Shown piece after piece: positions 1 through 64,000 of a stretch of DNA of 64,000 nt (the stretch's first letter is position 1; every line of letters begins with the position of its first letter). Below the pieces are notes generated by a model. The model saw only the letters and a list, made by a program, of their open reading frames with translations, was not told the origin of the DNA and searched no databases. Source of the stretch: an uncultured Dehalococcoidia bacterium (lineage in GTDB: Bacteria; Chloroflexota; Dehalococcoidia; DSTF01; JACRBR01); the NCBI GenBank assembly GCA_964371355.1, contig CAYJMG010000003.1:89351-153350 (forward strand), given 5' to 3'. The translations under genes were made by a program, and so were the position numbers.

Positions 1-90
1 GCGTCGCTGCTGATCTGCTGGGCCTTCGCCGGCGTCTTTACGACGATGTTCGTGCGCAGTCGGCGCGCCCCGGCCGGCGGCTCCGCCTGA
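1..90 (+). CDS. 3' end of a hypothetical membrane protein (partial; C-terminal 29 codons)
   Basis: Frame 1 reads ASLLICWAFAGVFTTMFVRSRRAPAGGSA and ends at a TGA at 88-90. The hydrophobic stretch followed by basic residues looks like a transmembrane helix end. The gene starts upstream of the window. Confidence 0.3.
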   Translation, partial: ASLLICWAFAGVFTTMFVRSRRAPAGGSA

Positions 91-98
91 TCCCCGGC

Positions 99-593
99 TT
101 ACGGCTCATTCATCACCAGCTCGATCGCGCGGAGGCCGATGACACGCACGTCCTCGGGCGCGGGTACCTCGACGCCGCACGCCGCGAGCTTCAGCGGCTC
201 GTTCCGGCGCAGCTCTTCCGCGGAGACCCACATGAACCCGTGGTCGGCGTCGGGCTCGGAATGCGGGACGCCCGGCACGGGGCGCAGCGCGTAGCTCATG
301 TCGATGTGCTGGTGCGCCGGTTGTGTCTCGGTCGCACCGACGTCGGCAACGATGATCTTCAGCGGCGCCGGTAGCTGGGGGATGTTCGAGAACGGCAGCG
401 GCGGCTCGTGGGGCACGACTTCGCAGGTGATACCCGTCTCCTCGCGCGCCTCCCGCAGCGCCGCCTGCACCATGTCCTCGTCGGGGTCGATGTGACCGCC
501 GGGCGGTAGCCAGAGTTGCAGCTTCTTGTGCCAGTGTAGGAGGGTGCGGCCGTCTTCGACGACGAAGCCGGTGACGGTGAAGTGGCGCTCCAT
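99..593 (-). CDS. NUDIX hydrolase
   Basis: 164-aa ORF with the Nudix box GGHIDPDEDMVQAALREAREETG (GX5EX7REUXEEXGU). Confidence 0.85.
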   Translation of the reverse strand: MERHFTVTGFVVEDGRTLLHWHKKLQLWLPPGGHIDPDEDMVQAALREAREETGITCEVVPHEPPLPFSNIPQLPAPLKIIVADVGATETQPAHQHIDMSYALRPVPGVPHSEPDADHGFMWVSAEELRRNEPLKLAACGVEVPAPEDVRVIGLRAIELVMNEP

Positions 594-683
594 GTGGGGG
601 AGCGTAGCGGGAGACGTGGGAGGTGGGAAGTGAGAGGTGGGACGAGTTCGTAGTGCGTAGTTCGTGGTAGGTAGACTCGTTGG

Positions 684-1109
684 GTGGAGATGTTGATCGT
701 TGTCCTCGCGGCGGCGGTGGGAGTCGTACTGCTCCTTAGCCTGGCGACGTGGGTGTTGTGGCGGCGGGCGACGCCGGAGGAGCGGCGGGTGATCAAGCGG
801 ATCACGCGGCTGCGGTTTGTGTCGAAGGTGCGGCTAGCGGGGCGGCTAGCCATGGACTCGCGCATCCCGCTGTTCGTGCGGGCGATACCGCCGCTGCTGG
901 TGCTGTACCTTGCGATGCCCGTCGACATCGTCCCGGACTTTATTCCCGTGCTGGGCCAGCTCGACGATGCGGTGGTGGTACTTGTGGGCGTGGCGCTGCT
1001 GTTGCGGTTCGCGCCGCGCGCGGCCATCGAGGAGCAGGTAGCTGCCCTGGAGGCCGCTGATGGCGCGGCGAGGGTGGCGCGTGCGAGTCAAGGAGCGGAC
1101 AGACGATGA
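684..1109 (+). CDS. DUF1232 (YkvA-like) membrane protein
   Basis: N-terminal transmembrane helix and the conserved PVDIVPDFIPVLGQLDD segment typical of DUF1232. Its stop overlaps the next start (ATGA). Confidence 0.65.
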   Translation: MEMLIVVLAAAVGVVLLLSLATWVLWRRATPEERRVIKRITRLRFVSKVRLAGRLAMDSRIPLFVRAIPPLLVLYLAMPVDIVPDFIPVLGQLDDAVVVLVGVALLLRFAPRAAIEEQVAALEAADGAARVARASQGADRR

Positions 1110-1810
1110 GGACGTACGACCTGTACCTGGAGTCGGGGCCCAAGCGTATGACCACGATGGTGCACGTGCCGGAGCTGCTGGGCTGCATCGCCGTGGGGCC
1201 GACCAGCGACGAAGCGGTCGCGGCGACGCCGGACGCGATCCGCGCGTTCCTGCGCTTCATGCGCGACTACGGGGAGAAGGCCGACCCTGACGCGAAGTTC
1301 GGCGTGCGCGTGGTCGAGCACCTCGCCGAAGCGGGGAAGTGGCTGGGGAACGGGTCGCCGTACGCGACGTACGGGCCGGATCTGGAGCCCGTGAGCACGA
1401 AGGAGATCGAAACGCTGGTGGGCCGCTTGCGCGGGATGCGCGAAGCGCTGGCATCGTGGGCGGAGTCGCGGACGGCGAAGCAGCTCGATGCGCCGCCGAA
1501 GCGCGGCAGCCGGACCGCGCGGCGGATCCTCCAGCATGTCGTGGGCGGGCCCGGTGGCTATCTGTCGCCGGTGGTCGGCGGCGTAAAAGGATTCTCGGCG
1601 CTGCACTCCGCAGCCGGGCGCGGCGAGATCGCGGTCCCGGATGCGCTGCGGCGCGTCTACGTGATGACGGCGGAGGTTTTACGCAACACGACGCCGGAGC
1701 AGCGGTCGGCGGTGATCCAGCGGTCGAAGGACGTGCGCACGCTCCGCAAGGCGCTGCGCCGGATGCTGGAGCACGATTGGGAGCACCTTGCGGAGCTGTC
1801 GAGGCTTTAG
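1106..1810 (+). CDS. Hypothetical protein: HicB-like (UPF0150) N-terminal region fused to a DinB_2/DUF664-like C-terminal region
   Basis: 234-aa ORF translationally coupled to the upstream gene. The N-terminus MTTMVHVPELLGCIAVGPTSDEA resembles HicB-type antitoxin folds. The C-terminus has DinB-like histidine-containing motifs (RILQHVVGG ... EHDWEHL). Confidence 0.5.
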   Translation: MRTYDLYLESGPKRMTTMVHVPELLGCIAVGPTSDEAVAATPDAIRAFLRFMRDYGEKADPDAKFGVRVVEHLAEAGKWLGNGSPYATYGPDLEPVSTKEIETLVGRLRGMREALASWAESRTAKQLDAPPKRGSRTARRILQHVVGGPGGYLSPVVGGVKGFSALHSAAGRGEIAVPDALRRVYVMTAEVLRNTTPEQRSAVIQRSKDVRTLRKALRRMLEHDWEHLAELSRL

Positions 1811-2910
1811 GTTCTCGGCTCTTGTTGCTTGCTCTCGCGGTCCAACAGCTTCTTCTTGCGGTCGAGGCCGTAGGCGTAGCCGCCAAGGGTGCCGTCCTCG
1901 CGCACGACGCGGTGGCAGGGGATGACGACGGCGACCGGGTTCGTCGCGCAAGCGTTGCCCACGGCGCGGGCTGCCTTCGGCGCGCCGATCTGCTTCGCGA
2001 TCTGTAAATACGTGCGGGTCTCGCCGCGGGGGATCGTCAGCAGCGCGTCCCACACCCGGCGCCGGAACGAGGTGGCGCGGATATCGATGGGAAGCTGCTC
2101 GTGGCTGGCGCCCTGCAGCGCGGGCAGGATGCGCTCGACCCAGCGACGGCTGGCGCCTTCGTCGCGCAGGATGTCGGCCGCGGGATACTCATCGCGCAGC
2201 GACTCTTCCAGCCGGCCGTCATCCTCGCCGAAGCTGACGGCCGAGACACCGCGCTCGGTGGCAGCGACGAGCATGCGGCCTAACTCCGTCGTGACGATCG
2301 TATAGACGATGCTCATGCCGGCGCCCCCGCGCCCGTACGCGGCCGGCGTCATGCCCAGCCGCGTGGGAGCCTGCTCGTACGCGCGGCTGCTGGAACCGTA
2401 GCCGGCGTTGTAGACGGCGGAGGCGACGCCGTTGCCGTTGCGCAGGCCGTGCTTCAGGCGCTCGGTGCGCCGCACCTCGGCGTAGGCGCGTGGCGATAAG
2501 CCGGTGATGCGCTTGAAGGTGCGCTGGAGGTGGAACTGGCTGACGCCGAACTCGCGTGAGAGATCGGCGAGGGTGGGGACGTCTTCGCGGGCGTCGATGT
2601 AGCGGCAGATGCGCTTCACCAGCGCCGCCGTGCTGTCGAGGGCGGACTCGCGCGGGTGGCAGCGCTTGCAGGCGCGGAAGTCGGCGGCCTCGGCTTCATC
2701 GGGTGTGGCGAAGAAGCGGACGTTCTCGGGCCGAGGCCGGCGGGAGGGGCAGGAGGGGCGGCAGTAGACCTTCGTCGATGTGACGGCGAAAAAGAACGCC
2801 CTGTCGGAGACCTCGCGGCGCTGGAGCACCGCCTGCCAGCAGGCGTCCGGGTCGAGGGCCGGCCGCGGATCGGCGGCAGGCGCAGGGGCTGTGGCGACGG
2901 CGACGGTCAT
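1807..2910 (-). CDS. ada: Bifunctional Ada: methylphosphotriester-DNA methyltransferase/AraC-type regulator fused to O6-methylguanine-DNA methyltransferase
   Basis: N-terminal Ada Zn-binding Cys cluster (CRPSCPSRRP...CKRC), AraC HTH (LSREFGVSQFHLQRTFKRITGLSP) and C-terminal MGMT with the PCHRV active site. The ATG at 2910 is preceded by GGAGGTG. The 366-nt in-frame upstream extension in the ORF track has no Ada homology. Confidence 0.85.
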   Translation of the reverse strand: MTVAVATAPAPAADPRPALDPDACWQAVLQRREVSDRAFFFAVTSTKVYCRPSCPSRRPRPENVRFFATPDEAEAADFRACKRCHPRESALDSTAALVKRICRYIDAREDVPTLADLSREFGVSQFHLQRTFKRITGLSPRAYAEVRRTERLKHGLRNGNGVASAVYNAGYGSSSRAYEQAPTRLGMTPAAYGRGGAGMSIVYTIVTTELGRMLVAATERGVSAVSFGEDDGRLEESLRDEYPAADILRDEGASRRWVERILPALQGASHEQLPIDIRATSFRRRVWDALLTIPRGETRTYLQIAKQIGAPKAARAVGNACATNPVAVVIPCHRVVREDGTLGGYAYGLDRKKKLLDRESKQQEPRT

Positions 2911-3288
2911 GTGGCACCTCCAGGGAGATGGTACGCTCGCCAGCCCCAGAGCATCTATCCGGATCTTGCGGTCGGAGTGGCGTAGTCGTCGGCCGCTGGG
3001 GCCCATCATGGGGAATGAGAGCCCTGAGCCCCTGCCCCAGCTCCCCTGCCCCTTCCCCCTTGCTCTTTTCCCGAAAGTGATCTGCCGCGCTTGGAGATCC
3101 GCACCTGGCTTCCCTACCGTGGCCACGCCGGTTGCCTCCCCCAGGCCGCCGGCACCGCCCGGTCCAGCGGCCGAGCGGCCCAAACACGAAAAGTGCCGAG
3201 CAATCTCGGGGGGTGAACGATGGCGGCCGCGCAAAACCCAAAACTGCCGAGCAATGTAACGAGGAGCGACTGACACGCTGACCGGCTC

Positions 3289-4566
3289 TTAGGCAGCGTC
3301 CAGGATGGACTGCAGGCGGGCCGGGTCGCCGCCCGGGCCGACCACGGCCATGCTGAAGCCGCCGGGGCGGAAGAGCCGGCCAGCGACGCGCTGGACATCG
3401 GCCGCGGTGACCGCGCGCAGAGACTCGACGACTGCGTCGACGGGCTCGATCTCGCCCGTCGTCAGGAGCGACTCGCCTCCGCGCTGGGCAAGCGCCATCG
3501 TCGACTCGAGGCCGAGGCGGAAGTTGCCCGTGGAGAAGTCGCGCGCCTTCACCATCTCGTCGTCGCCGACGGGCTCGTCGCGCAGGCGGAGCAGCTCGTC
3601 GCGGATGACCTTCGTCGCCTCCTCGAGGTTATCCAGCGTGACGCCGGCGCTGACGCTCATGGTGCCGGTGTCGTTGTAGCGCGAGACGCCGGAGCCGACG
3701 GAGTACGCGAGCCCGCGTCGTTCGCGTACCTCCTTGAAGAGACGGGAACTCATGCCGCGGCCCAGCACGGTGTTCAGGATCTGCAGCGGGTAGCGGTCCG
3801 GATCCTTGCGAGGCAAAGCGTAAAGCGCGATGCCCATGTTGCACTGCGCGATCTCACGCTTCTCGACGACAACCCGGGCCTCGGCGAACTGCTCGCTCGC
3901 GGCGGGGGTCGCGGGGAAGGGGCGGTCCGGCATGTCGCCGAAAAGCCGCTCGGCCAGCGCGTGGACCTCGGTGTCGGTGGTGTTGCCAGCTACGCTGAGC
4001 ACGCTATTCGAGGGCACGTAGTACGTGGCGACGTGCTCGACGAAGTCGTCGCGCTGCATACCCTCCACCGTCTCCAGCGTGCCGGCGATGGGCCAGCCGA
4101 TGGGTTGGTCGCCGAAGGTGGCGCGGGAGAGCAGCTCGGACGCCCAGGCGCCGGGCTGGTCGAACGCGCGGCGGATCTCCTGCTGGACGACGGTGCGCTC
4201 GCGGTCGATCTCCTCGGCGCTGAGGACCGAGTTGCGGTACATGTCGGCGAGGACGTCCATGGCCGGCTCGAGCTTGTCGAAGGGGACCTGGTTCCAGAAG
4301 CAGGTCAGCTCCTTCGAGGTGTAGGCGTTCAGGACGCCCCCCGCGCCCTCGATGGCCTCGGCGATGGTGATGGCATCCGGGCGGCGCGTCGTGCCTTTGA
4401 AGAGCATGTGCTCCATGTAGTGGGAGACCCCGTTGGTGCGGCGGGTCTCGCCGCGTGAGCCAATGCCGACGAAGAGGTTGACGCTGACGGATTGGGCGGT
4501 GGGGACTTCGGTGGTAACGACGCGGAGGCCGTTGGAGAGCGTGGAAATCTGCGGCTCGATGGCCAA
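3289..4566 (-). CDS. M16 family zinc peptidase (insulinase/pitrilysin-like)
   Basis: Inverted zinc-binding motif HYMEHMLFKGT (HxxEH) near the N-terminus. 426 aa from the TTG at 4566, which has an upstream GGAAAGGA. The ORF track extends to 4740, but that region is Arg-rich and non-conserved. Confidence 0.75.
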   Translation of the reverse strand: MAIEPQISTLSNGLRVVTTEVPTAQSVSVNLFVGIGSRGETRRTNGVSHYMEHMLFKGTTRRPDAITIAEAIEGAGGVLNAYTSKELTCFWNQVPFDKLEPAMDVLADMYRNSVLSAEEIDRERTVVQQEIRRAFDQPGAWASELLSRATFGDQPIGWPIAGTLETVEGMQRDDFVEHVATYYVPSNSVLSVAGNTTDTEVHALAERLFGDMPDRPFPATPAASEQFAEARVVVEKREIAQCNMGIALYALPRKDPDRYPLQILNTVLGRGMSSRLFKEVRERRGLAYSVGSGVSRYNDTGTMSVSAGVTLDNLEEATKVIRDELLRLRDEPVGDDEMVKARDFSTGNFRLGLESTMALAQRGGESLLTTGEIEPVDAVVESLRAVTAADVQRVAGRLFRPGGFSMAVVGPGGDPARLQSILDAA

Positions 4567-4708
4567 GCTGGTGGTCCTTTCCGGGGATAGCGCGGTCTTT
4601 CCCAGTATAGACAGAGGGTTGGGCGACTGACGGCTCTGGAGGTCGCAGCCGGCGGTCTCCCCATGGCGACGCCGCGCGCGCCCCCGCCGCGCGCGGTACC
4701 CTTCGAGG

Positions 4709-4975
4709 ATGAGCGTCACCTCACAGAACGGCCGCGTCATCGAGAACGAAGCGCTAGTGCTGGACCTGGTCGAGTGGATCGCAGAGACGCCGCGGCGCTA
4801 TGCCGACGTGATGGAGGCGTGGCGCACGTCGTGCCCGCGGTTGCCGATCTGGGAGGACGCGGTCGACCTGGGGTTGGTGGCTTGCCGGGTCGAACCCGGC
4901 GTGGGGTCGGTGGTGGAAGCGACGCCCGCCGGACGGGCGTTGCTGGCTGCCGAGCGGCCCACGGGGCGCGGTTAG
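4709..4975 (+). CDS. Hypothetical small protein (88 aa)
   Basis: ORF with non-repetitive, protein-like composition (MSVTSQNGRVIENEALVLDLVEWIAETPRRYADVMEAWRT...). It sits in the gap between the peptidase and the ABC permease. No recognisable family. Confidence 0.35.
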   Translation: MSVTSQNGRVIENEALVLDLVEWIAETPRRYADVMEAWRTSCPRLPIWEDAVDLGLVACRVEPGVGSVVEATPAGRALLAAERPTGRG

Positions 4976-5234
4976 CAACGCTGACTTGCCGCCTTGAGCC
5001 CAACGCGGAGCGCGTGAGGGCGCCAGCGCTCGATGACCGATGTCAACGGTGGCTTGCCCGCGCTGTAATGCGCGTCAAGTAACCGTGTTATCATCTTGGA
5101 CACTCGAAGATCTCGCCGAAGCTGTCGCCGGGTTGCGCGAAGCCGGACACCGCCGGACGCGCCGCCAACGCGAGCCCCCCGCCGCCCGCACGGCCACGAG
5201 AAGAGGTTCAGCGCACGTGGCAACGACGACCGCC

Positions 5235-6023
5235 ATGCCGGGCCGCTTCGCCGCATCGGCAGCGCCGGCGTCCTCCTTCTGGGACCTGCTGCTGGCCATC
5301 ACGCTGCGGGACCTGCGCGTCAAGTATCACGGCACCTTCCTGAGCTACTTCTGGTGGATCGCGCGGCCACTGACGCTGGGCCTGGTGATGTACTTCGCAC
5401 TGGGGCGGGTGCTGAAGGTCGATATCGAGAACCACGCGGCGTTTCTGCTGGCGGCGCTGTTCCCCTGGTTCTGGTTCCAGAACGGGCTACACTCGGCGGC
5501 CAACGTGTTCGTGGCAAATGCGGGGCTGGTGAAGAAGGTGCAGTTCCCGAGGATCATCCTGCCGCTCTCCGTGGTACTGGGCTCGACCTTCGAGTTCCTC
5601 ATCAGCCTGCCCGTGCTGCTGCTGCTGCTGCTGCTGACGGGCGTGGACCCGGACCCTGTGTGGCTGGTGGGCGCGCCCGCGCTGCTGGCGCTGGAGTTCG
5701 CGCTCCTGTGCGGGCTGGGGGTGCTGGTGGCGTCCCTCAACGTGTATTTCCGCGACATCGGGCCGGGCCTGGATTCGGCGCTGTTGTTGTTGTTCTATGT
5801 CACGCCCATCTTCTACCCGCTCGACCGCGTGCCGAACGGCTACCGCCAGGTGCTGCAAGTGAACCCACTGACGCCGCTGATCGAGGAGTGGCGGGAGCTT
5901 TTCCTGTTCGGCGACCTGCCGGGGCTGGACCTGTGGCCGGCGGTGTTGTTCAGCATCGGGGCGGTGGCGGCGGGGTGGCTCGCGCTGCGGATCATGGGGA
6001 GGACGATGGCCGATGCACTCTAA
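5235..6023 (+). CDS. ABC-2 type polysaccharide/glycolipid export permease (Wzm/TagG/KpsM-like)
   Basis: Six predicted transmembrane helices and ABC-2 signatures (LRDLRVKYHGTFLSYFWWIARPL). ATG at 5235; an in-frame GTG at 5217 is an alternative start. Its stop overlaps the ATPase start. Confidence 0.85.
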   Translation: MPGRFAASAAPASSFWDLLLAITLRDLRVKYHGTFLSYFWWIARPLTLGLVMYFALGRVLKVDIENHAAFLLAALFPWFWFQNGLHSAANVFVANAGLVKKVQFPRIILPLSVVLGSTFEFLISLPVLLLLLLLTGVDPDPVWLVGAPALLALEFALLCGLGVLVASLNVYFRDIGPGLDSALLLLFYVTPIFYPLDRVPNGYRQVLQVNPLTPLIEEWRELFLFGDLPGLDLWPAVLFSIGAVAAGWLALRIMGRTMADAL

Positions 6024-6903
6024 TGGCACCTCGCCCCATGCCGTGCGGCTGGAGGGCGTCGCCAAGCGGTACCTGCTGGATCCCCAGCGGCCGTGGCGGC
6101 TGAAAGACGTGATCGCGCGGCCCAAGTCTCTTGTGTCGCAGCTCACGACGAAGGAGCCGTTCTGGGCACTGCGCGACATCTCCCTGACAGTGAAGCACGG
6201 CGAGATCCTGGGCATCATCGGCCACAACGGGTCGGGCAAGAGCACGCTGCTGCGTATCCTCGCCGGCATTTCGCCGCCGACCCAGGGCAGCGTCGAAATC
6301 GACGGCCGGTATGGAGCGTTGCTGGAGCTGGGCGCCGGGTTTCACCCGAACGCGACCGGCCGCGAGAACGCCTACGTCAACGCGTTGTTCATGGGCCTCT
6401 CGAAGGCAGAGGCGAAGGCCGCGCTGCCCAGCATCATCGAGTTCTCGGAGTTGGGCGCGTTCATCGACCAGCCGATGCGGACGTACTCCAGCGGGATGCA
6501 GCTCCGGCTGGGGTTCTCCGTGGCGATTCACGTGCAGCCAGACATCCTGCTTGTCGACGAGGTGCTGGCGGTTGGTGATGCCGACTTTCAGGAGAAGTGC
6601 TTCGAGCACTTCCGGACGCTGCGGACGCGCAACACCACGATCATCATCGTGACGCACAATGTCGACACGCTGGTCGACTTTGCCGATCGCGCGATCTCGC
6701 TGGAGCGGGGACGGATCAAGCGCCAGGGGAAGCCGATCGAGGTGGTGCAGGAGTACATGAACGACCTGCGGCGGGAGTCGCCCGCGATGGAGCGCGCGTT
6801 CCAGCGAGCGCTAGCCGGACACATGGCGCAGGAGGCGATCAAGTCGGGCGCGCTCACCTCGGAGGAGCTGACAGCGATGGGCACGCAGCAACGAAAGGAC
6901 TGA
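6013..6903 (+). CDS. ABC transporter ATP-binding protein (Wzt/TagH-like, short form)
   Basis: Walker A GHNGSGKST, signature YSSGMQLRLGFS, Walker B LLVDEVLAVGD. Translationally coupled to the permease. Lacks the long C-terminal carbohydrate-binding extension seen in some Wzt proteins. Confidence 0.9.
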   Translation: MHSNGTSPHAVRLEGVAKRYLLDPQRPWRLKDVIARPKSLVSQLTTKEPFWALRDISLTVKHGEILGIIGHNGSGKSTLLRILAGISPPTQGSVEIDGRYGALLELGAGFHPNATGRENAYVNALFMGLSKAEAKAALPSIIEFSELGAFIDQPMRTYSSGMQLRLGFSVAIHVQPDILLVDEVLAVGDADFQEKCFEHFRTLRTRNTTIIIVTHNVDTLVDFADRAISLERGRIKRQGKPIEVVQEYMNDLRRESPAMERAFQRALAGHMAQEAIKSGALTSEELTAMGTQQRKD

Positions 6904-6907
6904 GGAG

Positions 6908-7540
6908 ATGCAGGCGCAATCCTCGGCCGAGCTGACACCGGCTGCGGTGCTGGAGATGGCGCAGGAGAACGCGCGGCGCCGTCCGGGGTTGGCCCGCGCC
7001 GTGCGCGAGGACGCGCGGCGGGCCACGAGGCTGCGGGGCGAGCGCACACCGTCGTCGCGGCCGGGCACGGTGGCCACCGTTATCCGGCTGATGTGGGGCG
7101 GGGACGACTTTGCGGGCGTGGTGCTGTACCGGTTGCGCACGTCGCTGCGGGCGGCCCACGTGCCGCTGCTGCCGCGCCTGCTGGACCGCACCTGCGCGGT
7201 GCTGTTCGGCCTCCGTATCGGCGACCGCGTTGCGATCGGTGAAGGGCTGTACATCCCGCATGGCAACGTCGTCATCGACGGCGTTACCGTCATCGGCAAG
7301 CGGGCGTTCATCGGGCCGTGGGTGTGTATCGGCCTGAAGCAGGGCGTTTTCGTGGGCCCGCGCATCGGCGATGGGGTCTTCATCGGCACCGGCGCCTCGG
7401 TGCTGGGGCCGATCCACGTTGGCGACGGGGCGCGCATCGCCGCGGGTTCGGTCGTCGTTTCGGACGTGCCGGCCGGGGCATCGGTCGCGGGCGTGCCGGC
7501 ACGCGTCGTCGACGGCTTCGGCGGCGAAGGGGAGCCATAG
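6908..7540 (+). CDS. Hexapeptide-repeat acetyltransferase (serine O-acetyltransferase-like, left-handed beta-helix)
   Basis: Repeated [LIV]G.....G hexapeptides (IGDRVAIGEGLYIPHGNVVIDGVTVIGKRAFIGPWVCIG...). Begins 5 nt after the ABC ATPase. Confidence 0.75.
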   Translation: MQAQSSAELTPAAVLEMAQENARRRPGLARAVREDARRATRLRGERTPSSRPGTVATVIRLMWGGDDFAGVVLYRLRTSLRAAHVPLLPRLLDRTCAVLFGLRIGDRVAIGEGLYIPHGNVVIDGVTVIGKRAFIGPWVCIGLKQGVFVGPRIGDGVFIGTGASVLGPIHVGDGARIAAGSVVVSDVPAGASVAGVPARVVDGFGGEGEP

Positions 7541-7543
7541 GCG

Positions 7544-8815
7544 ATGGGAGAGACGGGGCCGGCGACCGCCACGGACGGGCAGAGCGAGAACCGCCTGCCG
7601 GCGCTGGACGGCGTGCGCGGCATCGCGATCCTGATGGTGATGCAGTTCCACTTCTGGGGGCTGGCGTTCGGCCTGACGGGGCGACAGCCGGAGGAGCGCC
7701 TCGACATCTGGGCGAAGCGGGTCGTAGGCGTGGGGTGGTCGGGGGTGGACCTGTTCTTTGTGCTGTCGGGCTTCCTGATCACGGGGATCCTGTACGACGC
7801 GAAGACATCGAACACCTACTTCCGCAGCTTCTACGCTCGCCGCTTCCTGCGGCTGGCGCCGGTGTTCTACCTGTTCCTGCTGTTCGTGCTGTTCGTCGCG
7901 CCGCTGATCCACGATGTCGATGCGGTGGCAGAGGTACCGGAACTGCGGTCGATCCAGGCGTGGATGTGGCTGTATGCGGTCAACATCGGCAACGCGGTGA
8001 AGCCATTCGACGTGGATGTCCCACTGGCGTACGTGCCCTTCTGGTCGCTTGCCGTCGAAGAGCAGTTCTACCTCGTGTGGCCGCTGGTGGTCCTCTCAAT
8101 ACCACGGCGGCCGCTGATGGCGCTCTGCGCGCTGCTCGTCGCGAGTGCGCTCGCGATCAGGCTGGCCCTGCTTGGCGGGGTCGCTGACAGCGTCTTCGCC
8201 AACAACGCTCCGCACATCCTGATGCCGGCGCGGATGGATACGCTGGCGCTGGGCGCGCTGATCGCGCTTGCGGCCCGCGGGGGCGAACTGCGGATCCTCT
8301 CGCGCCTGGCGCCGGTCGCGGTCGCGGCGTCGCTGGCGATTCTCGGCACCCTGTTCGTGAAGAACGACGGGTTGTCGGTGTTCGACCGGGAGGTCGAGGG
8401 CGTAGGATTCACGGCGTTCGCGTTGGTCTTTGCAGCGTTGCTGCTGGCCTCGTTGCAGGCCAGGACTTCATCGCCGCTCCACCGCGCGCTCGCGCACCCG
8501 ATCCTCCGCCAGTCCGGGAAGTATTCCTACGCGATGTACGTGGTCCACGTGCTCGTCGCGCTGGTGCTGGCGCGCCTCGCGATCCTCCACGAGCTGACGC
8601 CGACACTCGCCAGTCACCATCTCCCGCTCAACGTCGCGTTCTCGGCCGTGGCTACGGCGACCACGTTCGGGATCGCGTGGTTGAGCTGGCAGCTCATCGA
8701 ACAGCCGCTGCTTCGATTGAAGGCGTTCTTCCCGTATCAGGACCGCGGCCCCGCGCCCGCGCCCGCGCCCGCCGTCGCCGGCGAGGCGGAGCCCGCGTCC
8801 GCATCGGCGCAATGA
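7544..8815 (+). CDS. Acyltransferase family 3 membrane O-acyltransferase (OafA/YrhL-like)
   Basis: The LPALDGVRGIAILMVMQFHF start motif, about 10 transmembrane helices, and a Pro/Ala-rich C-terminal tail. Confidence 0.85.
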   Translation: MGETGPATATDGQSENRLPALDGVRGIAILMVMQFHFWGLAFGLTGRQPEERLDIWAKRVVGVGWSGVDLFFVLSGFLITGILYDAKTSNTYFRSFYARRFLRLAPVFYLFLLFVLFVAPLIHDVDAVAEVPELRSIQAWMWLYAVNIGNAVKPFDVDVPLAYVPFWSLAVEEQFYLVWPLVVLSIPRRPLMALCALLVASALAIRLALLGGVADSVFANNAPHILMPARMDTLALGALIALAARGGELRILSRLAPVAVAASLAILGTLFVKNDGLSVFDREVEGVGFTAFALVFAALLLASLQARTSSPLHRALAHPILRQSGKYSYAMYVVHVLVALVLARLAILHELTPTLASHHLPLNVAFSAVATATTFGIAWLSWQLIEQPLLRLKAFFPYQDRGPAPAPAPAVAGEAEPASASAQ

Positions 8816-9813
8816 CCACGGGCCCGCTGACGCACGTCGAGCGCGGGGACGCAGAGTACGAGCGGTTGGCCGGGCTCGAGGCGGAGTTCTGGCGCGCAGC
8901 ACGCGGCGAGTTCGGCGTCGTGGCGGGCGAGCGAGCGGGCATCGACAGCCCGATCGAGCGGTACACGAATCGGCGCTTCACGGGAGAGCCGCGCACGCAG
9001 TGGTTCGAGACGATCTCACGCCACGGGCAGTTCGAGCGCGGCCTGATCCTGGGCACGAGCGGGCTGGGACAGGACTCGCGAATTCTGGAGACGAATCCTC
9101 GGCTGCACGTTACGTTCTGCGACATCTCCGAGGGGAGTCTGACGCGCTGGGCTGAGGTGCTGGGACGGCGGTTCCCGGGGCGGGTCGACACGCGCGTTGC
9201 GGACCTGAACTTCGTGGAGCTTCCAGAGTCCTCCTACGACGTGATCTCGTCATCGAGCACGCTGCACCACGTGATCAACCTCGAGGACCTGGCGCGGCAG
9301 ATCAACCGGGCGCTGACGCCGGGGGGATTCTTCTTCCTCCAGGACTACGTCGGCGAGTCGTCGTTCCGCTTCGCGGAGAGCAAAAAGCGCCTGTTCGAGG
9401 AGCTGTACCAGCGCGACATCCGGCGCCAGCCCGGCAGGACGGGTGGCCTCGTCTGGCGGAATGAGGACCGCTCGCTGTTCAGCCCGTTCTGCGGTGTCCG
9501 GAGCGCCGACGTCCTGGGCGCGATGGCGGGAGCACTGAATCCGATCACCGTGCGGACGGCCGGGGCGATGACTTCGCTGCTGCTGTACGTGCGGCCGGCG
9601 GACGTGGAGACGATGCCTCGCCCCTCGAGAGCGCAGCGGGCCGAGACATGGCTGCGCCGCCGCGTGCCACTCCTGCGCCGGCGGACGACGCCGCTGGCCA
9701 TCGGCGAGTCATACCTGCTGGAGCTGCTGCTGTTGGACGAGCTGGTGTGCGACACGGGGCTGTGCGTGCCGTACAACGCGTTCGGGGTCTACCGGAAGCG
9801 CCCGGAGGCCTGA
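8812..9813 (+). CDS. Class I SAM-dependent methyltransferase
   Basis: ATGA overlap with the acyltransferase stop (ATG 8812, TGA 8813-8815). Methyltransferase fold motifs (ILGTSGLGQDS, LTPGGFFFLQDY). The track's longer N-terminus is an Arg-rich read-through. Confidence 0.7.
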   Translation: MTTGPLTHVERGDAEYERLAGLEAEFWRAARGEFGVVAGERAGIDSPIERYTNRRFTGEPRTQWFETISRHGQFERGLILGTSGLGQDSRILETNPRLHVTFCDISEGSLTRWAEVLGRRFPGRVDTRVADLNFVELPESSYDVISSSSTLHHVINLEDLARQINRALTPGGFFFLQDYVGESSFRFAESKKRLFEELYQRDIRRQPGRTGGLVWRNEDRSLFSPFCGVRSADVLGAMAGALNPITVRTAGAMTSLLLYVRPADVETMPRPSRAQRAETWLRRRVPLLRRRTTPLAIGESYLLELLLLDELVCDTGLCVPYNAFGVYRKRPEA

Positions 9814-9962
9814 GACGGCTGACGCCGACACTGCGCGCCGGCATACGGCGCGCCGCCTACCATTTCCAGTTGCGCGTCGTGCGGGAGGCGCGCCGGAACC
9901 CCCGGCAGTTCCATGCGCGCTGTCTCCATCGGCGGCTGCATCGCCTCCGGGACCCGGCCTTC

Positions 9963-11129
9963 CTACGGATATACGAGTTCGCGTTCGAGGAGGGCGCGGG
10001 CTATGACCACGCGCTGCACCTGCGACGTGCCCTCGACGATCATGAGCTGGCGGGCGTCGCGGTAGTGGCGCTCCAGCGGGTGGTCCATCATGTACCCCTG
10101 CGCGCCCAGCACTTGCAGGGCGTCGGACGACACCTTCACCGCGGTCTCCGTGGCGAACGCCTTCGCGATCGACAGGTAGGCGGCGTGCTCGCGACCGTAG
10201 AGGCCCTGGTCGACGCGCCACGCACCCTGGTACACGAGCAGGCGGGCGGCCTCGATGGCGATGGCCATCTCGGCGAACATGAACTGGATGGCCTGCAGGT
10301 CGGCGATCGGCTTGCCGAAGGCCTCGCGCTGGCGAGCGAACTCGAGCGCGTAGGTCATCGCGCCCTCGGCGAGGCCGACGCCGCGCGCGCCCACCACGGG
10401 CCGGCAGGAGTTCAGCGTGAGCATCGCGTGGTTGAAGCCCTGCCCCTCGGCGCCACCGACGAGGTTCTCGCGCGGTACACGCACATCCTCCAGCACGATA
10501 TCGGCGGTGGGGACGCCGCGGACGCCCATCTTGCGGTCCTGGCCTGCGACCTTGAAGCCGGGCGATGTCGTCTCGACGATGAAGGCGCTGATGCCCTTGG
10601 GCCCGGGCGTGCCGTTGGTGCGGGCGAAGCAGACGATGTAGTCCGCGACGGTGCCACCGGAGATGTACATCTTCTCGCCGTTGATGACGTAGTCGTCGCC
10701 GTCCTTCTTGGCTGTCGTCTCGAGATTGGCGGCATCGGAACCGTGGTTGGGCTCCGTGAGGCAGAACGCGCCCTTAATCTCACCAGAGGCGATGCCCTTG
10801 CCGACCCACTGCTTCTGCCGCTCGTCGCCGCCGATTATCACGGGCTGCGAGGGAAGGGCGGACAGCAGCAGCATGAGGCCGGAGGCGCAGCAGTACTTCG
10901 CGGCCTCCTCGACAGCGAGGGCGAGGGCGAGCATGCCCGCGCCGGAGCCGCCGTACTGCGCCGGGATGGTGAGGCCGGTGAGGCCGGTGTCCTTGAAGGC
11001 CTTGAAGATGTCATGTGGGTATTCGCCGGTGATGTCCATCTCGGCCGCGCGCGGTGCGATAACGTCCTTGGCGACGCGGCGCGCGGTCTGCTGGATCAGG
11101 CGATGTTCTTCGGAGAGCTGGAAGTCCAT
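9963..11129 (-). CDS. Acyl-CoA dehydrogenase
   Basis: 388 aa, full-length ACAD signatures (CLTEPNHGSDAANLET, YISGG, QVLGAQGYMMDHPLERHYRDAR). Confidence 0.9.
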   Translation of the reverse strand: MDFQLSEEHRLIQQTARRVAKDVIAPRAAEMDITGEYPHDIFKAFKDTGLTGLTIPAQYGGSGAGMLALALAVEEAAKYCCASGLMLLLSALPSQPVIIGGDERQKQWVGKGIASGEIKGAFCLTEPNHGSDAANLETTAKKDGDDYVINGEKMYISGGTVADYIVCFARTNGTPGPKGISAFIVETTSPGFKVAGQDRKMGVRGVPTADIVLEDVRVPRENLVGGAEGQGFNHAMLTLNSCRPVVGARGVGLAEGAMTYALEFARQREAFGKPIADLQAIQFMFAEMAIAIEAARLLVYQGAWRVDQGLYGREHAAYLSIAKAFATETAVKVSSDALQVLGAQGYMMDHPLERHYRDARQLMIVEGTSQVQRVVIARALLERELVYP

Positions 11130-11270
11130 GGGGGTGCCTCTGTTGCTGGTTGGATTCGGTTTGGGGCAGGGTACTTGCGTGGGGAATCTGGCGCGAGATG
11201 TGGGCGATGTTGGATGTTGGATGCCAGACCCAACCGCACCCGCGGCCGGGCGGATAGCGATGGTCCAGTG

Positions 11271-11705
11271 CTAAGCGGTCGCCTTGGACAACAGTGTCTC
11301 GATTGCCTTGACGTGGATGGTGAGGTGATAGAGGTTGCGTTCGAGCGCCGTTCCGACATCGCCGTCCGCTGATCGGACGGCCCTGCGGACGGACCTGTGC
11401 ACCTCGTCCCAGGCTTCGAAGACCTGTTCGACGTTCTTCGTCGGCCTTGTACCCACGCTCGCGTACGCCCGCCCGGTCCTGTCGGTCAGCCCCAAGGGGC
11501 TCCACGCGAAGCCGTCGGGCAGGAAGCCGCCGAGGTGCAGCTGTTCGGCGAACAGCAGATGCCGCACGTTTTCGACGATCGACCAGTCTCCGAAGGGTGG
11601 CCGCTTCGCGAGCGTCGTGCTGCTCTGTGAACGCAGCAGCCGGCGGAGCCGTGCTCGCTCCCGGTCGATTTCTCTTACCAGGTCGGCGACGTTGCCTGCG
11701 GCCAT
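11271..11705 (-). CDS. DinB/DUF664 family protein
   Basis: 145 aa from the ATG at 11705, with a conserved DinB_2-like His/Trp pattern (FGDWSIVENVRHLL...). The longer track ORF is a 5' extension. Confidence 0.6.
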   Translation of the reverse strand: MAAGNVADLVREIDRERARLRRLLRSQSSTTLAKRPPFGDWSIVENVRHLLFAEQLHLGGFLPDGFAWSPLGLTDRTGRAYASVGTRPTKNVEQVFEAWDEVHRSVRRAVRSADGDVGTALERNLYHLTIHVKAIETLLSKATA

Positions 11706-11766
11706 GGTGCTGCTCCTCGCTGGGCTGCGCGCCGGTGGTTGTCCTACGGCCCCCAACATCCAACAT

Positions 11767-12528
11767 CTAACTTCTAACTTCTAGCCCCTGCCATCCAGCC
11801 TCGTGCTCGTAGACGGAGACGATGTTGCGGCTGTGGGCGGTGTAGAGGCTGCGGTCCCAGTCGCCGAAGCGCTCGCGTAGACGCAGCCCGGCGATGCGGG
11901 CCATGAGGTCCATCTCGGCCGGCCAGATGTGGCGCGTGACGATGGGGAACAGTCTCACACCCTTGTCGGTCAGCGACACGTGGCTCTCCTCGAGGAGCTG
12001 CGTCACCGGGTCGTAGCGCGCGACGTCGAGCCAGACCTGCTTGACCTCGACGGACTGCGCGTGCACGTACTGGTTGTCGGTCAGGTAGAGGGCGCTGTGC
12101 GGACCTGCTTCAACCACGAACACACCATCGTCTGCCAGGTGCTTCGCGACGTTCTGGAAGCAGCGCACCTGGTCGTCCTGGGTGAGCAGGTTGTGGATGG
12201 TGTTGTAGACGATATAGATGAGGCGATACGTGCCCGTCACCGGGACATCGGCGAAGTTGCCCATCGTGACCGCGATGGCGTCTCCGCCGGGCTGCGTACG
12301 TAGCACGTCGACCATCGCCTGCGAGATGTCGATGCCGTCGACACGGAGACCCGTCGCGGCGAGCGGACGCGCGATGCGTCCCGTGCCGATCGCCAGCTCG
12401 AGGGCGGGTCCATCGCCTGCGAGATCGCGCAGGAAGGCAACCGTCGCCTCCTCGTCGCCCCGGAGCCGGTGCGGGTCGCCGGCCGCGACCTCGGGACCAA
12501 AACTCATTGCCGGATCGTAGTTCTTCAC
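11767..12528 (-). CDS. Class I SAM-dependent methyltransferase
   Basis: Motif I LELAIGTGRIARPLA and motif post-I GIDISQAMV. ATGA-coupled to the upstream APH-like gene. Confidence 0.8.
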   Translation of the reverse strand: MKNYDPAMSFGPEVAAGDPHRLRGDEEATVAFLRDLAGDGPALELAIGTGRIARPLAATGLRVDGIDISQAMVDVLRTQPGGDAIAVTMGNFADVPVTGTYRLIYIVYNTIHNLLTQDDQVRCFQNVAKHLADDGVFVVEAGPHSALYLTDNQYVHAQSVEVKQVWLDVARYDPVTQLLEESHVSLTDKGVRLFPIVTRHIWPAEMDLMARIAGLRLRERFGDWDRSLYTAHSRNIVSVYEHEAGWQGLEVRS

Positions 12529-13472
12529 CTGGCGCCTCCTGTTTGCGCCGACTCGCGGTCGGCAAGCACCTCATTGATGGAACGGCGGGCCTTCTCGACC
12601 TGGGCCGGGTTGGTGTGCTGGTAGTAGGGAAGCGCGCCCACCCCCATTAACGCCCAGCCGCGCGCTCGCGCCCAGGTCGCGTCATCGACGGCCACAGTCT
12701 CACGAAAGAGGCGGCGGTTCTCGCCGGACAGGAGAGTCCACGCGACGCTCAGATCGCACGCGGGATCGCCGACGCCCAGACATCCGAAGTCGATGACGGC
12801 GCTCAGGCGGCTTCCATCGACCAGCACGTTGCCGGAGGAAAGATCCCCGTGCAGCCACACGGGCGGCCCCTCCCATGCCGGGGCACCGAGAGCCTCCTCC
12901 CACGCCGCCGTGATCGCGGCGGTGTCGATGATGCCGTTCCAGGCCGGGATCGCGGTGCGAACGCCGGGATCCCGCACGGCGAGCGGCACACCGCGGAGGA
13001 AGTTATGCCGGCCCGGGCTCGGCCCGCCCGCGGGGTCGATGCGCTGCAGCGCGAGGATGAACCGCGCCAGGTCGAGGGCGGCCTGCTGATCGCTCATGCG
13101 CTCGCGGGTGGCGTCCTCGCCCCGCATCCATGGCGAAATGATCCACCGATACGGGAAGTCCTCGCCGGGCTCGCCCCCCGCGACGGGCACGGGAATTGGC
13201 GCCGGAAGCTCGGGCGCCAATCGCGGCAGCCACGTCTCCTCCTTGTCGGGCTGGCCGGCCGCCCAGTGGATGCGCGGCAGCCGCACCGACAGGTCGTCGC
13301 CCAGACGGTAGATGGCATGATCCGTCCCCGTGTGCTCGACGCGCCTTAGCGGAAGCTCAGCCCACCGGGGGTATTGCTGTACCAGGAGCCGGCGGACGAG
13401 CGCCTCATCGGTGTCGATCTCGTCGGCGTGCATTCGAACGGTTCCCACGAACTTCTCCTCATCGGCGTACAC
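12525..13472 (-). CDS. Aminoglycoside/phosphotransferase (APH) family kinase
   Basis: Brenner motif HGDLSSGNVLV and DFG triad. The N-terminus may start at the internal Met (13433). Confidence 0.75.
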   Translation of the reverse strand: MYADEEKFVGTVRMHADEIDTDEALVRRLLVQQYPRWAELPLRRVEHTGTDHAIYRLGDDLSVRLPRIHWAAGQPDKEETWLPRLAPELPAPIPVPVAGGEPGEDFPYRWIISPWMRGEDATRERMSDQQAALDLARFILALQRIDPAGGPSPGRHNFLRGVPLAVRDPGVRTAIPAWNGIIDTAAITAAWEEALGAPAWEGPPVWLHGDLSSGNVLVDGSRLSAVIDFGCLGVGDPACDLSVAWTLLSGENRRLFRETVAVDDATWARARGWALMGVGALPYYQHTNPAQVEKARRSINEVLADRESAQTGGAR

Positions 13473-13755
13473 GTGAATATGCCCCGCGGCGCAAGCCGCG
13501 AGGTGAGACGAATGCGCGTGTCCGGAGAGGAATCCGTGTTGTGGGCGTCACCGCCCCTGATGAGGGGAGGCTAACCGGCGAACGAGAGACACATCCGGCA
13601 TGCGCGGGAGGAAGTCGTGATGGCCATGCTCGTGCCTCCGTTCGGAATGCGTCTCGTGGTGGTGCTGCACTGTACGGGACTGGGCGGGGCGATCGCAACG
13701 CGTCGCCGGAGGCCGGATGTGGATTCAGGATGTCGGAGGTCGGAGGCCAAACGGG

Positions 13756-14073
13756 TCAGTCGCCGATGATCGCCTCGGCTTCGTCGGCGTCGGCGCGGCG
13801 GACGAGGACCTCCCAGCCGAGGAGGATGGGCGGGACGCCGCCGGGAAAGGTGCGGCCCAGCCGGTTGCGCGTGAAGGCGCGCAGGCCCATGGCCTCGAGC
13901 TTCGAGCGCAGGACCTCGGCTGCCATCTCGTTGGGCGGCGAGGCAATGACGACGGGATCGTCGGGGTCGCCGGGTTCGGAGCGGGAGCGGGTAAGGACGC
14001 CGCGCACTAGCCACGCACCACCGAGCGCGAGGGCGGCAACGAGGAGGAGCGCGAAGAAGGCGAACTCGGACAT
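13756..14073 (-). CDS. DUF2007-like small membrane-anchored protein
   Basis: 106 aa from the ATG at 14073, with an N-terminal transmembrane helix and a C-terminal DUF2007-type alpha/beta domain. The ORF track fuses it to a 190-codon Arg-rich upstream read-through. Confidence 0.55.
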   Translation of the reverse strand: MSEFAFFALLLVAALALGGAWLVRGVLTRSRSEPGDPDDPVVIASPPNEMAAEVLRSKLEAMGLRAFTRNRLGRTFPGGVPPILLGWEVLVRRADADEAEAIIGD

Positions 14074-14183
14074 GCGCGATCTTAGCCTGTTATGCGGGTG
14101 AACCGCACAGCCGAGGACGGCGTGCCACAACGTTGGAACCGGCACACAGCCGAGGGCGGCTGTACCACACCGGCCGCGCCCCA

Positions 14184-14951
14184 TCAGGCGGCCGGCTGGC
14201 GAGTTGTCCACATCTCGCTGGTGAAGACGCGGGCGAAGCCCTGGCGGGCGTAGAGGCGCTCGGCGTAGCCGTTGGCTTCGCAGCCGAGACCAATGACGTC
14301 GCAGCCGGCGGCGCGGGCGTCGGTGAGGGCGCAGGCCATGACGGTGGAAGACACGCCCTGGCGGCGATGGGCGCGCAGCGTGTTCACCGCGTAGATGCCG
14401 GCGGTGGCGCCGTCGATGAGCATGTGCAGCGTGGAAACCGGTACGCCATCGAGGCAGCCGAGATAGTACATGTTGCCCCGCTCTTGCATGGCGTTGACGG
14501 CGGAGGCCGTGCACAGCCGCCGCGCCCACCGCGCGCTCCCGGCGACAATCGCCGCGAAGGCGCGGATGTCGTCGGGGCCGGCGACGCGCACCTCGACAAC
14601 CGGGTTGCGGGTGATCGGCGGCGCGGCGGGATCGTGCGCCATCCACGCACCCACGTCCGCACGCGCCAGACCACGCGAAGCGAGATGCCGCCGCAGGGTG
14701 CGCGGACGGTCGAGCGGCGTGACCTCGACGGCGGGGTCGCGGTCGAAGGCCCTCAGGAGCGCGAAGCCCACGTCGAGCAGCGCCTCGAGGTCGCGCTCAC
14801 GGACGTCGAACGCGCGAAGCGAGTTCAGTCCGGCGATCGGCGCGTCGGAGGTGACGGCCAGCGCACCCTGCAAGTTGCGGATCTCGCCCCAGCCCTGCGC
14901 CGTGCGGAGGTCGCGATTGAGCAACAGGCGGCGGGCGATCTCGGGATCCAT
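14184..14951 (-). CDS. GNAT family N-acetyltransferase (tandem GNAT-like halves)
   Basis: C-terminal acetyl-CoA-binding motif RRQGVSSTVMACALTDARAAGCDVIGL ... GYAERLYARQGF. Confidence 0.7.
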   Translation of the reverse strand: MDPEIARRLLLNRDLRTAQGWGEIRNLQGALAVTSDAPIAGLNSLRAFDVRERDLEALLDVGFALLRAFDRDPAVEVTPLDRPRTLRRHLASRGLARADVGAWMAHDPAAPPITRNPVVEVRVAGPDDIRAFAAIVAGSARWARRLCTASAVNAMQERGNMYYLGCLDGVPVSTLHMLIDGATAGIYAVNTLRAHRRQGVSSTVMACALTDARAAGCDVIGLGCEANGYAERLYARQGFARVFTSEMWTTRQPAA

Positions 14952-14996
14952 TGCTGGAGTGTAGAGGGTGGAGCTGCACGTTCGCGGCTACGGAGC

Positions 14997-15833
14997 CTAA
15001 GGAGTGAGGAGTTCATGGATCGTCTCGAAGTCGTAGCCGTCGGCTCGGAGGGCGCTGATGATGGCGCGAAGGGCGAGCGCGTCCTGGGAGACGCTGCCGA
15101 CGTGCATGACGTAGATGGCGCCGGGCTCCGCCAGTTCGACCGCACGCTGGAGGATCTGCTCGGCGGTGGCGCCGTCCCAGCCCAGCGTGTCGACCGTCCA
15201 CATGACGACGGTGTCGTAGCGGTTCGCGGCGGCATCGCGCAGGACGCTGTCGTCGATGTCGCCGTAGGGTGGGCGGAAGTAAGGCTTCGTGCTGCGCGAG
15301 GTGTATCTGTAGACGGTGACCTCCGCGCGTGAGAGCTCGAGCGCGCGCTCCTCGGGCGTGAGGGGCGGCTCGCCGGTCGAAGCGCCGGTGAAGGACCTGT
15401 GGTCGTAGGTGTGGTTGATGATCTGGTGGCCGTCGGCGGCGATGGCAAACAGCAGATCGCGGTTCTGCTCGGCCCAGATGCCGGTGACGCCGAAGGTCGC
15501 GCGCACGCCGTTCTCGCGCAGAGTGCGGAGGATGTCGGCCGTGTACCTCACGTCGGCGCCGGCGTCGAACGTGAGGGCGACGGCACGGCGCGTGGCCGGC
15601 CCGCGGTAGATTACGCGCGCCTCCACGACTGGAGCAGCGTTCGGTGAGGGCTCGGACGTGGCGAACGCCGTTCTCGGCGGCTGAGTGGTCGCGGCCGGTA
15701 CTGCGGGCGTAGCTGACGGCGGAACCACGGTGCCAGCTGTATTCGGGGTGTCGGGGGGCCGCGAATCGCCGGCGCAGGCGAGTGCGACGAGCGTCAGCGG
15801 CGCGAGCATGAATGCGGCGGCAAGTCGGAGCAC
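14997..15833 (-). CDS. Polysaccharide deacetylase (CE4/NodB-homology) lipoprotein
   Basis: NodB motifs (TFDAG, INHTYDH, YFRPPYG). A GTG at 15833 gives a lipoprotein-type signal peptide MLRLAAAFMLAPLTLVALAC. The longer track ORF would overlap the divergent mgtE start. Confidence 0.75.
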   Translation of the reverse strand: MLRLAAAFMLAPLTLVALACAGDSRPPDTPNTAGTVVPPSATPAVPAATTQPPRTAFATSEPSPNAAPVVEARVIYRGPATRRAVALTFDAGADVRYTADILRTLRENGVRATFGVTGIWAEQNRDLLFAIAADGHQIINHTYDHRSFTGASTGEPPLTPEERALELSRAEVTVYRYTSRSTKPYFRPPYGDIDDSVLRDAAANRYDTVVMWTVDTLGWDGATAEQILQRAVELAEPGAIYVMHVGSVSQDALALRAIISALRADGYDFETIHELLTP

Positions 15834-15910
15834 GCGGCCACCATACCAGCGCGGTGCGGCGTGGACGTGCGTGCGGATAGGCTGTGGCGGAGCTACGCAG
15901 GAGGACGGCG

Positions 15911-16897
15911 ATGGCCCGGCAGATCCCACCACTCGAAGAGCTGACACTGGAGACAGCGGGCGCGCTGCTGACACGCGAGGTGCCGGTCACGCGCCCCGAG
16001 ACGACGGCGAGCGACGTGCGCGGCATGTTGATCGGCACGCACCACGACGTCGTGAGTCACATCGCCGTGTGCGACGAGGCCGGCATGCTGCGGGGGATCG
16101 CGCGGATCGAGGACGTGCTGGCCGCGCCGGACGACGCAGCGATGGCAAGCGTGATGGACGCCGACCCGCCGGTGGTATCCGCGGGGATGGACCAGGAGCG
16201 CGTCGCGTGGAAGGCGGTGCAGCACGGCGAGAGCGCACTGGCCGTCGTCGACGAGGCGGGCATGTTTCGCGGGATCGTGCCGCCGGCGAGGCTGCTGGGC
16301 GTGTTGCTGCGGGAACACGACGAAGACCTGGCGCGCCTGGCCGGCGTGCTGCGCCAGGGCTCGGCAGCGCGTGCTGCGACCGAGGAGTCGGTGCCGATGC
16401 GGCTATGGCACCGGCTGCCGTGGCTGTTCATCGGACTGGCGGGCGCGCTGTTCGCGGCGGACATCGTGGGCGCATTCGAGGGCCGGCTTGAGGAAGAGGT
16501 GCTGCTGGCGTTCTTCATTCCGGGCATCGTGTACATGGCGGACGCGGTGGGCACGCAGACGGAGACGCTGGTGATCCGTGGCCTGTCCCTGGGCGTGGGG
16601 CTGCGGCACGTGGTGCTGCGCGAGCTGCTGACGGGTGCGGTGGCGGGCATGCTGCTGGGCGCCGCGTTTTTCCCGCTGGTCTGGTGGCGTTGGGGTGATG
16701 CGGAGGTGGCGCTCGCCGTCTCCATCGCGCTGGTGGGCGCGTGCTCCACGGCGACGCTGGTCGCGATGGCGCTGCCGTGGGCGTTCGACCTCGCGGGCCG
16801 GGACCCGGCATACGGCAGCGGGCCGCTGGCGACGGTAGTGCAGGACCTGCTGTCCATCGTGATCTACTTCGCCGTGGTGACCGCGATCGTGGCGTGA
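15911..16897 (+). CDS. mgtE: Magnesium transporter MgtE (short form: CBS pair plus MgtE membrane domain)
   Basis: ATG at 15911 with AGGAGGA 8 nt upstream. Two CBS domains followed by five transmembrane helices carrying MgtE signatures (PWLFIGLAGALFAADIVGAFE, VQDLLSIVIYF). Confidence 0.8.
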   Translation: MARQIPPLEELTLETAGALLTREVPVTRPETTASDVRGMLIGTHHDVVSHIAVCDEAGMLRGIARIEDVLAAPDDAAMASVMDADPPVVSAGMDQERVAWKAVQHGESALAVVDEAGMFRGIVPPARLLGVLLREHDEDLARLAGVLRQGSAARAATEESVPMRLWHRLPWLFIGLAGALFAADIVGAFEGRLEEEVLLAFFIPGIVYMADAVGTQTETLVIRGLSLGVGLRHVVLRELLTGAVAGMLLGAAFFPLVWWRWGDAEVALAVSIALVGACSTATLVAMALPWAFDLAGRDPAYGSGPLATVVQDLLSIVIYFAVVTAIVA

Positions 16898-17039
16898 GGC
16901 GTGAGGGCCTTCGTCAGCCGCCGTGGTCGTTGCGGCGAGCGCGAATGGACGATCGGCACCCGCAGCTTCCGCCGGACGGCTGTGCCACTCGGGCGGTATG
17001 GTGAGAGCCGAGTCTGAGCGCGAGCGCAAAGGAATCTGC

Positions 17040-18323
17040 ATGAGCGTGCGATACGTGGCGGCGGGTTTGGCGGGGGCGGCGGTTGTCGCGTTCGCGCTTG
17101 GGTTCGCGTGCACGCGGGCGCTGGACGACGACGGCGGCACTGCTACAACGCCGACGGCCATGGCGATCGAGTCGCCGACGGCGGAGCCGGCCGCAACGCC
17201 GACCTTGGCGAGCGGGGTCGCGCTCGAAGTGAAGATCGGCCAGCTCATCATGGCCGGCCTGGACGGCACAACGCCTGAGGAAGCGGCCGAGCTGGTACGC
17301 ACCCATCACATCGGCAACGCCGTGCTGCTGGGGGACAACGCCGTGTCGCCGGAGCAGGTGCTTGCGCTGACGTCCGGGCTGCAGGCGATGGCGCGCGACG
17401 CGAACGGCCTGGGCATGCTGATCGCCGTCGACCAAGAGGGCGGGCGCGTGATCCGTCTCGACCCCCCGTTCACGCAGATGCCGGCGGCCGCCGTGATCGG
17501 CTGCATAGGGGAGACGGATCTGGCGCGGCTGGCGGCGCTCATCATGGGGCGCGAGATGCTGGCCGCGGGCATCAACGTCGACCTGGCGCCGGACGCCGAC
17601 GTACTCACGAACCCGGAAAACAACGTCATCGGCGACCGCGCGTACGGTACGACGCCCGACGCAGTGACGCCGATGGTGCTGGCGGCGATCGAGGGACTGC
17701 ACCAGGCGGGTGTGCTGGCGGTGGCGAAGCACTTCCCCGGCCACGGCTCCACCGGCGGCGACTCGCACGATGGGCGCGTCGTCGTCGAGAGGACGCTGCA
17801 GGAGCTGGAGGAGACGGACCTGCCACCGTTCCGCGCCGCCGCCGAGGTCACCGACATGATGATGACGTCGAACGTCGACTACGCGGCCCTCGACCCGGCG
17901 GCCCTCGAGCCGGCGGCCCTCGACCCAGCGGGGCTGCCGGCGTCGCTGTCGGGACTGACCATCGGCTACCTGCGCGAAGGGCTGGGATTCGACGGCGTGG
18001 TGATCACCGACTCGCTGGAGATGGGCGCGGTGTCGAATCGCTGGGACACGGGCGAGGCCGCCGTGCGCGCGATCGAGGCGGGCGCGGACATGGTGCTGTA
18101 CGCCGATCCAGAGGGCGGGATCGCGGCCGCGCAGGCGTTGCTCGTGGCGGTGCGTGCTGGCCGGATCAGCGAGTCCCGCATCGACGAGTCTCTGGCGCGC
18201 GTGAGCACGCTGAAAGAGCGCGCGCTGGCGCAGCCTCTGCCGGGGCTGGAGGTCGTGGGCGCAGCCGACCACGCCGCGTTCGCCGCGGTGCTTGCACAGG
18301 CGCAAACGGACGCTGGGTGTTGA
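17040..18323 (+). CDS. Glycoside hydrolase family 3 beta-N-acetylhexosaminidase (NagZ-like) lipoprotein
   Basis: GH3 motifs KHFPGHG, IGQLIMAG and LIAVDQEGG. Signal peptide with a lipobox-like LGFAC. ATG at 17040 with an AAAGGA RBS. Confidence 0.85.
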   Translation: MSVRYVAAGLAGAAVVAFALGFACTRALDDDGGTATTPTAMAIESPTAEPAATPTLASGVALEVKIGQLIMAGLDGTTPEEAAELVRTHHIGNAVLLGDNAVSPEQVLALTSGLQAMARDANGLGMLIAVDQEGGRVIRLDPPFTQMPAAAVIGCIGETDLARLAALIMGREMLAAGINVDLAPDADVLTNPENNVIGDRAYGTTPDAVTPMVLAAIEGLHQAGVLAVAKHFPGHGSTGGDSHDGRVVVERTLQELEETDLPPFRAAAEVTDMMMTSNVDYAALDPAALEPAALDPAGLPASLSGLTIGYLREGLGFDGVVITDSLEMGAVSNRWDTGEAAVRAIEAGADMVLYADPEGGIAAAQALLVAVRAGRISESRIDESLARVSTLKERALAQPLPGLEVVGAADHAAFAAVLAQAQTDAGC

Positions 18324-18340
18324 TGGGGTCGCGCGCGGAA

Positions 18341-18368
18341 ACAGAACACGCACCTGTTCTCAGGTGCG
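18341..18368. terminator. Perfect 12-bp stem / 4-nt loop hairpin between convergent GH3 gene and tRNA-Thr (candidate bidirectional terminator)
   Basis: AACACGCACCTG-ttct-CAGGTGCGTGTT lies 18 nt after the GH3 stop and 15 nt after the tRNA 3' end. The U-tract is weak on both strands. Confidence 0.45.
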
Positions 18369-18382
18369 TGTTGTAGGCTCGA

Positions 18383-18457
18383 TGGAGCCGGCGATGGGAT
18401 TCGAACCCGTGACCTGCTGTTTACGAAACAGCTGCTCTACCGCTGAGCTACGCCGGC
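18383..18457 (-). tRNA. tRNA-Thr (anticodon CGU), CCA encoded
   Basis: Hand-folded cloverleaf: 7-bp acceptor stem GCCGGCG/CGCCGGC, D-arm GCTC/GAGC, anticodon stem GCTGT/ACAGC with loop TTCGTAA (CGT), T-loop TTCGAAT, discriminator T, then CCA. There is one C-A mismatch in the T-stem. Confidence 0.85.
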
Positions 18458-18654
18458 CTGATCGCTGTCGCCCCGCCACGGTCTCCCGCGGCAGCCCTTC
18501 GACCCGCAGGGCGACGGAAAACGCCCGCTCGCCGGGCGCGGCGGCAGTATAGCGCATCGCATACCGCCCGGCTCGCGGGCGCGGCGGCTGGCGCGTCCGC
18601 TGCGCAGTTAAGATCATTGCGCCACCGAGGAGCAGCCGAGATCGGAGGAGCGGG

Positions 18655-19539
18655 ATGACGGCGACGGTGACAATGATCACGGGGACAAGTACGGGGCTGG
18701 GGCGCGCGGCAGCGCTGCACCTGGCGCGGAAGGGCCACCGCGTCTTCGCGACCATGCGGTCGCCCGAACGTGGGTCCGAACCGCTTCTGGCGGCGGCCAA
18801 GGCGGAGGGACTGGCGCTGACCGTCTCGCGCATGGACGTGACGGACAGGGCGTCGGTGCAGGCGGTGGTCGAAGCGGCGCTGGCGGATGCCGGCCGCATC
18901 GACGCCGTTGTGAACAACGCCGGCCTGGGCGATCTCGGCGCGCTGGAGCTGGCAACCGACGAGCAGATGCGGGCGATGTTCGAGACCAACGTCTTCGGCC
19001 CGGTCCGCGTGGCACGCGTCGTGCTTCCGTCGATGCGGGCGCGCGGCGGCGGGACGATCGTGAACATCAGCTCGGTGGCAGGGCTGATCGTCGGGCCGGG
19101 CGACGGGCTGTACGCGGGCACAAAGCATGCGCTTGAGGCGATCAGCGAGGCGCTGGCGATGGAGGTCTTGCAGTACGGCATCCGCGTCGCCATCATCGAG
19201 CCCGGCTTCTTCGCGACGCCCATCATCGACAAGGCGATGGGGTCGGTGACGGCAGCGGGCGAGGCGCCATACGCGAACATCGAGCGGCGGATCGCGGGGA
19301 TCTACGCCGGCGGGAAGGCGGTGGCGCAGGACCCGCAGCTCGTGGCCGAGGCGATCGAGCACGCGATCGCGACGGACGCGCCGAAACTGCGGTACCTGGT
19401 GGGGGTGGACGCGCACGTGTTCGCGGAGAAGCGGCCGCTGATGAGCGACGAAGAGTACGTGGACGGTTTCGGGCGGGTGCAGACCGACGAGGAGTTCTTC
19501 GCGGAGTTCGTCCGCCGCTTCCCCATGCCGACGGGGTAG
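18655..19539 (+). CDS. SDR family oxidoreductase
   Basis: TGTSTGLGR cofactor motif, NNAG, and a YxxxK catalytic pair (YAGTKHA). GGAGGAG RBS. Confidence 0.85.
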   Translation: MTATVTMITGTSTGLGRAAALHLARKGHRVFATMRSPERGSEPLLAAAKAEGLALTVSRMDVTDRASVQAVVEAALADAGRIDAVVNNAGLGDLGALELATDEQMRAMFETNVFGPVRVARVVLPSMRARGGGTIVNISSVAGLIVGPGDGLYAGTKHALEAISEALAMEVLQYGIRVAIIEPGFFATPIIDKAMGSVTAAGEAPYANIERRIAGIYAGGKAVAQDPQLVAEAIEHAIATDAPKLRYLVGVDAHVFAEKRPLMSDEEYVDGFGRVQTDEEFFAEFVRRFPMPTG

Positions 19540-19628
19540 GACTTGGTCGTTAGGCGTTAGGCGTAAGGCGTTGGGGCCCAGCGCGCCGGGCGCGGTTCCG
19601 TAGCTGACCCTTGACTACTCCTGACTGA

Positions 19629-20291
19629 GTGGCCTATTATTCGACCGTGCGGTCGAAGAGCGAACCGAGTGTTCTAGAGAAAGTCTCGGCTGGCGAGGAA
19701 CAGTCGTTCATCGAAGCTGCCCGGCGGGCGCAGATCGTGCGCTGCGCGATCGACACGATCGCCGAACTGGGGTACGCGCGCGCTTCGCTGGTCGAGATCG
19801 CGAAACGCGCGAAGGTCAGCAAGAGCGTCATCTCGTACTACTTCGCCGGCAAGGACGAGCTGATTCTGCAGGTCGTCGAACACGTCTACACGGCCGGAGC
19901 GGAGTTCATGCTGCCACGGATCGTGGCGCATACCCCATCCCGCGCCCAACTCCGGGCGTACATCCTGGCCAACGTCGCCTACATGATGGAATACCCGAAG
20001 AACGTGCAGGCGATGGTCGAGATCGTGTGGGGCTTCCGTGACGAGCGGGGCCAATCGCGGCTGGACGAGCATGGGCACGACCCGATCCAGGCGGCGGTGG
20101 AGGAGATGCTTCGGGCAGGACAGGAGGCGGGCGAGTTTCGCGCGTTTTCCCAGGACAGCATGGCCTTCGCGATCAGGGCGGCCATCGACATGCTGCCGCC
20201 GTTGGCCTCCGCGCACCCGGAGACGGACCTGGCGCGCTACGGCGAAGAGTTGGCGGATCTGTTCGACATCGCGACGCGAAGCGGGATCTAG
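19629..20291 (+). CDS. TetR/AcrR family transcriptional regulator
   Basis: N-terminal HTH (IAELGYARASLVEIAKRAKVSKSVISYYFAGKDEL). GTG start at 19629; the exact start is uncertain. Confidence 0.8.
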   Translation: MAYYSTVRSKSEPSVLEKVSAGEEQSFIEAARRAQIVRCAIDTIAELGYARASLVEIAKRAKVSKSVISYYFAGKDELILQVVEHVYTAGAEFMLPRIVAHTPSRAQLRAYILANVAYMMEYPKNVQAMVEIVWGFRDERGQSRLDEHGHDPIQAAVEEMLRAGQEAGEFRAFSQDSMAFAIRAAIDMLPPLASAHPETDLARYGEELADLFDIATRSGI

Positions 20292-20309
20292 CAAACAAGG
20301 AGCACGGAA

Positions 20310-21164
20310 ATGCGAGAGTTCAAGGGCAAGGTAGCCGTCGTCACCGGCGCGGCGAGCGGCATCGGGCGAGGGCTGGCGGAGAGGTTCGCCACCGAGGGCA
20401 TGCGCGTGGTTATGGCCGACGTCGAGCAGCCGGCCCTGGACGCCGCGGCACGCGAGCTGGCTGCGAGCGGCGCCGAAGTGCTGGCGGTGCGGACCGACGT
20501 CTCGAAGGAAGCCGATATGCAGGCGCTGGCCGCGAAGACGATGGAGCGGTTCGGCGCGGTGCACGTCGTGTGCAACAACGCGGGCGTGGGCGGCGGCGGG
20601 CCGCAAGCGTCGTGGGAGTGCCCTCTGGTCGACTGGGAGTGGACGCTGGGTGTGAATCTCTGGGGCGTGATTCACGGGGTGCGGGCATTCGTCCCGCTGA
20701 TGCTCAAGGGCGGCGACGAAGGGCACATCGTGAACACGGCGTCAGTCGCCGGGCTTATCGCCGGTGCGGGCGGGCCGGCGTACACGACGACCAAGTTCGG
20801 TGTGGTGGGGTATTCGGAGGCGCTGCACCACGAGCTGGCGTACGCCTCGAGCGGGAAGATCAACGTGTCGGTGCTGTGTCCGGCGCTGACGAACACGCGG
20901 ATCATCGAGTCGGGGCGCAACCACCCGGCGGGGCCGCAGCCCCAGCCCGCGCCGGGAACACCCGAGCACGCGATGCTGGACATGATCAAGGGCATCTTCG
21001 CGGGCGGGATGGCGCCGTCCGAGACCGCGGCGATCGTGCTGGACGCGATCTGCAACGAGCGCTTCTACGTACTCACACACCCCGAGCACAACCCGCGGCT
21101 CCAGGCGCGCGCCGAGGCGATCGTCGGCGGCGGGGAGCCGCCCTTGCTCACGCCGATGCCGTAG
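20310..21164 (+). CDS. SDR family oxidoreductase
   Basis: VTGAASGIGRGLA, NNAG, YTTTK. AAGGAG RBS. Confidence 0.85.
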   Translation: MREFKGKVAVVTGAASGIGRGLAERFATEGMRVVMADVEQPALDAAARELAASGAEVLAVRTDVSKEADMQALAAKTMERFGAVHVVCNNAGVGGGGPQASWECPLVDWEWTLGVNLWGVIHGVRAFVPLMLKGGDEGHIVNTASVAGLIAGAGGPAYTTTKFGVVGYSEALHHELAYASSGKINVSVLCPALTNTRIIESGRNHPAGPQPQPAPGTPEHAMLDMIKGIFAGGMAPSETAAIVLDAICNERFYVLTHPEHNPRLQARAEAIVGGGEPPLLTPMP

Positions 21165-21534
21165 CGAGCTTGGCGATGCGGCCGACGTCGGGGTGAAAGA
21201 GGACGAGCTGGCGCGCCTCCACCCAGGCGTTGCTCGGCACCGGGATGCGCGCAGCGTACGCCGCGGCTTCGGCCGCGTCCCTGCAATCGATGATGTAGTA
21301 GCCGCCGATCGCCTCTTTCGTTTCGGCGAAAGGGCCGTCGCTGCCTATGACTGCTCCTGCCTTCACGCGCAGCGGCCGTGCCATCTCGACCGGCATGAGC
21401 GCGCCGCCGGAGACGTACACACCCGTTTGGCGCAGATCCGCCTCGAGCGCCTCGTGCTCGGGCAGGAGGGACGGCTTGTCGGTGGGCGCAAGCGGCACGG
21501 CGGGGTCGTACTGGATGAGGAACATGTACAGCAT
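21148..21534 (-). CDS. YciI-like protein
   Basis: 129 aa from the ATG at 21534 (AGGAGA RBS), with a YCII-related fold signature. The track ORF carries an unsupported 75-codon N-terminal extension. Confidence 0.65.
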   Translation of the reverse strand: MLYMFLIQYDPAVPLAPTDKPSLLPEHEALEADLRQTGVYVSGGALMPVEMARPLRVKAGAVIGSDGPFAETKEAIGGYYIIDCRDAAEAAAYAARIPVPSNAWVEARQLVLFHPDVGRIAKLATASA

Positions 21535-21873
21535 GGTCGGTCTCCTGTGGGCAATGTCGCGAGCGTTCGCCCGCGCACTATAGCGACGGCGGCCGGAGCC
21601 GCGATCGACGGCGTTGCAGAAAACGCAGCCAGGGGGCACGCTGCCGATGCGATAACCCACGCCGGGGCGCGAAAGGTGGCCGACAGTTGGGTGCAAAACG
21701 CGCAGAGACTGCCCGGAAGGAGCGAGAGGCGCTTCACGCGCGGCTGGCGCTGGATCCAACGCTACCCGAGAAGATTGACCGGGCGCTCACCGGCTACGCG
21801 GAGGCGCGAGCACGAGGTGAGCTACACAAGGATCGAGCCGCGGACGCCAGCGGCCGGACCGCGACGACCAACT

Positions 21874-23163
21874 TTAGCGCATGGCCACCGGCACGTACTC
21901 GCGGCCGCGGTTGCCGGTGTAGACCTGGCGGGGGCGGGCGATCTTCTGCTCGCCGTCGGTGATCATCTCGCGCCACTGGGCCACCCAGCCGGCCGTCCGC
22001 GGGATGGCGAAGAGCACCGGGAACATCTCGACCGGGAAGCCCAACGCCTGGTAGATGATGCCGCTGTAGAAGTCGACGTTCGGGTACAGCTTCCGCGAGA
22101 TGAAGTACTCGTCCTCCAGGGCGATCTTCTCCAGCTCGAGCGCGATATCGAGCATGGGGTTGCGGCCGACGAGGTCGAACACCTCGTACGCCGTGCGCTT
22201 GATGATCTTCGCGCGCGGGTCATAGTTCTTGTACACCCGGTGGCCGAAGCCCATGAGCCGGCCCTCGCCTGCCTTCACGCGCTTGATGAAGTCGGGGATG
22301 TTCTTGATGTCCCCGATGTGGTCCAGCATGCGGAGCACCTCTTCGTTGGCGCCCCCGTGCAGCGGGCCGTAGAGAGCGGCACAGGCCGCGGCCGTGGCCG
22401 AGAACGGATCGGGGCGGCTGCTGCCGACGGCGCGCATGGCGTTGGTGCTGCAGTTCTGCTCGTGGTCGGCATGGAGGATGAAGAGGACGTCGATGGCACG
22501 CTCGAGGACAGGGTCGGGCTTGTAGTCCTTTTCGGCGACGTGACGCCAGAGCATGCTGCAAAAGTTAGCCGGGAAGGATAGATCGTTGTCCGGATAGATG
22601 ATCGGGAGACCACGGGTGCGCCTGTACGCGTACGCGGCGATCGTCGGCATCTTGGCGATGAGGCGCCAGGTCTGCAACTCGCGTGATGCAGGATCGTCCA
22701 CGTCCTTGCCGTCCTTGTAGTACGTGGAGAGTGCCGCGACCGTCCCGACGAGCATGCCCATCGGGTGAGAGTCGTAGTTGAAGCCGTCGACGAACTTCTT
22801 GGTGTTCTCGTGCACCATCGTGTGATAGGTGATGTTGTGCACCCACCCGGCAAGCTCCGTCGTGGTTGGCAGCTCCCCATACAGGAGCAGGTAGGCGGTC
22901 TCCAGGTAGGTGCTCTGCTCGGCGAGTTGCTCGATGGGGTAACCGCGATACTCCAGGATGCCCTGGTCGCCGTCGATGTAGGTGATGGCGCTACGGCAGG
23001 AGGCGGTGTTGGTGAAGGCCGGGTCGTAGGTCATCAACCCGAAATCGCCGTCGTCGACGCGGATCTGGCGGAAGTCCATCGCGCGGACGGTACCGTCGGT
23101 GATCGGGACCTCGTACTGCTTTCCGGTGCGGTTATCGGTGACGGTCAGCGTGTCCTTGGGCAT
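21874..23163 (-). CDS. gltA: Citrate synthase
   Basis: 429 aa with full-length citrate synthase signatures (GFGHRVYKNYDPRA, the catalytic His/Asp region). Confidence 0.95.
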   Translation of the reverse strand: MPKDTLTVTDNRTGKQYEVPITDGTVRAMDFRQIRVDDGDFGLMTYDPAFTNTASCRSAITYIDGDQGILEYRGYPIEQLAEQSTYLETAYLLLYGELPTTTELAGWVHNITYHTMVHENTKKFVDGFNYDSHPMGMLVGTVAALSTYYKDGKDVDDPASRELQTWRLIAKMPTIAAYAYRRTRGLPIIYPDNDLSFPANFCSMLWRHVAEKDYKPDPVLERAIDVLFILHADHEQNCSTNAMRAVGSSRPDPFSATAAACAALYGPLHGGANEEVLRMLDHIGDIKNIPDFIKRVKAGEGRLMGFGHRVYKNYDPRAKIIKRTAYEVFDLVGRNPMLDIALELEKIALEDEYFISRKLYPNVDFYSGIIYQALGFPVEMFPVLFAIPRTAGWVAQWREMITDGEQKIARPRQVYTGNRGREYVPVAMR

Positions 23164-23422
23164 GGTGGAGTCCTCCAGGCGGGCCGGGGGGCGCGCGTTG
23201 CTGCGTCTGGGGGTGGTAGCACCCGGGCGTCCCGCGGGGGCCGTCGCGGCTGCTGCTCCGGCGTGAGCATAGCAGGAACGCGCCGAACGCTCTCCCTAAT
23301 CAATGTCACGGATGCGCATAAGCGGCTGCCCGATGCAGGGGCAAACCCCCGGTTCCGATACTCACGTGGTTTCGCGCGCGGGCGGGCCGGATGGGGGAAA
23401 CCGCGCAAGCTTCGGGGGCCGG

Positions 23423-26400
23423 ATGAATCACCAGCAGACAGGCTCGCAGGGAATGCAGGGCCTGGCAGCCGATGCCGCTCTGCGCGCGGTCGTCGAGCGC
23501 GTGTCCGGATCTTCAGGCGGCGAGTTCTACCGGCGCCTGGCCGCCGAGCTGGGCCACGTGTTCCGCGCATCCTACGCGGGAGTTGGCGAACTGTCCCTCG
23601 ATGGCGAGCGGGTGTCGCTGCTGGGCGCGTGGTCGCGCGACCCGACGAGTACCCCCGGCGACTTCGCCGTCGCCGCGACGCCCGCCGAGCCCGTCGCACA
23701 GGGCGAGATACGGCTGCACCGCGAGCGCGTCCGGCGCGAGTTCCCCGCCGACCAGCGGCTACAGCGGCTCTTCGCCGAGAGCTACCTGGGTGTCCCCATC
23801 ACCGACGGGCGGGGCGACGTCCTGGGCCTGATCGAGTTGATCGCCGACACCCCGGTGCGCGATGCGGACGCGGCCACCGCGATCGTCATGGCAATGGCCG
23901 AGCGGACGGCGACCGAGATGGAGCGCGACCAGGCAGAGGCCGCGCTGCGCGACAGCGAGATGCGGTACCGGGCGCTCATCGAGGACTCGTTTCACCTGGT
24001 GGCCGAAGTCGTCGACGAGCGCTTCATCTACGCCAGCTCGGGCTACACCGATACGCTGGGCTACCCGCCGGAAGACCTGCTGGGCGGCAGCGTCTTCGAG
24101 CTGATCCACGAAGAGGATCGCAAGGCCGCAGCCGGCGAGCTGCGGGCGATGCTTTCGCAGCGGCGCGCGGCCCACTTCACCGTGCGTATGAGGCACGAGC
24201 AGGGTGCATGGCGATGGATCGAATGCACGGCGCGCGCGTTCCGCACAAGCGGCGGCGAGTTCCGGACGACGCTGTTCTCGCGCGACGTTACCGACCGCGT
24301 GAAGGCGGAAGCGGCGCTCCGTGAGAGCGAGGAGTTGTTCCGCTCGCTCATCAAGGACCTGCGCGTGGGCGTGGCGCTGCACGACGCCGACGCGCGTGTG
24401 TTGGTCTGCAACGACGCGGCGCTCGCGCTCCTTGGACTGACCGAGGAGGAGGTCCTGGGCAAGACGTCGTACGACGACTCGTGGCGGCCGACGCGCGAGG
24501 ACGGCACGATCATCCCCCCGAACGAGCGCCCGGTGCCGCTCGCCATTGCGACGGGCGCGCCGGTGCGCGACATCGTGTACGGCGTACATCGCCCAGCCAC
24601 GGGCGAGCAAGCCTGGGTGTTGGCGAGCGCGGAGCCGCAGTTTGATGCGGACGGCAGGGTGCACCGCGTCATCTGCTCGTTGAACGACATCACGGCGAGG
24701 CTCATGGCGGAGCAGGAGCTGCGGGCGAGCGAGGGGCGGTTCCGTTTCCTGGCTGAGAACAGCATGGACGTCATCTCCCGCTACGACGCGGACGGACGCT
24801 GTGTCTGGATGTCCCCGTCAGTCACGCCACTAACGGGCTACACGCCGGAGGAGGTCGTCGGGCACTCGCTGGCCGAGATCTTTGCGAACAACGACGACGG
24901 CCTGCTCGCCGGCGCGCTGGCCAACGTGCAGGAAGGCATCGAGTCGTTCCGCACGACCTTCCAGGTCCGGCACAAGGATGGGCACCAGGTCTGGATGGAG
25001 GCGACGAACAAAGTCGTGCGCGACCCCGAGACGGCGGACGTCATCGAGATCCAGACGTCGGCGCGTGACATCTCCGGCCGGAAGCGGGCGGAAGACGAGT
25101 TGCGGGAGAGCGAGGCTCGCTTCCGGCTGCTGGCCGAGAACTCGACCGACATCATCGCGCGATACACGCCCGGAGGCAGGTGCATCTGGGTCTCGCCGTC
25201 CATCAGGAGCGTCACGGGGCGCGACCCCGAGGCCGTCATCGGCCAGATCCCGGGCCACCAAATCCACCCGGATGACCGCGAAGGCGCCGTCGAGGCAATG
25301 CGCGCCCTGGCCGCGGGCGAGGATCAGCGGACGTACACCTTCCGGTTCCAGCACGTCGACGGCCACTACATCTGGCTGGAAGCGCACGCCCGCGCCATCC
25401 GCGACGCCGGCGGGGCCCTGACCGAAGTCCAGACGTCGTCACGCGATGTCACGGCGCGTATGAACGCGGAGGACGAGCTGCGGGAGAGCGAGACGCGCTT
25501 CCGCCTGCTGGCGGAGAACGCTACTGACATGATCTCCCGCTTCGCCCTGGACGGAACGCGTCTCTGGGTTTCGCCATCCGTGCAGGCGATCACCGGCTAC
25601 TCACAGGAAGAGACGATGCAATCGGGCCCCGTCGACAACGTCCACCCTGACGACGTTGCGGCTCTCCAGACGTCGTTCCGGGCGATGGTCGACGGTGAAG
25701 CCTCGCGACGCACGACCTTCCGCTTCCGGCACAGGGACGGGCGTTACCTCTGGCTCGAAGCCGACGGCCGGGCGATCCGCGACGAGGACGGACGGGTGAT
25801 CGAGATCCAGTCGTCCGCCCGCGACGTGACGGCACGCAAGCAGGCCGAAGAGGAACTGCGCGAGAGCGAGGGTCGCTTCCGGCTGCTGGCCCACAACTCC
25901 ACGGATATCATCGGGCGCTTCTCGCCGGACGGCAGGTGTGTCTGGATCTCACCCTCGGCACAGCCGATCACCGGATACACCCCCGAGGAGATCGTGGCGG
26001 CGGCGCCCGCGAAGTTCGTGCACCCCGACGACGCGCTCGAAGTGTGGAACGCGTTCAACGGGATGGTGGAAAGCGGGGCTACGCAGCGCGCCACATTCCG
26101 CTTCCGTCACAAGGACGGCCACTACATCTGGCTGGAGGCGAACGGCCGCGCGGTCCGCGACGACACAGGCCAGGTGGTCGAAATCCACTCCGCGACCCGC
26201 GACGTAACGGCGCGGATGGAGGCGGAGGACGACCTGCGCGAGAGCGAGGGGCGGTTCAGGCTGCTGGCGGAGAACGCGACCGACATGATCGGGCGGTTCA
26301 CGCCGGACGGCGTGTGCCTCTGGGTGTCGCCATCGGTCACCGCCGTCATGGGCTACGAGCCGGCGGAACTCATCGGCCAGAATCTCCGAGAGGGGATCCA

Positions 26401-29400
26401 CCCGGACGACCTGGCGGCGATCTCGCGTGGCCCGGACTGGGAACGGCCGGACTCGGTCACGTCCCTGATGCGCTATCGGCACAAGGCCGGGCACTACATC
26501 TGGATCGAATCGACCAGCAATGCGGTGCGCAACCCGCAGACCGGCGAGGTCATCGAGATCCACAACACGTCGCGCGACGTCACGGCCAGGAAGGCAGCGG
26601 AGGACGATCTGCGCGAGAGCGAGGCCCGCTTCCGCCTGCTCGCGGAAAACGCCACCGACGTCATCGGCCGCTACGCGATGGATGGCCGCTGCCTCTGGGT
26701 ATCGCCCTCGGTCACGCAGGTCCTGGGCTATGCGCCCGACGAAATCGTGGGGCAGGAACCATTCGGCCACATCCACCGCGACGACCTGCAGGACAACATG
26801 CCGTTCCGGCCGGGCGCGACGGATCTGCCGGACCAGTGGCGTACGACACTGCGCTACCGCCACAAGGACGGGCGCTGGGTGTGGCTGGAATCGACGAACC
26901 GCCCGGCCCGCGACCCGCAGACAGGCGCGATGCTCGAAGTGCACTCGACCTCGCGCGATGTCACCGCACGCATCGAGGCCGAGGAGCAGCTCCGCGCCAG
27001 CGAATCGCGGTATCGATCGCTCAGCGAATCCTCCCCGCTCGGCGTGTACGAAACAACAGCCGACGGCGACGCGACGTACTTCAACGAGCGCGCGATCCGG
27101 ATGGCCGGCATCGGCCTCGACGAGCTGAAAGGCTGGGGCTGGAGCCGTCACGTGCACCCCGACGACCGGCCGATCGTGGAAGCGGCGTGGCGTGCTGCGA
27201 CGCAGGACGGCCGTGAGTGCACCATCGAGTACCGCCTCCAGACGCCGCGCGGCATCATCTGGGTGTCCTCGCACGCCCTCCCCATCCGGCTCCCGGACGG
27301 CACTGTCGAGAAGTACGTCGGCACCATCGACAACATCACCGAACGGCGGGAGGCCCAGGAGGCAGTGCGGCGCAGCGAGCAGCTCTTCCGCGCCACGCTG
27401 GAATCGACCGCCGACGGCATCATCGTCACGCGGCCCCTTGGCGAGCTGATGTACTGGAACAACCGCGCGGCGGAGATGCTCGCGATCCCGCAGACGGTGC
27501 TGGACACCCACAGTGTGCAGGCCTTCGGGCGATACATCATCGAGAATGCCCGGGAGCCGGAGGCGCTGGTGATGGCGTTCTCCTCGCTTCCCTCCGACGA
27601 GCCCGTGCAAGCAGGCACCTGGACCGCGCGCGACGGCCGGATGTTCGAGGCCTTCGCGCACCCGCTGCACGACCCTTCGGGCGACCTACTGCGCGTGTGG
27701 AGCATCCGCGAGGTGACCGAGAAACACCAGTCGGAAATGGCGCTGCGCCAGAGCGAGGACCGGTTCCGCTCGCTGGCCGAGCACACGACGGACCTCGTCC
27801 TTGGTATCTGCGGGCCCGGCGTTATCGACTACGCGAGCCCGAACTGGTCCTCGGCAATGGGCTACAACCCCGAGGTCATGATCGGGCGGAACGCGCTCGA
27901 CTTCGTGCACCCTGACGACCTCCCGTACACCCTCGAAGAGTTCGAGCGCGCGGCGGAGGGCGACCGTGCCGTCTGCACGATGCTGCGGGCACGTCATGGG
28001 CAGACCGGCGAATGGCGCTGGTGCGAGCTGACGGCGAACTTCTACACCTCGGACATGGGCGAACAGCGCGCCGTCGTCACCGCCCGCGACGTCACCAGCC
28101 GAAAACAGGCCGAAGACGCGCTGCGGGAGAGCGAGGAGCGCCTGCGGACGGTCGTGAACAGCGTCCCCCTGGTGCTTGTCGCAGTCGACCGGGACGAGAC
28201 GGTCGTGCTCGCGGAGGGCCAGGGCCTTGGCCTGCTCGGCACTCCGACCCGGCCGCTGGTGGGCAGGTCGATCGCGGAGGAGCTGGAGAACCACCCGCAG
28301 GTGCTCGCCGACATGCGGCGCGCGCTCGCCGGTGACGAAGTCTCCACCACGACCGTGTTCGGACGCATCGTGTTCGAAGCGCACTTCCGCCCGATCTTCG
28401 ATGAACACGGCCAGCCCAACGGCATGATCGGCGTGGCATACGACATCTCGGCGCGCGTCGAGGCAGAGCGCATGTTGCGGGACAGCGAGGAGACGGCGCG
28501 CGCCCTGCTGAACGCGCCCACCGACGGCGCCGTGCTGGTCGACCGCGAGGGCACGATCCTGGCCATGAACGAGACGGCGGAACGGCGCTTCCGCGAGCAC
28601 GCCTCGAAGCAGGGTGTAGGGCCGCGCGACTTCATCGGCACGTGCGTCTTCGATATCTTCCCGCCCGACCTCCGCGCCCAGCGGCGGGCACGCAACGACG
28701 AGGTGTTCCGCAACGGCCAGCGCCGCCACTTCGAGGACGAGCGCGACGGCATCTGGACCGACGTGACCGTCGACCCAATCCGCGACGCTGACGGCAACAT
28801 CGTGCGCCTGGCGATCTTCTCCCGCGACGTCACCGACCGCAAGCGCGACGAGGCCGCCCTGCGCAAGCGCTCGCGCGAACTCGAGGCACTGAATGACTAT
28901 CTCGAGAAGACATCGGCCGAGCTTGAGCGCTCCCAGGACGAGCTGCGCGAGGCGAGCGAGCAGCTCGCGGAGCTGCTGGACGCAGAACAGGCGCGGTCGA
29001 AGACCGACACACTGACCGGAGCGCTGAACCATGGGACCATCTCCGAGGCCATCTCGGAGGCGATCGCGGCGGATGTTGCGCTCGCCGTAGCCATGGTCGA
29101 TGTGGACGGCATGAAGGCCGTCAACGACACCTACGGCCACCAGGCGGGCGACCAGGTCCTCCTCGCGGTCGTGCAGGCCATCACCCGCCCAGGCGCCATC
29201 ACCGGCCGCTACGGAGGCGACGAATTCCTGGTGGCGCTGCTGAACGCCGACCGCATCGAAGCCGAAGCCTACAGGGACGCTGTGGGGGCGGCGCTGCAAG
29301 GGGCCGGCGTGGTGGACCCCGAGAGCGGGGCCCGCGTCCCCGTCGTCGCCAGCGTGGGCATCGCCATGTACCCTGAGGACGCGGACACGCTAAAGGCGCT

Positions 29401-30664
29401 CATCGAGCGCGCGGACGAGCGCATGTACGAGGAGAAGAAGGCCCGCAAGGCCAACGGCACCGGCCTTTCGCCGTCGCGCACCATCGGCGACGAGCGCGCG
29501 GCCCGCATGGTGGGCGAGCTGGTGCCGCTGCTGACCTCCAGCGGCACGCTGGACGAGAAGCTGAGACTGGTGGCCCACCGGCTTTCCGTCGGCGCTGGCT
29601 ACGCCGGCGTGAACTTCGACGTGCTGGGCGAGCACGACGGCCGCACCACCACCGTCAACCAGAACGCCTTCACCAAGGCGCCCGACGAGGTGATCGAGGC
29701 ATGGAACCGCCACCAGCGCTCGGGCGTGAACGGTCGCATCAGCGACCTGCTGCGCCAGACGCGCCGGGCGGTGATCATCGATGACATCGCCGCCAGCCAG
29801 CTCGTGACGGAGGAGCAGAAGAAGCTGCTGCTGTCGATCGGCATCGTCTCGGGCATCGTGGTGCCGCTGTTCGACGGCGACGCGATGGTTGCCACCATGT
29901 CGGTCGGGAGCAAGGACGTATCAGGGTTCTCCCAGAGCGACATGCAGTTCCTGACGGCGGTCGCCGGCCAGGTATCGGCCATCATCCGCATGGCTCGCCT
30001 GGTGGAAGACCTGCGGCGGGCAACGGGCCGGCTGGAGGAGGCGCGCGACGAGACGGTCATGTTCCTGGCCGAAGCGGCCGAGGCCCACACACAGAGCGGC
30101 GGCCGGCACTTCCTGGCCACGCGCGCCATCGCCGAGGCGATCGCCACGGAAATGGGGTTCGACGAGGCGAGCGTGCGGGAGCTGGGCCAGGCGGCGGCTC
30201 TGCACGACATCGGCAAGATCCACCTGCCCGACGCCCTGCTGTCCAGCCCGGAGCCACTATCGCCACGGCTCGGCATCGATCCCGCCGGGCAGGCGTGGGA
30301 GACGCTGCAGCAGCACTGTGCGCGCGGGCGCGAGTTCCTGGCCCGCGGCAAGGGATTCGAGCTGGCGGCGATGGCGGCGTACATGCACCACGAACGCTGG
30401 GACGGCGCCGGATACCCGCAGGGCATCGCCGGCGACGCCATCCCCATCGAGGCGTCCATCATCGCGGTGGCCGACAGCCTCGACGCGATGATGACCGAGA
30501 GCCCCTACCAGCCCGGCCGGTCGCTGGACGAGGCGGTCGCCGAAATCCTCGCCTGTCGCGGGACGCAGTTCCGCCCGGACGTGGTCGACGCGTTGTCCCG
30601 CCTGTACGAGCGGCGCGCGCTGCACGGCGTCTGGGCTCAGGACGAGGGCGCGGAGGCGGCCTGA
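23423..30664 (+). CDS. Giant multi-PAS c-di-GMP signalling protein: GAF, 13 PAS, GGDEF, GAF, HD-GYP (about 2413 aa)
   Basis: A single uninterrupted ORF. 13 PAS units each begin with a (E/D)xLRxSE(x)RFRxL linker. Intact GGDEF (RYGGDEFLV) with upstream DVDGMKAVNDTYGHQAGD. HD-GYP (ALHDIGKI ... HHERWDGAGYP). The ATG at 23423 is taken as start; the track's 23303 start and an ATG at 23453 are alternatives. Confidence 0.85.
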   Translation: MNHQQTGSQGMQGLAADAALRAVVERVSGSSGGEFYRRLAAELGHVFRASYAGVGELSLDGERVSLLGAWSRDPTSTPGDFAVAATPAEPVAQGEIRLHRERVRREFPADQRLQRLFAESYLGVPITDGRGDVLGLIELIADTPVRDADAATAIVMAMAERTATEMERDQAEAALRDSEMRYRALIEDSFHLVAEVVDERFIYASSGYTDTLGYPPEDLLGGSVFELIHEEDRKAAAGELRAMLSQRRAAHFTVRMRHEQGAWRWIECTARAFRTSGGEFRTTLFSRDVTDRVKAEAALRESEELFRSLIKDLRVGVALHDADARVLVCNDAALALLGLTEEEVLGKTSYDDSWRPTREDGTIIPPNERPVPLAIATGAPVRDIVYGVHRPATGEQAWVLASAEPQFDADGRVHRVICSLNDITARLMAEQELRASEGRFRFLAENSMDVISRYDADGRCVWMSPSVTPLTGYTPEEVVGHSLAEIFANNDDGLLAGALANVQEGIESFRTTFQVRHKDGHQVWMEATNKVVRDPETADVIEIQTSARDISGRKRAEDELRESEARFRLLAENSTDIIARYTPGGRCIWVSPSIRSVTGRDPEAVIGQIPGHQIHPDDREGAVEAMRALAAGEDQRTYTFRFQHVDGHYIWLEAHARAIRDAGGALTEVQTSSRDVTARMNAEDELRESETRFRLLAENATDMISRFALDGTRLWVSPSVQAITGYSQEETMQSGPVDNVHPDDVAALQTSFRAMVDGEASRRTTFRFRHRDGRYLWLEADGRAIRDEDGRVIEIQSSARDVTARKQAEEELRESEGRFRLLAHNSTDIIGRFSPDGRCVWISPSAQPITGYTPEEIVAAAPAKFVHPDDALEVWNAFNGMVESGATQRATFRFRHKDGHYIWLEANGRAVRDDTGQVVEIHSATRDVTARMEAEDDLRESEGRFRLLAENATDMIGRFTPDGVCLWVSPSVTAVMGYEPAELIGQNLREGIHPDDLAAISRGPDWERPDSVTSLMRYRHKAGHYIWIESTSNAVRNPQTGEVIEIHNTSRDVTARKAAEDDLRESEARFRLLAENATDVIGRYAMDGRCLWVSPSVTQVLGYAPDEIVGQEPFGHIHRDDLQDNMPFRPGATDLPDQWRTTLRYRHKDGRWVWLESTNRPARDPQTGAMLEVHSTSRDVTARIEAEEQLRASESRYRSLSESSPLGVYETTADGDATYFNERAIRMAGIGLDELKGWGWSRHVHPDDRPIVEAAWRAATQDGRECTIEYRLQTPRGIIWVSSHALPIRLPDGTVEKYVGTIDNITERREAQEAVRRSEQLFRATLESTADGIIVTRPLGELMYWNNRAAEMLAIPQTVLDTHSVQAFGRYIIENAREPEALVMAFSSLPSDEPVQAGTWTARDGRMFEAFAHPLHDPSGDLLRVWSIREVTEKHQSEMALRQSEDRFRSLAEHTTDLVLGICGPGVIDYASPNWSSAMGYNPEVMIGRNALDFVHPDDLPYTLEEFERAAEGDRAVCTMLRARHGQTGEWRWCELTANFYTSDMGEQRAVVTARDVTSRKQAEDALRESEERLRTVVNSVPLVLVAVDRDETVVLAEGQGLGLLGTPTRPLVGRSIAEELENHPQVLADMRRALAGDEVSTTTVFGRIVFEAHFRPIFDEHGQPNGMIGVAYDISARVEAERMLRDSEETARALLNAPTDGAVLVDREGTILAMNETAERRFREHASKQGVGPRDFIGTCVFDIFPPDLRAQRRARNDEVFRNGQRRHFEDERDGIWTDVTVDPIRDADGNIVRLAIFSRDVTDRKRDEAALRKRSRELEALNDYLEKTSAELERSQDELREASEQLAELLDAEQARSKTDTLTGALNHGTISEAISEAIAADVALAVAMVDVDGMKAVNDTYGHQAGDQVLLAVVQAITRPGAITGRYGGDEFLVALLNADRIEAEAYRDAVGAALQGAGVVDPESGARVPVVASVGIAMYPEDADTLKALIERADERMYEEKKARKANGTGLSPSRTIGDERAARMVGELVPLLTSSGTLDEKLRLVAHRLSVGAGYAGVNFDVLGEHDGRTTTVNQNAFTKAPDEVIEAWNRHQRSGVNGRISDLLRQTRRAVIIDDIAASQLVTEEQKKLLLSIGIVSGIVVPLFDGDAMVATMSVGSKDVSGFSQSDMQFLTAVAGQVSAIIRMARLVEDLRRATGRLEEARDETVMFLAEAAEAHTQSGGRHFLATRAIAEAIATEMGFDEASVRELGQAAALHDIGKIHLPDALLSSPEPLSPRLGIDPAGQAWETLQQHCARGREFLARGKGFELAAMAAYMHHERWDGAGYPQGIAGDAIPIEASIIAVADSLDAMMTESPYQPGRSLDEAVAEILACRGTQFRPDVVDALSRLYERRALHGVWAQDEGAEAA
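24712..26985 (+). repeat. Six tandem 375-381-bp direct repeat units (PAS-domain-encoding) inside the giant signalling gene
   Basis: Unit boundaries at 24712, 25093, 25474, 25849, 26224 and 26605. They all begin ga(g/a)ga(c/g)ga..tgcg.gagagcgag...cg.ttc.g.ctgct.gc.ga.aac. The encoded PAS units share RFRHKDGHYIWLE-type cores. Confidence 0.75.
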
Positions 30665-31935
30665 CGGGCCTCGGCCGGCTCCGGCGCGTCACTGCCGTGG
30701 CGGGTGAGGTTCACGGCCGCCCACACGGCGAACGTGACCCAGCCCCACACGAAGAACCACCACCCGTTGTCGCGCAGCCACTCCGTACCGGGGCCATCGA
30801 TGCCCGGGAAGATCAGGCCACCGCCGAGGAAGGCGATGATGACGTAAGAGGCCGTGTGGGCGGCAACGAGAGACGCCACGAGGAGACGCTGTCCGCTGAG
30901 GAGACCGAAGGGGACGATCCAGAGATAGTGGTAGGGCGCGCCGTCGTTCACCATCACGAAGAGCACCGCCAACACGCCGGCGATGGACGAATACAGCGGA
31001 GCGCGGCGGTAGATGAGCCAGGCCGCCGCGGCCAGCGTCGCCGCATATGCGGGCCACTCGCCGTGGTCGATCTCGAAGCGCAGCACTGTCGCCGATCCCG
31101 GCACGAATCCGAGGAAGCGGTCGATGATCAGCGGCGGCCCACCCAGCGTCGGGAACGGTGAGTAGTAGCCCTCCACGCCGTCGTACACCCGCAGCGGCGT
31201 GCTGCCGAACGCGAGCACGTACGCCAGGACCGCGCCCCCGACGACGGCGCCGGCCACGATGAGGTACTCCACCCTGCGTTCCGCGCGCAGCCTCGCCAAC
31301 AGCAACGGAATCAGGAACGCGGGCCACAGCTTCTGCAGGATGCCGAGCGCCAGCAATCCGGCCGACTGCAGGCGACTGCCCCCGGCGTTCGCCTCGGACA
31401 GGACGAAGACCGCGGAGACGGCGAAAAAGACCGAGATGACGTCGAACTGACCGTGGTAGATGGTCGCGAGGACGGGGAACGGGCACACGGCGTAAAGCAG
31501 TCCCGTGCGCACGCCCTCGGCCCTCCCCCACAGACGCGACGCCGCATGCGCGAGCAGCAACGCCGTACCCGCGTCGGCCAACGCCTGCGGGACACGGACC
31601 GCCGTGAAGAACGGGATGGGTGTCGCGTCGGCTATGAGCTTGCACACCGCCAGGATGTACATCTGGAACGGCAGGTACGGGTGCGGGAAGGGGCCGAAGG
31701 CGTAGATGTCGCGCCCGTGCAGGACCTCGTTCGCGGTTTTCTCGTAGTTGTTGATGTCGGTCAGCCAGAGGCCTTCGGGCTCGCGGTACACCAGCAGCGG
31801 CACGAACCGCACGATCAACGCGACCGCGGCGACCACCGCGAACTCGCGGCCCGGCGGCACGTCCGGCCGCAAGAACAGCAGCCACACGAAGGCGATGCTC
31901 GCCATCACGATCCACATGAACATGAAGAGAATCAC
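30637..31935 (-). CDS. Polytopic membrane protein, GT87/DUF2029-like (candidate lipid-linked-sugar-dependent glycosyltransferase)
   Basis: 432 aa with about 11 transmembrane helices and a DUF2029-like arrangement. The 3' end overlaps the giant gene's 3' end by 28 bp (convergent). Confidence 0.5.
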   Translation of the reverse strand: MILFMFMWIVMASIAFVWLLFLRPDVPPGREFAVVAAVALIVRFVPLLVYREPEGLWLTDINNYEKTANEVLHGRDIYAFGPFPHPYLPFQMYILAVCKLIADATPIPFFTAVRVPQALADAGTALLLAHAASRLWGRAEGVRTGLLYAVCPFPVLATIYHGQFDVISVFFAVSAVFVLSEANAGGSRLQSAGLLALGILQKLWPAFLIPLLLARLRAERRVEYLIVAGAVVGGAVLAYVLAFGSTPLRVYDGVEGYYSPFPTLGGPPLIIDRFLGFVPGSATVLRFEIDHGEWPAYAATLAAAAWLIYRRAPLYSSIAGVLAVLFVMVNDGAPYHYLWIVPFGLLSGQRLLVASLVAAHTASYVIIAFLGGGLIFPGIDGPGTEWLRDNGWWFFVWGWVTFAVWAAVNLTRHGSDAPEPAEARQAASAPSS

Positions 31936-31983
31936 GGCGGCAGTGTAGGTGACCGAACGCCGGTGTCGGCCCGATGCTTGACG

Positions 31984-33354
31984 TCAGCGCGCCCTGCGGT
32001 GCGCGCGCTGCTTGCGCCAGATCGAGAATCTCCGGCGCAGGCCGAAGCGCGCCTCGTAGTACGAGCGCGAGACGAACCAGTCGAGCGAATGCAGCGCGAT
32101 CGGCAGGCGCTGCTCGTTGCGGCGCACGGGCGAGCTTGACGCGCCGGTGCAGTAGTCGATGAGCGGCGCCAGCGTGCGCTCCCACGTGTACTCCTCGCGG
32201 ACCGCTTCGACGTTGCGGCGGCAGGCCGCGCGGTAGCCCGCGTCGCCCGCCAGCCGGTCGAGCGCGACCGTGAGCGCATCGAGGTCGCCCTCGGGTACCG
32301 CCGCGCCGAGCCCGCGCGCCTCGACCATCTCAGCCACCATGTCGCCCTGCGTGCAGACCAGCGGCAGGCCGGCCCAGAAGCAGTCCAGGTAGCGCACGCG
32401 GAACGAGAACCGCGTCTCCAGGCTGTCGTAGTACGTACAGACGGCGACGTCCGACTCCAACAGGTACTGCTGGGTGTCCTCGTTGTTCGCCCACGTGAAG
32501 TTGAAGAAGACGTGCGTATCCAGGATTCCCAGCTCGCGGCAAAGGTCGAGCGCACGCTGGGTCGTGCCGCCGCCCAGGCCCTGCAGCGTCTTCGCGCCGT
32601 AACTGTCCGGGTGCTCGGTGCCCATGAAGAACAACCGCATGTTCGGATGCCGGTCCTTCAGGCGAGCGACGGCACGGAGCAGCAGGCCCATGTCGTACCA
32701 GTCGACGATGATGCCGTTCCAGATCATCACGAAGTCGCCGCGCCCGATGCCCGGCCACACGCCGCGCAGCAGCGGCACGCCCGCCACGGGCGGCGCCGGC
32801 CGGATGCCGATGGGCGCGATGCGGATCAGACCCTCCAGCGTGGGATCGCTGTCGAACGCGCGGGGCGTAATGAGCCCGGCCGTGCCCATGATGCCTGCAA
32901 TGAGGTCGCGCTGCCGCACGTTCGAGCAGAGGATTGTGTCGGACGCGGCGATCTGCGTGATGAGATCGCGGCGCTTCATGTCGATCCAGGCGCGGCGGTG
33001 CGACTCGCCAGGGTCGCGCTTCGTCATCTCCACCCACTCCGTGATGAATGGAGTGAACAGGTCGAGCACGAGGCGCGTGTTCCCCGCGAACGGCAGCATC
33101 TTCAGTGGGAAGCGCGTGCTGATGACGATGTCGTGCTCGCGCGTCAGCCGCCCGATGTTCGCGCCGTCGTGGCGGGTGAAGGCGAAGGGCACGGTCGCCG
33201 GGTCGAGGTCGGCCGGCGTCGTGCGCGGGATGGCGAGCGTCACCTGCGCGCCCGGGACACGCTCCTGCAGCACCCGCGCCATGTGGTAGCTGCGGATGCC
33301 GCCGCTGGCCATCGTGCCGCCCACCGTCGTGTGGCCCAGGACGAGGATCTTCAT
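31984..33354 (-). CDS. GT4-like (GT-B fold) glycosyltransferase, paralog 1 of 3
   Basis: 456 aa with a C-terminal GT4-type Rossmann layout (IWNGIIVDWYD..., ADVAVCTYYDSLETRFSFRVRYLDCFWAGLPLVCTQGD, final YTWERT). The EX7E motif is degenerate. ATGA overlap with paralog 2. Confidence 0.6.
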   Translation of the reverse strand: MKILVLGHTTVGGTMASGGIRSYHMARVLQERVPGAQVTLAIPRTTPADLDPATVPFAFTRHDGANIGRLTREHDIVISTRFPLKMLPFAGNTRLVLDLFTPFITEWVEMTKRDPGESHRRAWIDMKRRDLITQIAASDTILCSNVRQRDLIAGIMGTAGLITPRAFDSDPTLEGLIRIAPIGIRPAPPVAGVPLLRGVWPGIGRGDFVMIWNGIIVDWYDMGLLLRAVARLKDRHPNMRLFFMGTEHPDSYGAKTLQGLGGGTTQRALDLCRELGILDTHVFFNFTWANNEDTQQYLLESDVAVCTYYDSLETRFSFRVRYLDCFWAGLPLVCTQGDMVAEMVEARGLGAAVPEGDLDALTVALDRLAGDAGYRAACRRNVEAVREEYTWERTLAPLIDYCTGASSSPVRRNEQRLPIALHSLDWFVSRSYYEARFGLRRRFSIWRKQRAHRRAR

Positions 33355-34715
33355 TGCGCCGCCGAATGCCGCGGGGCCAGTCGCGCTCGCACCCGCTGAC
33401 GCAGGCGGAAGCGCAGGAAGTGGTACGACTCCGACAGCAGCCAGTCAGCGCCGAGGCGTGCGATCGGTAGCAGGCGCGCATTGTGCAGCGCGGCCCGCGG
33501 TGCGCCCTCCCGGCAGTAGTCGATCAGCGGCCTCAGCGTCTCCTCCCACGCGAACGACGGCCGCAGCGCCTCGACGTTGCGCCGGCACCCTGCGCGGAAG
33601 GCGTCATCGGAGGCCAGCCGTCGCACCGCGGACACGATCGCGTCCACGTCGCGTTCGGGGACGCTGACGCCAAGCCCCCGCTTGTCGACCATCTCGGACA
33701 CCACGTCGCCGCGCGTCGACACGATGGGCAGTCCTGCCCAGATCAGGTCGAGGAAGCGCACGCGGAACGAGAACCGCGTCTCCAGGTTGTCGAAGTACGT
33801 CGCGACACCGGCGTCCGCGTCGGCCAGATAGCGCTCCGCGGTCTCGTCATCGGCCCAGCCGAAGTTGAAGAACACGTGCGTGTCCAGGATGCCCAGCTCC
33901 TGCGCCAGCTCGTACGCCGCTCGCACCGCCCCCCCGCCCATCCCCCGGAAGCGGCCGGCATCGAAGCTGTGGGGGTGCTCCGTACCCAGGAACACCAGCT
34001 TTACGTCGTCGCGCTCGCGGCTGAGCCGATGGACAGCGTGGATGAGCGACGCGGCGTCGTACCACTCGATGATGGTGCCGTTCCAGAGCAGCAGCTTGTC
34101 GTCGGGGCGGATGCCGGGCACCGCGCCCTTCACGCCGCCACGCGCGGGCAGTGGCCGCGGCCGCACGCCGTACGGAGCGACGGCCAGCACGCTGCCCAGG
34201 CTGGTGTCGCAGTCGTACGTGTGGGCGCTGATGAGGCCCAGCGTACCCATGATGCCGGCGTACAGGTCGCGCTGGCGCTCGTTCGCACACAGGACGAGGT
34301 CGGCGAGGGCGAGCTGCAGCAGCGTGTTCTTGCGCCGCGGCTCCAGCCAGATGTTGCGATACGGCGGGTCTTGGGTGTTCTTCGAAAGTTCGAGCATCTC
34401 GGTGTAGCCCGGCGTGTACATGTCCAACACGATGCGCGTATCCGACGCCGCGGGCAGCAGCTTCAACGGAAACTTGGTCGTCACCACCACGTCCGAGGAC
34501 TTCGTGAGCGAGATCATGTCGCGCTCTGAAGGACGCACGATCTCGAAGCACTCCCGCGCGGGGTCGACATCGCACGGGGTGTGCGGCGAGATGGCCAGCG
34601 TGACGCGGGCATCGGGGAGCTGCTGTTGGAGCACGCGGGCGACGTGGTAGGCCCGGATGCCGGGGGCGGCCATCTTCGTGCCGATAACGGCGTTGGTGAG
34701 GATGGTGACGCGCAT
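33351..34715 (-). CDS. GT4-like (GT-B fold) glycosyltransferase, paralog 2 of 3
   Basis: 454 aa from the ATG at 34715, with the same architecture as paralog 1 (RVTILTNAVIGTKMAAPGIRAYHVARVL ... ETRFSFRVRFLDLIWAGLPIVSTRGD). The start overlaps paralog 3's stop (TAATG). Confidence 0.6.
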   Translation of the reverse strand: MRVTILTNAVIGTKMAAPGIRAYHVARVLQQQLPDARVTLAISPHTPCDVDPARECFEIVRPSERDMISLTKSSDVVVTTKFPLKLLPAASDTRIVLDMYTPGYTEMLELSKNTQDPPYRNIWLEPRRKNTLLQLALADLVLCANERQRDLYAGIMGTLGLISAHTYDCDTSLGSVLAVAPYGVRPRPLPARGGVKGAVPGIRPDDKLLLWNGTIIEWYDAASLIHAVHRLSRERDDVKLVFLGTEHPHSFDAGRFRGMGGGAVRAAYELAQELGILDTHVFFNFGWADDETAERYLADADAGVATYFDNLETRFSFRVRFLDLIWAGLPIVSTRGDVVSEMVDKRGLGVSVPERDVDAIVSAVRRLASDDAFRAGCRRNVEALRPSFAWEETLRPLIDYCREGAPRAALHNARLLPIARLGADWLLSESYHFLRFRLRQRVRARLAPRHSAAQ

Positions 34716-36058
34716 TACTGGCTCAGCACCACGCCGACCGCACGCTGGGCCGCCCACTGCGCCCACGCCCCGGCCAGCATCGCCGTGCGCTTCCACTTCG
34801 GGAGGGCGCTGGTGCGCGGGTCGCGGCAGAACTCCACGAGGTCGCGCAGGGCGACCGTCCAGCTCATCTCCTTGTTCGCCTCGCGGATGTTGCGGCGGCA
34901 CTCCTCGTAGTAGTCGGGGTCGCCCAGCAGGCGCAGGATCGCGCCCGCGACGGCGTCGACGTCCTGCTGCGGGACGGCTTCGCCCATCCGCTTCTCGCGC
35001 ACCATACCGGCCAGCACGTCACCCTCCGTGCAGATCAGCGGCACCTCGGCCCAGAACACGTCGACGAACCGCGTGCGCAGCGAGAAGTGCGTCTCCAGAT
35101 TGTTGAAGTAGGTGCAGACGGCAAGGTCCGCCTCGAGCATGTAATCCTTCATCCGCTCGTACGGCACCCAGGCCATATCGAAGAAGACGGTGTTGTTGTA
35201 GAGCCCCAGCTCGTTAGCCAGTTTCAGGGACTCCATATAGCGCAGGCCCAGGCCCATGCCCTGCAGCCCGGGGTAGGCGCCACCCACGAACACCAGCTTG
35301 ATGTCGTCGCGCTCCTCCCGCACCTTCGCCATCGCCTGCAGCAGCGTGATGGGGTCGTACCACTGCAGAATGCCGCCGTTCCACATGATGAGCCTGTCGG
35401 TCTCCTTGATGCCCGCGTATACGCCCTTCAGCGCCGGCTTCCCCTTCGGGCCCAGGGGGTCGGGGCGGATCCCATGCGGCGCCACGCCGATCATCCGCTT
35501 CAGCGAGGGGTCGTCGTCGTAGGCGATGGGGTCGATCAGGCCGAGCGCGATCAGCGCGCCGATGTAGTAGTCACGCTGGCGATCGTTGGCGACGCTGATG
35601 TAGTCGGCGGAGACAAGCTCGGCGCCGACGCGGCGGCGGGCGCCGGCCATGTACGTCTCACGGTAGCGCTTGTTCTTGCGCAGGTGGTCCCGCGACTGCT
35701 CCATCCACTCCAGGAAGTAAACGGTGTAGTAGTCGAGCACGAACGTCTTCCAGGGGAAGGCGGCGATGGCGTGGGGCGGGTAGTCGTTGGCGATGATGAT
35801 GTCGTGCTGCATCATCAGCGCCAGCAGTGAGCGCCAGTTGTAGTAGGCGACGCTGTAGGGCAGGCGAGAGGGGTCGTCAGGCGGGTCGCTGCCCTTCTGC
35901 AGCGCGAGCGTGATCTCGGCCTCGGGCAGCTCCTGGGCCAGCACCTCGACCATGTGGCGGGTGCGGATGCCCGGGCTCGACATCTGGGCGCCAAAGGCCG
36001 ACCGGCTGACGACGAGGATGCGCTTCCGCCCGCTGCCGTTGCTCTTCGCCATCAGCAC
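34715..36058 (-). CDS. GT4-like (GT-B fold) glycosyltransferase, paralog 3 of 3
   Basis: 447 aa, more divergent, with the same layout (KRILVVSRSAFGAQMSSPGIRTRHMVEVL ... ETHFSLRTRFVDVFWAEVPLICTEGD). Confidence 0.6.
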   Translation of the reverse strand: MLMAKSNGSGRKRILVVSRSAFGAQMSSPGIRTRHMVEVLAQELPEAEITLALQKGSDPPDDPSRLPYSVAYYNWRSLLALMMQHDIIIANDYPPHAIAAFPWKTFVLDYYTVYFLEWMEQSRDHLRKNKRYRETYMAGARRRVGAELVSADYISVANDRQRDYYIGALIALGLIDPIAYDDDPSLKRMIGVAPHGIRPDPLGPKGKPALKGVYAGIKETDRLIMWNGGILQWYDPITLLQAMAKVREERDDIKLVFVGGAYPGLQGMGLGLRYMESLKLANELGLYNNTVFFDMAWVPYERMKDYMLEADLAVCTYFNNLETHFSLRTRFVDVFWAEVPLICTEGDVLAGMVREKRMGEAVPQQDVDAVAGAILRLLGDPDYYEECRRNIREANKEMSWTVALRDLVEFCRDPRTSALPKWKRTAMLAGAWAQWAAQRAVGVVLSQ

Positions 36059-36094
36059 CGCCCTGCCACCGGTTCGCGCTCCGCGGCCTCAGCG

Positions 36095-37189
36095 TCAGCG
36101 CGCCGGCCACTCGATGCGGGAGACAATGTTCGCCCAACTATACATATCGAGGAACGGCGCGGGTACGTTACCGGACTTGACGTGGCGGGGCGCCGCCAGC
36201 GCGGCCGCGAAAGCATCCCAGCCGTCCTCGAAGGACAGCAGCTCCCCGCAAACCGCGCGGTCAATGCCCTCCGCACCCATGGTCGTCGAAACGACAGGCG
36301 TGGCGCAGGCGATGCTCTCCAGGATCTTCAGCCGCGTCCCGCCGCCGCTCACGACCGGCACGGCCACCGCGTCCGCCGCGTTCACGTAGGGCGCCATCGC
36401 CGGGACCGCGCCCGTGTACCGGAGCCGCGGGTGGGAGTACAGCCATGCGGCCTCCTCGTGGTTCTTGCCCGCGACCACGAACTGGTAGTCGAGGCCCGCA
36501 CGGTCCAGCCGCGGCAGCAGCTCCTGGTGGATGATGCGCAGGGCTTCCCCGTTGGGGGCATAGCCGAGCTGCCCGAAGAACAGCAACATCTTCGTGCCCT
36601 CGCCGATCGCGAGCTGCTCGCGGACGCGCGCCCCCGCCGCAGCGTCAGGATGCACGACCGCAGCGTCGACGCCGTTCGGCACCAGCTGTATCTTCGCCGC
36701 AGGCACGCCGCACCGTCGAAAACGCTCGCCGTCCTCCGCCGAGACGACGAAGATGCTCGACCCAAGCCGCGCGATCAGCCGCTCGTACAGGGCGACAAGC
36801 CGCCAGGCGCGCGATCCCGTGCTGCGGAAGCGGTCGCCCTCGACGTTCGGCGCGTCGAGCACCAGCGGCACGCCCAGCCGCCGGGCGAGGTACGCGGCGT
36901 GCAGCCCCGGCCACGGATACTCCGTCACAATCACATCCGGCCGCTGGTCCCGCGCGATGACGAGCGCGCGGCGCAGGAAACCGGCATCGAGCACCTGGTG
37001 GCGGCGGCCAGGTGGAGTCGTCTCGTAAAGGCGCACCCGCAGGTCGTTCGCGGCGTTCGCCGGAGAGCGCGGCGTGAAGAGCAACAGCTCGTGCACGGGT
37101 GCCAGGTGCTTCAGGAGGTTGTAGGCGCGGACGCGCCCGCCATCGTCGGGCGGAAAGATCGGGTACGGCACGATCATCGCGATGTTCAT
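36095..37189 (-). CDS. Glycosyltransferase family 4 (glycosyl transferases group 1)
   Basis: 364 aa from the ATG at 37189 (MNIAMIVPYPIFPPDDGGRVRAYNL...). C-terminal GT4 motifs. ATGA overlap with the upstream GT2. The track's 108-codon N-terminal extension is an Arg/Ala-rich artefact. Confidence 0.8.
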   Translation of the reverse strand: MNIAMIVPYPIFPPDDGGRVRAYNLLKHLAPVHELLLFTPRSPANAANDLRVRLYETTPPGRRHQVLDAGFLRRALVIARDQRPDVIVTEYPWPGLHAAYLARRLGVPLVLDAPNVEGDRFRSTGSRAWRLVALYERLIARLGSSIFVVSAEDGERFRRCGVPAAKIQLVPNGVDAAVVHPDAAAGARVREQLAIGEGTKMLLFFGQLGYAPNGEALRIIHQELLPRLDRAGLDYQFVVAGKNHEEAAWLYSHPRLRYTGAVPAMAPYVNAADAVAVPVVSGGGTRLKILESIACATPVVSTTMGAEGIDRAVCGELLSFEDGWDAFAAALAAPRHVKSGNVPAPFLDMYSWANIVSRIEWPAR

Positions 37190-38121
37190 CTGCGCGCCCT
37201 CGGCCCCGTGCGGCCCATTACCCCGGCTACAAGGCCCTCGACGCGACCCAGCGCCTCGGCCGGGTTCCCCTGCGCGAGCGCCTTCAGGCTCTCGTACGCG
37301 ACGAGCCCGGGCTGCGCGGCGAGCGCGGTGATGCGGCGGACGCCCCGGAGACCGCGCCGGACGAAGCGCAGCCGGTTGCGCGCGAAGTAGTACGCCTGCG
37401 CCCGTGTCAGCCGGTTCGAGCCGCGCACGCCAGCCGCGGCCGACACCATATGCCGCACCGCGGGCCCTGGCGCGAGCCAGCACTCGGATCCGGCGAGCCG
37501 CACGCGCTCGCACAGGTCAGCATCTTCAAAGTAGTGAAAGTACGCCTCATCGAGGCCGCCGAGCCGCTCGAAGGCTTCGCGGCGGATGGCGATGGCGGCG
37601 CCCGTGATGAAGTCAACGGCCGCCTCCGTGCGAGGCAGCTCACGCGCACGGAAGCCCATGTGCCGCGTGTAGCCCAGCCAGCGGTTCAAGCGCCCGCCGG
37701 CGAACCACACGCGGCCGGGGTCGTCCTCGTACACCACCGGCAGGCCGGCGACGGCCGCCCGTGGATGCGTCTCGAACAAGACGGCCACGGTCTCCAGCGT
37801 CCCCGGCTCGATGGCGACGTCGTTGTTCAGCAGCAGCACGGCCCCTGCCCCGGCCGCGAAGGCCCCGCGGGCGCCGGCGTTACACCCGGCGGCGTATCCG
37901 CCGTTTTCGGCCAGCCGCACGATGCGCACGCCCGGGCAGGCGGAACGCGCTGCGCCTTCGTCAAGGTCGCCCGGCCCGTTCTCCACGAGCACCACCGCAG
38001 CCGGCCCGCCCCCCGCGGCGGCGATGGAGCGCAGGCAGGCAAGCGTATCGGCGAAGCCGCGCCAGTGCACGACAACGATGCCGAAAGGACCTGGCACCCG
38101 GCCTGAGGCAGAATCGCTCAC
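37186..38121 (-). CDS. Glycosyltransferase family 2
   Basis: GT-A fold with GIVVVHWRG, LVENGPGD, a DxD-like NNDVAIEP, and FHYFEDADLC. Confidence 0.8.
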   Translation of the reverse strand: MSDSASGRVPGPFGIVVVHWRGFADTLACLRSIAAAGGGPAAVVLVENGPGDLDEGAARSACPGVRIVRLAENGGYAAGCNAGARGAFAAGAGAVLLLNNDVAIEPGTLETVAVLFETHPRAAVAGLPVVYEDDPGRVWFAGGRLNRWLGYTRHMGFRARELPRTEAAVDFITGAAIAIRREAFERLGGLDEAYFHYFEDADLCERVRLAGSECWLAPGPAVRHMVSAAAGVRGSNRLTRAQAYYFARNRLRFVRRGLRGVRRITALAAQPGLVAYESLKALAQGNPAEALGRVEGLVAGVMGRTGPRARR

Positions 38122-38179
38122 GCGGCGTTAGTATACGTGCGACCGACCTCGCCGCATCGTCGAAACGGGACGACAGGCC

Positions 38180-38977
38180 GTGGGCAGAGACTACACACGC
38201 TTCCTGGTGCTCGGCGAGGGGCGCACAGGGTCCAACCTCCTCGTCCAGGCGCTGAACTCTCACCCTAACGTCGTGTGCTATCGCGAAGTGTTCAATTGGA
38301 CGCACAAACGGATCGACTACAACGTCGAAGGCTATGAGGATCTGAGCCGCAAGGATGTCCGGTTTCGGGCCGATGACCCGTTGCGCCTACTGGACGAGCG
38401 CATCTTCCGTGACTACCCCGCGGATATCGCGGCCGTCGGCCTCAAACTCCACTACGGCCACGCGTTTGGCTTCGCGGGTGTTGAGGAGGCACTCATCGAG
38501 GATCAGGCGCTTCGCGTGGTGCACCTCAGACGGCAGAACATGCTCCGTACATTGGTCTCACTCCGCGTCGCCGAGCAAACCGGCGTGTGGGAGCATGACG
38601 AAGACGCCTCCTTGCGTGTCCGCCTACGGCGGCTGGCCGGACGAGTCTCCACCCGCGTGAAGTACGGTGACCCGGCGCGTGTGCGCCTGACCTACGAGCA
38701 GTGCAACCAGTTCTTCATCGTGCACGCTCTCCAGGGCCAGCGTTATGACGAGCTCTTCGCGGCACATCCGGTCCTGCAGGTCAGGTACGAAGACCTCGCG
38801 AAGAACCGGGACAGCGTCCTGGCCGGCGTGCAGCGCTTCCTTGGTGTCCCGTTCGTCGACCTGAAGGTAACGTTGCAGCGCCAGTCCCGGACGCCCTTGC
38901 GAGAAACGATCGTCAACTTCGACGAACTCCGGGCCGCCTTCGCCGGGACCAGTGCGGAGGCACTGTTCGATGAGTGA
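38180..38977 (+). CDS. Sulfotransferase (Stf0-like, PAPS-dependent), paralog 1
   Basis: N-terminal 5'-PSB-like P-loop FLVLGEGRTGSNLL and a 3'-PB-like region (VVHLRRQNMLRTLVS). Followed by a tandem paralog with an 8-nt overlap. Confidence 0.65.
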   Translation: MGRDYTRFLVLGEGRTGSNLLVQALNSHPNVVCYREVFNWTHKRIDYNVEGYEDLSRKDVRFRADDPLRLLDERIFRDYPADIAAVGLKLHYGHAFGFAGVEEALIEDQALRVVHLRRQNMLRTLVSLRVAEQTGVWEHDEDASLRVRLRRLAGRVSTRVKYGDPARVRLTYEQCNQFFIVHALQGQRYDELFAAHPVLQVRYEDLAKNRDSVLAGVQRFLGVPFVDLKVTLQRQSRTPLRETIVNFDELRAAFAGTSAEALFDE

Positions 38978-39815
38978 CGGCTACGTCCGCTTCATCATCA
39001 CGGGGGACGCGCGTACCGGGTCGACGATGCTGGCCCAGGCGCTCAACACAAATCCGGCCGTGCGGAGCCTTCGCGAGATCTTCCACCATTGGAAGGATTT
39101 CCTGGACTACGGGGTCGAAGGGTACGACCCGTTCGACACGGAAGCGCTGCGGCTTCGGAACGACGATCCCGTGCGCTTCCTGAGAGAACGGATCTTTTGC
39201 GGCTATCCCGAGCAGATCGGTGCGGTCGGCTTCAAGTACATCTACGGCCAGATGTGGGGATACGATGACTTGACGGACTTCCTCAAGAATGACGCCGAAC
39301 TCCACGTCATTCACCTGAAGCGCCGGAACTGGCTCCGCGCACTCGTATCCGTGCGGATCGCCGAGCTGTCAAGCCGCTGGCTGGATGACGAGAGCGCAAC
39401 GCCGCGGCGAAAGCGGCGCTTGCACGTGCGCGCGGCCTCCGCACTGCTGCATCCCCGGCGAGCGCTTGGTGACCTGAGGCGCCGGATCGCGCCGCCCCCA
39501 CCGGCGCCCAAACCCAGGCTCACGCTCACGCCCGAGGAGTGCGAACAGTGGTTCAAGCGGACTCAGTGGGAGGTCGGGCGGGTCGATGAGCTGTTCGCGC
39601 GCCAGCCCAGGCTCGATGTCTTCTTCGAGGACATGCTCGCCGACCGTGCCGGTGCGTTCTCGGCCGTGCAACGCTTTCTGGAGGTCGAACCAGTGGACCT
39701 GGCGGTGACTTCGCGGCGGCAGAATCCAGAGCCGCTGAGCGAACTCCTGACCAACCACGACGATCTGCGCGCGACGTTCACCGGCACCGATTTCGTCTCG
39801 TTCTTCGACGAATAG
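38970..39815 (+). CDS. Sulfotransferase (Stf0-like), paralog 2
   Basis: FIITGDARTGSTMLAQAL P-loop, VIHLKRRNWLRALVS, and a C-terminus (DELFARQP...FEDMLADR...VQRFLEV) co-linear with paralog 1. Confidence 0.65.
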   Translation: MSDGYVRFIITGDARTGSTMLAQALNTNPAVRSLREIFHHWKDFLDYGVEGYDPFDTEALRLRNDDPVRFLRERIFCGYPEQIGAVGFKYIYGQMWGYDDLTDFLKNDAELHVIHLKRRNWLRALVSVRIAELSSRWLDDESATPRRKRRLHVRAASALLHPRRALGDLRRRIAPPPPAPKPRLTLTPEECEQWFKRTQWEVGRVDELFARQPRLDVFFEDMLADRAGAFSAVQRFLEVEPVDLAVTSRRQNPEPLSELLTNHDDLRATFTGTDFVSFFDE

Positions 39816-39968
39816 CGCACCTCTGCTCGCGCTTAGCTCGCAAGTTGACGCCTTATCTGACTCGTCTCATTGACGAGGCACCGCGGGTGTGGTCTGATTG
39901 ACTCCCGCCCTGCTGTCGCGCCGCGTCCTGCTGCGCGCCGGCCGTCTGCGCTTTCAGGGGGAGTTCAC

Positions 39969-41747
39969 ATGGCAGGCCGGGTGGCGGCCCCGGCTCGGGA
40001 GCGAAGCACCGGCCCGGCGCCGCTCAACTGGGACGAGGCATCACCGTCCGCGATCGCGGACCTCGCGGCGCGCGCCCTCCGCTACTGGCCGCTCGCGCTC
40101 GTAGCCCTTGTGGCCGTGGCCAGCCGGCTGCGTTACATCGCGGGCTTCGACGGCGCGTACGGCTCCGGCGACGCGCACCTGCTGCTCACGAAGGCGCTCT
40201 TCATCGAGCGCGGCGACCTCCGCCCCGATGCGTCGCTGGGCGTGAGTTCCAACATCTTCGCCACGCCCCCGCTGGTCCCGATGCTGCTCGGCGGCTTCGC
40301 GCGCGTCACCACGGTCCCGGTCGATCACGCGCCTCTCATCCTGGGGCCGCTGGTCACCGTCGCCGGGCTGCTGGCGCTGTACGCCGTCGCAGCCCGCGCG
40401 TTCGATCGCACCGTGGCGATAGCGGGCGTGCTGCTGGTGGCACTGCTGCCGCGCTTCTCGTTCGACTCGACCGAGCCGGACAAGGTGGCATACGTCCTGA
40501 GCTTCTTCCTCATCGCGCTGTTCTTCCTGTACGAGGGGCAGCGACGGCCCGCACTGCTGCTGGCCGCGGGCGCGTTCATGGGGCTCAGCGTCTTCTCGCA
40601 CACGACGGCGTACCTGTTCCTGCCCGTGTACCTGCTGTCGCACGTGGCGCTCTCGCGCGGCCGCATGCGGAAGGTGCTCTCGCCGTACTTCCTGGCCTCC
40701 TGCGCGATCGTGCTGGCCTTCCTGGCCGCCTATTCCGCCCTCGACGCGCGCTTCGACCCGACGAGCGACACGACGGCGACCGGCGCGGCACTGGAGCCCG
40801 GCGCCGGCGCGGGCCGGCCGACAGAGGACGCCCGCCTCCCGGAGTCCACCCCTGCCGGGCGGACCCGCCGCTTCGTGCCCCAGGTCGTCGACGAGTACAT
40901 AGACAACGTGAGCAGGCTGGCGCGCGACGGCTTCCAGCGGAGCGCGGGCGACCTGTACCTCGACGGCATCCGCGCGCAGATCCTCGACCCCGTGTATGTG
41001 TTGGCGATCGGCGGATTCTGCGTCGCGGCGGCGCTGGCGCTGCTGCGGCGGCGGATGGAGGCGGTGCCGCTCCTGCTGTGGATGATGATCGTGACCGCCG
41101 GATTCGCCATGCAGTATCCCGCCGCCTCGCACACCAGCCGCTACCCCTCGTACGTCACGCCGGTGTTCCTGATCATGGCCACGTTCTTCGTGGTCTGGGC
41201 GGCTCGCCAGATCGCGGCGCGGGCCGGCGCGCGCGAGGCGATGGCACTGGCGCTGGCCGCGCCCTTCGTGGCCTACGCTGCCTTCTCGTACGTGACGGCG
41301 CCCGACCCGGGGCTGCGCAAGCTCTTCGCTGGCCACCACGAGCTAGCCGCCTACGTCTCCGACAACGATCTGCTAAGTGAGGATCGGCAGATCCTGTATC
41401 TGGGGTGGCCGTCGTTCACGTTCGGCCTCGCCAGGAGCGAGGCTGATGTCGATTGGCTGCACAGCTTCGGCTGGCGGCGCGTATCGCTGGCCGGGTACGA
41501 CGCCGACTATGTCGCCCAGAATAACGTCCGCTACTACGCCTACGACGACCTCACCGACGACTACTTCGGCTCGGCGAAGCAGGTGCTGGCAAACCTCCAG
41601 CGTGACTTCGAGATGCGTCCGGTGTTCACGTACTGCACCGCCGGCTCGGCGGCGTCGCACGCGGAGGCGGACGGCTGCGCCGGCCACGTCACGCTGTACG
41701 AAGTGGGCGCGCGGAAGGCGCAGCCGGCGGACGCCGTCACTCCTTGA
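39969..41747 (+). CDS. GT-C fold membrane glycosyltransferase (PMT/ArnT-like, polyprenyl-phosphate-sugar dependent)
   Basis: 593 aa from the ATG at 39969. About 11 transmembrane helices, with an early loop containing the DG/acidic motif (IAGFDGAYGSGDAHLL) typical of GT39/GT83-like enzymes, and a large C-terminal soluble domain. Confidence 0.6.
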   Translation: MAGRVAAPARERSTGPAPLNWDEASPSAIADLAARALRYWPLALVALVAVASRLRYIAGFDGAYGSGDAHLLLTKALFIERGDLRPDASLGVSSNIFATPPLVPMLLGGFARVTTVPVDHAPLILGPLVTVAGLLALYAVAARAFDRTVAIAGVLLVALLPRFSFDSTEPDKVAYVLSFFLIALFFLYEGQRRPALLLAAGAFMGLSVFSHTTAYLFLPVYLLSHVALSRGRMRKVLSPYFLASCAIVLAFLAAYSALDARFDPTSDTTATGAALEPGAGAGRPTEDARLPESTPAGRTRRFVPQVVDEYIDNVSRLARDGFQRSAGDLYLDGIRAQILDPVYVLAIGGFCVAAALALLRRRMEAVPLLLWMMIVTAGFAMQYPAASHTSRYPSYVTPVFLIMATFFVVWAARQIAARAGAREAMALALAAPFVAYAAFSYVTAPDPGLRKLFAGHHELAAYVSDNDLLSEDRQILYLGWPSFTFGLARSEADVDWLHSFGWRRVSLAGYDADYVAQNNVRYYAYDDLTDDYFGSAKQVLANLQRDFEMRPVFTYCTAGSAASHAEADGCAGHVTLYEVGARKAQPADAVTP

Positions 41748-42432
41748 TCGCCCGGAGCACGACGTAGACCTCCTCGACACCGACGAGCGGCCCCCAAAAG
41801 CGCTCGCAAGCGTACTGCCAGCCGCGGCCGCGGTTCGCCAGCGCGTGGAAGATGGGGTTCGCGCCGCGGCGCAGCACCCGGAACAGGTGGGGCTCGGGCG
41901 GCGGCAGGTCTTTCCGCGCCAACAACTCCGGCGGCAACGGCACGGGAGCGCCCTTCGCCGAGATACACAGCCGCGCGTGCTCTATCCGGAACCGCGCCGG
42001 GGAGTAGTACGAAAAGGCGACGCCGTCGAAGTAGGTGTCGTCGAAGTAAGTGAAGGTGGCGATCGAGAGGCCGCGCCGGTGCGTGGGGTCCTTCCAGGTG
42101 GTATACGGCGATGCGGCGTGCGGTCCCTTGATGTGCGCGACACCGCCGTGGCGCAGCACCCGCCAGATCTCGCCCACGGCGGCGAGGAAGTCGTCGACGT
42201 GCTCCAGCACGTGATACGCGTGCAGCACGTCGACACTGCCGTCGCGCAGCGGCAGGCCGCGTTCGAGATCACCAATGAGGTCGACACCGGGGATGCGGGC
42301 GGTATCGATGCCGATGGCGCCGGGAGTCTTGCGGCTGCCGCAGCCGACGTCGACGGTTACTGGCGGGCGGCCATCGCTGCGCGGTGACGGTGCGGGTGGG
42401 TGGCCGGGCGCCGGACGGGCGCGGGGGATCAT
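41737..42432 (-). CDS. Class I SAM-dependent methyltransferase (Methyltransf_11/23-like)
   Basis: VDVGCGSRK motif I, YHVLEHVDD, and RVLRHGGVAHI. Confidence 0.7.
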   Translation of the reverse strand: MIPRARPAPGHPPAPSPRSDGRPPVTVDVGCGSRKTPGAIGIDTARIPGVDLIGDLERGLPLRDGSVDVLHAYHVLEHVDDFLAAVGEIWRVLRHGGVAHIKGPHAASPYTTWKDPTHRRGLSIATFTYFDDTYFDGVAFSYYSPARFRIEHARLCISAKGAPVPLPPELLARKDLPPPEPHLFRVLRRGANPIFHALANRGRGWQYACERFWGPLVGVEEVYVVLRAIKE

Positions 42433-42435
42433 CGA

Positions 42436-43119
42436 CTAGTCCTTGATCGCCCGCAGTGTCAGCACCACCTCTTCGATACCTGCGAGCGGTCCCCAGAAGC
42501 GCTCGCAGGCGTACTGGTAGGAGCGGCTCTTGTTCGCCATCACGTCGAACACGCTGTTCAGCACACGCCGCGGAAGCCGGTACGAAGGCGCGTGCGCCTG
42601 GCGGTCGGTCAGCGTGAAGTTCAGCTTCGCCTTCTCGATGCGAAAGCGCGCGGGCGAGTAGTAATAGAAGGCAGCGCCGTCGAAGTACGTGTCGTCGAAG
42701 TACGCGAAGGTGGCGATCGAGAGCCCGCGCTTGTGCGTGGGGTCCTTCCAGGTGGTGAAGGTGGAGCACGCGTGCGGCGCCTTGATCCAGGCGCGGGCCC
42801 CGGGCTTCAGCACCCGCCAGATCTCACCCACGGCCGCCAGGAAGTCGTCGAGGTGCTCCAACACGTGGTAGGCGTAGATGCCGTCGAGGGAGCTGTCGCG
42901 GAACGGCAGACCGCGCGACATATCGGCGACGACGTCGACGCCCGGGACGGCGACGATGTCCATGCCGGTGGCGCCGCGCATCTTGCGGCTGCCGCACCCC
43001 AGGTCCACGACGTAACCCACGTACACCCCGCACAGGGCACCCGGGCGGCATGCCCCTTCTCTGTTCAACGCGCGCAGACCGCCAACGTTAAGGGAGCGCC
43101 CACGCTGGCTGAGCGCCAA
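42436..43119 (-). CDS. Class I SAM-dependent methyltransferase, tandem paralog of the previous gene
   Basis: VDLGCGSRK, YHVLEHLDD, and a C-terminus YQYACERFWGPLAGIEEV nearly identical to its neighbour. Confidence 0.7.
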   Translation of the reverse strand: MALSQRGRSLNVGGLRALNREGACRPGALCGVYVGYVVDLGCGSRKMRGATGMDIVAVPGVDVVADMSRGLPFRDSSLDGIYAYHVLEHLDDFLAAVGEIWRVLKPGARAWIKAPHACSTFTTWKDPTHKRGLSIATFAYFDDTYFDGAAFYYYSPARFRIEKAKLNFTLTDRQAHAPSYRLPRRVLNSVFDVMANKSRSYQYACERFWGPLAGIEEVVLTLRAIKD

Positions 43120-43292
43120 CCCTAACAGAGCGCCGCATTATACGGCCAGCGCGTCAAGAAGCTGCGCACCGCCCGCTGGGTCATCGGGCCGTTGACAGGC
43201 CGCCGGCCGGGGTGCGCGGCGGGCGCCCCGGGGGCGGTATCATCGGCCAACGGGCGGCGCCGATACTTATGCGTCCGGAACAAGGCGAAGGT

Positions 43293-44639
43293 ATGCGCCC
43301 GAACGTCAAGCAGTTCATCGAGTTACTGAGCCAGGCAACGGATCTGCCGCGGCCCATCGTCGATGTCGGCTCGATGTATGTCCTGGGCCAGGAGGCGTAC
43401 GCCAGCCTGCGCCCGTACTTCCCCGACTCACACTACGTGGGGCTCGACATGCGGCCCGGGCCGGGCGTCGACGCGCTGGGCAGCATCCACTACCTCCCGG
43501 TCCAGAGCGAAAGCGCGGGCACGCTGCTGGTGCTGGACACGCTGGAGCACGTCCTGGACCCGATCGCCTCTATGCAGGAGGTGTGCCGGGCCGTGCGACC
43601 GGGTGGCGTGGTCGTGATCTCGTCGCACATGAACTTCCCCGTACACACCCACCCCTCCGACTACTGGCGCTTCACGCCCATGGCCTTCGACTACCTGATG
43701 CGCCCGCTGGCCACCCGCTTCGTGTTCATGCAGGGCGACCCCGAGAACCCGCACAACGTGATGGCCGCCGGCATGAAGGCCTCGTCCGACGGCCACGCCG
43801 AAGCCGGCTTCCGCGCGGCGGTCCGCCAGGTTCAGGCGCGCTGGCCCGAGAACAGCTACGGCGGCCCGCTGGTGCAGAACGAGCCGCTCGTCATCGACCT
43901 GAGCCAGCGCGGCTGCGAGCGCGACCTGCCGGAGCTGGTGGCGGGCCGCACCATCGTGCAGCGCTTCACCTGCACGCGCGACGGACTCTCCCGCATCGAT
44001 GTGAAAATGGCGAACAAGATCGGCGAGAACTTCCGCCACGTCGTGTTCCGCCTGTTCGAGGCGGGGCACGTCGACCAACCGCTGACCTCGCACCGCGTGC
44101 TGGGCTGGCACGTGGAGGAAGACACGTGGCTCGCTGTGCCCGTGCCCGCGCAAGCGCGCTCGGCCGGCAAGACCTACGTCCTCACGGTGGAGTCGCCCGA
44201 CGGCGCCGCGGGCAACACCGTGAGTGCCAAGAGCAGTGCCCTCCCCGACGCGTACCCGGGCGGCGAGCTGCAGGTGGACGGCGCGACGATCCTCGGCGCG
44301 CTGGCCTTCCAGACCTACTGCTGGGGGCCCGAGGTCGCGGCCGGCGACGTGCAGACGGCCGAGGACATGCTCCAGCGCGCGCCCTCCGCCGCGGGCACGC
44401 TCGCGGCGATCGACGCGAAGCTGGCGGTACTGGCCGACGCTCAGTGGGCCCAGGTGCGCGCGCTGGCGGCCGAGCTACGCGCCGAGTTGGACGCGATGCG
44501 CGAGCAGATGCGACAGAACCATGCCTCGCTCATGGCGCTGGAAGAGCGGACGCTCGCTGCATCGACCGAGAAGCTGATTGCGCGCGCGGTGAAGGAAAAC
44601 CCGGTCGCACGGGCCCTGCGCCGCCCGCGCGGGCAATAG
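43293..44639 (+). CDS. Methyltransferase-domain protein with a C-terminal helical extension
   Basis: ATG at 43293 with an AAGGCGAAGG RBS. Methyltransf_11-like core (LVLDTLEHVLDP, VRPGGVVVISS). About 200 extra C-terminal residues end in a coiled-coil-like segment. Confidence 0.6.
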   Translation: MRPNVKQFIELLSQATDLPRPIVDVGSMYVLGQEAYASLRPYFPDSHYVGLDMRPGPGVDALGSIHYLPVQSESAGTLLVLDTLEHVLDPIASMQEVCRAVRPGGVVVISSHMNFPVHTHPSDYWRFTPMAFDYLMRPLATRFVFMQGDPENPHNVMAAGMKASSDGHAEAGFRAAVRQVQARWPENSYGGPLVQNEPLVIDLSQRGCERDLPELVAGRTIVQRFTCTRDGLSRIDVKMANKIGENFRHVVFRLFEAGHVDQPLTSHRVLGWHVEEDTWLAVPVPAQARSAGKTYVLTVESPDGAAGNTVSAKSSALPDAYPGGELQVDGATILGALAFQTYCWGPEVAAGDVQTAEDMLQRAPSAAGTLAAIDAKLAVLADAQWAQVRALAAELRAELDAMREQMRQNHASLMALEERTLAASTEKLIARAVKENPVARALRRPRGQ

Positions 44640-44664
44640 CCGGCGCCGCTCCCGGGCGAGCGGC

Positions 44665-45054
44665 TTACTTCTTCGACGGCTTCGATGCGTTCGACGCCTT
44701 CGACGGCACCGCCGTCCTCCGACGCCTGCCGGGCGTGGCGCCTTCCGCTCCCGCGATCCCCAACTCCACCCACCGGCGCAGCGAGGGCCCGCGGCTGACC
44801 CCGGCGGGCGATACGTACACCATGCCCGTCATCGGCCGCCCGGTGAAGTCCATCGGGCGAGCATGTCCTTCCTTCAACGCCACGGCGTAGCGCTCCGCGC
44901 CCGCACGCACGACAAGCTCGTCGTTCAACACGCCGACGCACATCTTGCCGTCAAGCAGAAACGCCAGCCCGCCGAACATCTTGCGCTCGGTGATGTTCCT
45001 CCGGCCGGCGAACAGCCCGCGCACGCGTTCCGCCAGCCGCTCGTTGTACGCCAT
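44665..45054 (-). CDS. TfoX N-terminal domain protein
   Basis: RKMFGGLAFLLDGKMCVGV motif characteristic of the TfoX/Sxy N-domain. Lys/Ser-rich tail. Confidence 0.7.
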   Translation of the reverse strand: MAYNERLAERVRGLFAGRRNITERKMFGGLAFLLDGKMCVGVLNDELVVRAGAERYAVALKEGHARPMDFTGRPMTGMVYVSPAGVSRGPSLRRWVELGIAGAEGATPGRRRRTAVPSKASNASKPSKK

Positions 45055-45084
45055 CGTTCCGTCCTCGCGCCGGTCTGCGCGGGC

Positions 45085-45603
45085 TTAGCGCGGGAAGCCG
45101 CGCCCGCCATGCAGGCCGTTCAGCGCACAGATCTCGCCCCAGTGTGATAACACGTGGCCCAGTACGCCCGCACCCAGCACCCACCCCAACGTCCGCTGAC
45201 CGAACCCCAGCGACGACAGGTCAACCGCTCGGTCGAGGTCGCCCGGCGTCAACGATGCCACGTACGCATCGGTGGCCTCGGCGACAGCCGCGGCGTACGC
45301 GCGCAGCGCCGGGAGGTTGACCCGGACCCGGCCCGCCCACTCGTGCCAGTCGCCCTCCGGCGGCGGCTCGCTCATACCCGTGCGACCCGCCCACGACGTC
45401 GCTAACATCGGCGCCCCACCGCGGATCAGGCCGTTCACGAACCCGTCCTCACCCATCACAAGGTGCGCGAACGTCGCCCCGATAGGATTCAGGACGCCGG
45501 GCGCGGCCGCGTGGGCCCGCTCCTCGCCCACCCCGGCCAGGGTGCCATCGAGGAACCCCCGGGCCTGCTGGATCTGCTCTCTCAAAAACTCGATCGTGTC
45601 CAT
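45085..45603 (-). CDS. DinB/DUF664 (DinB_2) family protein
   Basis: 173 aa from the ATG at 45603 (GGAGGTG RBS). His-rich DinB_2 pattern (FAHLVMGED ... LGHVLSHWGEI). Confidence 0.65.
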   Translation of the reverse strand: MDTIEFLREQIQQARGFLDGTLAGVGEERAHAAAPGVLNPIGATFAHLVMGEDGFVNGLIRGGAPMLATSWAGRTGMSEPPPEGDWHEWAGRVRVNLPALRAYAAAVAEATDAYVASLTPGDLDRAVDLSSLGFGQRTLGWVLGAGVLGHVLSHWGEICALNGLHGGRGFPR

Positions 45604-45796
45604 GACACCTCCTGTACTTCGACCGTAGCCCGCCGTGGCCGCGGCAGGGAACCAAACGAGGCCCGCGGGCGACTCACCTCCTGACACCGCTGTGGCAGCA
45701 TCGGCCGGCCTGGGCCTGGGGATTCCGGCCCTCCAGCTACCCCGCCGCAGCCGCTACCATGACGCCACAGGGCAGAAGCACCCCAGGAGTCGCACC

Positions 45797-47038
45797 GTGG
45801 AACGTCCCCGCGTCGTCATCACCGGCATCGGCGCTGTCACGCCCGTGGGCAACGATGCGGAGACGTTCTGGCGGTCACTCCTCGCCGGGAAGAACGGCAT
45901 CGGCCCCATCACCCTCTTTGACGCCTCGAAGCATTCGGTCCGCGTCGCGGGCGAGGTCAGGGACTTCGATCCGACGGCCTTCATGGACTACAAGATGGCC
46001 CGCCGTTCGCACCGCTTCTCGCAGTTGGGCGTCAAGGCCGCACGCGAGGCGCTGATCTCGGCGAAGATCGAGCTGAACGATTCGCTGGCGCGCGAGATGG
46101 GCTGCATCATGGGCTGCAGCGGGGGCGTGTTCTCGCAGGGCAACCAGGAACTCGTCCTGGAGACGCGCGGCCCCGGGCGCGTCGACCCGCTGATCGTCCC
46201 AAAGCTGGGGCAGCACATGGCATCCGGACGCGTGGGCCGCGAGCTGGGCCTGCGCGGGCCGAACACCGCGGTCAGCAGCGCCTGCGCCAGCGGCACCGAC
46301 GCCATCGGCCACGCCTGGATGATGATCCGCAATGGCGATGCCCAGATCATGCTGGCCGGGGGGACCGAAGCGATGATCCATCCCGTCGTCATCGCCACGA
46401 TGGCGCTGATGGGCGCGCTCTCGAAGGGCTACAACGACACACCGGAGAAGGCGTCGCGCCCGTTCGACCTGCACCGCGACGGGTTCGTGCTGGGCGAGGG
46501 CGCCGCCGTGCTGGTGCTGGAGTCGCAGGAGCACGCGGAGTCGCGTGGCGCGACGATCCTGGCCGAGTACATCGGCCACGGCTGGTCGTTCGATGCCGTC
46601 GACGACGCGGCACCCGACGCCGAGGGCCAGTCGCTGAGCATGATCCGTGCGCTCCGGTCCGCAGGCATCGCCCCCGGCGAGGTGTCCTGGATTAATGCCC
46701 ACGGCACCGGCACACCCTACAACGACAGGACCGAGACGAAGGCAATCAAGATGGCGTTCGGTGAAGATGTCGCCTACCGCCTCCCCATCAGCAGCATAAA
46801 GTCGATGACCGGCCACTCCGCCGCGGCCGCGGGCGCCATCGAGGCCGTGGCGTCCGTGATGGCAATCCGCGACCACAAGATCCCGCCCACGATAAATCTC
46901 GAAACGCCCGACCCTGAGTGCGACCTGGACTACGTGCCGAACAAGGCGCGCGACGCGAAGGTTGATACGGTGCTCAGCAACAGCTACGGCATGGGCGGCC
47001 AGAACAGCACGCTGGTCTTCCGCCGCTGGCAGCCCTGA
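45797..47038 (+). CDS. fabF: Beta-ketoacyl-ACP synthase II
   Basis: GTG at 45797 with a CCAGGAG RBS. KAS active-site Cys (AVSSACASG), both catalytic His motifs (INAHGTGT, MTGHSAAAAG) and the C-terminal GFGGQN-like SNSYGMGGQNS. Confidence 0.9.
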   Translation: MERPRVVITGIGAVTPVGNDAETFWRSLLAGKNGIGPITLFDASKHSVRVAGEVRDFDPTAFMDYKMARRSHRFSQLGVKAAREALISAKIELNDSLAREMGCIMGCSGGVFSQGNQELVLETRGPGRVDPLIVPKLGQHMASGRVGRELGLRGPNTAVSSACASGTDAIGHAWMMIRNGDAQIMLAGGTEAMIHPVVIATMALMGALSKGYNDTPEKASRPFDLHRDGFVLGEGAAVLVLESQEHAESRGATILAEYIGHGWSFDAVDDAAPDAEGQSLSMIRALRSAGIAPGEVSWINAHGTGTPYNDRTETKAIKMAFGEDVAYRLPISSIKSMTGHSAAAAGAIEAVASVMAIRDHKIPPTINLETPDPECDLDYVPNKARDAKVDTVLSNSYGMGGQNSTLVFRRWQP

Positions 47039-47121
47039 CGGGGCGCGCGTTCACCCGCGGATACGCGGACGGCTTCGCGGGATGAAGCGGCGGGCGCCTT
47101 CGCCCACGGTAACGCGGCCCC

Positions 47122-48978
47122 CTACGGGCACTGCCCCCCGGCTGAGATGATGACCGCCAGCGTGAGCTGGTCGCCCGCGTTCACGCCGCCGTCCTTGTTC
47201 ACATCGAAGCTCACCAGGCGCAAGCTCGGCGAGGGCTCGCGCAGGATCTCCTGCAGCATCAGGAGCTGGTCGCCGGCGTTCACAACGCGGTCGTTGTTCA
47301 GCGACGCCGCCTCGCACCCGTCCTTCGTCGGTCCCGGGTTGGGCGAGCCGTCCAGGTCGGCGTCCGTGTCGGCGTCGTTCGGGTCCGTGTTGTAGCCGCA
47401 GACCTCGGCGCGGTCAGGGATGTGGTCGCCGTCGCTGTCGGCGCTCGAGCCGCAGGCTGCGGCCGTCGGCTTGCTGGCCGCGCTGGCCGGGTTCGTGCCC
47501 AGGACGCACTCCGGGCCGTCCAGCACGCGGTCGCCGTCCGTGTCGCGATCCGTCGCGCCCAGCGGCCCGCTGCCGTTGCACCCCGCGGCCTCGTTCGCGT
47601 CCAGGATGCCGTCGTTGTCGTCGTCTGTATCGCAGGCGTCGCCGGCGGCGTCGCTGTTCGGCCACGAGCGGTCGTCCTGCGTCGAGGGAGGCGTCTGGTC
47701 GATGAAGTTCCGGTCCGCGTTCTCCTGGCCCGGGTTCGGGTCGGCCGGACAGTTGTCCACGCTGTCGACAACGCCGTCGCCATCGCTGTCCCCAACGGAG
47801 ACGATGCGCTGAATCGTCCCGCCGAAGTAGTCGGCGACGTACACCTCGCCCCCGCTGTCCTCGCCGAAGCTGCTGATCAGGAACGGAGCCGTCAGCTCCT
47901 CAGCATAGGACCACGTAGGACTGCCCGGCGTCGCGCTCCAGATCTTGCCCGAGCAGAAGTCGCCAAAGACGTACCTCCCCGCGATCGACGGTACCTGCGA
48001 GCCGCGGTACCGGAACCCGCCCGTAATCGAGCACTCCCCGGCGCCGTGCGCGTACTCGATGATGGGCGCCGTGAACGATGGGTCGCCGCAACCGGGTGGG
48101 TCGCCGGGCGTATAGCACGACGTGCCCTCCATGATCCGCCAGCCGTAGTTCGCCCCGCCCGCCGCGCCGGCCGCCTGGAAGTCGACTTCCTCGCGCGAGT
48201 ATTGCCCCACGTCGCCGATGAGCAGGTCGCCCGTCGTACGGTCGAAGCTGAACCTCCACGGGTTGCGCAGACCGTACGCCCAGATCTCGTCGCGCCCCGG
48301 AGTCGCCCCGGCGAAGGGGTTACCGGGCGGGATGCCGTGATAGGGCGGCTGGTTCACCTCCTGGTCCACATCGAGTCGCAGGATCTTGCCGAGCAGTACG
48401 TTCAAGTTCTGCGCGTTGTTCGCCGGATCACCCACACTCCCGCCATCGCCGACCGCGATGTACAGGTAGCCGTCCGGCCCGAATGCGAGCTGGCCACCGT
48501 AGTGGTTGTCGTTCGTCGGGTGCGGGATCGTCAGCAGCGGCACGCCCGATCCCGCGTCGGCGATATCCGGATTCGCGGACACGCTGTAGCGCCTGATCGC
48601 GATGTCGCCGGATGCATTCACGTAGTGGATGAAGAAGTACGGCGTCGCCGGATAGTCCGGATGGAACGCCAGCCCCAGCAACCCCTCCTCTTGCGCAGGC
48701 GACGACGGCAGCAGCGACGACACGTCGAGGAATGACGTCGCCAGGATCGCGCCCGCATCGTAGATCTTGATCCGCCCGCCCCTCTCGATGATGAACAGCC
48801 GCGTGTCACCCGCGTGCGCCAACCCCAGCGGAGAACTGAGGCCGGTGGCGCCCGCAAGCGGCTGCAGCGCGATGGTGCCTGCGGCGCTGACCGGCGCGGT
48901 TTCATGACGCCGCGCCTGCACTCCCAGTACGAGTGCGACGGCGCCAAGTGCGAGGCAAAGGGGGACCAGTCGTGTCAC
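47122..48978 (-). CDS. Secreted PQQ-dependent sugar dehydrogenase (GSDH/sorbosone-DH-like beta-propeller) with TSP3 repeats and a C-terminal dockerin-like domain
   Basis: Signal peptide after the GTG at 48978. GSDH motifs (GLLGLAFHPDY, YGLRNPWRFSFD). Ca-binding TSP3-type D.D.DG.xD repeats. Two 22-residue dockerin-type repeats (LNNDRVVNAGDQLLM; FDVNKDGGVNAGDQL). Start position is uncertain (the track's ATG at 49095 is the alternative). Confidence 0.8.
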   Translation of the reverse strand: MTRLVPLCLALGAVALVLGVQARRHETAPVSAAGTIALQPLAGATGLSSPLGLAHAGDTRLFIIERGGRIKIYDAGAILATSFLDVSSLLPSSPAQEEGLLGLAFHPDYPATPYFFIHYVNASGDIAIRRYSVSANPDIADAGSGVPLLTIPHPTNDNHYGGQLAFGPDGYLYIAVGDGGSVGDPANNAQNLNVLLGKILRLDVDQEVNQPPYHGIPPGNPFAGATPGRDEIWAYGLRNPWRFSFDRTTGDLLIGDVGQYSREEVDFQAAGAAGGANYGWRIMEGTSCYTPGDPPGCGDPSFTAPIIEYAHGAGECSITGGFRYRGSQVPSIAGRYVFGDFCSGKIWSATPGSPTWSYAEELTAPFLISSFGEDSGGEVYVADYFGGTIQRIVSVGDSDGDGVVDSVDNCPADPNPGQENADRNFIDQTPPSTQDDRSWPNSDAAGDACDTDDDNDGILDANEAAGCNGSGPLGATDRDTDGDRVLDGPECVLGTNPASAASKPTAAACGSSADSDGDHIPDRAEVCGYNTDPNDADTDADLDGSPNPGPTKDGCEAASLNNDRVVNAGDQLLMLQEILREPSPSLRLVSFDVNKDGGVNAGDQLTLAVIISAGGQCP

Positions 48979-49130
48979 GCGGAGGCCACTCCCATCATGC
49001 GGCGTGTGTCGTATGTGGCGGGGGAGGCCCGGAGGCCGCGGCCAGTATAGCCGGTCAATGATGACGGACACGTAAACATTTCCGTGGTCGCGCATGCGCC
49101 ACGAGTTAGATGCTGTGCAATTTCCAGCCC

Positions 49131-49235
49131 GGCACTCTTACGGACACTGCCCCGTGGGCGAGATGAACTGCGCGGGCAGCAGCTGGTCGCCGGCGTCCAC
49201 CGCCCCGTCCCTGTCCACGTCGAAGATCACCAGTC
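49131..49235 (-). pseudogene. Orphan 3' fragment of a dockerin-like module (third copy; gene remnant)
   Basis: The minus strand encodes ...RRLVIFDVDRDGAVDAGDQLLPAQFISPTGQCP* ending at the TAA (49131-49133). It is co-linear at DNA level with the 3' ends of the genes at 47122 and 50617. The upstream reading frame has no propeller or TSP3 similarity. Confidence 0.45.
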
Positions 49236-49310
49236 GCCGCGCTTCCGGCGCCGCTTCGAGGCCGCCGCCTTCGTGACCGTGCGCGTCTGCGCCTGCACGA
49301 CGGTCTCCGC

Positions 49311-49700
49311 CTACTCGATCGCATCGAGCCTGTCGAGCAGCCAGCCTGCGCCGTGCACCGCCGCGCCCAGCCTACCGGCGCGGTCCGCGAGCACACGGTC
49401 GGAAGTGACGACCTCGAGAGAGGCTGGCTCGGCGTGCGCGCGGACGTACTCGACGATGCGGTCGTCGGCTGCGTTCCGGCCAGGGCGCGCGGCGTAGTAC
49501 ACGCCCACGCCGCCGTGCTCGCCCTCGGGCACGTCATCCAGAGGCCGGCCGTCGACAAACAGGCTCACGTCGAGGTCGCCGTGCGCCGCCAGCCGTTGCA
49601 GTTTCGCCAGCAGCCCGCGCACCGCGCCGTCGCGGTCGCGCCACCACCCGGTCGGCCGCGATCCGATCACGTTCATCGCATCGACGACGATGTGTGCCAC
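49311..49700 (-). CDS. YacP-like NYN domain protein
   Basis: IVVDAMNVIGSRP, ADDRIVEY, and VVTSDRVLADRAGRLGA parallel the B. subtilis YacP/Rae1 NYN motifs. Confidence 0.7.
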   Translation of the reverse strand: MAHIVVDAMNVIGSRPTGWWRDRDGAVRGLLAKLQRLAAHGDLDVSLFVDGRPLDDVPEGEHGGVGVYYAARPGRNAADDRIVEYVRAHAEPASLEVVTSDRVLADRAGRLGAAVHGAGWLLDRLDAIE

Positions 49701-49733
49701 GTTGCAGGATACCGATGAGCAGCAGGGGGGTGG

Positions 49734-50405
49734 CTACCGCAGCTCGAAGTCGTCCGACACGCGGTCCAGCGCATCGAGCGAGTACAACCGGTCGTACATC
49801 ACGCTACGGGGGTCGGTCGACATCGCGAGACCGAGGTGGAGCACCCCGATGTTCTTGCCCACCATCTTCGCTGCACGCAGGAAGAGCAGGTCATCGTCCC
49901 GCCGCTCCCCGAAGTTCACCGGGTCCATCCGGGCGACAGATACGACCGCCGTGTTCGTCGAGATGTCCCGTAGAGAGAACACGAAGTTCCAGTCGGGCTT
50001 GTCCAGCATGTACATGTCGTGGTCGGTGACGGCGATGAGGACGTCGCCGGCATTCTCCGCCGGCCGGGCGGCCTCCATCACCTCCAGCACGCGGTCGGCC
50101 ACCAGTTGGCGCCGCTCCTCGTCGAACATCGACCGGTCGACGGGAAGCGCCGGCAACACGCCGACGTTGACTGCGTGCGTGTCGCGGAAGTAGGCCTGCA
50201 GCCCCTCCATCATGTCCTCGGAGATTTCGTCGACCGGCACCAGGTACACATCCGCGCTGCCCGTGAACGCGACCGCCTCGACCGGCGCCCGCGTCGCCGC
50301 GGGAGAAGGAGCCGCCGCCTCGCGCCCAGGCGACGCCTTGTCGCCGCCCAGGCACGCCGAGCCCAATAGCAGCGTCGCGAAGAGTGCCAGCCACAAAGAT
50401 CGCAT
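49734..50405 (-). CDS. Hypothetical secreted protein / lipoprotein
   Basis: ATG at 50405 gives the signal peptide MRSLWLALFATLLLGSACLGG. No recognisable catalytic motif. The track ORF extends 38 codons further upstream. Confidence 0.45.
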   Translation of the reverse strand: MRSLWLALFATLLLGSACLGGDKASPGREAAAPSPAATRAPVEAVAFTGSADVYLVPVDEISEDMMEGLQAYFRDTHAVNVGVLPALPVDRSMFDEERRQLVADRVLEVMEAARPAENAGDVLIAVTDHDMYMLDKPDWNFVFSLRDISTNTAVVSVARMDPVNFGERRDDDLLFLRAAKMVGKNIGVLHLGLAMSTDPRSVMYDRLYSLDALDRVSDDFELR

Positions 50406-50616
50406 CAGTCGAAGTATCGGCGACCGCCGAACGCGAGTGAAGGGGCGACGCGAAAGGGCCGTCAGGGATCGGTATGGAGCGCGGGCGCCCTCGCCCGCGG
50501 CCGCAGCGCATTGCTCCACCCCTGCGGGAGGTCACCCTGCCCCATCACTGCACGTCACCCTTGGGCCCTCCCCCACTGTCGGGAGAGAATCATCCGGCCA
50601 GGCGCTGGCGCTCCGA

Positions 50617-52617
50617 TCACGGACACTGCCCCGAGGGCGAGATGAACTGCGCGATCAGGAGCTGGTCGCCAGCGTTGACGGCGCCGTCCTTGTTGATGTC
50701 GTAGCTCACTAGCCGCATCGACGGTGTCAGCTCCCGCAGGATCTCCAGGACCATCAGCAGCTGATCGCCCGCATTCACCACGCGGTCACCGTTCAACGAC
50801 GCCGCCTCGCACCCGTCCTTCGCACCGTCCAGCGCCATGTCACCGTCGGTGTCGGCGATGTTCGGATTGGTGTTGTACCCGCAGAACTCGGTACGGGCGC
50901 TCAGGCGGTCGCCGTCGACATCCGTCGTCGGCCCGCACTGCGCGGGGGTGGGCTTGCTCGCGCTCGATGTGGGGTCCGTCGCCAACACACACTCCACACC
51001 GTCGAGGATGCGGTCGCCGTCGGAGTCACGCAGGAGCGGATCGGTGACCTTCCCGCCACAGAAGGCGCCGGTGCCTTCGTCGGCGTCGCTGATGCCGTCG
51101 TTGTCGTCGTCGGTGTCGCACTCGTCACCCAGCGCGTCCGACTTCGGCCACGTCTTGTCGTCCTGCGTCGTCGGCGGCGTGCTGTCGATGAAATTACCGT
51201 CGGTGTTCACCTGATCGGCGTTCGGGAGGCCAACGCAATTGTCGTAATCCAAGTTGGTATTTGAGGGACCTTCGTGGAGTGACGCAGTACAGTCACGCGT
51301 TGCATCTCCATCCAAGTCCCCGGCGTTAGACGTGCAGTAGCGGATTAAGGGGACATCCGCCCCAACATTGGCCCAAACGAATACATCACCTAAGCCATCC
51401 GCGCCGACCCACATCCCGCCGTCATGTAGCTCTTCAGCCCCCGGATGAGTCTGTTCCCACCGCATTGAGCCGTCTGGAGCGTAAGCTCTTGTCACAACCT
51501 CAGCGCCACTCTGTGCGATCAGAATCACTCCGTAGGGATCGGACGCCAGAAGGGTCGTATTGCCCTTGAGCGGACTCGCGATGGTCATGGGCGCAAGATC
51601 GTGACGCCATGACTGATTTCCAGCCGCATCGTATCGCAGCACTCCGATTGTTTGAGACGCTAAGCCAAGCGCCTCATACACCCCTCCGGCGCCGTCGTGG
51701 ACAATTTCGATCGGGCTGCCATCACCCGAAACACGATTCCAATCTTTTCCGCAGGATGAGTTGTACTTCACAGTTCGGTTGAGACCCCCCGGATGAACCA
51801 GTCCTGTCACAATTGCACCGCCACTGGGAAGGGCTATTAGGCGATCCGGGCCGCCACCCTCGTTGTTCGTGTTATTGTCGAAGCTATCGGTACAGATTGG
51901 GTTGCCGGCTGAGTCATAGATTGAAACGAACCAATCCGGGCCACTGGATGCAGCTGAACTGACGCCGACGTAGACACGACCAATCGCATCTACGCCGATG
52001 TCGGCCGGGTTGTCGTGGTCCGATGTGAGATCTAAATCGCGTTGCCACTGGAACGAACCGGACGCATCGTACTTGCGTATAACGCTGTACCTGTGTGACC
52101 CAGGCTGGGTGGTTCCGAGAACGTACACGTTGTCCGAACTATCGGTACTAATCGCTGACCCAAAGTCAGCCGCCGAGTTATTCCACATCTGGCTCCACAG
52201 TAGGTTCCCGTTGCTATCGTATTTGGAGACGTACCAGTCGGTTGGAGTGAAGGTATTCGGATCACCAGCTGTCCCGACAATCCAGAAGTATTGCTCGCTC
52301 ATGGCGAACTCGAAGTCAGTCATATACAGAGCAGCGCAAGGAGACGCACAAGGGTCGTTCAAACTCGTCCAAAGTAATGCACCATCTCGCGAGTACTTCC
52401 TTATGCCCTCGGACGGCATCTGATAGGCGGCGTAAGACGCCACGTAAACGTGTCCACTTGAATCCACCGCGCCAAACCCACCATTTGTCCACGGAGTGCC
52501 GGGGAGCATCCTTTGCCAGTCGAACGCAGCGACTTCGGCCTGTATCTGGCCCGGTGAGACGAACAAGAGAGTAGTGAGGATCACAAAGCTCGAGACGAGG
52601 CGAAGGTGGTTGCTCAT
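50617..52617 (-). CDS. Secreted beta-propeller-repeat protein with TSP3 repeats and a C-terminal dockerin-like domain (paralog of the 47122 gene in its C-terminal half)
   Basis: Signal peptide MSNHLRLVSSFVILTTLLFVSPGQIQA, repeated YV.G-type beta-propeller blades, TSP3 D.D.DG repeats, and a dockerin-like end (LNGDRVVNAGDQLLMV; YDINKDGAVNAGDQLL...GQCP). The N-terminal about 1.4 kb is markedly lower in GC than the surroundings. Confidence 0.75.
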   Translation of the reverse strand: MSNHLRLVSSFVILTTLLFVSPGQIQAEVAAFDWQRMLPGTPWTNGGFGAVDSSGHVYVASYAAYQMPSEGIRKYSRDGALLWTSLNDPCASPCAALYMTDFEFAMSEQYFWIVGTAGDPNTFTPTDWYVSKYDSNGNLLWSQMWNNSAADFGSAISTDSSDNVYVLGTTQPGSHRYSVIRKYDASGSFQWQRDLDLTSDHDNPADIGVDAIGRVYVGVSSAASSGPDWFVSIYDSAGNPICTDSFDNNTNNEGGGPDRLIALPSGGAIVTGLVHPGGLNRTVKYNSSCGKDWNRVSGDGSPIEIVHDGAGGVYEALGLASQTIGVLRYDAAGNQSWRHDLAPMTIASPLKGNTTLLASDPYGVILIAQSGAEVVTRAYAPDGSMRWEQTHPGAEELHDGGMWVGADGLGDVFVWANVGADVPLIRYCTSNAGDLDGDATRDCTASLHEGPSNTNLDYDNCVGLPNADQVNTDGNFIDSTPPTTQDDKTWPKSDALGDECDTDDDNDGISDADEGTGAFCGGKVTDPLLRDSDGDRILDGVECVLATDPTSSASKPTPAQCGPTTDVDGDRLSARTEFCGYNTNPNIADTDGDMALDGAKDGCEAASLNGDRVVNAGDQLLMVLEILRELTPSMRLVSYDINKDGAVNAGDQLLIAQFISPSGQCP

Positions 52618-52931
52618 TGGCCTACCTTAGAGGTCCATGCCGTGAGAGGTCCATCTCGTGCGGGGTCCGATTGACAGTCAGTATCATGCTCCCCTCCACG
52701 GTAACCGTCTAGTACCTACCTCGCTTGTCCTCGGCGCGGCTTCCAAGTTCCTTGGCCGGCGCCAGGGGCCATCCCGGATCGCGCGGCCCGCCAACCGCCT
52801 CTCCTCGGGGATTACCGCAATTGCAGGGCGTGCTAGACTCGATGAGAATCTGATCGCGTGGGCGAACAATTCCCCCGCGTCCATCCCGAAGCGGGCGCCG
52901 CCGCCCGCACCACCGACGAAGGAGAGCGGCC

Positions 52932-55358
52932 ATGCCCCGCCGGCGGTCGCCTGTAGACGACACCATGATCCTGCCGCTGCTCCCAAGGCGGCGCGGCCTC
53001 CTGTTCCCCAACACCGCGGGCGCCATCCTCATCGGCCGCCGCAGCAGCCTCCGCGCCGTCGAGGACAGCACCAACGCTGACGGCATGTGCGCCGTCGTCA
53101 CCCAGAAGGACCCCTCGCTCACCGAGATCACCCAGGCCGACATCTACCCCTATGCCACCGAGGCCAATATCCAGCGCGCGCTCCGCCTGCCCGACGGCAC
53201 CACACAGGTGTGGGTCCAGGGCTTCCGCCGTCTGCGCGTCGTCGAGATCGTCCGGGCGGAGCCCTACTACATGGCGCGCGTCGAGCCCATTGAGGACTTC
53301 GACGACAACACCGTCGCCTCCGAAGCGCTGCGGCGCGCGGTCCTCGCCCTGTTCGAGAAGGTCGCCCGCCTGGCGCCCAGCATCCCCGAAGACGCCTACG
53401 TGCTGGCGATGAACGTCGAGCAGCCGGGCCTGCTCGCCGATTTCGTCGCGTCGTCGCTGAACCTCGACGACGAGCAGGGCGCCGATATCCTCGCGACCAT
53501 CGACACGCGCCAGCGGCTGGAGAAGATCAGCATCCACCTGGCGAAGGAGCTCGACGTCCTCGAATTGCAGGGCAAGATCCACACCCGCGTGCAGGAGGAG
53601 CTGGACAAGTCGCAGCGCGAGTACTTCCTGCGCGAACAGATGAAGGCCATCCAGCGCGAGCTGGGCGAGACCGACCCCGCGGCAAAAGACGCCTACGACC
53701 TGCGCGAACGCATCGCCGCCGCCGGCATGCCCGAGGACGCGCGCAAGAAAGCCGAAGACGAGCTGCGCCGCATGGAAGGGATCCCCTCCGCCTCGCCCGA
53801 GGTCGGCGTCATCCGCAACTACCTCGACTGGCTCACCTCCGTGCCCTGGCTGAAGGCAACCGATGACAACCTCGACCTGGAGCACGCGGCGAAGATCCTC
53901 GACCAGCATCACTTCGGCCTGCAAAAGGTGAAGGAGCGCATCCTGGAGTTCATGGCCGTGCGCGCGCTGGCGAAGGAAAAGCACCGCAGCCCCATCCTCT
54001 GCTTCGTGGGCCCGCCCGGCGTCGGCAAGACCAGCCTGGGCCGCTCGATCGCCGAGGCGCTGGGCCGGAAGTTCGTGCGCGTTTCGCTGGGCGGCATACG
54101 CGACGAGGCGGAAATCCGTGGCCACCGCCGCACGTACGTCGGCGCGCTGCCCGGCCGCATCGTCCACGGCATGAAGCAGGCGGGCACCGTCAACCCGCTG
54201 TTCATGCTCGATGAGATCGACAAGCTCGGCACCGACTTCCGCGGTGACCCTTCGTCGGCGCTGCTGGAGGTCTTGGATCCGGAGCAGAACCACGCCTTCA
54301 GCGACCACTACCTCGACGTCGACTACGACCTCTCGAAGGTGATGTTCATCGCCACCGCGAACATCCTCGACCCCGTGATCCCCGCGCTGCGCGACCGCAT
54401 GGAAGTGATCGAGCTGCCCGGCTACATCGAGGACGAGAAGCTACACATCGCGCAGCAGTTCCTGGTGCCGAAACAGTTGCAGGAGCACGGCCTCAGCAAG
54501 TTGCAGCTCTCGTTCACCACCGGCGCCCTACGCAAGATCATCCGCGAGTACACGCGCGAGGCCGGCGTACGCAACCTGGAGCGCGAGATCGGCGGCATCT
54601 GCCGCAAGGTCGCCCGCCGCATGGCCGGTGCGCCGGTGCTGGTAGCGCGGCCGTCGCGGGCGGCTGCGGCGAAATCGCTGGCGAAGGCCCGGCTGAAGAC
54701 GGCGCCGGCCGTGCGCCCCGGCGTCAGCATCAGCAACGCCAACCTGGAGGAGTACCTGGGCCCGCCGAAGTTCTTCTGGGGTGCGGCCGAGGAGAAGGAT
54801 GAGGTCGGCGTGGCTACAGGCGTCGCGCGCACGGAGTTGGGCGGCGACGTGCTCGGCGTCGAGGTGACGCTGATGCCCGGCAAGGGCAACCTGACGCTCA
54901 CCGGCCAGCTCGGCGACGTGATGCGCGAGTCGGCGCAGGCCGCCCTGTCGTACGCGCGGTCGCGGTCGAAGGACCTGGGCATCCCGCCCGAGACGTTCGA
55001 GAAGACGGACATCCACGTCCACGTGCCGGCGGGCGCCGTCCCGAAGGAGGGCCCCAGCGCCGGCATCACCATCGCCACCGCGCTCATCTCCGCCCTGACC
55101 AAGCGCCCCATCAGCCGGCATGTGGCCATGACGGGCGAGATCACCCTGCGCGGCCGGGTGCTGCCGGTGGGCGGACTGAAGGAGAAGATCCTGGCCGCAC
55201 ACCGCGCTGGAATCAAGACATTTGTTCTACCCAAGCGCAACGAGAAGGACCTCAGCGATGTCCCCGCCCCGGTTTTGAGGGATCTGCGGTTCGTGTTCGC
55301 GGGCGATATGGCCGATGTTCTAAAGGTAGCGTTCGAACATCGGAGGCCGGGACCGTGA
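52932..55358 (+). CDS. lon: ATP-dependent Lon protease
   Basis: LON N-domain (ILPLLPRRRGLLFPNTAGAILIGR), AAA+ Walker A GPPGVGKTSLG, and the Ser-Lys protease domain (PKEGPSAGITIATALISAL). GAAGGAGAG RBS. Confidence 0.95.
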   Translation: MPRRRSPVDDTMILPLLPRRRGLLFPNTAGAILIGRRSSLRAVEDSTNADGMCAVVTQKDPSLTEITQADIYPYATEANIQRALRLPDGTTQVWVQGFRRLRVVEIVRAEPYYMARVEPIEDFDDNTVASEALRRAVLALFEKVARLAPSIPEDAYVLAMNVEQPGLLADFVASSLNLDDEQGADILATIDTRQRLEKISIHLAKELDVLELQGKIHTRVQEELDKSQREYFLREQMKAIQRELGETDPAAKDAYDLRERIAAAGMPEDARKKAEDELRRMEGIPSASPEVGVIRNYLDWLTSVPWLKATDDNLDLEHAAKILDQHHFGLQKVKERILEFMAVRALAKEKHRSPILCFVGPPGVGKTSLGRSIAEALGRKFVRVSLGGIRDEAEIRGHRRTYVGALPGRIVHGMKQAGTVNPLFMLDEIDKLGTDFRGDPSSALLEVLDPEQNHAFSDHYLDVDYDLSKVMFIATANILDPVIPALRDRMEVIELPGYIEDEKLHIAQQFLVPKQLQEHGLSKLQLSFTTGALRKIIREYTREAGVRNLEREIGGICRKVARRMAGAPVLVARPSRAAAAKSLAKARLKTAPAVRPGVSISNANLEEYLGPPKFFWGAAEEKDEVGVATGVARTELGGDVLGVEVTLMPGKGNLTLTGQLGDVMRESAQAALSYARSRSKDLGIPPETFEKTDIHVHVPAGAVPKEGPSAGITIATALISALTKRPISRHVAMTGEITLRGRVLPVGGLKEKILAAHRAGIKTFVLPKRNEKDLSDVPAPVLRDLRFVFAGDMADVLKVAFEHRRPGP

Positions 55359-55882
55359 CCTGGTTAGACGCAGCCATCGTCGTCATCATGCTGTTCTTCG
55401 TGGTGACGGCGTTCCAGGGTGGGCTAGTACGCGAGGTCATCGCCTTCGCCTCGACGCTGGCCGGCATCGTCGTCGCCGGCATCTTCTACGACGACCTGCG
55501 CGACTCGATGCTCACCAGCATCGACAACGAGACGGTAGCCAGCGCCGTGTCGTTCCTGGTGATCTTCGGGGCGATCACCGTCGCCGGCCAACTGCTGGCC
55601 ATGGTCGTCCACCCCATGATCCAGGTCCTGCAGCTCGGCATGGCCGACCAGTTCCTGGGCGCAGGCTTCGGCGCCGTGAAGGGCTTCATCCTCATCGAGG
55701 CGCTGCTCATCCTCATGGTGACGTACCCCTTCTGGGACATGGACCAGGAGATCGACCAGTCGGAGTTCGCCACGCGCCTCCTCAACGTCGCGACCCCAGT
55801 CACGAAAGTTCTGCCCGACATCTTCCAGAGCAAGGTCGACGCCTTCACCGACGGCGACACCGCCCCGATCCGGGACAGTTAG
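55355..55882 (+). CDS. cvpA: CvpA family membrane protein
   Basis: Four transmembrane helices with the CvpA pattern (LDAAIVVIMLFFVVTAF...). GTGA overlap with the lon stop. Confidence 0.75.
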   Translation: MTWLDAAIVVIMLFFVVTAFQGGLVREVIAFASTLAGIVVAGIFYDDLRDSMLTSIDNETVASAVSFLVIFGAITVAGQLLAMVVHPMIQVLQLGMADQFLGAGFGAVKGFILIEALLILMVTYPFWDMDQEIDQSEFATRLLNVATPVTKVLPDIFQSKVDAFTDGDTAPIRDS

Positions 55883-55933
55883 CGCTCAGCTCCTGGCTGC
55901 TGGCATCGTTAGCGGACGCGACAGCCCGCGCCC

Positions 55934-56773
55934 CTACACTGACTCACTCTCGACGACAGCCAGCCCCAGCATGCCCGGGCCACCGTGTACGCCCAGCGCC
56001 GGCCCGAAGCGCCCGATGTGCACCGGCACGCCCGGCCGCGCTTCCCGCACGCGCGCCGCGAGATCGTCGGCATCTTGTGGCGTGGTCGTGTGCATCACCG
56101 CCACGTCGTCGACGCGCTCCGCGCTCAAGGCCAGCGCCAGCAGCTCGTCGAGTGCCTTCCGGCGCGAGCGCACCCGCGCGACCGGGTGCGCCTCCCCGTC
56201 CTGCACGGTGAGGATCGGCTTCAGTTTCAGCAGCCCGCCCACGAAGGCCGACGCCCGGCCGATGCGCCCGCCCCGCCGCAGGTATTCCAGCGTCTCGAAC
56301 GTCACCAGCAGCTTCAGCCGCCGCGCGACGGACTCCGCCGCGGCCGCGCACTCCGCCCGCGCCGCGCCGGCCTGCGCCGCCCTCGCTGCCGCCAGCGCGC
56401 ACATGCCCAACGGCATCGACACGAACCCGGAATCGACGACGGTGATCTTCTCCGCGGCCACCTCGCGGGCGACCGAGCGCGCCGTCTCGACCGTGCCGCT
56501 GAACTTGTGCGAGAGATGCACCGAGACGACTTCGCCTCGCGTCACCAGGTGCTCGTAGGCGTGCTGGAACAGCGCGGGCGGCGGCTGCGACGTCGTCGGG
56601 AGCTGCTTCGATGACTGCAACCGCGCGTAGAACTCGTCCGCGCCCAGATCGACGCCGTCCCGGAACGACTCGTCGCCGAACGTCACGCTCAGCGGCACCA
56701 TCGTGATCCCGTACTGTTCCGCCAGCTCGCGCGGGATATCGCTGGTGCTGTCGGTGACAACGAAGACGGTCAT
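55934..56773 (-). CDS. DegV family fatty-acid-binding protein
   Basis: 280 aa from the ATG at 56773 (VFVVTDSTSDIP..., SHKFSGT). Two nt downstream of yloV. Confidence 0.85.
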   Translation of the reverse strand: MTVFVVTDSTSDIPRELAEQYGITMVPLSVTFGDESFRDGVDLGADEFYARLQSSKQLPTTSQPPPALFQHAYEHLVTRGEVVSVHLSHKFSGTVETARSVAREVAAEKITVVDSGFVSMPLGMCALAAARAAQAGAARAECAAAAESVARRLKLLVTFETLEYLRRGGRIGRASAFVGGLLKLKPILTVQDGEAHPVARVRSRRKALDELLALALSAERVDDVAVMHTTTPQDADDLAARVREARPGVPVHIGRFGPALGVHGGPGMLGLAVVESESV

Positions 56774-56775
56774 GC

Positions 56776-58422
56776 TCACTCCACCCCGATCAGGTACGGA
56801 TAGTGCGGCTGCCCGCCGTCCACCACCTCCACTTCGCATCCGAACGCATCACGCAGCCGCGCGGCCAGCGTCTCGGCTGCCTCCGCCGTCTCGCCCTCGC
56901 CGTAATACAGCGTGACGATCGCGCCCGAACGCCCTTCCAGCACGCGCGCCGCGCACGCGTACGCCGCCCCGGCCACGGTCTCCGACGCCAGCGCCAGGTC
57001 GCCGTCGATTAATGCGATCGGTTGCCCCCGGCGCACGTCGATGCCGTGAATCCTCGTCGCCCGCGCCGCCAGCGTCACCTCGCCGGTGCGCACGTCGGCG
57101 ATCGCCGCCTCCATCGCCGCGACGTTGTCGGCGGACGGCGCTTCGGCGTTGAACGCGACCATCGCCGCCACGCCCTGTGGGATGCTGCGCGTCCGCACCA
57201 CGTGCACGCGCTCGCCCAGCTCGCGCGCCGCCTGCTGCGCCGCCAGCACGATGTTCTTGTTGTTCGGCAGCACGATCGTGTCCGAGCCGCCGGCCGCCGC
57301 GATCGCATCGCGGATCTCGCCCGCGCTCGGGTTCATCGTCTGGCCCCCGTGCACGACAGCCGCCGCACCCAGCGACCGGAACAGCGCTTCCATTCCCGCG
57401 CCCGCCGCCACGGCGACGATCGCGACGCGCGCGCCCGCCGGAGCCGGAGCCGGAGCATGCGACGCCAGCATCTGGAACTGCGCCTCCATGTCCTCCGCCT
57501 TCTCGTTCGATACCGCGCCCAGCGTCCGGCCGTACGCGAACGCCTCCTCCGGCGCGGCCGTGTGTACGTGTACCCGCACCGCGCCGTCGCCCCCGACCAC
57601 CAGCACGCTGTCGCCTATCGATGACAGCCGGGCGCGGACCACCTCCGGGTCCAGCGCCGCCGCCGTGACCACGAACTCCGTGCAGAAGCCCGACCGGTCG
57701 CCGGCGTCGTGCACGGCGCGCGTCGCCGAAAGCCACGCCTCGTCGATGGCGCCGAAGTCACGCGGCGCCGCGACTTCCTCGCCCCGCAGGCTGCGCACCA
57801 TCGCGTCGAGGATGATGGCCAGCCCTTGCGCCCCCGCGTCGACGACGCCCGCCTCCTTCAGCACCGGCAGAAGCTCCGGCGTCCGGTCGGTCGCCTCCTG
57901 CGCCGCCGCTGCCGCCGACGCGAGCACCGCGACCGGCGCCTCACCCGCATGCTGGCCCGCCGCGCTCGCGGCCGCGGTGATCGCCGTCAGGATCGTGCCT
58001 TCCCGCGGGTTTGAGATCACGCGGTATGCCGCAGACCGGCCGCGTTCGAGTGCCGCCGCGAGTACCGGCCCTTCGAGTACGGCCGCCGTACCCTCGAAGG
58101 CCGCCATGCCCGTAAGGATCTGCGACAGGATGACGCCCGAGTTCCCGCGCGCCCCCATCAGCGCCGCTCGCGCCGCCGCCGCCACCACTTCGGAGGCCAC
58201 CGGCTCGCCCGCCAGGCCGCGCACGGCGTCGCAAGCCGCGCGCATCGTCATGAACATGTTCGTGCCAGTGTCGCCGTCGGGCACCGGGAACACGTTGATC
58301 GCGTTCAGCGCCTCCCGCTGCAGCTCCAGCGCGCGCTCGGCGCCAAGCAGCGCGCGGGCCAGCGCCGGGCCGTCGATGTCAGCCGGGTCCGCGGAGTCTG
58401 CGGGGGCGGGGGGTGGTGGCAT
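56776..58422 (-). CDS. yloV: DAK2-domain fusion protein YloV
   Basis: The LNVFPVPDGDTGTNM Dak2 motif plus the C-terminal DegV-like half. Conserved synteny with degV and rpmB. Confidence 0.85.
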   Translation of the reverse strand: MPPPPAPADSADPADIDGPALARALLGAERALELQREALNAINVFPVPDGDTGTNMFMTMRAACDAVRGLAGEPVASEVVAAAARAALMGARGNSGVILSQILTGMAAFEGTAAVLEGPVLAAALERGRSAAYRVISNPREGTILTAITAAASAAGQHAGEAPVAVLASAAAAAQEATDRTPELLPVLKEAGVVDAGAQGLAIILDAMVRSLRGEEVAAPRDFGAIDEAWLSATRAVHDAGDRSGFCTEFVVTAAALDPEVVRARLSSIGDSVLVVGGDGAVRVHVHTAAPEEAFAYGRTLGAVSNEKAEDMEAQFQMLASHAPAPAPAGARVAIVAVAAGAGMEALFRSLGAAAVVHGGQTMNPSAGEIRDAIAAAGGSDTIVLPNNKNIVLAAQQAARELGERVHVVRTRSIPQGVAAMVAFNAEAPSADNVAAMEAAIADVRTGEVTLAARATRIHGIDVRRGQPIALIDGDLALASETVAGAAYACAARVLEGRSGAIVTLYYGEGETAEAAETLAARLRDAFGCEVEVVDGGQPHYPYLIGVE

Positions 58423-58495
58423 CGGCAGTGGTTGCCCGGGGATCGGGCCAAATGTTAAGGTTACGGGTTCACGATTCTAACACGGAGAAAGCACG

Positions 58496-58705
58496 ATGCC
58501 TGCGATTTGCGCAGTCTGCGGCAAGGGCACGACGTTCGGCCGCAATATCCGCCACCGCCACTCGGGCCGCTGGGAGCGGGAGGCGCACAAGACCAACCGC
58601 GCATTCCGCCCCAACCTCCACCAGCAGGTCATCCACGTCGCCGGCCAGTCCGTCCGCGTGAAGATCTGCACCCGCTGCCTGAGGACCCAGACCAAGACGC
58701 GATGA
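58496..58705 (+). CDS. rpmB: 50S ribosomal protein L28
   Basis: MPAICAVCGKGTTFGRNIRHRHSGRWEREAHKTNRAFRPNL matches bL28 across its length. Confidence 0.9.
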   Translation: MPAICAVCGKGTTFGRNIRHRHSGRWEREAHKTNRAFRPNLHQQVIHVAGQSVRVKICTRCLRTQTKTR

Positions 58706-59016
58706 ACGCCATCCCGACCTCCCACGGCCGCATGCCAGGCTTCCAGCCTGTATCGCCGCAGGACGACGAGCGCTACGGCCGCATCTTCGACGTCACGCGC
58801 GGCGCCAACGAGTACCTCATCGCACACAACGCCGAACTCGCCGAGCAATACCCAGGCGAGTGGGTTGGGATGGACGCGAGCGGAGTCGTGGCTCACCACA
58901 CCGACTCGGCTGAGTTCCAGCACCTGCTCCAGGTGGCGGGCAAGGCCAGCGAGACGACCATCCGCTTCTACTTCCTGCCGCGAGACCGCAGGTACATCTT
59001 CTCGACGTGCGCATAG
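58702..59016 (+). CDS. DUF5678-like small protein
   Basis: ATGA overlap with the rpmB stop. 104 aa with the YPGEWVGMDASGVVAHHTDSAEF core resembling DUF5678. The track's longer ORF would be antisense to rpmB. Confidence 0.5.
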   Translation: MNAIPTSHGRMPGFQPVSPQDDERYGRIFDVTRGANEYLIAHNAELAEQYPGEWVGMDASGVVAHHTDSAEFQHLLQVAGKASETTIRFYFLPRDRRYIFSTCA

Positions 59017-59477
59017 AAGGCCGCTTCCTGCAGGGAGCGCCACGGCTTCCGGGACGTCTGCTGTTTCAGGGGATCGCCCGCGCCACCGGCCAGGTCTGGT
59101 TCCTCGTTGACACTGGCGCCGAGCTCTCGGTGTACGTCCCCGACCCCGACAACCCAAATACACCCCAGTTCGGGGACTTCAGCACGTTTCCCGGAGGTGT
59201 GATCGGAGGTTTCGGCGGCAGCCATCCGGTGCGCATCGCGCCTGCTACGATCTTCTTCGACAGCCAGCCTGAGGGCCGAATCCAGATCCAGCGCACGATC
59301 GCGGTCGTGGATCCTCTCACCGCGACGGGATTTCCGAGCATCCTGGGCCGTGACATCCTCGACTACGCCTGCGTGACCATCGACCGCTCAGCCGGGCTCG
59401 TCCGGCTGACGGACCCCGAAGGCGACCTCGAGGCCCCCCGCTGGCCCGATGGCGAGGCCGGGACCCGGCAGCGCTGA
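59007..59477 (+). CDS. Retropepsin-like (clan AA) aspartic protease
   Basis: Active-site LVDTGAE, a flap Gly-rich segment, and a C-terminal GRDIL motif. Overlaps the preceding small gene by 10 nt. Confidence 0.7.
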   Translation: MRIEGRFLQGAPRLPGRLLFQGIARATGQVWFLVDTGAELSVYVPDPDNPNTPQFGDFSTFPGGVIGGFGGSHPVRIAPATIFFDSQPEGRIQIQRTIAVVDPLTATGFPSILGRDILDYACVTIDRSAGLVRLTDPEGDLEAPRWPDGEAGTRQR

Positions 59478-59573
59478 GCGCATCAGCCCATTTCGACGTT
59501 GTTCGCGATCCCCATTCCCTCCGCCCCGGCATTACGTTCGGTTTGCACAGTAGGAAATTGTCAACCAACCAGC

Positions 59574-59602
59574 TTGACACCCTATGGGCCCGGTGTTACG
59601 TT
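59574..59602 (+). promoter_or_regulatory. Candidate sigma70-type promoter (TTGACA-N17-TACGTT) in the flp upstream region, flanked by a repeated TTACGTTC motif
   Basis: TTGACA at 59574-59579, a 17-nt spacer, then TACGTT at 59597-59602. The 8-mer TTACGTTC occurs at 59532-59539 and 59595-59602. About 330 nt upstream of flp. Confidence 0.3.
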
Positions 59603-59933
59603 CCGATCGCCTTCCCGCAGGCGCACGGGCATCGTGGGTGGCGCGGCCCGGGCATATCCGATTGAAGCTAACGACAGATTCGCAGGCAGCCGCGACCCGG
59701 CTGTCTGGTCGACGGTCTGCGCCGCACCTGGCGACGGTCGCTGGGTGCGCGTTCTGTCAAGGAGCGGAGCCGCAACAGTGCGCGTCAGGCGCGCGTTGTA
59801 GGTGACAGCGACGGCAGGCCCGCGGGCCGCCCCGGCGGCGCCCACCGCGTCCGCCCCCGAACAAGGACATCTCCCCGCGGGTGGCGGGGTATGTAAGTTC
59901 ACACGACCTGTTGGTCAAGTGCAGGAGGGTTCA

Positions 59934-60185
59934 GTGATTAACACAGTCATGCTTTCAGCGATGACGTGGGTGACCAGCACGGTCGGCTCCCTCGTCGCCC
60001 GAATCAAGGAAGAGCGCGGCCAGGACATCATGGAGTACGCCGTCCTCGCCGGCGCGATTGCGCTGGTGGCTGGTTTCGTCCTCATCGGCGGAACAGTGGC
60101 TGGAATCGACATTGCCGGTGCCGTCGAGGATTTCGGAGTAGAGGTCACTGAATGCATCGGCATTCAGGATGGCTGCGGAAGCTAG
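59934..60185 (+). CDS. flp: Flp family type IVb pilin precursor
   Basis: Prepilin peptidase motif G/QDIMEY followed by a hydrophobic helix AVLAGAIALVAGFVLIGG. A GTG at 59934 has AGGAGG 5 nt upstream; the ATG at 59949 is an alternative (24-aa leader). The mature C-terminus has two Cys (ECIGIQDGCGS). Confidence 0.75.
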   Translation: MINTVMLSAMTWVTSTVGSLVARIKEERGQDIMEYAVLAGAIALVAGFVLIGGTVAGIDIAGAVEDFGVEVTECIGIQDGCGS

Positions 60186-60215
60186 GTCACCAGACAGATA
60201 GGCCACAGGGCCGCC

Positions 60216-60683
60216 ATGCGTAAGAAGCAAGAGCGAGGCGAACTCGGCCAGGGACTGGTCGAGTTCGCCATCGTTTTCCCTCTGCTGGTCTTCTTCCTGT
60301 TCGCGATCGTCGAAGCCGGTCTCGGCTTTCAGCGCCAGGCTACGCTCCAGCACGCCGTCCGCGAGGGCGCGAGGTATGGCGCCCTCCGCGACAACGCCGA
60401 CGTAGGGGCGTATGTGCAACAGCGGACCAGCGATCAGTCGCACGGACTAGTCGAACTCAACGACGTTGTGATCTGCTTTACCGACATGGACGGTGACACC
60501 CAGATCGGAGCGGGGGACGCCATCGATGTGCAGGTGATCTACGCGTACCAGCCCAGCTTCCTGAAGAGCGCCGCGGGCCTTTTCGGGGCCATCGTCCCAA
60601 GCTCGTTCACCATCGACGTAACCGGCAGCGCGCGTCTTGAGGTAGCGCTGGACGACCCCAACCCCGGGAACATTTGCTCATGA
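60216..60683 (+). CDS. tadE: TadE/TadG-like pilus assembly protein (pseudopilin)
   Basis: N-terminal GQGLVEFAIVFPLLVFFLFAIVEAG TadE-like helix (PF07811 pattern). Confidence 0.75.
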   Translation: MRKKQERGELGQGLVEFAIVFPLLVFFLFAIVEAGLGFQRQATLQHAVREGARYGALRDNADVGAYVQQRTSDQSHGLVELNDVVICFTDMDGDTQIGAGDAIDVQVIYAYQPSFLKSAAGLFGAIVPSSFTIDVTGSARLEVALDDPNPGNICS

Positions 60684-62134
60684 ATGGGTCGGCCTCCGTT
60701 CGTCATCTCACGAAACTTGTGCACGCGGACGAGCGCGGGCAGGTGTTCATCATCTTCACGGCGGTGATCACGGTCATCATGGCCGCCGCTGTGATCGGCA
60801 TCGACTACAGCATGTGGCTCAGCGAGCGTCGCGGCATCGCCCGGGCCGCCGATCTGGCAGCGCTCGCTGCAATCAGGGACCTCCCCGCCGATCCAGTGGT
60901 CGATACCGTGTACACCGAAGGAGCCTGCGACACCGATGCTTGCACGGCGGTCTACGACTGGGCTGGCCGCAACGGGTACGGTGAGCTGGACAACGCAGAC
61001 GTCCGCGTTGCCTACTTCTGCAGCAACACCATCGCCTTTCCGCCGGATGGGTTCTGCAAGAACGAGCAGCGCAGTGACCCCGTGCTCCCGATCAGTCCTT
61101 GTCCATCCGAAGCCGGTGAGGTCGGTTGCGATTCCGTCCGCGTTTCGATTCAGAAGGAGGCGGTCAACCTGTTCGGCGCCTTCTTCGGCGGCATCAACTT
61201 CGACGTAGGGTACACGTCCTTCGCCCGCGTCTCGTTCCGCATCGCCCCGTTGGACACGGTGATGTCCATCGACGCCAGCGGCAGCATGGACAATGGGTGC
61301 AGCCCGGCGCAAGATAACGTCGGTTGTCCGATCCGTGAAGCGCGGAAAGCGGCGAATGACTTCGTTACGATCCTGCTGGGAGACGATCCCGATGAAGGGA
61401 ACGTGCAGGTCGGGTATGCGCCCTACCGCGCGTGCTACAACCCGCCAAGCGGGGCGGGCTCCTGCGTGCCATCTTTAGGCATAGACGCAACCGATTGCGG
61501 TAACCCACCATCGTCGTCTTGGGTGCTCTGCCTCGGCAAAGACCCAGACTTGCTCCGCAACAGATTCGCCGCGACGATGCCGGGCTCATCCACGAACGTG
61601 TGCCTGGGGATGTTTGAATCCGGCGAGATCCTGGCCGGGCCCGGGATGAATCAGAATCCTGAGGCTCAACGCTTCCTGGTCCTACTGACGGACGGGGAGA
61701 ACTACTACCCGGTCGACCCGGATGCCCAGGCTGAGCTCCAACTGCCTCCGGACTGCATCCCAAACAACCAGAACAGCAACAACAACTTCGACTGCGACGA
61801 TGCACCCAGCCCGGCTGAACGCGGTCTCGACACCAAGACGATGGAGATGGCGGACGACCTGAAGGCTCAGGGCGTCGAGATCTACGTCGTGGGCCTTAAC
61901 GTCTGTGATATCGAGGACGGGACGATATGGGACGTCAATCCCGGCTTCTGCAATGCCATCGGGAACGGTCAGGATGACGATGTCGCGAACCGGCGACTGC
62001 TAAAGTGCATCGCGTCCTCGAATCCGGGTACCAACGACCACTACAACGAAGCGAACGCCATAGACCTCGGCGACATCTTCCAGGGTGTGGCGTATGAAAT
62101 CGCCGGGCGCGGCCTTTCGACGGAACCTCCCTGA
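60674..62134 (+). CDS. tadG: TadG-like pilus assembly protein with vWA domain
   Basis: N-terminal Tad_N-like helix (ERGQVFIIFTAVITVIMAAAVIGIDYSMW). vWA MIDAS residues (MSIDASGSM ... LLTDGENY). Confidence 0.75.
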   Translation: MLMNGSASVRHLTKLVHADERGQVFIIFTAVITVIMAAAVIGIDYSMWLSERRGIARAADLAALAAIRDLPADPVVDTVYTEGACDTDACTAVYDWAGRNGYGELDNADVRVAYFCSNTIAFPPDGFCKNEQRSDPVLPISPCPSEAGEVGCDSVRVSIQKEAVNLFGAFFGGINFDVGYTSFARVSFRIAPLDTVMSIDASGSMDNGCSPAQDNVGCPIREARKAANDFVTILLGDDPDEGNVQVGYAPYRACYNPPSGAGSCVPSLGIDATDCGNPPSSSWVLCLGKDPDLLRNRFAATMPGSSTNVCLGMFESGEILAGPGMNQNPEAQRFLVLLTDGENYYPVDPDAQAELQLPPDCIPNNQNSNNNFDCDDAPSPAERGLDTKTMEMADDLKAQGVEIYVVGLNVCDIEDGTIWDVNPGFCNAIGNGQDDDVANRRLLKCIASSNPGTNDHYNEANAIDLGDIFQGVAYEIAGRGLSTEPP

Positions 62135-62227
62135 GGCGGCGGCTCCGGCTTCGGCCGCAGGCCGGCCTGATACGGAGGGGCGGCGCGCCTCGTTGACAGT
62201 AGAGACGGGATAGTAAGGACAGGATCA

Positions 62228-63052
62228 ATGGCACGGACCATCGCTTCCGCCAACCCGGAACGCCAGAACCGGCTCATCTTCATGGGGGCCATCGCCTTCG
62301 CCGTGCTGGCCGCCGTGCTGGTCTTCGCCGCCCTCAGTGGCCTGGGCGAGGACAACGGCGGTGGCGGCAGCGCTGGCTTCAGCGACACGATCGACGTCGT
62401 CGTCGCCTCGCAGGAGATCTCCGCCGGCACCCGCATCTCTGGCGATATGCTGCAGCTCGCCACCCTGCCCGCCAACGGCATCGTGGAGGGCGCGCTCACC
62501 ACGCGCGACGGCCTCGATGGCCTCGTCGTGCGCCAGAACATGGCCAGGGGCGAGCAGTTCACCGCCACCAAGCTGGGCCAGACCGAGGCTGACGGCGACA
62601 GCACGCTCAGCGCCATCGTGCCCCCGGGCATGCGTGCCGCCGCGCTGGAGGTCGATGAGAACACCATCGTCGGCGGCCTCGTCGTCGCCGGCGACCGCGT
62701 CGATATCATCGTCATCATGGAGGACCAGGACGGCGACGGCCCGCCGCGCGCCGTGACCCTGCTGCAGGACATCGAGGTGCTGGCCGTCGCCCAGACCACC
62801 CAGAAGCCGGTCACCCGGCTCGACAAGGACGGCAACCCCATCGAGACCGACACCGCATCGGGCGAGCTTTCGACACGGCCCGACGACACCAGCGCCAACG
62901 AGAAGGCGAAGACCGTGACGCTGGCCGTGGAGCCGGGCGACGCGCCGCTGCTGGCGCTGGCCCAGGACCAGGGCGCCGTGTACCTGGTGCTGCGCGGCCA
63001 GGGCGACGACGAGGTGCTGCCCGTCGGGCCCGTCACGCTGCCGACGGAGTAA
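62228..63052 (+). CDS. cpaB: Flp pilus assembly protein CpaB/RcpC
   Basis: N-terminal transmembrane anchor, SAF-like domain (VVVASQEISAGTRISGDML), and a CpaB C-terminal beta domain. Confidence 0.8.
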   Translation: MARTIASANPERQNRLIFMGAIAFAVLAAVLVFAALSGLGEDNGGGGSAGFSDTIDVVVASQEISAGTRISGDMLQLATLPANGIVEGALTTRDGLDGLVVRQNMARGEQFTATKLGQTEADGDSTLSAIVPPGMRAAALEVDENTIVGGLVVAGDRVDIIVIMEDQDGDGPPRAVTLLQDIEVLAVAQTTQKPVTRLDKDGNPIETDTASGELSTRPDDTSANEKAKTVTLAVEPGDAPLLALAQDQGAVYLVLRGQGDDEVLPVGPVTLPTE

Positions 63053-63101
63053 GAACAGAGAGACGGCAAGAGCAGGGCTTGAACGGACCGCGGGGAACCA
63101 A

Positions 63102-64000
63102 GTGGCAAAAAACCCATCGGCGCTCATCATCGATACGGATATCCAGGCGCGCTTCGAGGCGAAACAGATCGTGAAGGCCAGCGGCCTCACCATCGCCGGC
63201 GAGTGCGGCTTCGGCATGGAGGCGGTCTCCTCCGCCCAGGAAGTGCGCCCCGACGTCGTCTTCCTCGGCGTCACCGAGCCCATCGAGCGCCCGCTGCAGA
63301 CCGTCGAGGCCCTCCAGAGCCTCATGCCCGATATGCCCATCCTGGTCTACAGCGAGACCAAGGACCTCGAGGTCGTCCGCAAGGCGATGATGGCCGGCGC
63401 CCGCGACTACCTGGCCAAGCCCATCAAGCCCGAGACCCTGCGCCAGAGCGTCATGATGGCGCTGGAGGCCGAGGAGAAGCGCAAGCTGCGCCAGCTTGGC
63501 CAGCTCCCCGGCGCCGCCACCGCCGGCACCATCATCACCGTCTTCGGCGCGAAGGGCGGCATCGGCAAGTCCACCATCAGCACCAACCTCGCCGTCGCCA
63601 TGGCCCGCATGGACCGCGCGTCCGTTATCATCGTCGATCTCGACAACGGCTTCGGCGATATCGCCGGCATGCTGGACGTGCGGCCCGAACGCACCCTGTT
63701 CGACATGGTGCGCGACCTCGACATGATCGAGCGCGACGACATCGAGCGCTATGTCGTGAAGCACGAGCTGACCGACCTCGACGTCATGGCCGGCCCCACC
63801 GTGCTGGAGTGGCGCAAGATCTCGCCCGACCAGGTGCGCCGCTCGGTCGAGTTCCTCGCCAGCAACTACGACACCGTCATCCTCGACACCTCCGGCATGC
63901 TCAACGAGCTGGCGGAGATGGCCGTCGAGATCGCCACCATCGTCCTCTGGGTCACCACCACGGAGTACGCCAGCGTGAAGGACTCGCTGGAGGCCATGCA
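63102..64000 (+). CDS. cpaE: Pilus assembly protein CpaE/TadZ (receiver-like domain plus MinD/ParA-type ATPase), 5' partial in window
   Basis: GTG at 63102. Receiver-like N-domain (ALIIDTDIQARFEAKQIV...). Deviant Walker A GAKGGIGKSTISTNLA. Continues past the window end. Confidence 0.75.
   Translation, partial: MAKNPSALIIDTDIQARFEAKQIVKASGLTIAGECGFGMEAVSSAQEVRPDVVFLGVTEPIERPLQTVEALQSLMPDMPILVYSETKDLEVVRKAMMAGARDYLAKPIKPETLRQSVMMALEAEEKRKLRQLGQLPGAATAGTIITVFGAKGGIGKSTISTNLAVAMARMDRASVIIVDLDNGFGDIAGMLDVRPERTLFDMVRDLDMIERDDIERYVVKHELTDLDVMAGPTVLEWRKISPDQVRRSVEFLASNYDTVILDTSGMLNELAEMAVEIATIVLWVTTTEYASVKDSLEAM

Follow-up and report, generated by a model that had tools for sequence, protein, structure and literature searches.

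Mosaic genes that arise by interspecies homologous recombination are exemplified by the penicillin-binding-protein genes of Streptococcus pneumoniae and Neisseria. Foreign DNA can also be anchored by homology on one side only, a process known as homology-facilitated illegitimate recombination and described for Acinetobacter and pneumococcal transformation. In Rhs, CdiA and other polymorphic-toxin loci, a constant region acts as the handle for swapping a variable tip whose GC content is atypical and usually lower. Cellulosomal proteins, and non-cellulosomal proteins of many bacteria and archaea, combine diverse heads with a type I dockerin at the C-terminus, which has two calcium-binding repeats.

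The locus described here lies in a 64-kb stretch (the window) of a high-GC Chloroflexota (Dehalococcoidia-like) metagenome-assembled genome (MAG). It comprises gene B, a paralogue and a remnant of the same family:

50617..52617, minus strand: gene B, an intact 666-codon ORF from the ORF list (signal peptide, SBBP-type beta-propeller, TSP3-like acidic repeats, type I dockerin)
47122..49095, minus strand: paralogue A, a GSDH beta-propeller head on the same kind of tail (Pfam GSDH, TSP_3, Dockerin_1)
49140..49242, minus strand: relic of a third tail module, the last 34 codons and stop, RLVIFDVDRDGAVDAGDQLLPAQFISPTGQCP* (tblastn)

Gene B is probably a recombinant, both parents belonging to the same family of secreted Chloroflexota proteins. 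As in the penicillin-binding-protein mosaics, a putatively imported block is found in an intact ORF, with the crossover in donor/recipient homology and the frame kept; unlike in those genes, the import would consist of a whole unrelated head and leader rather than a diverged allele, the GC contrast is very large, and one boundary only is in homology. In common with homology-facilitated illegitimate recombination, one junction is in the shared tail module and the other in unrelated DNA near 52729, although here the mechanism is proposed from the product. Gene B shares with Rhs and CdiA the combination of constant and variable parts in one ORF, a compositionally foreign-looking variable part and a nearby relic of the constant region (49140-49242), but its polarity is the reverse (the promoter and signal peptide belong to a variable part at the N-terminus), it has no toxin or immunity gene, and the heads of its family are propellers, proteases and dehydrogenases. 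The arrangement of diverse heads on a C-terminal type I dockerin is that of dockerin proteins generally; gene B family members differ from the cellulosomal ones in a long, TSP3-like, acidic and cysteine-containing spacer and in a tail that ends GQCP, and the host is a Chloroflexota MAG, not a cellulolytic Firmicute. Finally, the gene B head resembles SBBP (PF06739) proteins in that its homologues carry PF06739 and its predicted fold is a propeller, but it is very diverged (best identities 30-40%). The event is of a known kind, a clean but not unprecedented case of gene rebuilding by recombination with imported DNA.

A low-GC tract in an intact reading frame

The limits of the tract were set by two-change-point maximum likelihood on GC:

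51183..52729, no strand assigned: low-GC tract (GC 0.558, flanks 0.680 and 0.674)
52618..52729, minus strand: 5' leader/promoter region of gene B, which shares the low GC (0.571)
52629..52660, minus strand: tandem 16-nt direct repeat in the leader (repeat family D18, 88% identity), 11-42 nt upstream of the ATG

The lowest-GC 1400-bp interval of the 64 kb starts at 51251 (GC 0.559; mean 0.682, sd 0.025; z ~ -4.8), and 13 of the 16 300-bp intervals with less than 60% GC, including all those below 58.5%, are located at 51101-52700. An initial annotation, made from the letters alone, had described an abrupt low-GC segment at 51230-52700 that extended into the 5' leader. The sliding-window calculation proposed there confirmed the drop, the tract being the minimum of the window at the 1.4-kb scale, and the two strings quoted as examples of atypical sequence are present at 51239-51266 and 51871-51900. 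The drop was slightly overstated, at 52% versus 70%; the measured values are 56% versus 68%, with a minimum of 51% in single 200-bp intervals. Extension into the leader holds with weaker support: the 112 bp 5' of the ATG have a GC of 0.571 (binomial p = 0.005), the other intergenic regions of the window range from 0.64 to 0.77, and the following 200 bp in the direction of lon are at 0.698.

Codon usage is shifted as had been proposed. GC3 is 0.61 before codon 475 (codons 1-475) and 0.895 after it (0.90 for codons 476-666; Fisher p = 3.5e-14), so the shift is located in synonymous sites; the 46 other tabulated ORFs of the window range from 0.72 to 0.94. With the window's own genes as reference (average 0.672 +/- 0.070, minimum 0.525), the codon adaptation index (CAI) is 0.358 for the head of gene B and 0.725 for its tail. 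GC, GC3 and codon usage are far beyond the host range, as is typical of horizontally acquired DNA. Two further measures were not decisive: the dinucleotide delta* is mildly atypical (0.101 versus 0.068 +/- 0.020; 21st of 298 windows, top 7%), and the amino-acid composition of the head (GARP and FYMINK fractions) is about 1 sd or less from that of host proteins. Neither integrase, tRNA nor flanking direct repeats were found at the tract; specifically, a repeat search returned no repeats flanking 51183 and 52729, and there was no Rfam match in 49000-53200 and no sigma-70-like promoter. The neighbours of gene B are lon, cvpA, a NYN-domain gene and a hypothetical gene.

Most of the tract is occupied by the first part of gene B, whose domains, and a shorter gene call that is found in public assemblies, are as follows:

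52537..52617, minus strand: predicted Sec signal peptide, residues 1-27 (MSNHLRLVSSFVILTTLLFVSPGQIQA/EV), read from the translation, with a putative cleavage site
51334..52530, minus strand: beta-propeller head, residues ~30-428, with 32 predicted strands forming eight blades of four (GC3 0.60)
50641..50796, minus strand: type I dockerin, residues 608-659 (Pfam PF00404), with two calcium-loop repeats, SLNGDRVVNAGD and DINKDGAVNAGD
50617..51588, minus strand: 323-aa gene call from Met344 (P0001 starts MTIASPLKGN, at residue 344 of gene B)

An AlphaFold2 model of the head (pLDDT 79.7, pTM 0.81) and its best PDB matches in Foldseek (the CylK propeller, eight-bladed YxaL and designed Cake8; E 1e-15 to 1e-11) agree with the earlier assignment of the N-terminal domain as a beta-propeller; the gene B model also has a helix at residues 4-18, in the signal peptide region. 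Pfam SBBP (PF06739) scores 17.4 bits on the head, under its gathering cut-off of 20.5, and PQQ_2 is also below cut-off, but proteins annotated PF06739 are significant homologues (E 1e-33 to 1e-20, up to 96% of the head covered), and this homology combined with the propeller fold places the head among SBBP-type propellers. The C-terminal domain is a type I dockerin by Dockerin_1 score (PF00404; 30.9 bits versus a cut-off of 22.9) and by two D.N.DG..N.GD loops read from the sequence, and in phmmer the tail matched 2CCL and 1OHZ (E ~1e-3), structures of the dockerin of C. thermocellum Xyn10B. No cohesin was present among the five other window proteins scanned against Pfam. Thrombospondin type 3 models (PF02412 / PF18884) gave no match to gene B at E <= 0.01; gene B does align to tail relatives that carry them, with invariant DxDxDxDG motifs. 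The protein is predicted to be exported, and its dockerin tail, which would bind calcium, would present the propeller for ligand binding.

Gene B is present on 24 contigs in public assemblies (the longest being 325 kb), on which the 323-aa product is called and the 1343 bp between this call and lon contain no called gene; the full 666-aa product is called in one assembly (P0092). Taken at face value, these calls would make the 323-aa product the real gene and the upstream DNA a decayed, non-coding remnant, a reading to which we give next to no credence. The 666 codons are open in 56%-GC DNA in which every other frame of the head holds 18-20 stop codons, the ORF begins with a signal peptide, the model contains all eight blades (pTM 0.81), and SBBP-protein homology covers up to 96% of the head. 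A product from Met344 would, moreover, start inside the propeller, at the seventh predicted blade, and have no signal peptide. The first 343 codons were dropped by gene callers because of their atypical composition, and the database protein consequently has neither the signal peptide nor six of the eight blades.

The same tract was recovered repeatedly. Two SPAdes contigs of 118 kb and 92 kb from two samples (L001 and L002) and a contig from a third sample (L092) match the window at 99.95-100% and span both tract junctions. It is therefore very unlikely that the tract is an assembly artefact in which reads of a lower-GC organism with a related gene were misjoined at the tail module. Such misjoining is conceivable in a repeated, multi-copy module with ~78% DNA identity between paralogues, and many family members do lie at contig ends; the tract, in contrast, is internal and just 1.55 kb long, and since its second boundary is in unique intergenic DNA by lon, two misjoins would be required, reproduced in three samples across both junctions and compatible with the presence of the gene on 24 contigs.

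Position of the composition break relative to the tail module

The tail module was delimited in an alignment of 22 sequences (A2), and the junction interval comprises the GC3 change points whose likelihood is no more than 2 lnL units below the best one:

50617..51318, minus strand: conserved tail module, residues 434-666, from D-LDGD through ...SPSGQCP and the stop
51193..51318, minus strand: first 42 module codons (434-475), of foreign composition (GC3 0.57)
51177..51258, minus strand: putative recombination junction, codons 453-480 (NLDYDNCVGLPNADQVNTDGNFIDSTPP), the GC3 change-point support interval

The propeller ends at residue 428, the module starts at 434 and GC3 switches at 453-480; the junction is therefore inside shared homology, in register and with the frame intact, and not between the propeller and the TSP3/dockerin part, as the initial annotation had it. 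Codons 434-461 have a GC3 of 0.50 (p = 1.9e-7 against the native 0.895). Because these codons are incompatible with native composition, the tail module would already have begun within the foreign DNA; this points to homologous exchange between two family members rather than to a novel fusion. The same annotation had proposed a foreign propeller fused onto a native anchor. Of this proposal the mosaic is upheld, in which the 5' part looks foreign and the 3' part, common to the paralogue at 47122-49095, looks native; the novel fusion is not. A GC3 difference of 0.3 persists between foreign and native DNA, and this narrows the position of the crossover to ~80 bp. The low-GC segment of the module, at 42 residues, is too short for a tree.

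A de novo fusion, by which a tail-less foreign propeller fragment was illegitimately joined to the native anchor at the domain boundary, would likewise give a composition break near the head/tail boundary, and DNA homology to paralogue A does begin at ~51243, where GC rises. We nonetheless regard it as improbable, in that low GC3 persists to codon 461-475, past both the end of the fold and the start of the module; the long-form module start is common to ~10 members in alignment A2, whose heads are unrelated or which have a PT linker, and its low-GC3 segment (D.DGD....H.GP.NT....DNC) is among what these members share; and illegitimate joining is not expected to join in register inside a conserved motif.

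Under the preferred reading, exchange between two family members, the family plan is a variable N-terminal head on a constant C-terminal tail (TSP3-like acidic repeats and type I dockerin), and a lower-GC lineage would have supplied ~1.55 kb. Its genome may have a GC content of ~52-56%, as estimated from GC1/GC2/GC3 of 0.57/0.50/0.61. The imported segment would comprise ~110 bp of leader, the signal peptide, the eight-bladed SBBP-type propeller and the first 30-40 codons of the donor tail module; the crossover would have occurred in register within the conserved tail (codons 453-480, 51177-51258), and the DNA from there to the stop codon would be resident and high-GC. The most economical route is one homologous crossover in the tail combined with illegitimate joining near 52729, between lon and gene B, which would amount to homology-facilitated illegitimate recombination. 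A possible mirror-image route, in which the whole gene was imported and its tail then converted by a resident paralogue, would give the same product. What the data show directly is the break in composition, where it falls with respect to the fold and the module, its recurrence in separate assemblies and the coding nature of the entire ORF; that the DNA is foreign, which way the exchange went and by what mechanism are inferred.

Relatives of the tail and candidate donors

At E <= 1e-3 the tail has 96 database relatives, many of which carry PF02412 or PF18884. Relatives with up to 78% identity are found in Chloroflexi MAG contigs of 68-69% GC (L086 and L087), and because of these contigs, the host-typical CAI of the tail and the decayed tail relic 1.4 kb away, whose nucleotides match the 3' end of gene B at 83%, the tail lineage is considered likely to be resident. 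Gene B and paralogue A are 57% identical in full-length BLASTP and 65% identical over the tail alone in tblastn, with ~78% DNA identity in the module, which is multi-copy; none of the resident paralogues seen has a near-identical tail, paralogue A reaching only 65%. GC3 of paralogue A is 0.85-0.94 throughout, with no internal jump apart from the signal-peptide region, and its TSP_3 Pfam score is 32.6 bits. A single weak viral-contig match to the tail (40% identical) argues against a phage-borne family. A literature search on dockerin, Chloroflexi and TSP3 returned nothing about this TSP3-like/dockerin tail family.

Composition breaks were also found in P0093 and P0095, the two closest tail relatives, in which GC3 jumps (5' to 3') from 0.67 to 0.90 at codon 151-216 and from 0.58 to 0.87 at codon 81-105, respectively. 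The jump positions differ and are in or at the module; these mosaics could be assembly chimeras, as they are at the ends of short-read MAG contigs (JACRBR010000320 and JACRBR010000216 of GCA_016213125.1) and their junctions are in the repeated module. Two other family genes are of low GC3 relative to their neighbours, one of 0.65-0.70 in L088, which adjoins recombinase-like ORFs (neighbours 0.76-0.83), and one of 0.73 in L093 (neighbours 0.89-0.95). Related MAGs contain such genes in tandem clusters; L085 has Peptidase_S8 and NHL/SBBP heads and at least 7 tails within 16.7 kb. L085, L094 and L095, which come from assemblies with fragmented genes and have unreliable frames, showed no clear mosaics, and what looked like a low-GC3 head at L085 5264 was set aside, as it overlaps another frame.

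The head was compared with 5.8 billion proteins, 1.84 billion cluster representatives, JGI metagenome contigs and plasmids. At E <= 1e-3, 37,207 representative proteins match it (SBBP). The initial annotation had suggested BLAST for naming a donor lineage; the searches made here identified none and returned gene B itself and SBBP proteins, the best head homologues being ~30-40% identical over repeats. Two proteins that combine SBBP with a dockerin (P0010 and P0022) were rejected as donor-type, their dockerins being unrelated and followed by PEP-CTERM-like ends. Neither parent was thus recovered, with tail relatives at <=78% identity and no head relative above ~40%. Nor was a syntenic relative with an unswapped gene B, or another ancestral state, recovered from the two genomes compared: L003, from a Lon-based genome scan, has a Lon 77% identical and no gene B or A homologue by lon, and L089 has DinB, KAS (84% identical) and gene A in synteny, but upstream of these there is no gene B, NYN gene or lon; synteny is broken in both.

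These results bear on a further reading, by which gene B is wholly native and its head and leader lost GC locally, through a raised, AT-biased mutation rate or relaxed constraint, for instance in a fast-evolving head under diversifying selection, the multi-copy tail staying GC-rich via exchange among paralogues. The missing donor and mobility marks are in its favour, as are a head amino-acid composition that is not clearly low-GC-like, a dinucleotide signature that is only mildly atypical, and the same low-GC head/high-GC tail polarity in two relatives. We nevertheless regard this reading as improbable. The boundaries are sharp, and one is inside a conserved module; the 666-codon ORF is intact, with 18-20 stops per other head frame; and other heads of the family are GC3-rich (0.85 in paralogue A, 0.96 in the L086 amidase head and 0.81 in the L089 head). 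Single-copy genes, which have no paralogue exchange, also have a GC3 of 0.72-0.94, and it is therefore the head that is anomalous, not the tail. A non-exhaustive look nearby revealed no reverse transcriptase or template repeat.

The tail as a possible site of head exchange

Recombination between two family members, the reading preferred here for gene B, makes the locus an unusually sharp, base-level view of a secreted multidomain protein being rebuilt. Because the putative crossover is within the conserved module, the shared tail can be a landing pad for heads from other lineages. Whether it acts as a standing recombination handle, with heads repeatedly exchanged across lineages of differing GC together with their leaders and signal peptides, is a more speculative matter, and we advance it as a tentative suggestion that is rather less likely to be right than wrong. 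Hints in this direction are that three genes in two genomes have low-GC 5' parts on high-GC tails with three different joining points in or at the module, that some members are low-GC throughout inside high-GC neighbourhoods, and that tandem tail clusters and a tail relic exist. Head exchange via the tail would then be a cassette system that renews surface-displayed proteins, with a polarity opposite to that of tip swapping in polymorphic toxins. The short 'dockerin-only' database proteins of the tail family may hide similar heads, and if the pattern is recurrent, it would represent a surface-protein head-exchange system in Chloroflexota, a phylum whose extracellular biology is little known.

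Composition of the low-GC tract

Gene B (50617-52617, minus strand, 666 codons) joins an SBBP-type beta-propeller head to a tail of TSP3-like acidic repeats and a type I dockerin. In a 200-bp sliding profile, GC dropped from 0.67-0.70 to 0.51-0.60 between approximately 51100 and 52700 and recovered beyond, and a two-change-point likelihood fit placed the tract boundaries at 51183 and 52729, with GC of 0.558 inside versus 0.680 and 0.674 outside (mean of the whole 64-kb window, 0.681). The lowest 1400-bp window in the 64 kb starts at 51251 (GC 0.559 versus a mean of 0.682, sd 0.025; z ~ -4.8), and 13 of the 16 300-bp windows below 0.60 GC, including all those below 0.585, lie at 51101-52700. 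The remaining such windows are all at the Tad-pilus genes (59900-62134; TadE-like 60216-60683, TadG-like 60674-62134), which rank next-lowest in GC3 (0.78-0.79) within the window. The initial annotation had reported this segment with coordinates good to within 50 bp, and its two example AT-rich strings were found at 51239-51266 and 51871-51900; the drop it described is real, and its contrast of 52% to 70% GC was slightly too strong.

The 5' leader, also described as low in GC, has a GC of 0.571 over the 112 bp preceding the ATG versus 0.64-0.77 in other intergenic regions of the window (binomial p = 0.005), and the 200 bp beyond it, towards lon, returns to 0.698. A tandem 16-nt direct repeat (AGAGGTCCATGCCGTG / AGAGGTCCATCTCGTG, plus strand, 52629-52660) lies in this leader, 11-42 nt before the ATG, and could be a regulatory site imported along with the head. 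The adjoining lon encodes a protein 77% identical to Lon of an uncultured Dehalococcoidia MAG, its other best matches being from Chloroflexota. Elsewhere, the window encodes a giant 2453-aa signalling protein (23303-30664, plus strand) with approximately 12 PAS domains followed by GGDEF, GAF and HD-GYP-type domains.

Gene B is intact, and its compositional shift sits in synonymous sites. GC3 is 0.61 over codons 1-475 and 0.895 over codons 476-666 (Fisher p = 3.5e-14), and GC1/GC2/GC3 are 0.57/0.50/0.61 for codons 1-461 versus 0.63/0.48/0.90 for codons 476-666; GC3 of the 46 other tabulated ORFs in the window spans 0.72-0.94. With the window's own genes as the reference set, the head has a codon adaptation index (CAI) of 0.358 and the tail one of 0.725 (window genes 0.672 +/- 0.070, minimum 0.525), which bears out the difference in codon usage noted initially. 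Less telling measures were the dinucleotide signature of the low-GC stretch (top 7% of windows) and the amino-acid composition of the head, which is within ~1 sd of host proteins.

Coding status and assembly of the locus

That the low-GC stretch is a non-coding remnant is the least probable of the alternatives weighed here and is effectively excluded, as the head is open in its own frame versus 18-20 stops in each other frame, the translation begins with a typical signal peptide, and both structure prediction and homology identify the propeller that had been proposed from sequence. An AlphaFold2 model of the head, with 48 homologues as input, has a pLDDT of 79.7 and a pTM of 0.81 and contains 32 strands at residues 31-428, forming eight four-stranded blades; its best hits in the PDB are beta-propellers (CylK, the eight-bladed YxaL and the designed Cake8; E 1e-15 to 1e-11). 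Sequence homologues of the head are SBBP-repeat proteins (E down to 1e-33; 37,207 representatives at E <= 1e-3), and Pfam SBBP scored under its cut-off on gene B. The predicted product is an exported protein in which a calcium-binding TSP3-like spacer and a type I dockerin carry a propeller head of eight blades.

Assembly chimerism, a concern raised at the outset, was addressed by comparing independent assemblies. Three database contigs match the window, L001 (118 kb, sample ERZ13692934) at 99.995% over 21 kb, L002 (92 kb, ERZ13692941) at 100% over 16 kb and L092 (ERZ13692948) at 99.95% over 3.7 kb, and all three span both junctions. A chimera would also require a second misjoin, in unique intergenic DNA, and this very improbable explanation is effectively excluded. 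Gene B is recorded on 24 contigs, 23 of which were read in the locus look-up. In L001, L002, L092 and others it is called as a 323-aa product from Met344 (P0001; 50617-51588 instead of 50617-52617), with no gene called over the 1343 bp between this product and lon (L001 8658-10000), and the full 666 aa are called by one assembly only (P0092). The gene caller was evidently misled by the atypical composition and missed the low-GC half. Many of the short 'dockerin-only' database relatives (200-340 aa) may be truncations of the same kind.

Position of the junction within the tail module

A search with the tail returned 96 relatives, up to 78% identical and mostly from Chloroflexi/Chloroflexota MAGs and metagenomes. 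Tandem clusters of tails with diverse heads occur in related MAGs. The 16.7-kb contig L085 (1-16762; ENA ERZ25039469 contig_169766) carries at least 7 tail modules, with Peptidase_S8 and NHL/SBBP-like heads, and many fragmented gene calls, probably due to assembly frameshifts; other heads include penicillin-amidase (L086) and Kelch (L083). In the window, paralogue A (gene A; 47122-49095, minus strand) combines a GSDH propeller head with a tail like that of gene B and is GC3-rich throughout. The longest ORF of gene A has 657 codons versus 618 aa in public calls, its first ~65 codons are lower in GC3 (0.66), and the first ATG is probably upstream of the true start. A third tail module survives as a relic (49140-49242, minus strand; the last 34 codons and stop codon) between an NYN-domain gene and gene A, its DNA being 83% and 76% identical to the 3' ends of genes B and A, respectively.

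Landmarks of gene B at the junction
Propeller fold end: residue 428 (AlphaFold2 model)
Tail module start: residue 434 (22-member alignment)
Low GC3 extent: through codons 461-475 (GC3 along the ORF)

Homology between A and B, in protein and DNA, starts at gene B residue 459 (~51243), and this is what the initial annotation saw as a junction between propeller and tail. The 22-member alignment places the module start earlier, at the D-x-DGD of residue 434. A 'long form' (..PQQ..H.GP.NT....D) ahead of the invariant DNC is common to ~10 of the 22 members, which carry unrelated heads, a PT linker or a signal peptide alone; it is present in gene B and absent from paralogue A. Codons 434-461 have a GC3 of 0.50 (p = 1.9e-7 versus native composition), and the support interval of the GC3 change-point is codons 453-480 (51177-51258). 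The foreign tract therefore extends 30-40 codons into the tail module, and the join is in register within a conserved motif (NCVGLPNADQVNTDGNFIDSTPP). De novo fusion of a foreign propeller onto the anchor at a domain boundary is contradicted by this position and is unlikely. We consider it equally unlikely that a native head underwent local AT drift or hypermutation, since this fits poorly with a sharp boundary within the module, an intact ORF and heads that are GC-rich in other family members.

Probable homologous exchange and its parents

A junction inside shared homology and in register is what homologous recombination between two members of the family leaves behind, and gene B probably belongs to a known class of event, mosaic genes arising by recombination with imported homologues. 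The horizontally derived mosaic proposed initially stands in substance, with a different junction and mechanism. Since the foreign tract already holds the start of the tail module, the donor itself carried a tail; it must have been another organism having this family, of lower GC (~52-56%, provided that the segment has not ameliorated). Donor-like composition does occur within the family. The NHL-like-headed gene of L088 (3901-6819; JGI Ga0326597_10000155) has uniformly lower GC3 (0.65-0.70, ~0.67) than its neighbours (0.76-0.83) and is directly adjoined by recombinase-like ORFs, suggesting that it is carried on mobile DNA. The tail-module gene of L093 (233-886; JGI Ga0434951_287841) has a GC3 of 0.73 versus 0.89-0.95 in other genes; it lies at the extreme end of a 38.6-kb contig, with a second family gene 3.4 kb off.

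The 3' part of gene B is host-like in CAI, and the closest tails are on L086 and L087, Chloroflexi MAG contigs of 68-69% GC. The decayed relic, 83% identical to the gene B 3' end, indicates that the tail lineage has long been resident in this neighbourhood. Two routes would yield the same product: (a) a resident gene would have received a new head and leader in place of its own, by a single homologous crossover in the tail plus an illegitimate joint near 52729; or (b) a whole gene would have been imported and its tail later converted by a resident paralogue. We slightly prefer route (a), because the native tract reaches exactly to the gene end and the flank 3' of it is native as well. The 64 kb of genome seen include no known near-identical resident tail.

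The two closest tail relatives, P0093 and P0095, both in MAG GCA_016213125.1 (L087 1-987 and L086 1-942), also step up in GC3 partway along the ORF, with the same polarity as gene B and other junction positions: in P0095 it rises from 0.58 to 0.87 at codon 81-105, the module start, and in P0093 from 0.67 to 0.90 at codon 151-216, which is 45-110 codons past the start of the module. The controls (gene A, its orthologue on L089 and the amidase-headed gene of L086) showed no such jump. The contigs of P0093 and P0095 break off within the low-GC part and have their junctions in the repeated module, so these two mosaics could be assembly chimeras. The recurrence suggests repeated exchange at the tail, and a pattern of head exchange across the family, if confirmed, would raise the interest of the gene B mosaic.
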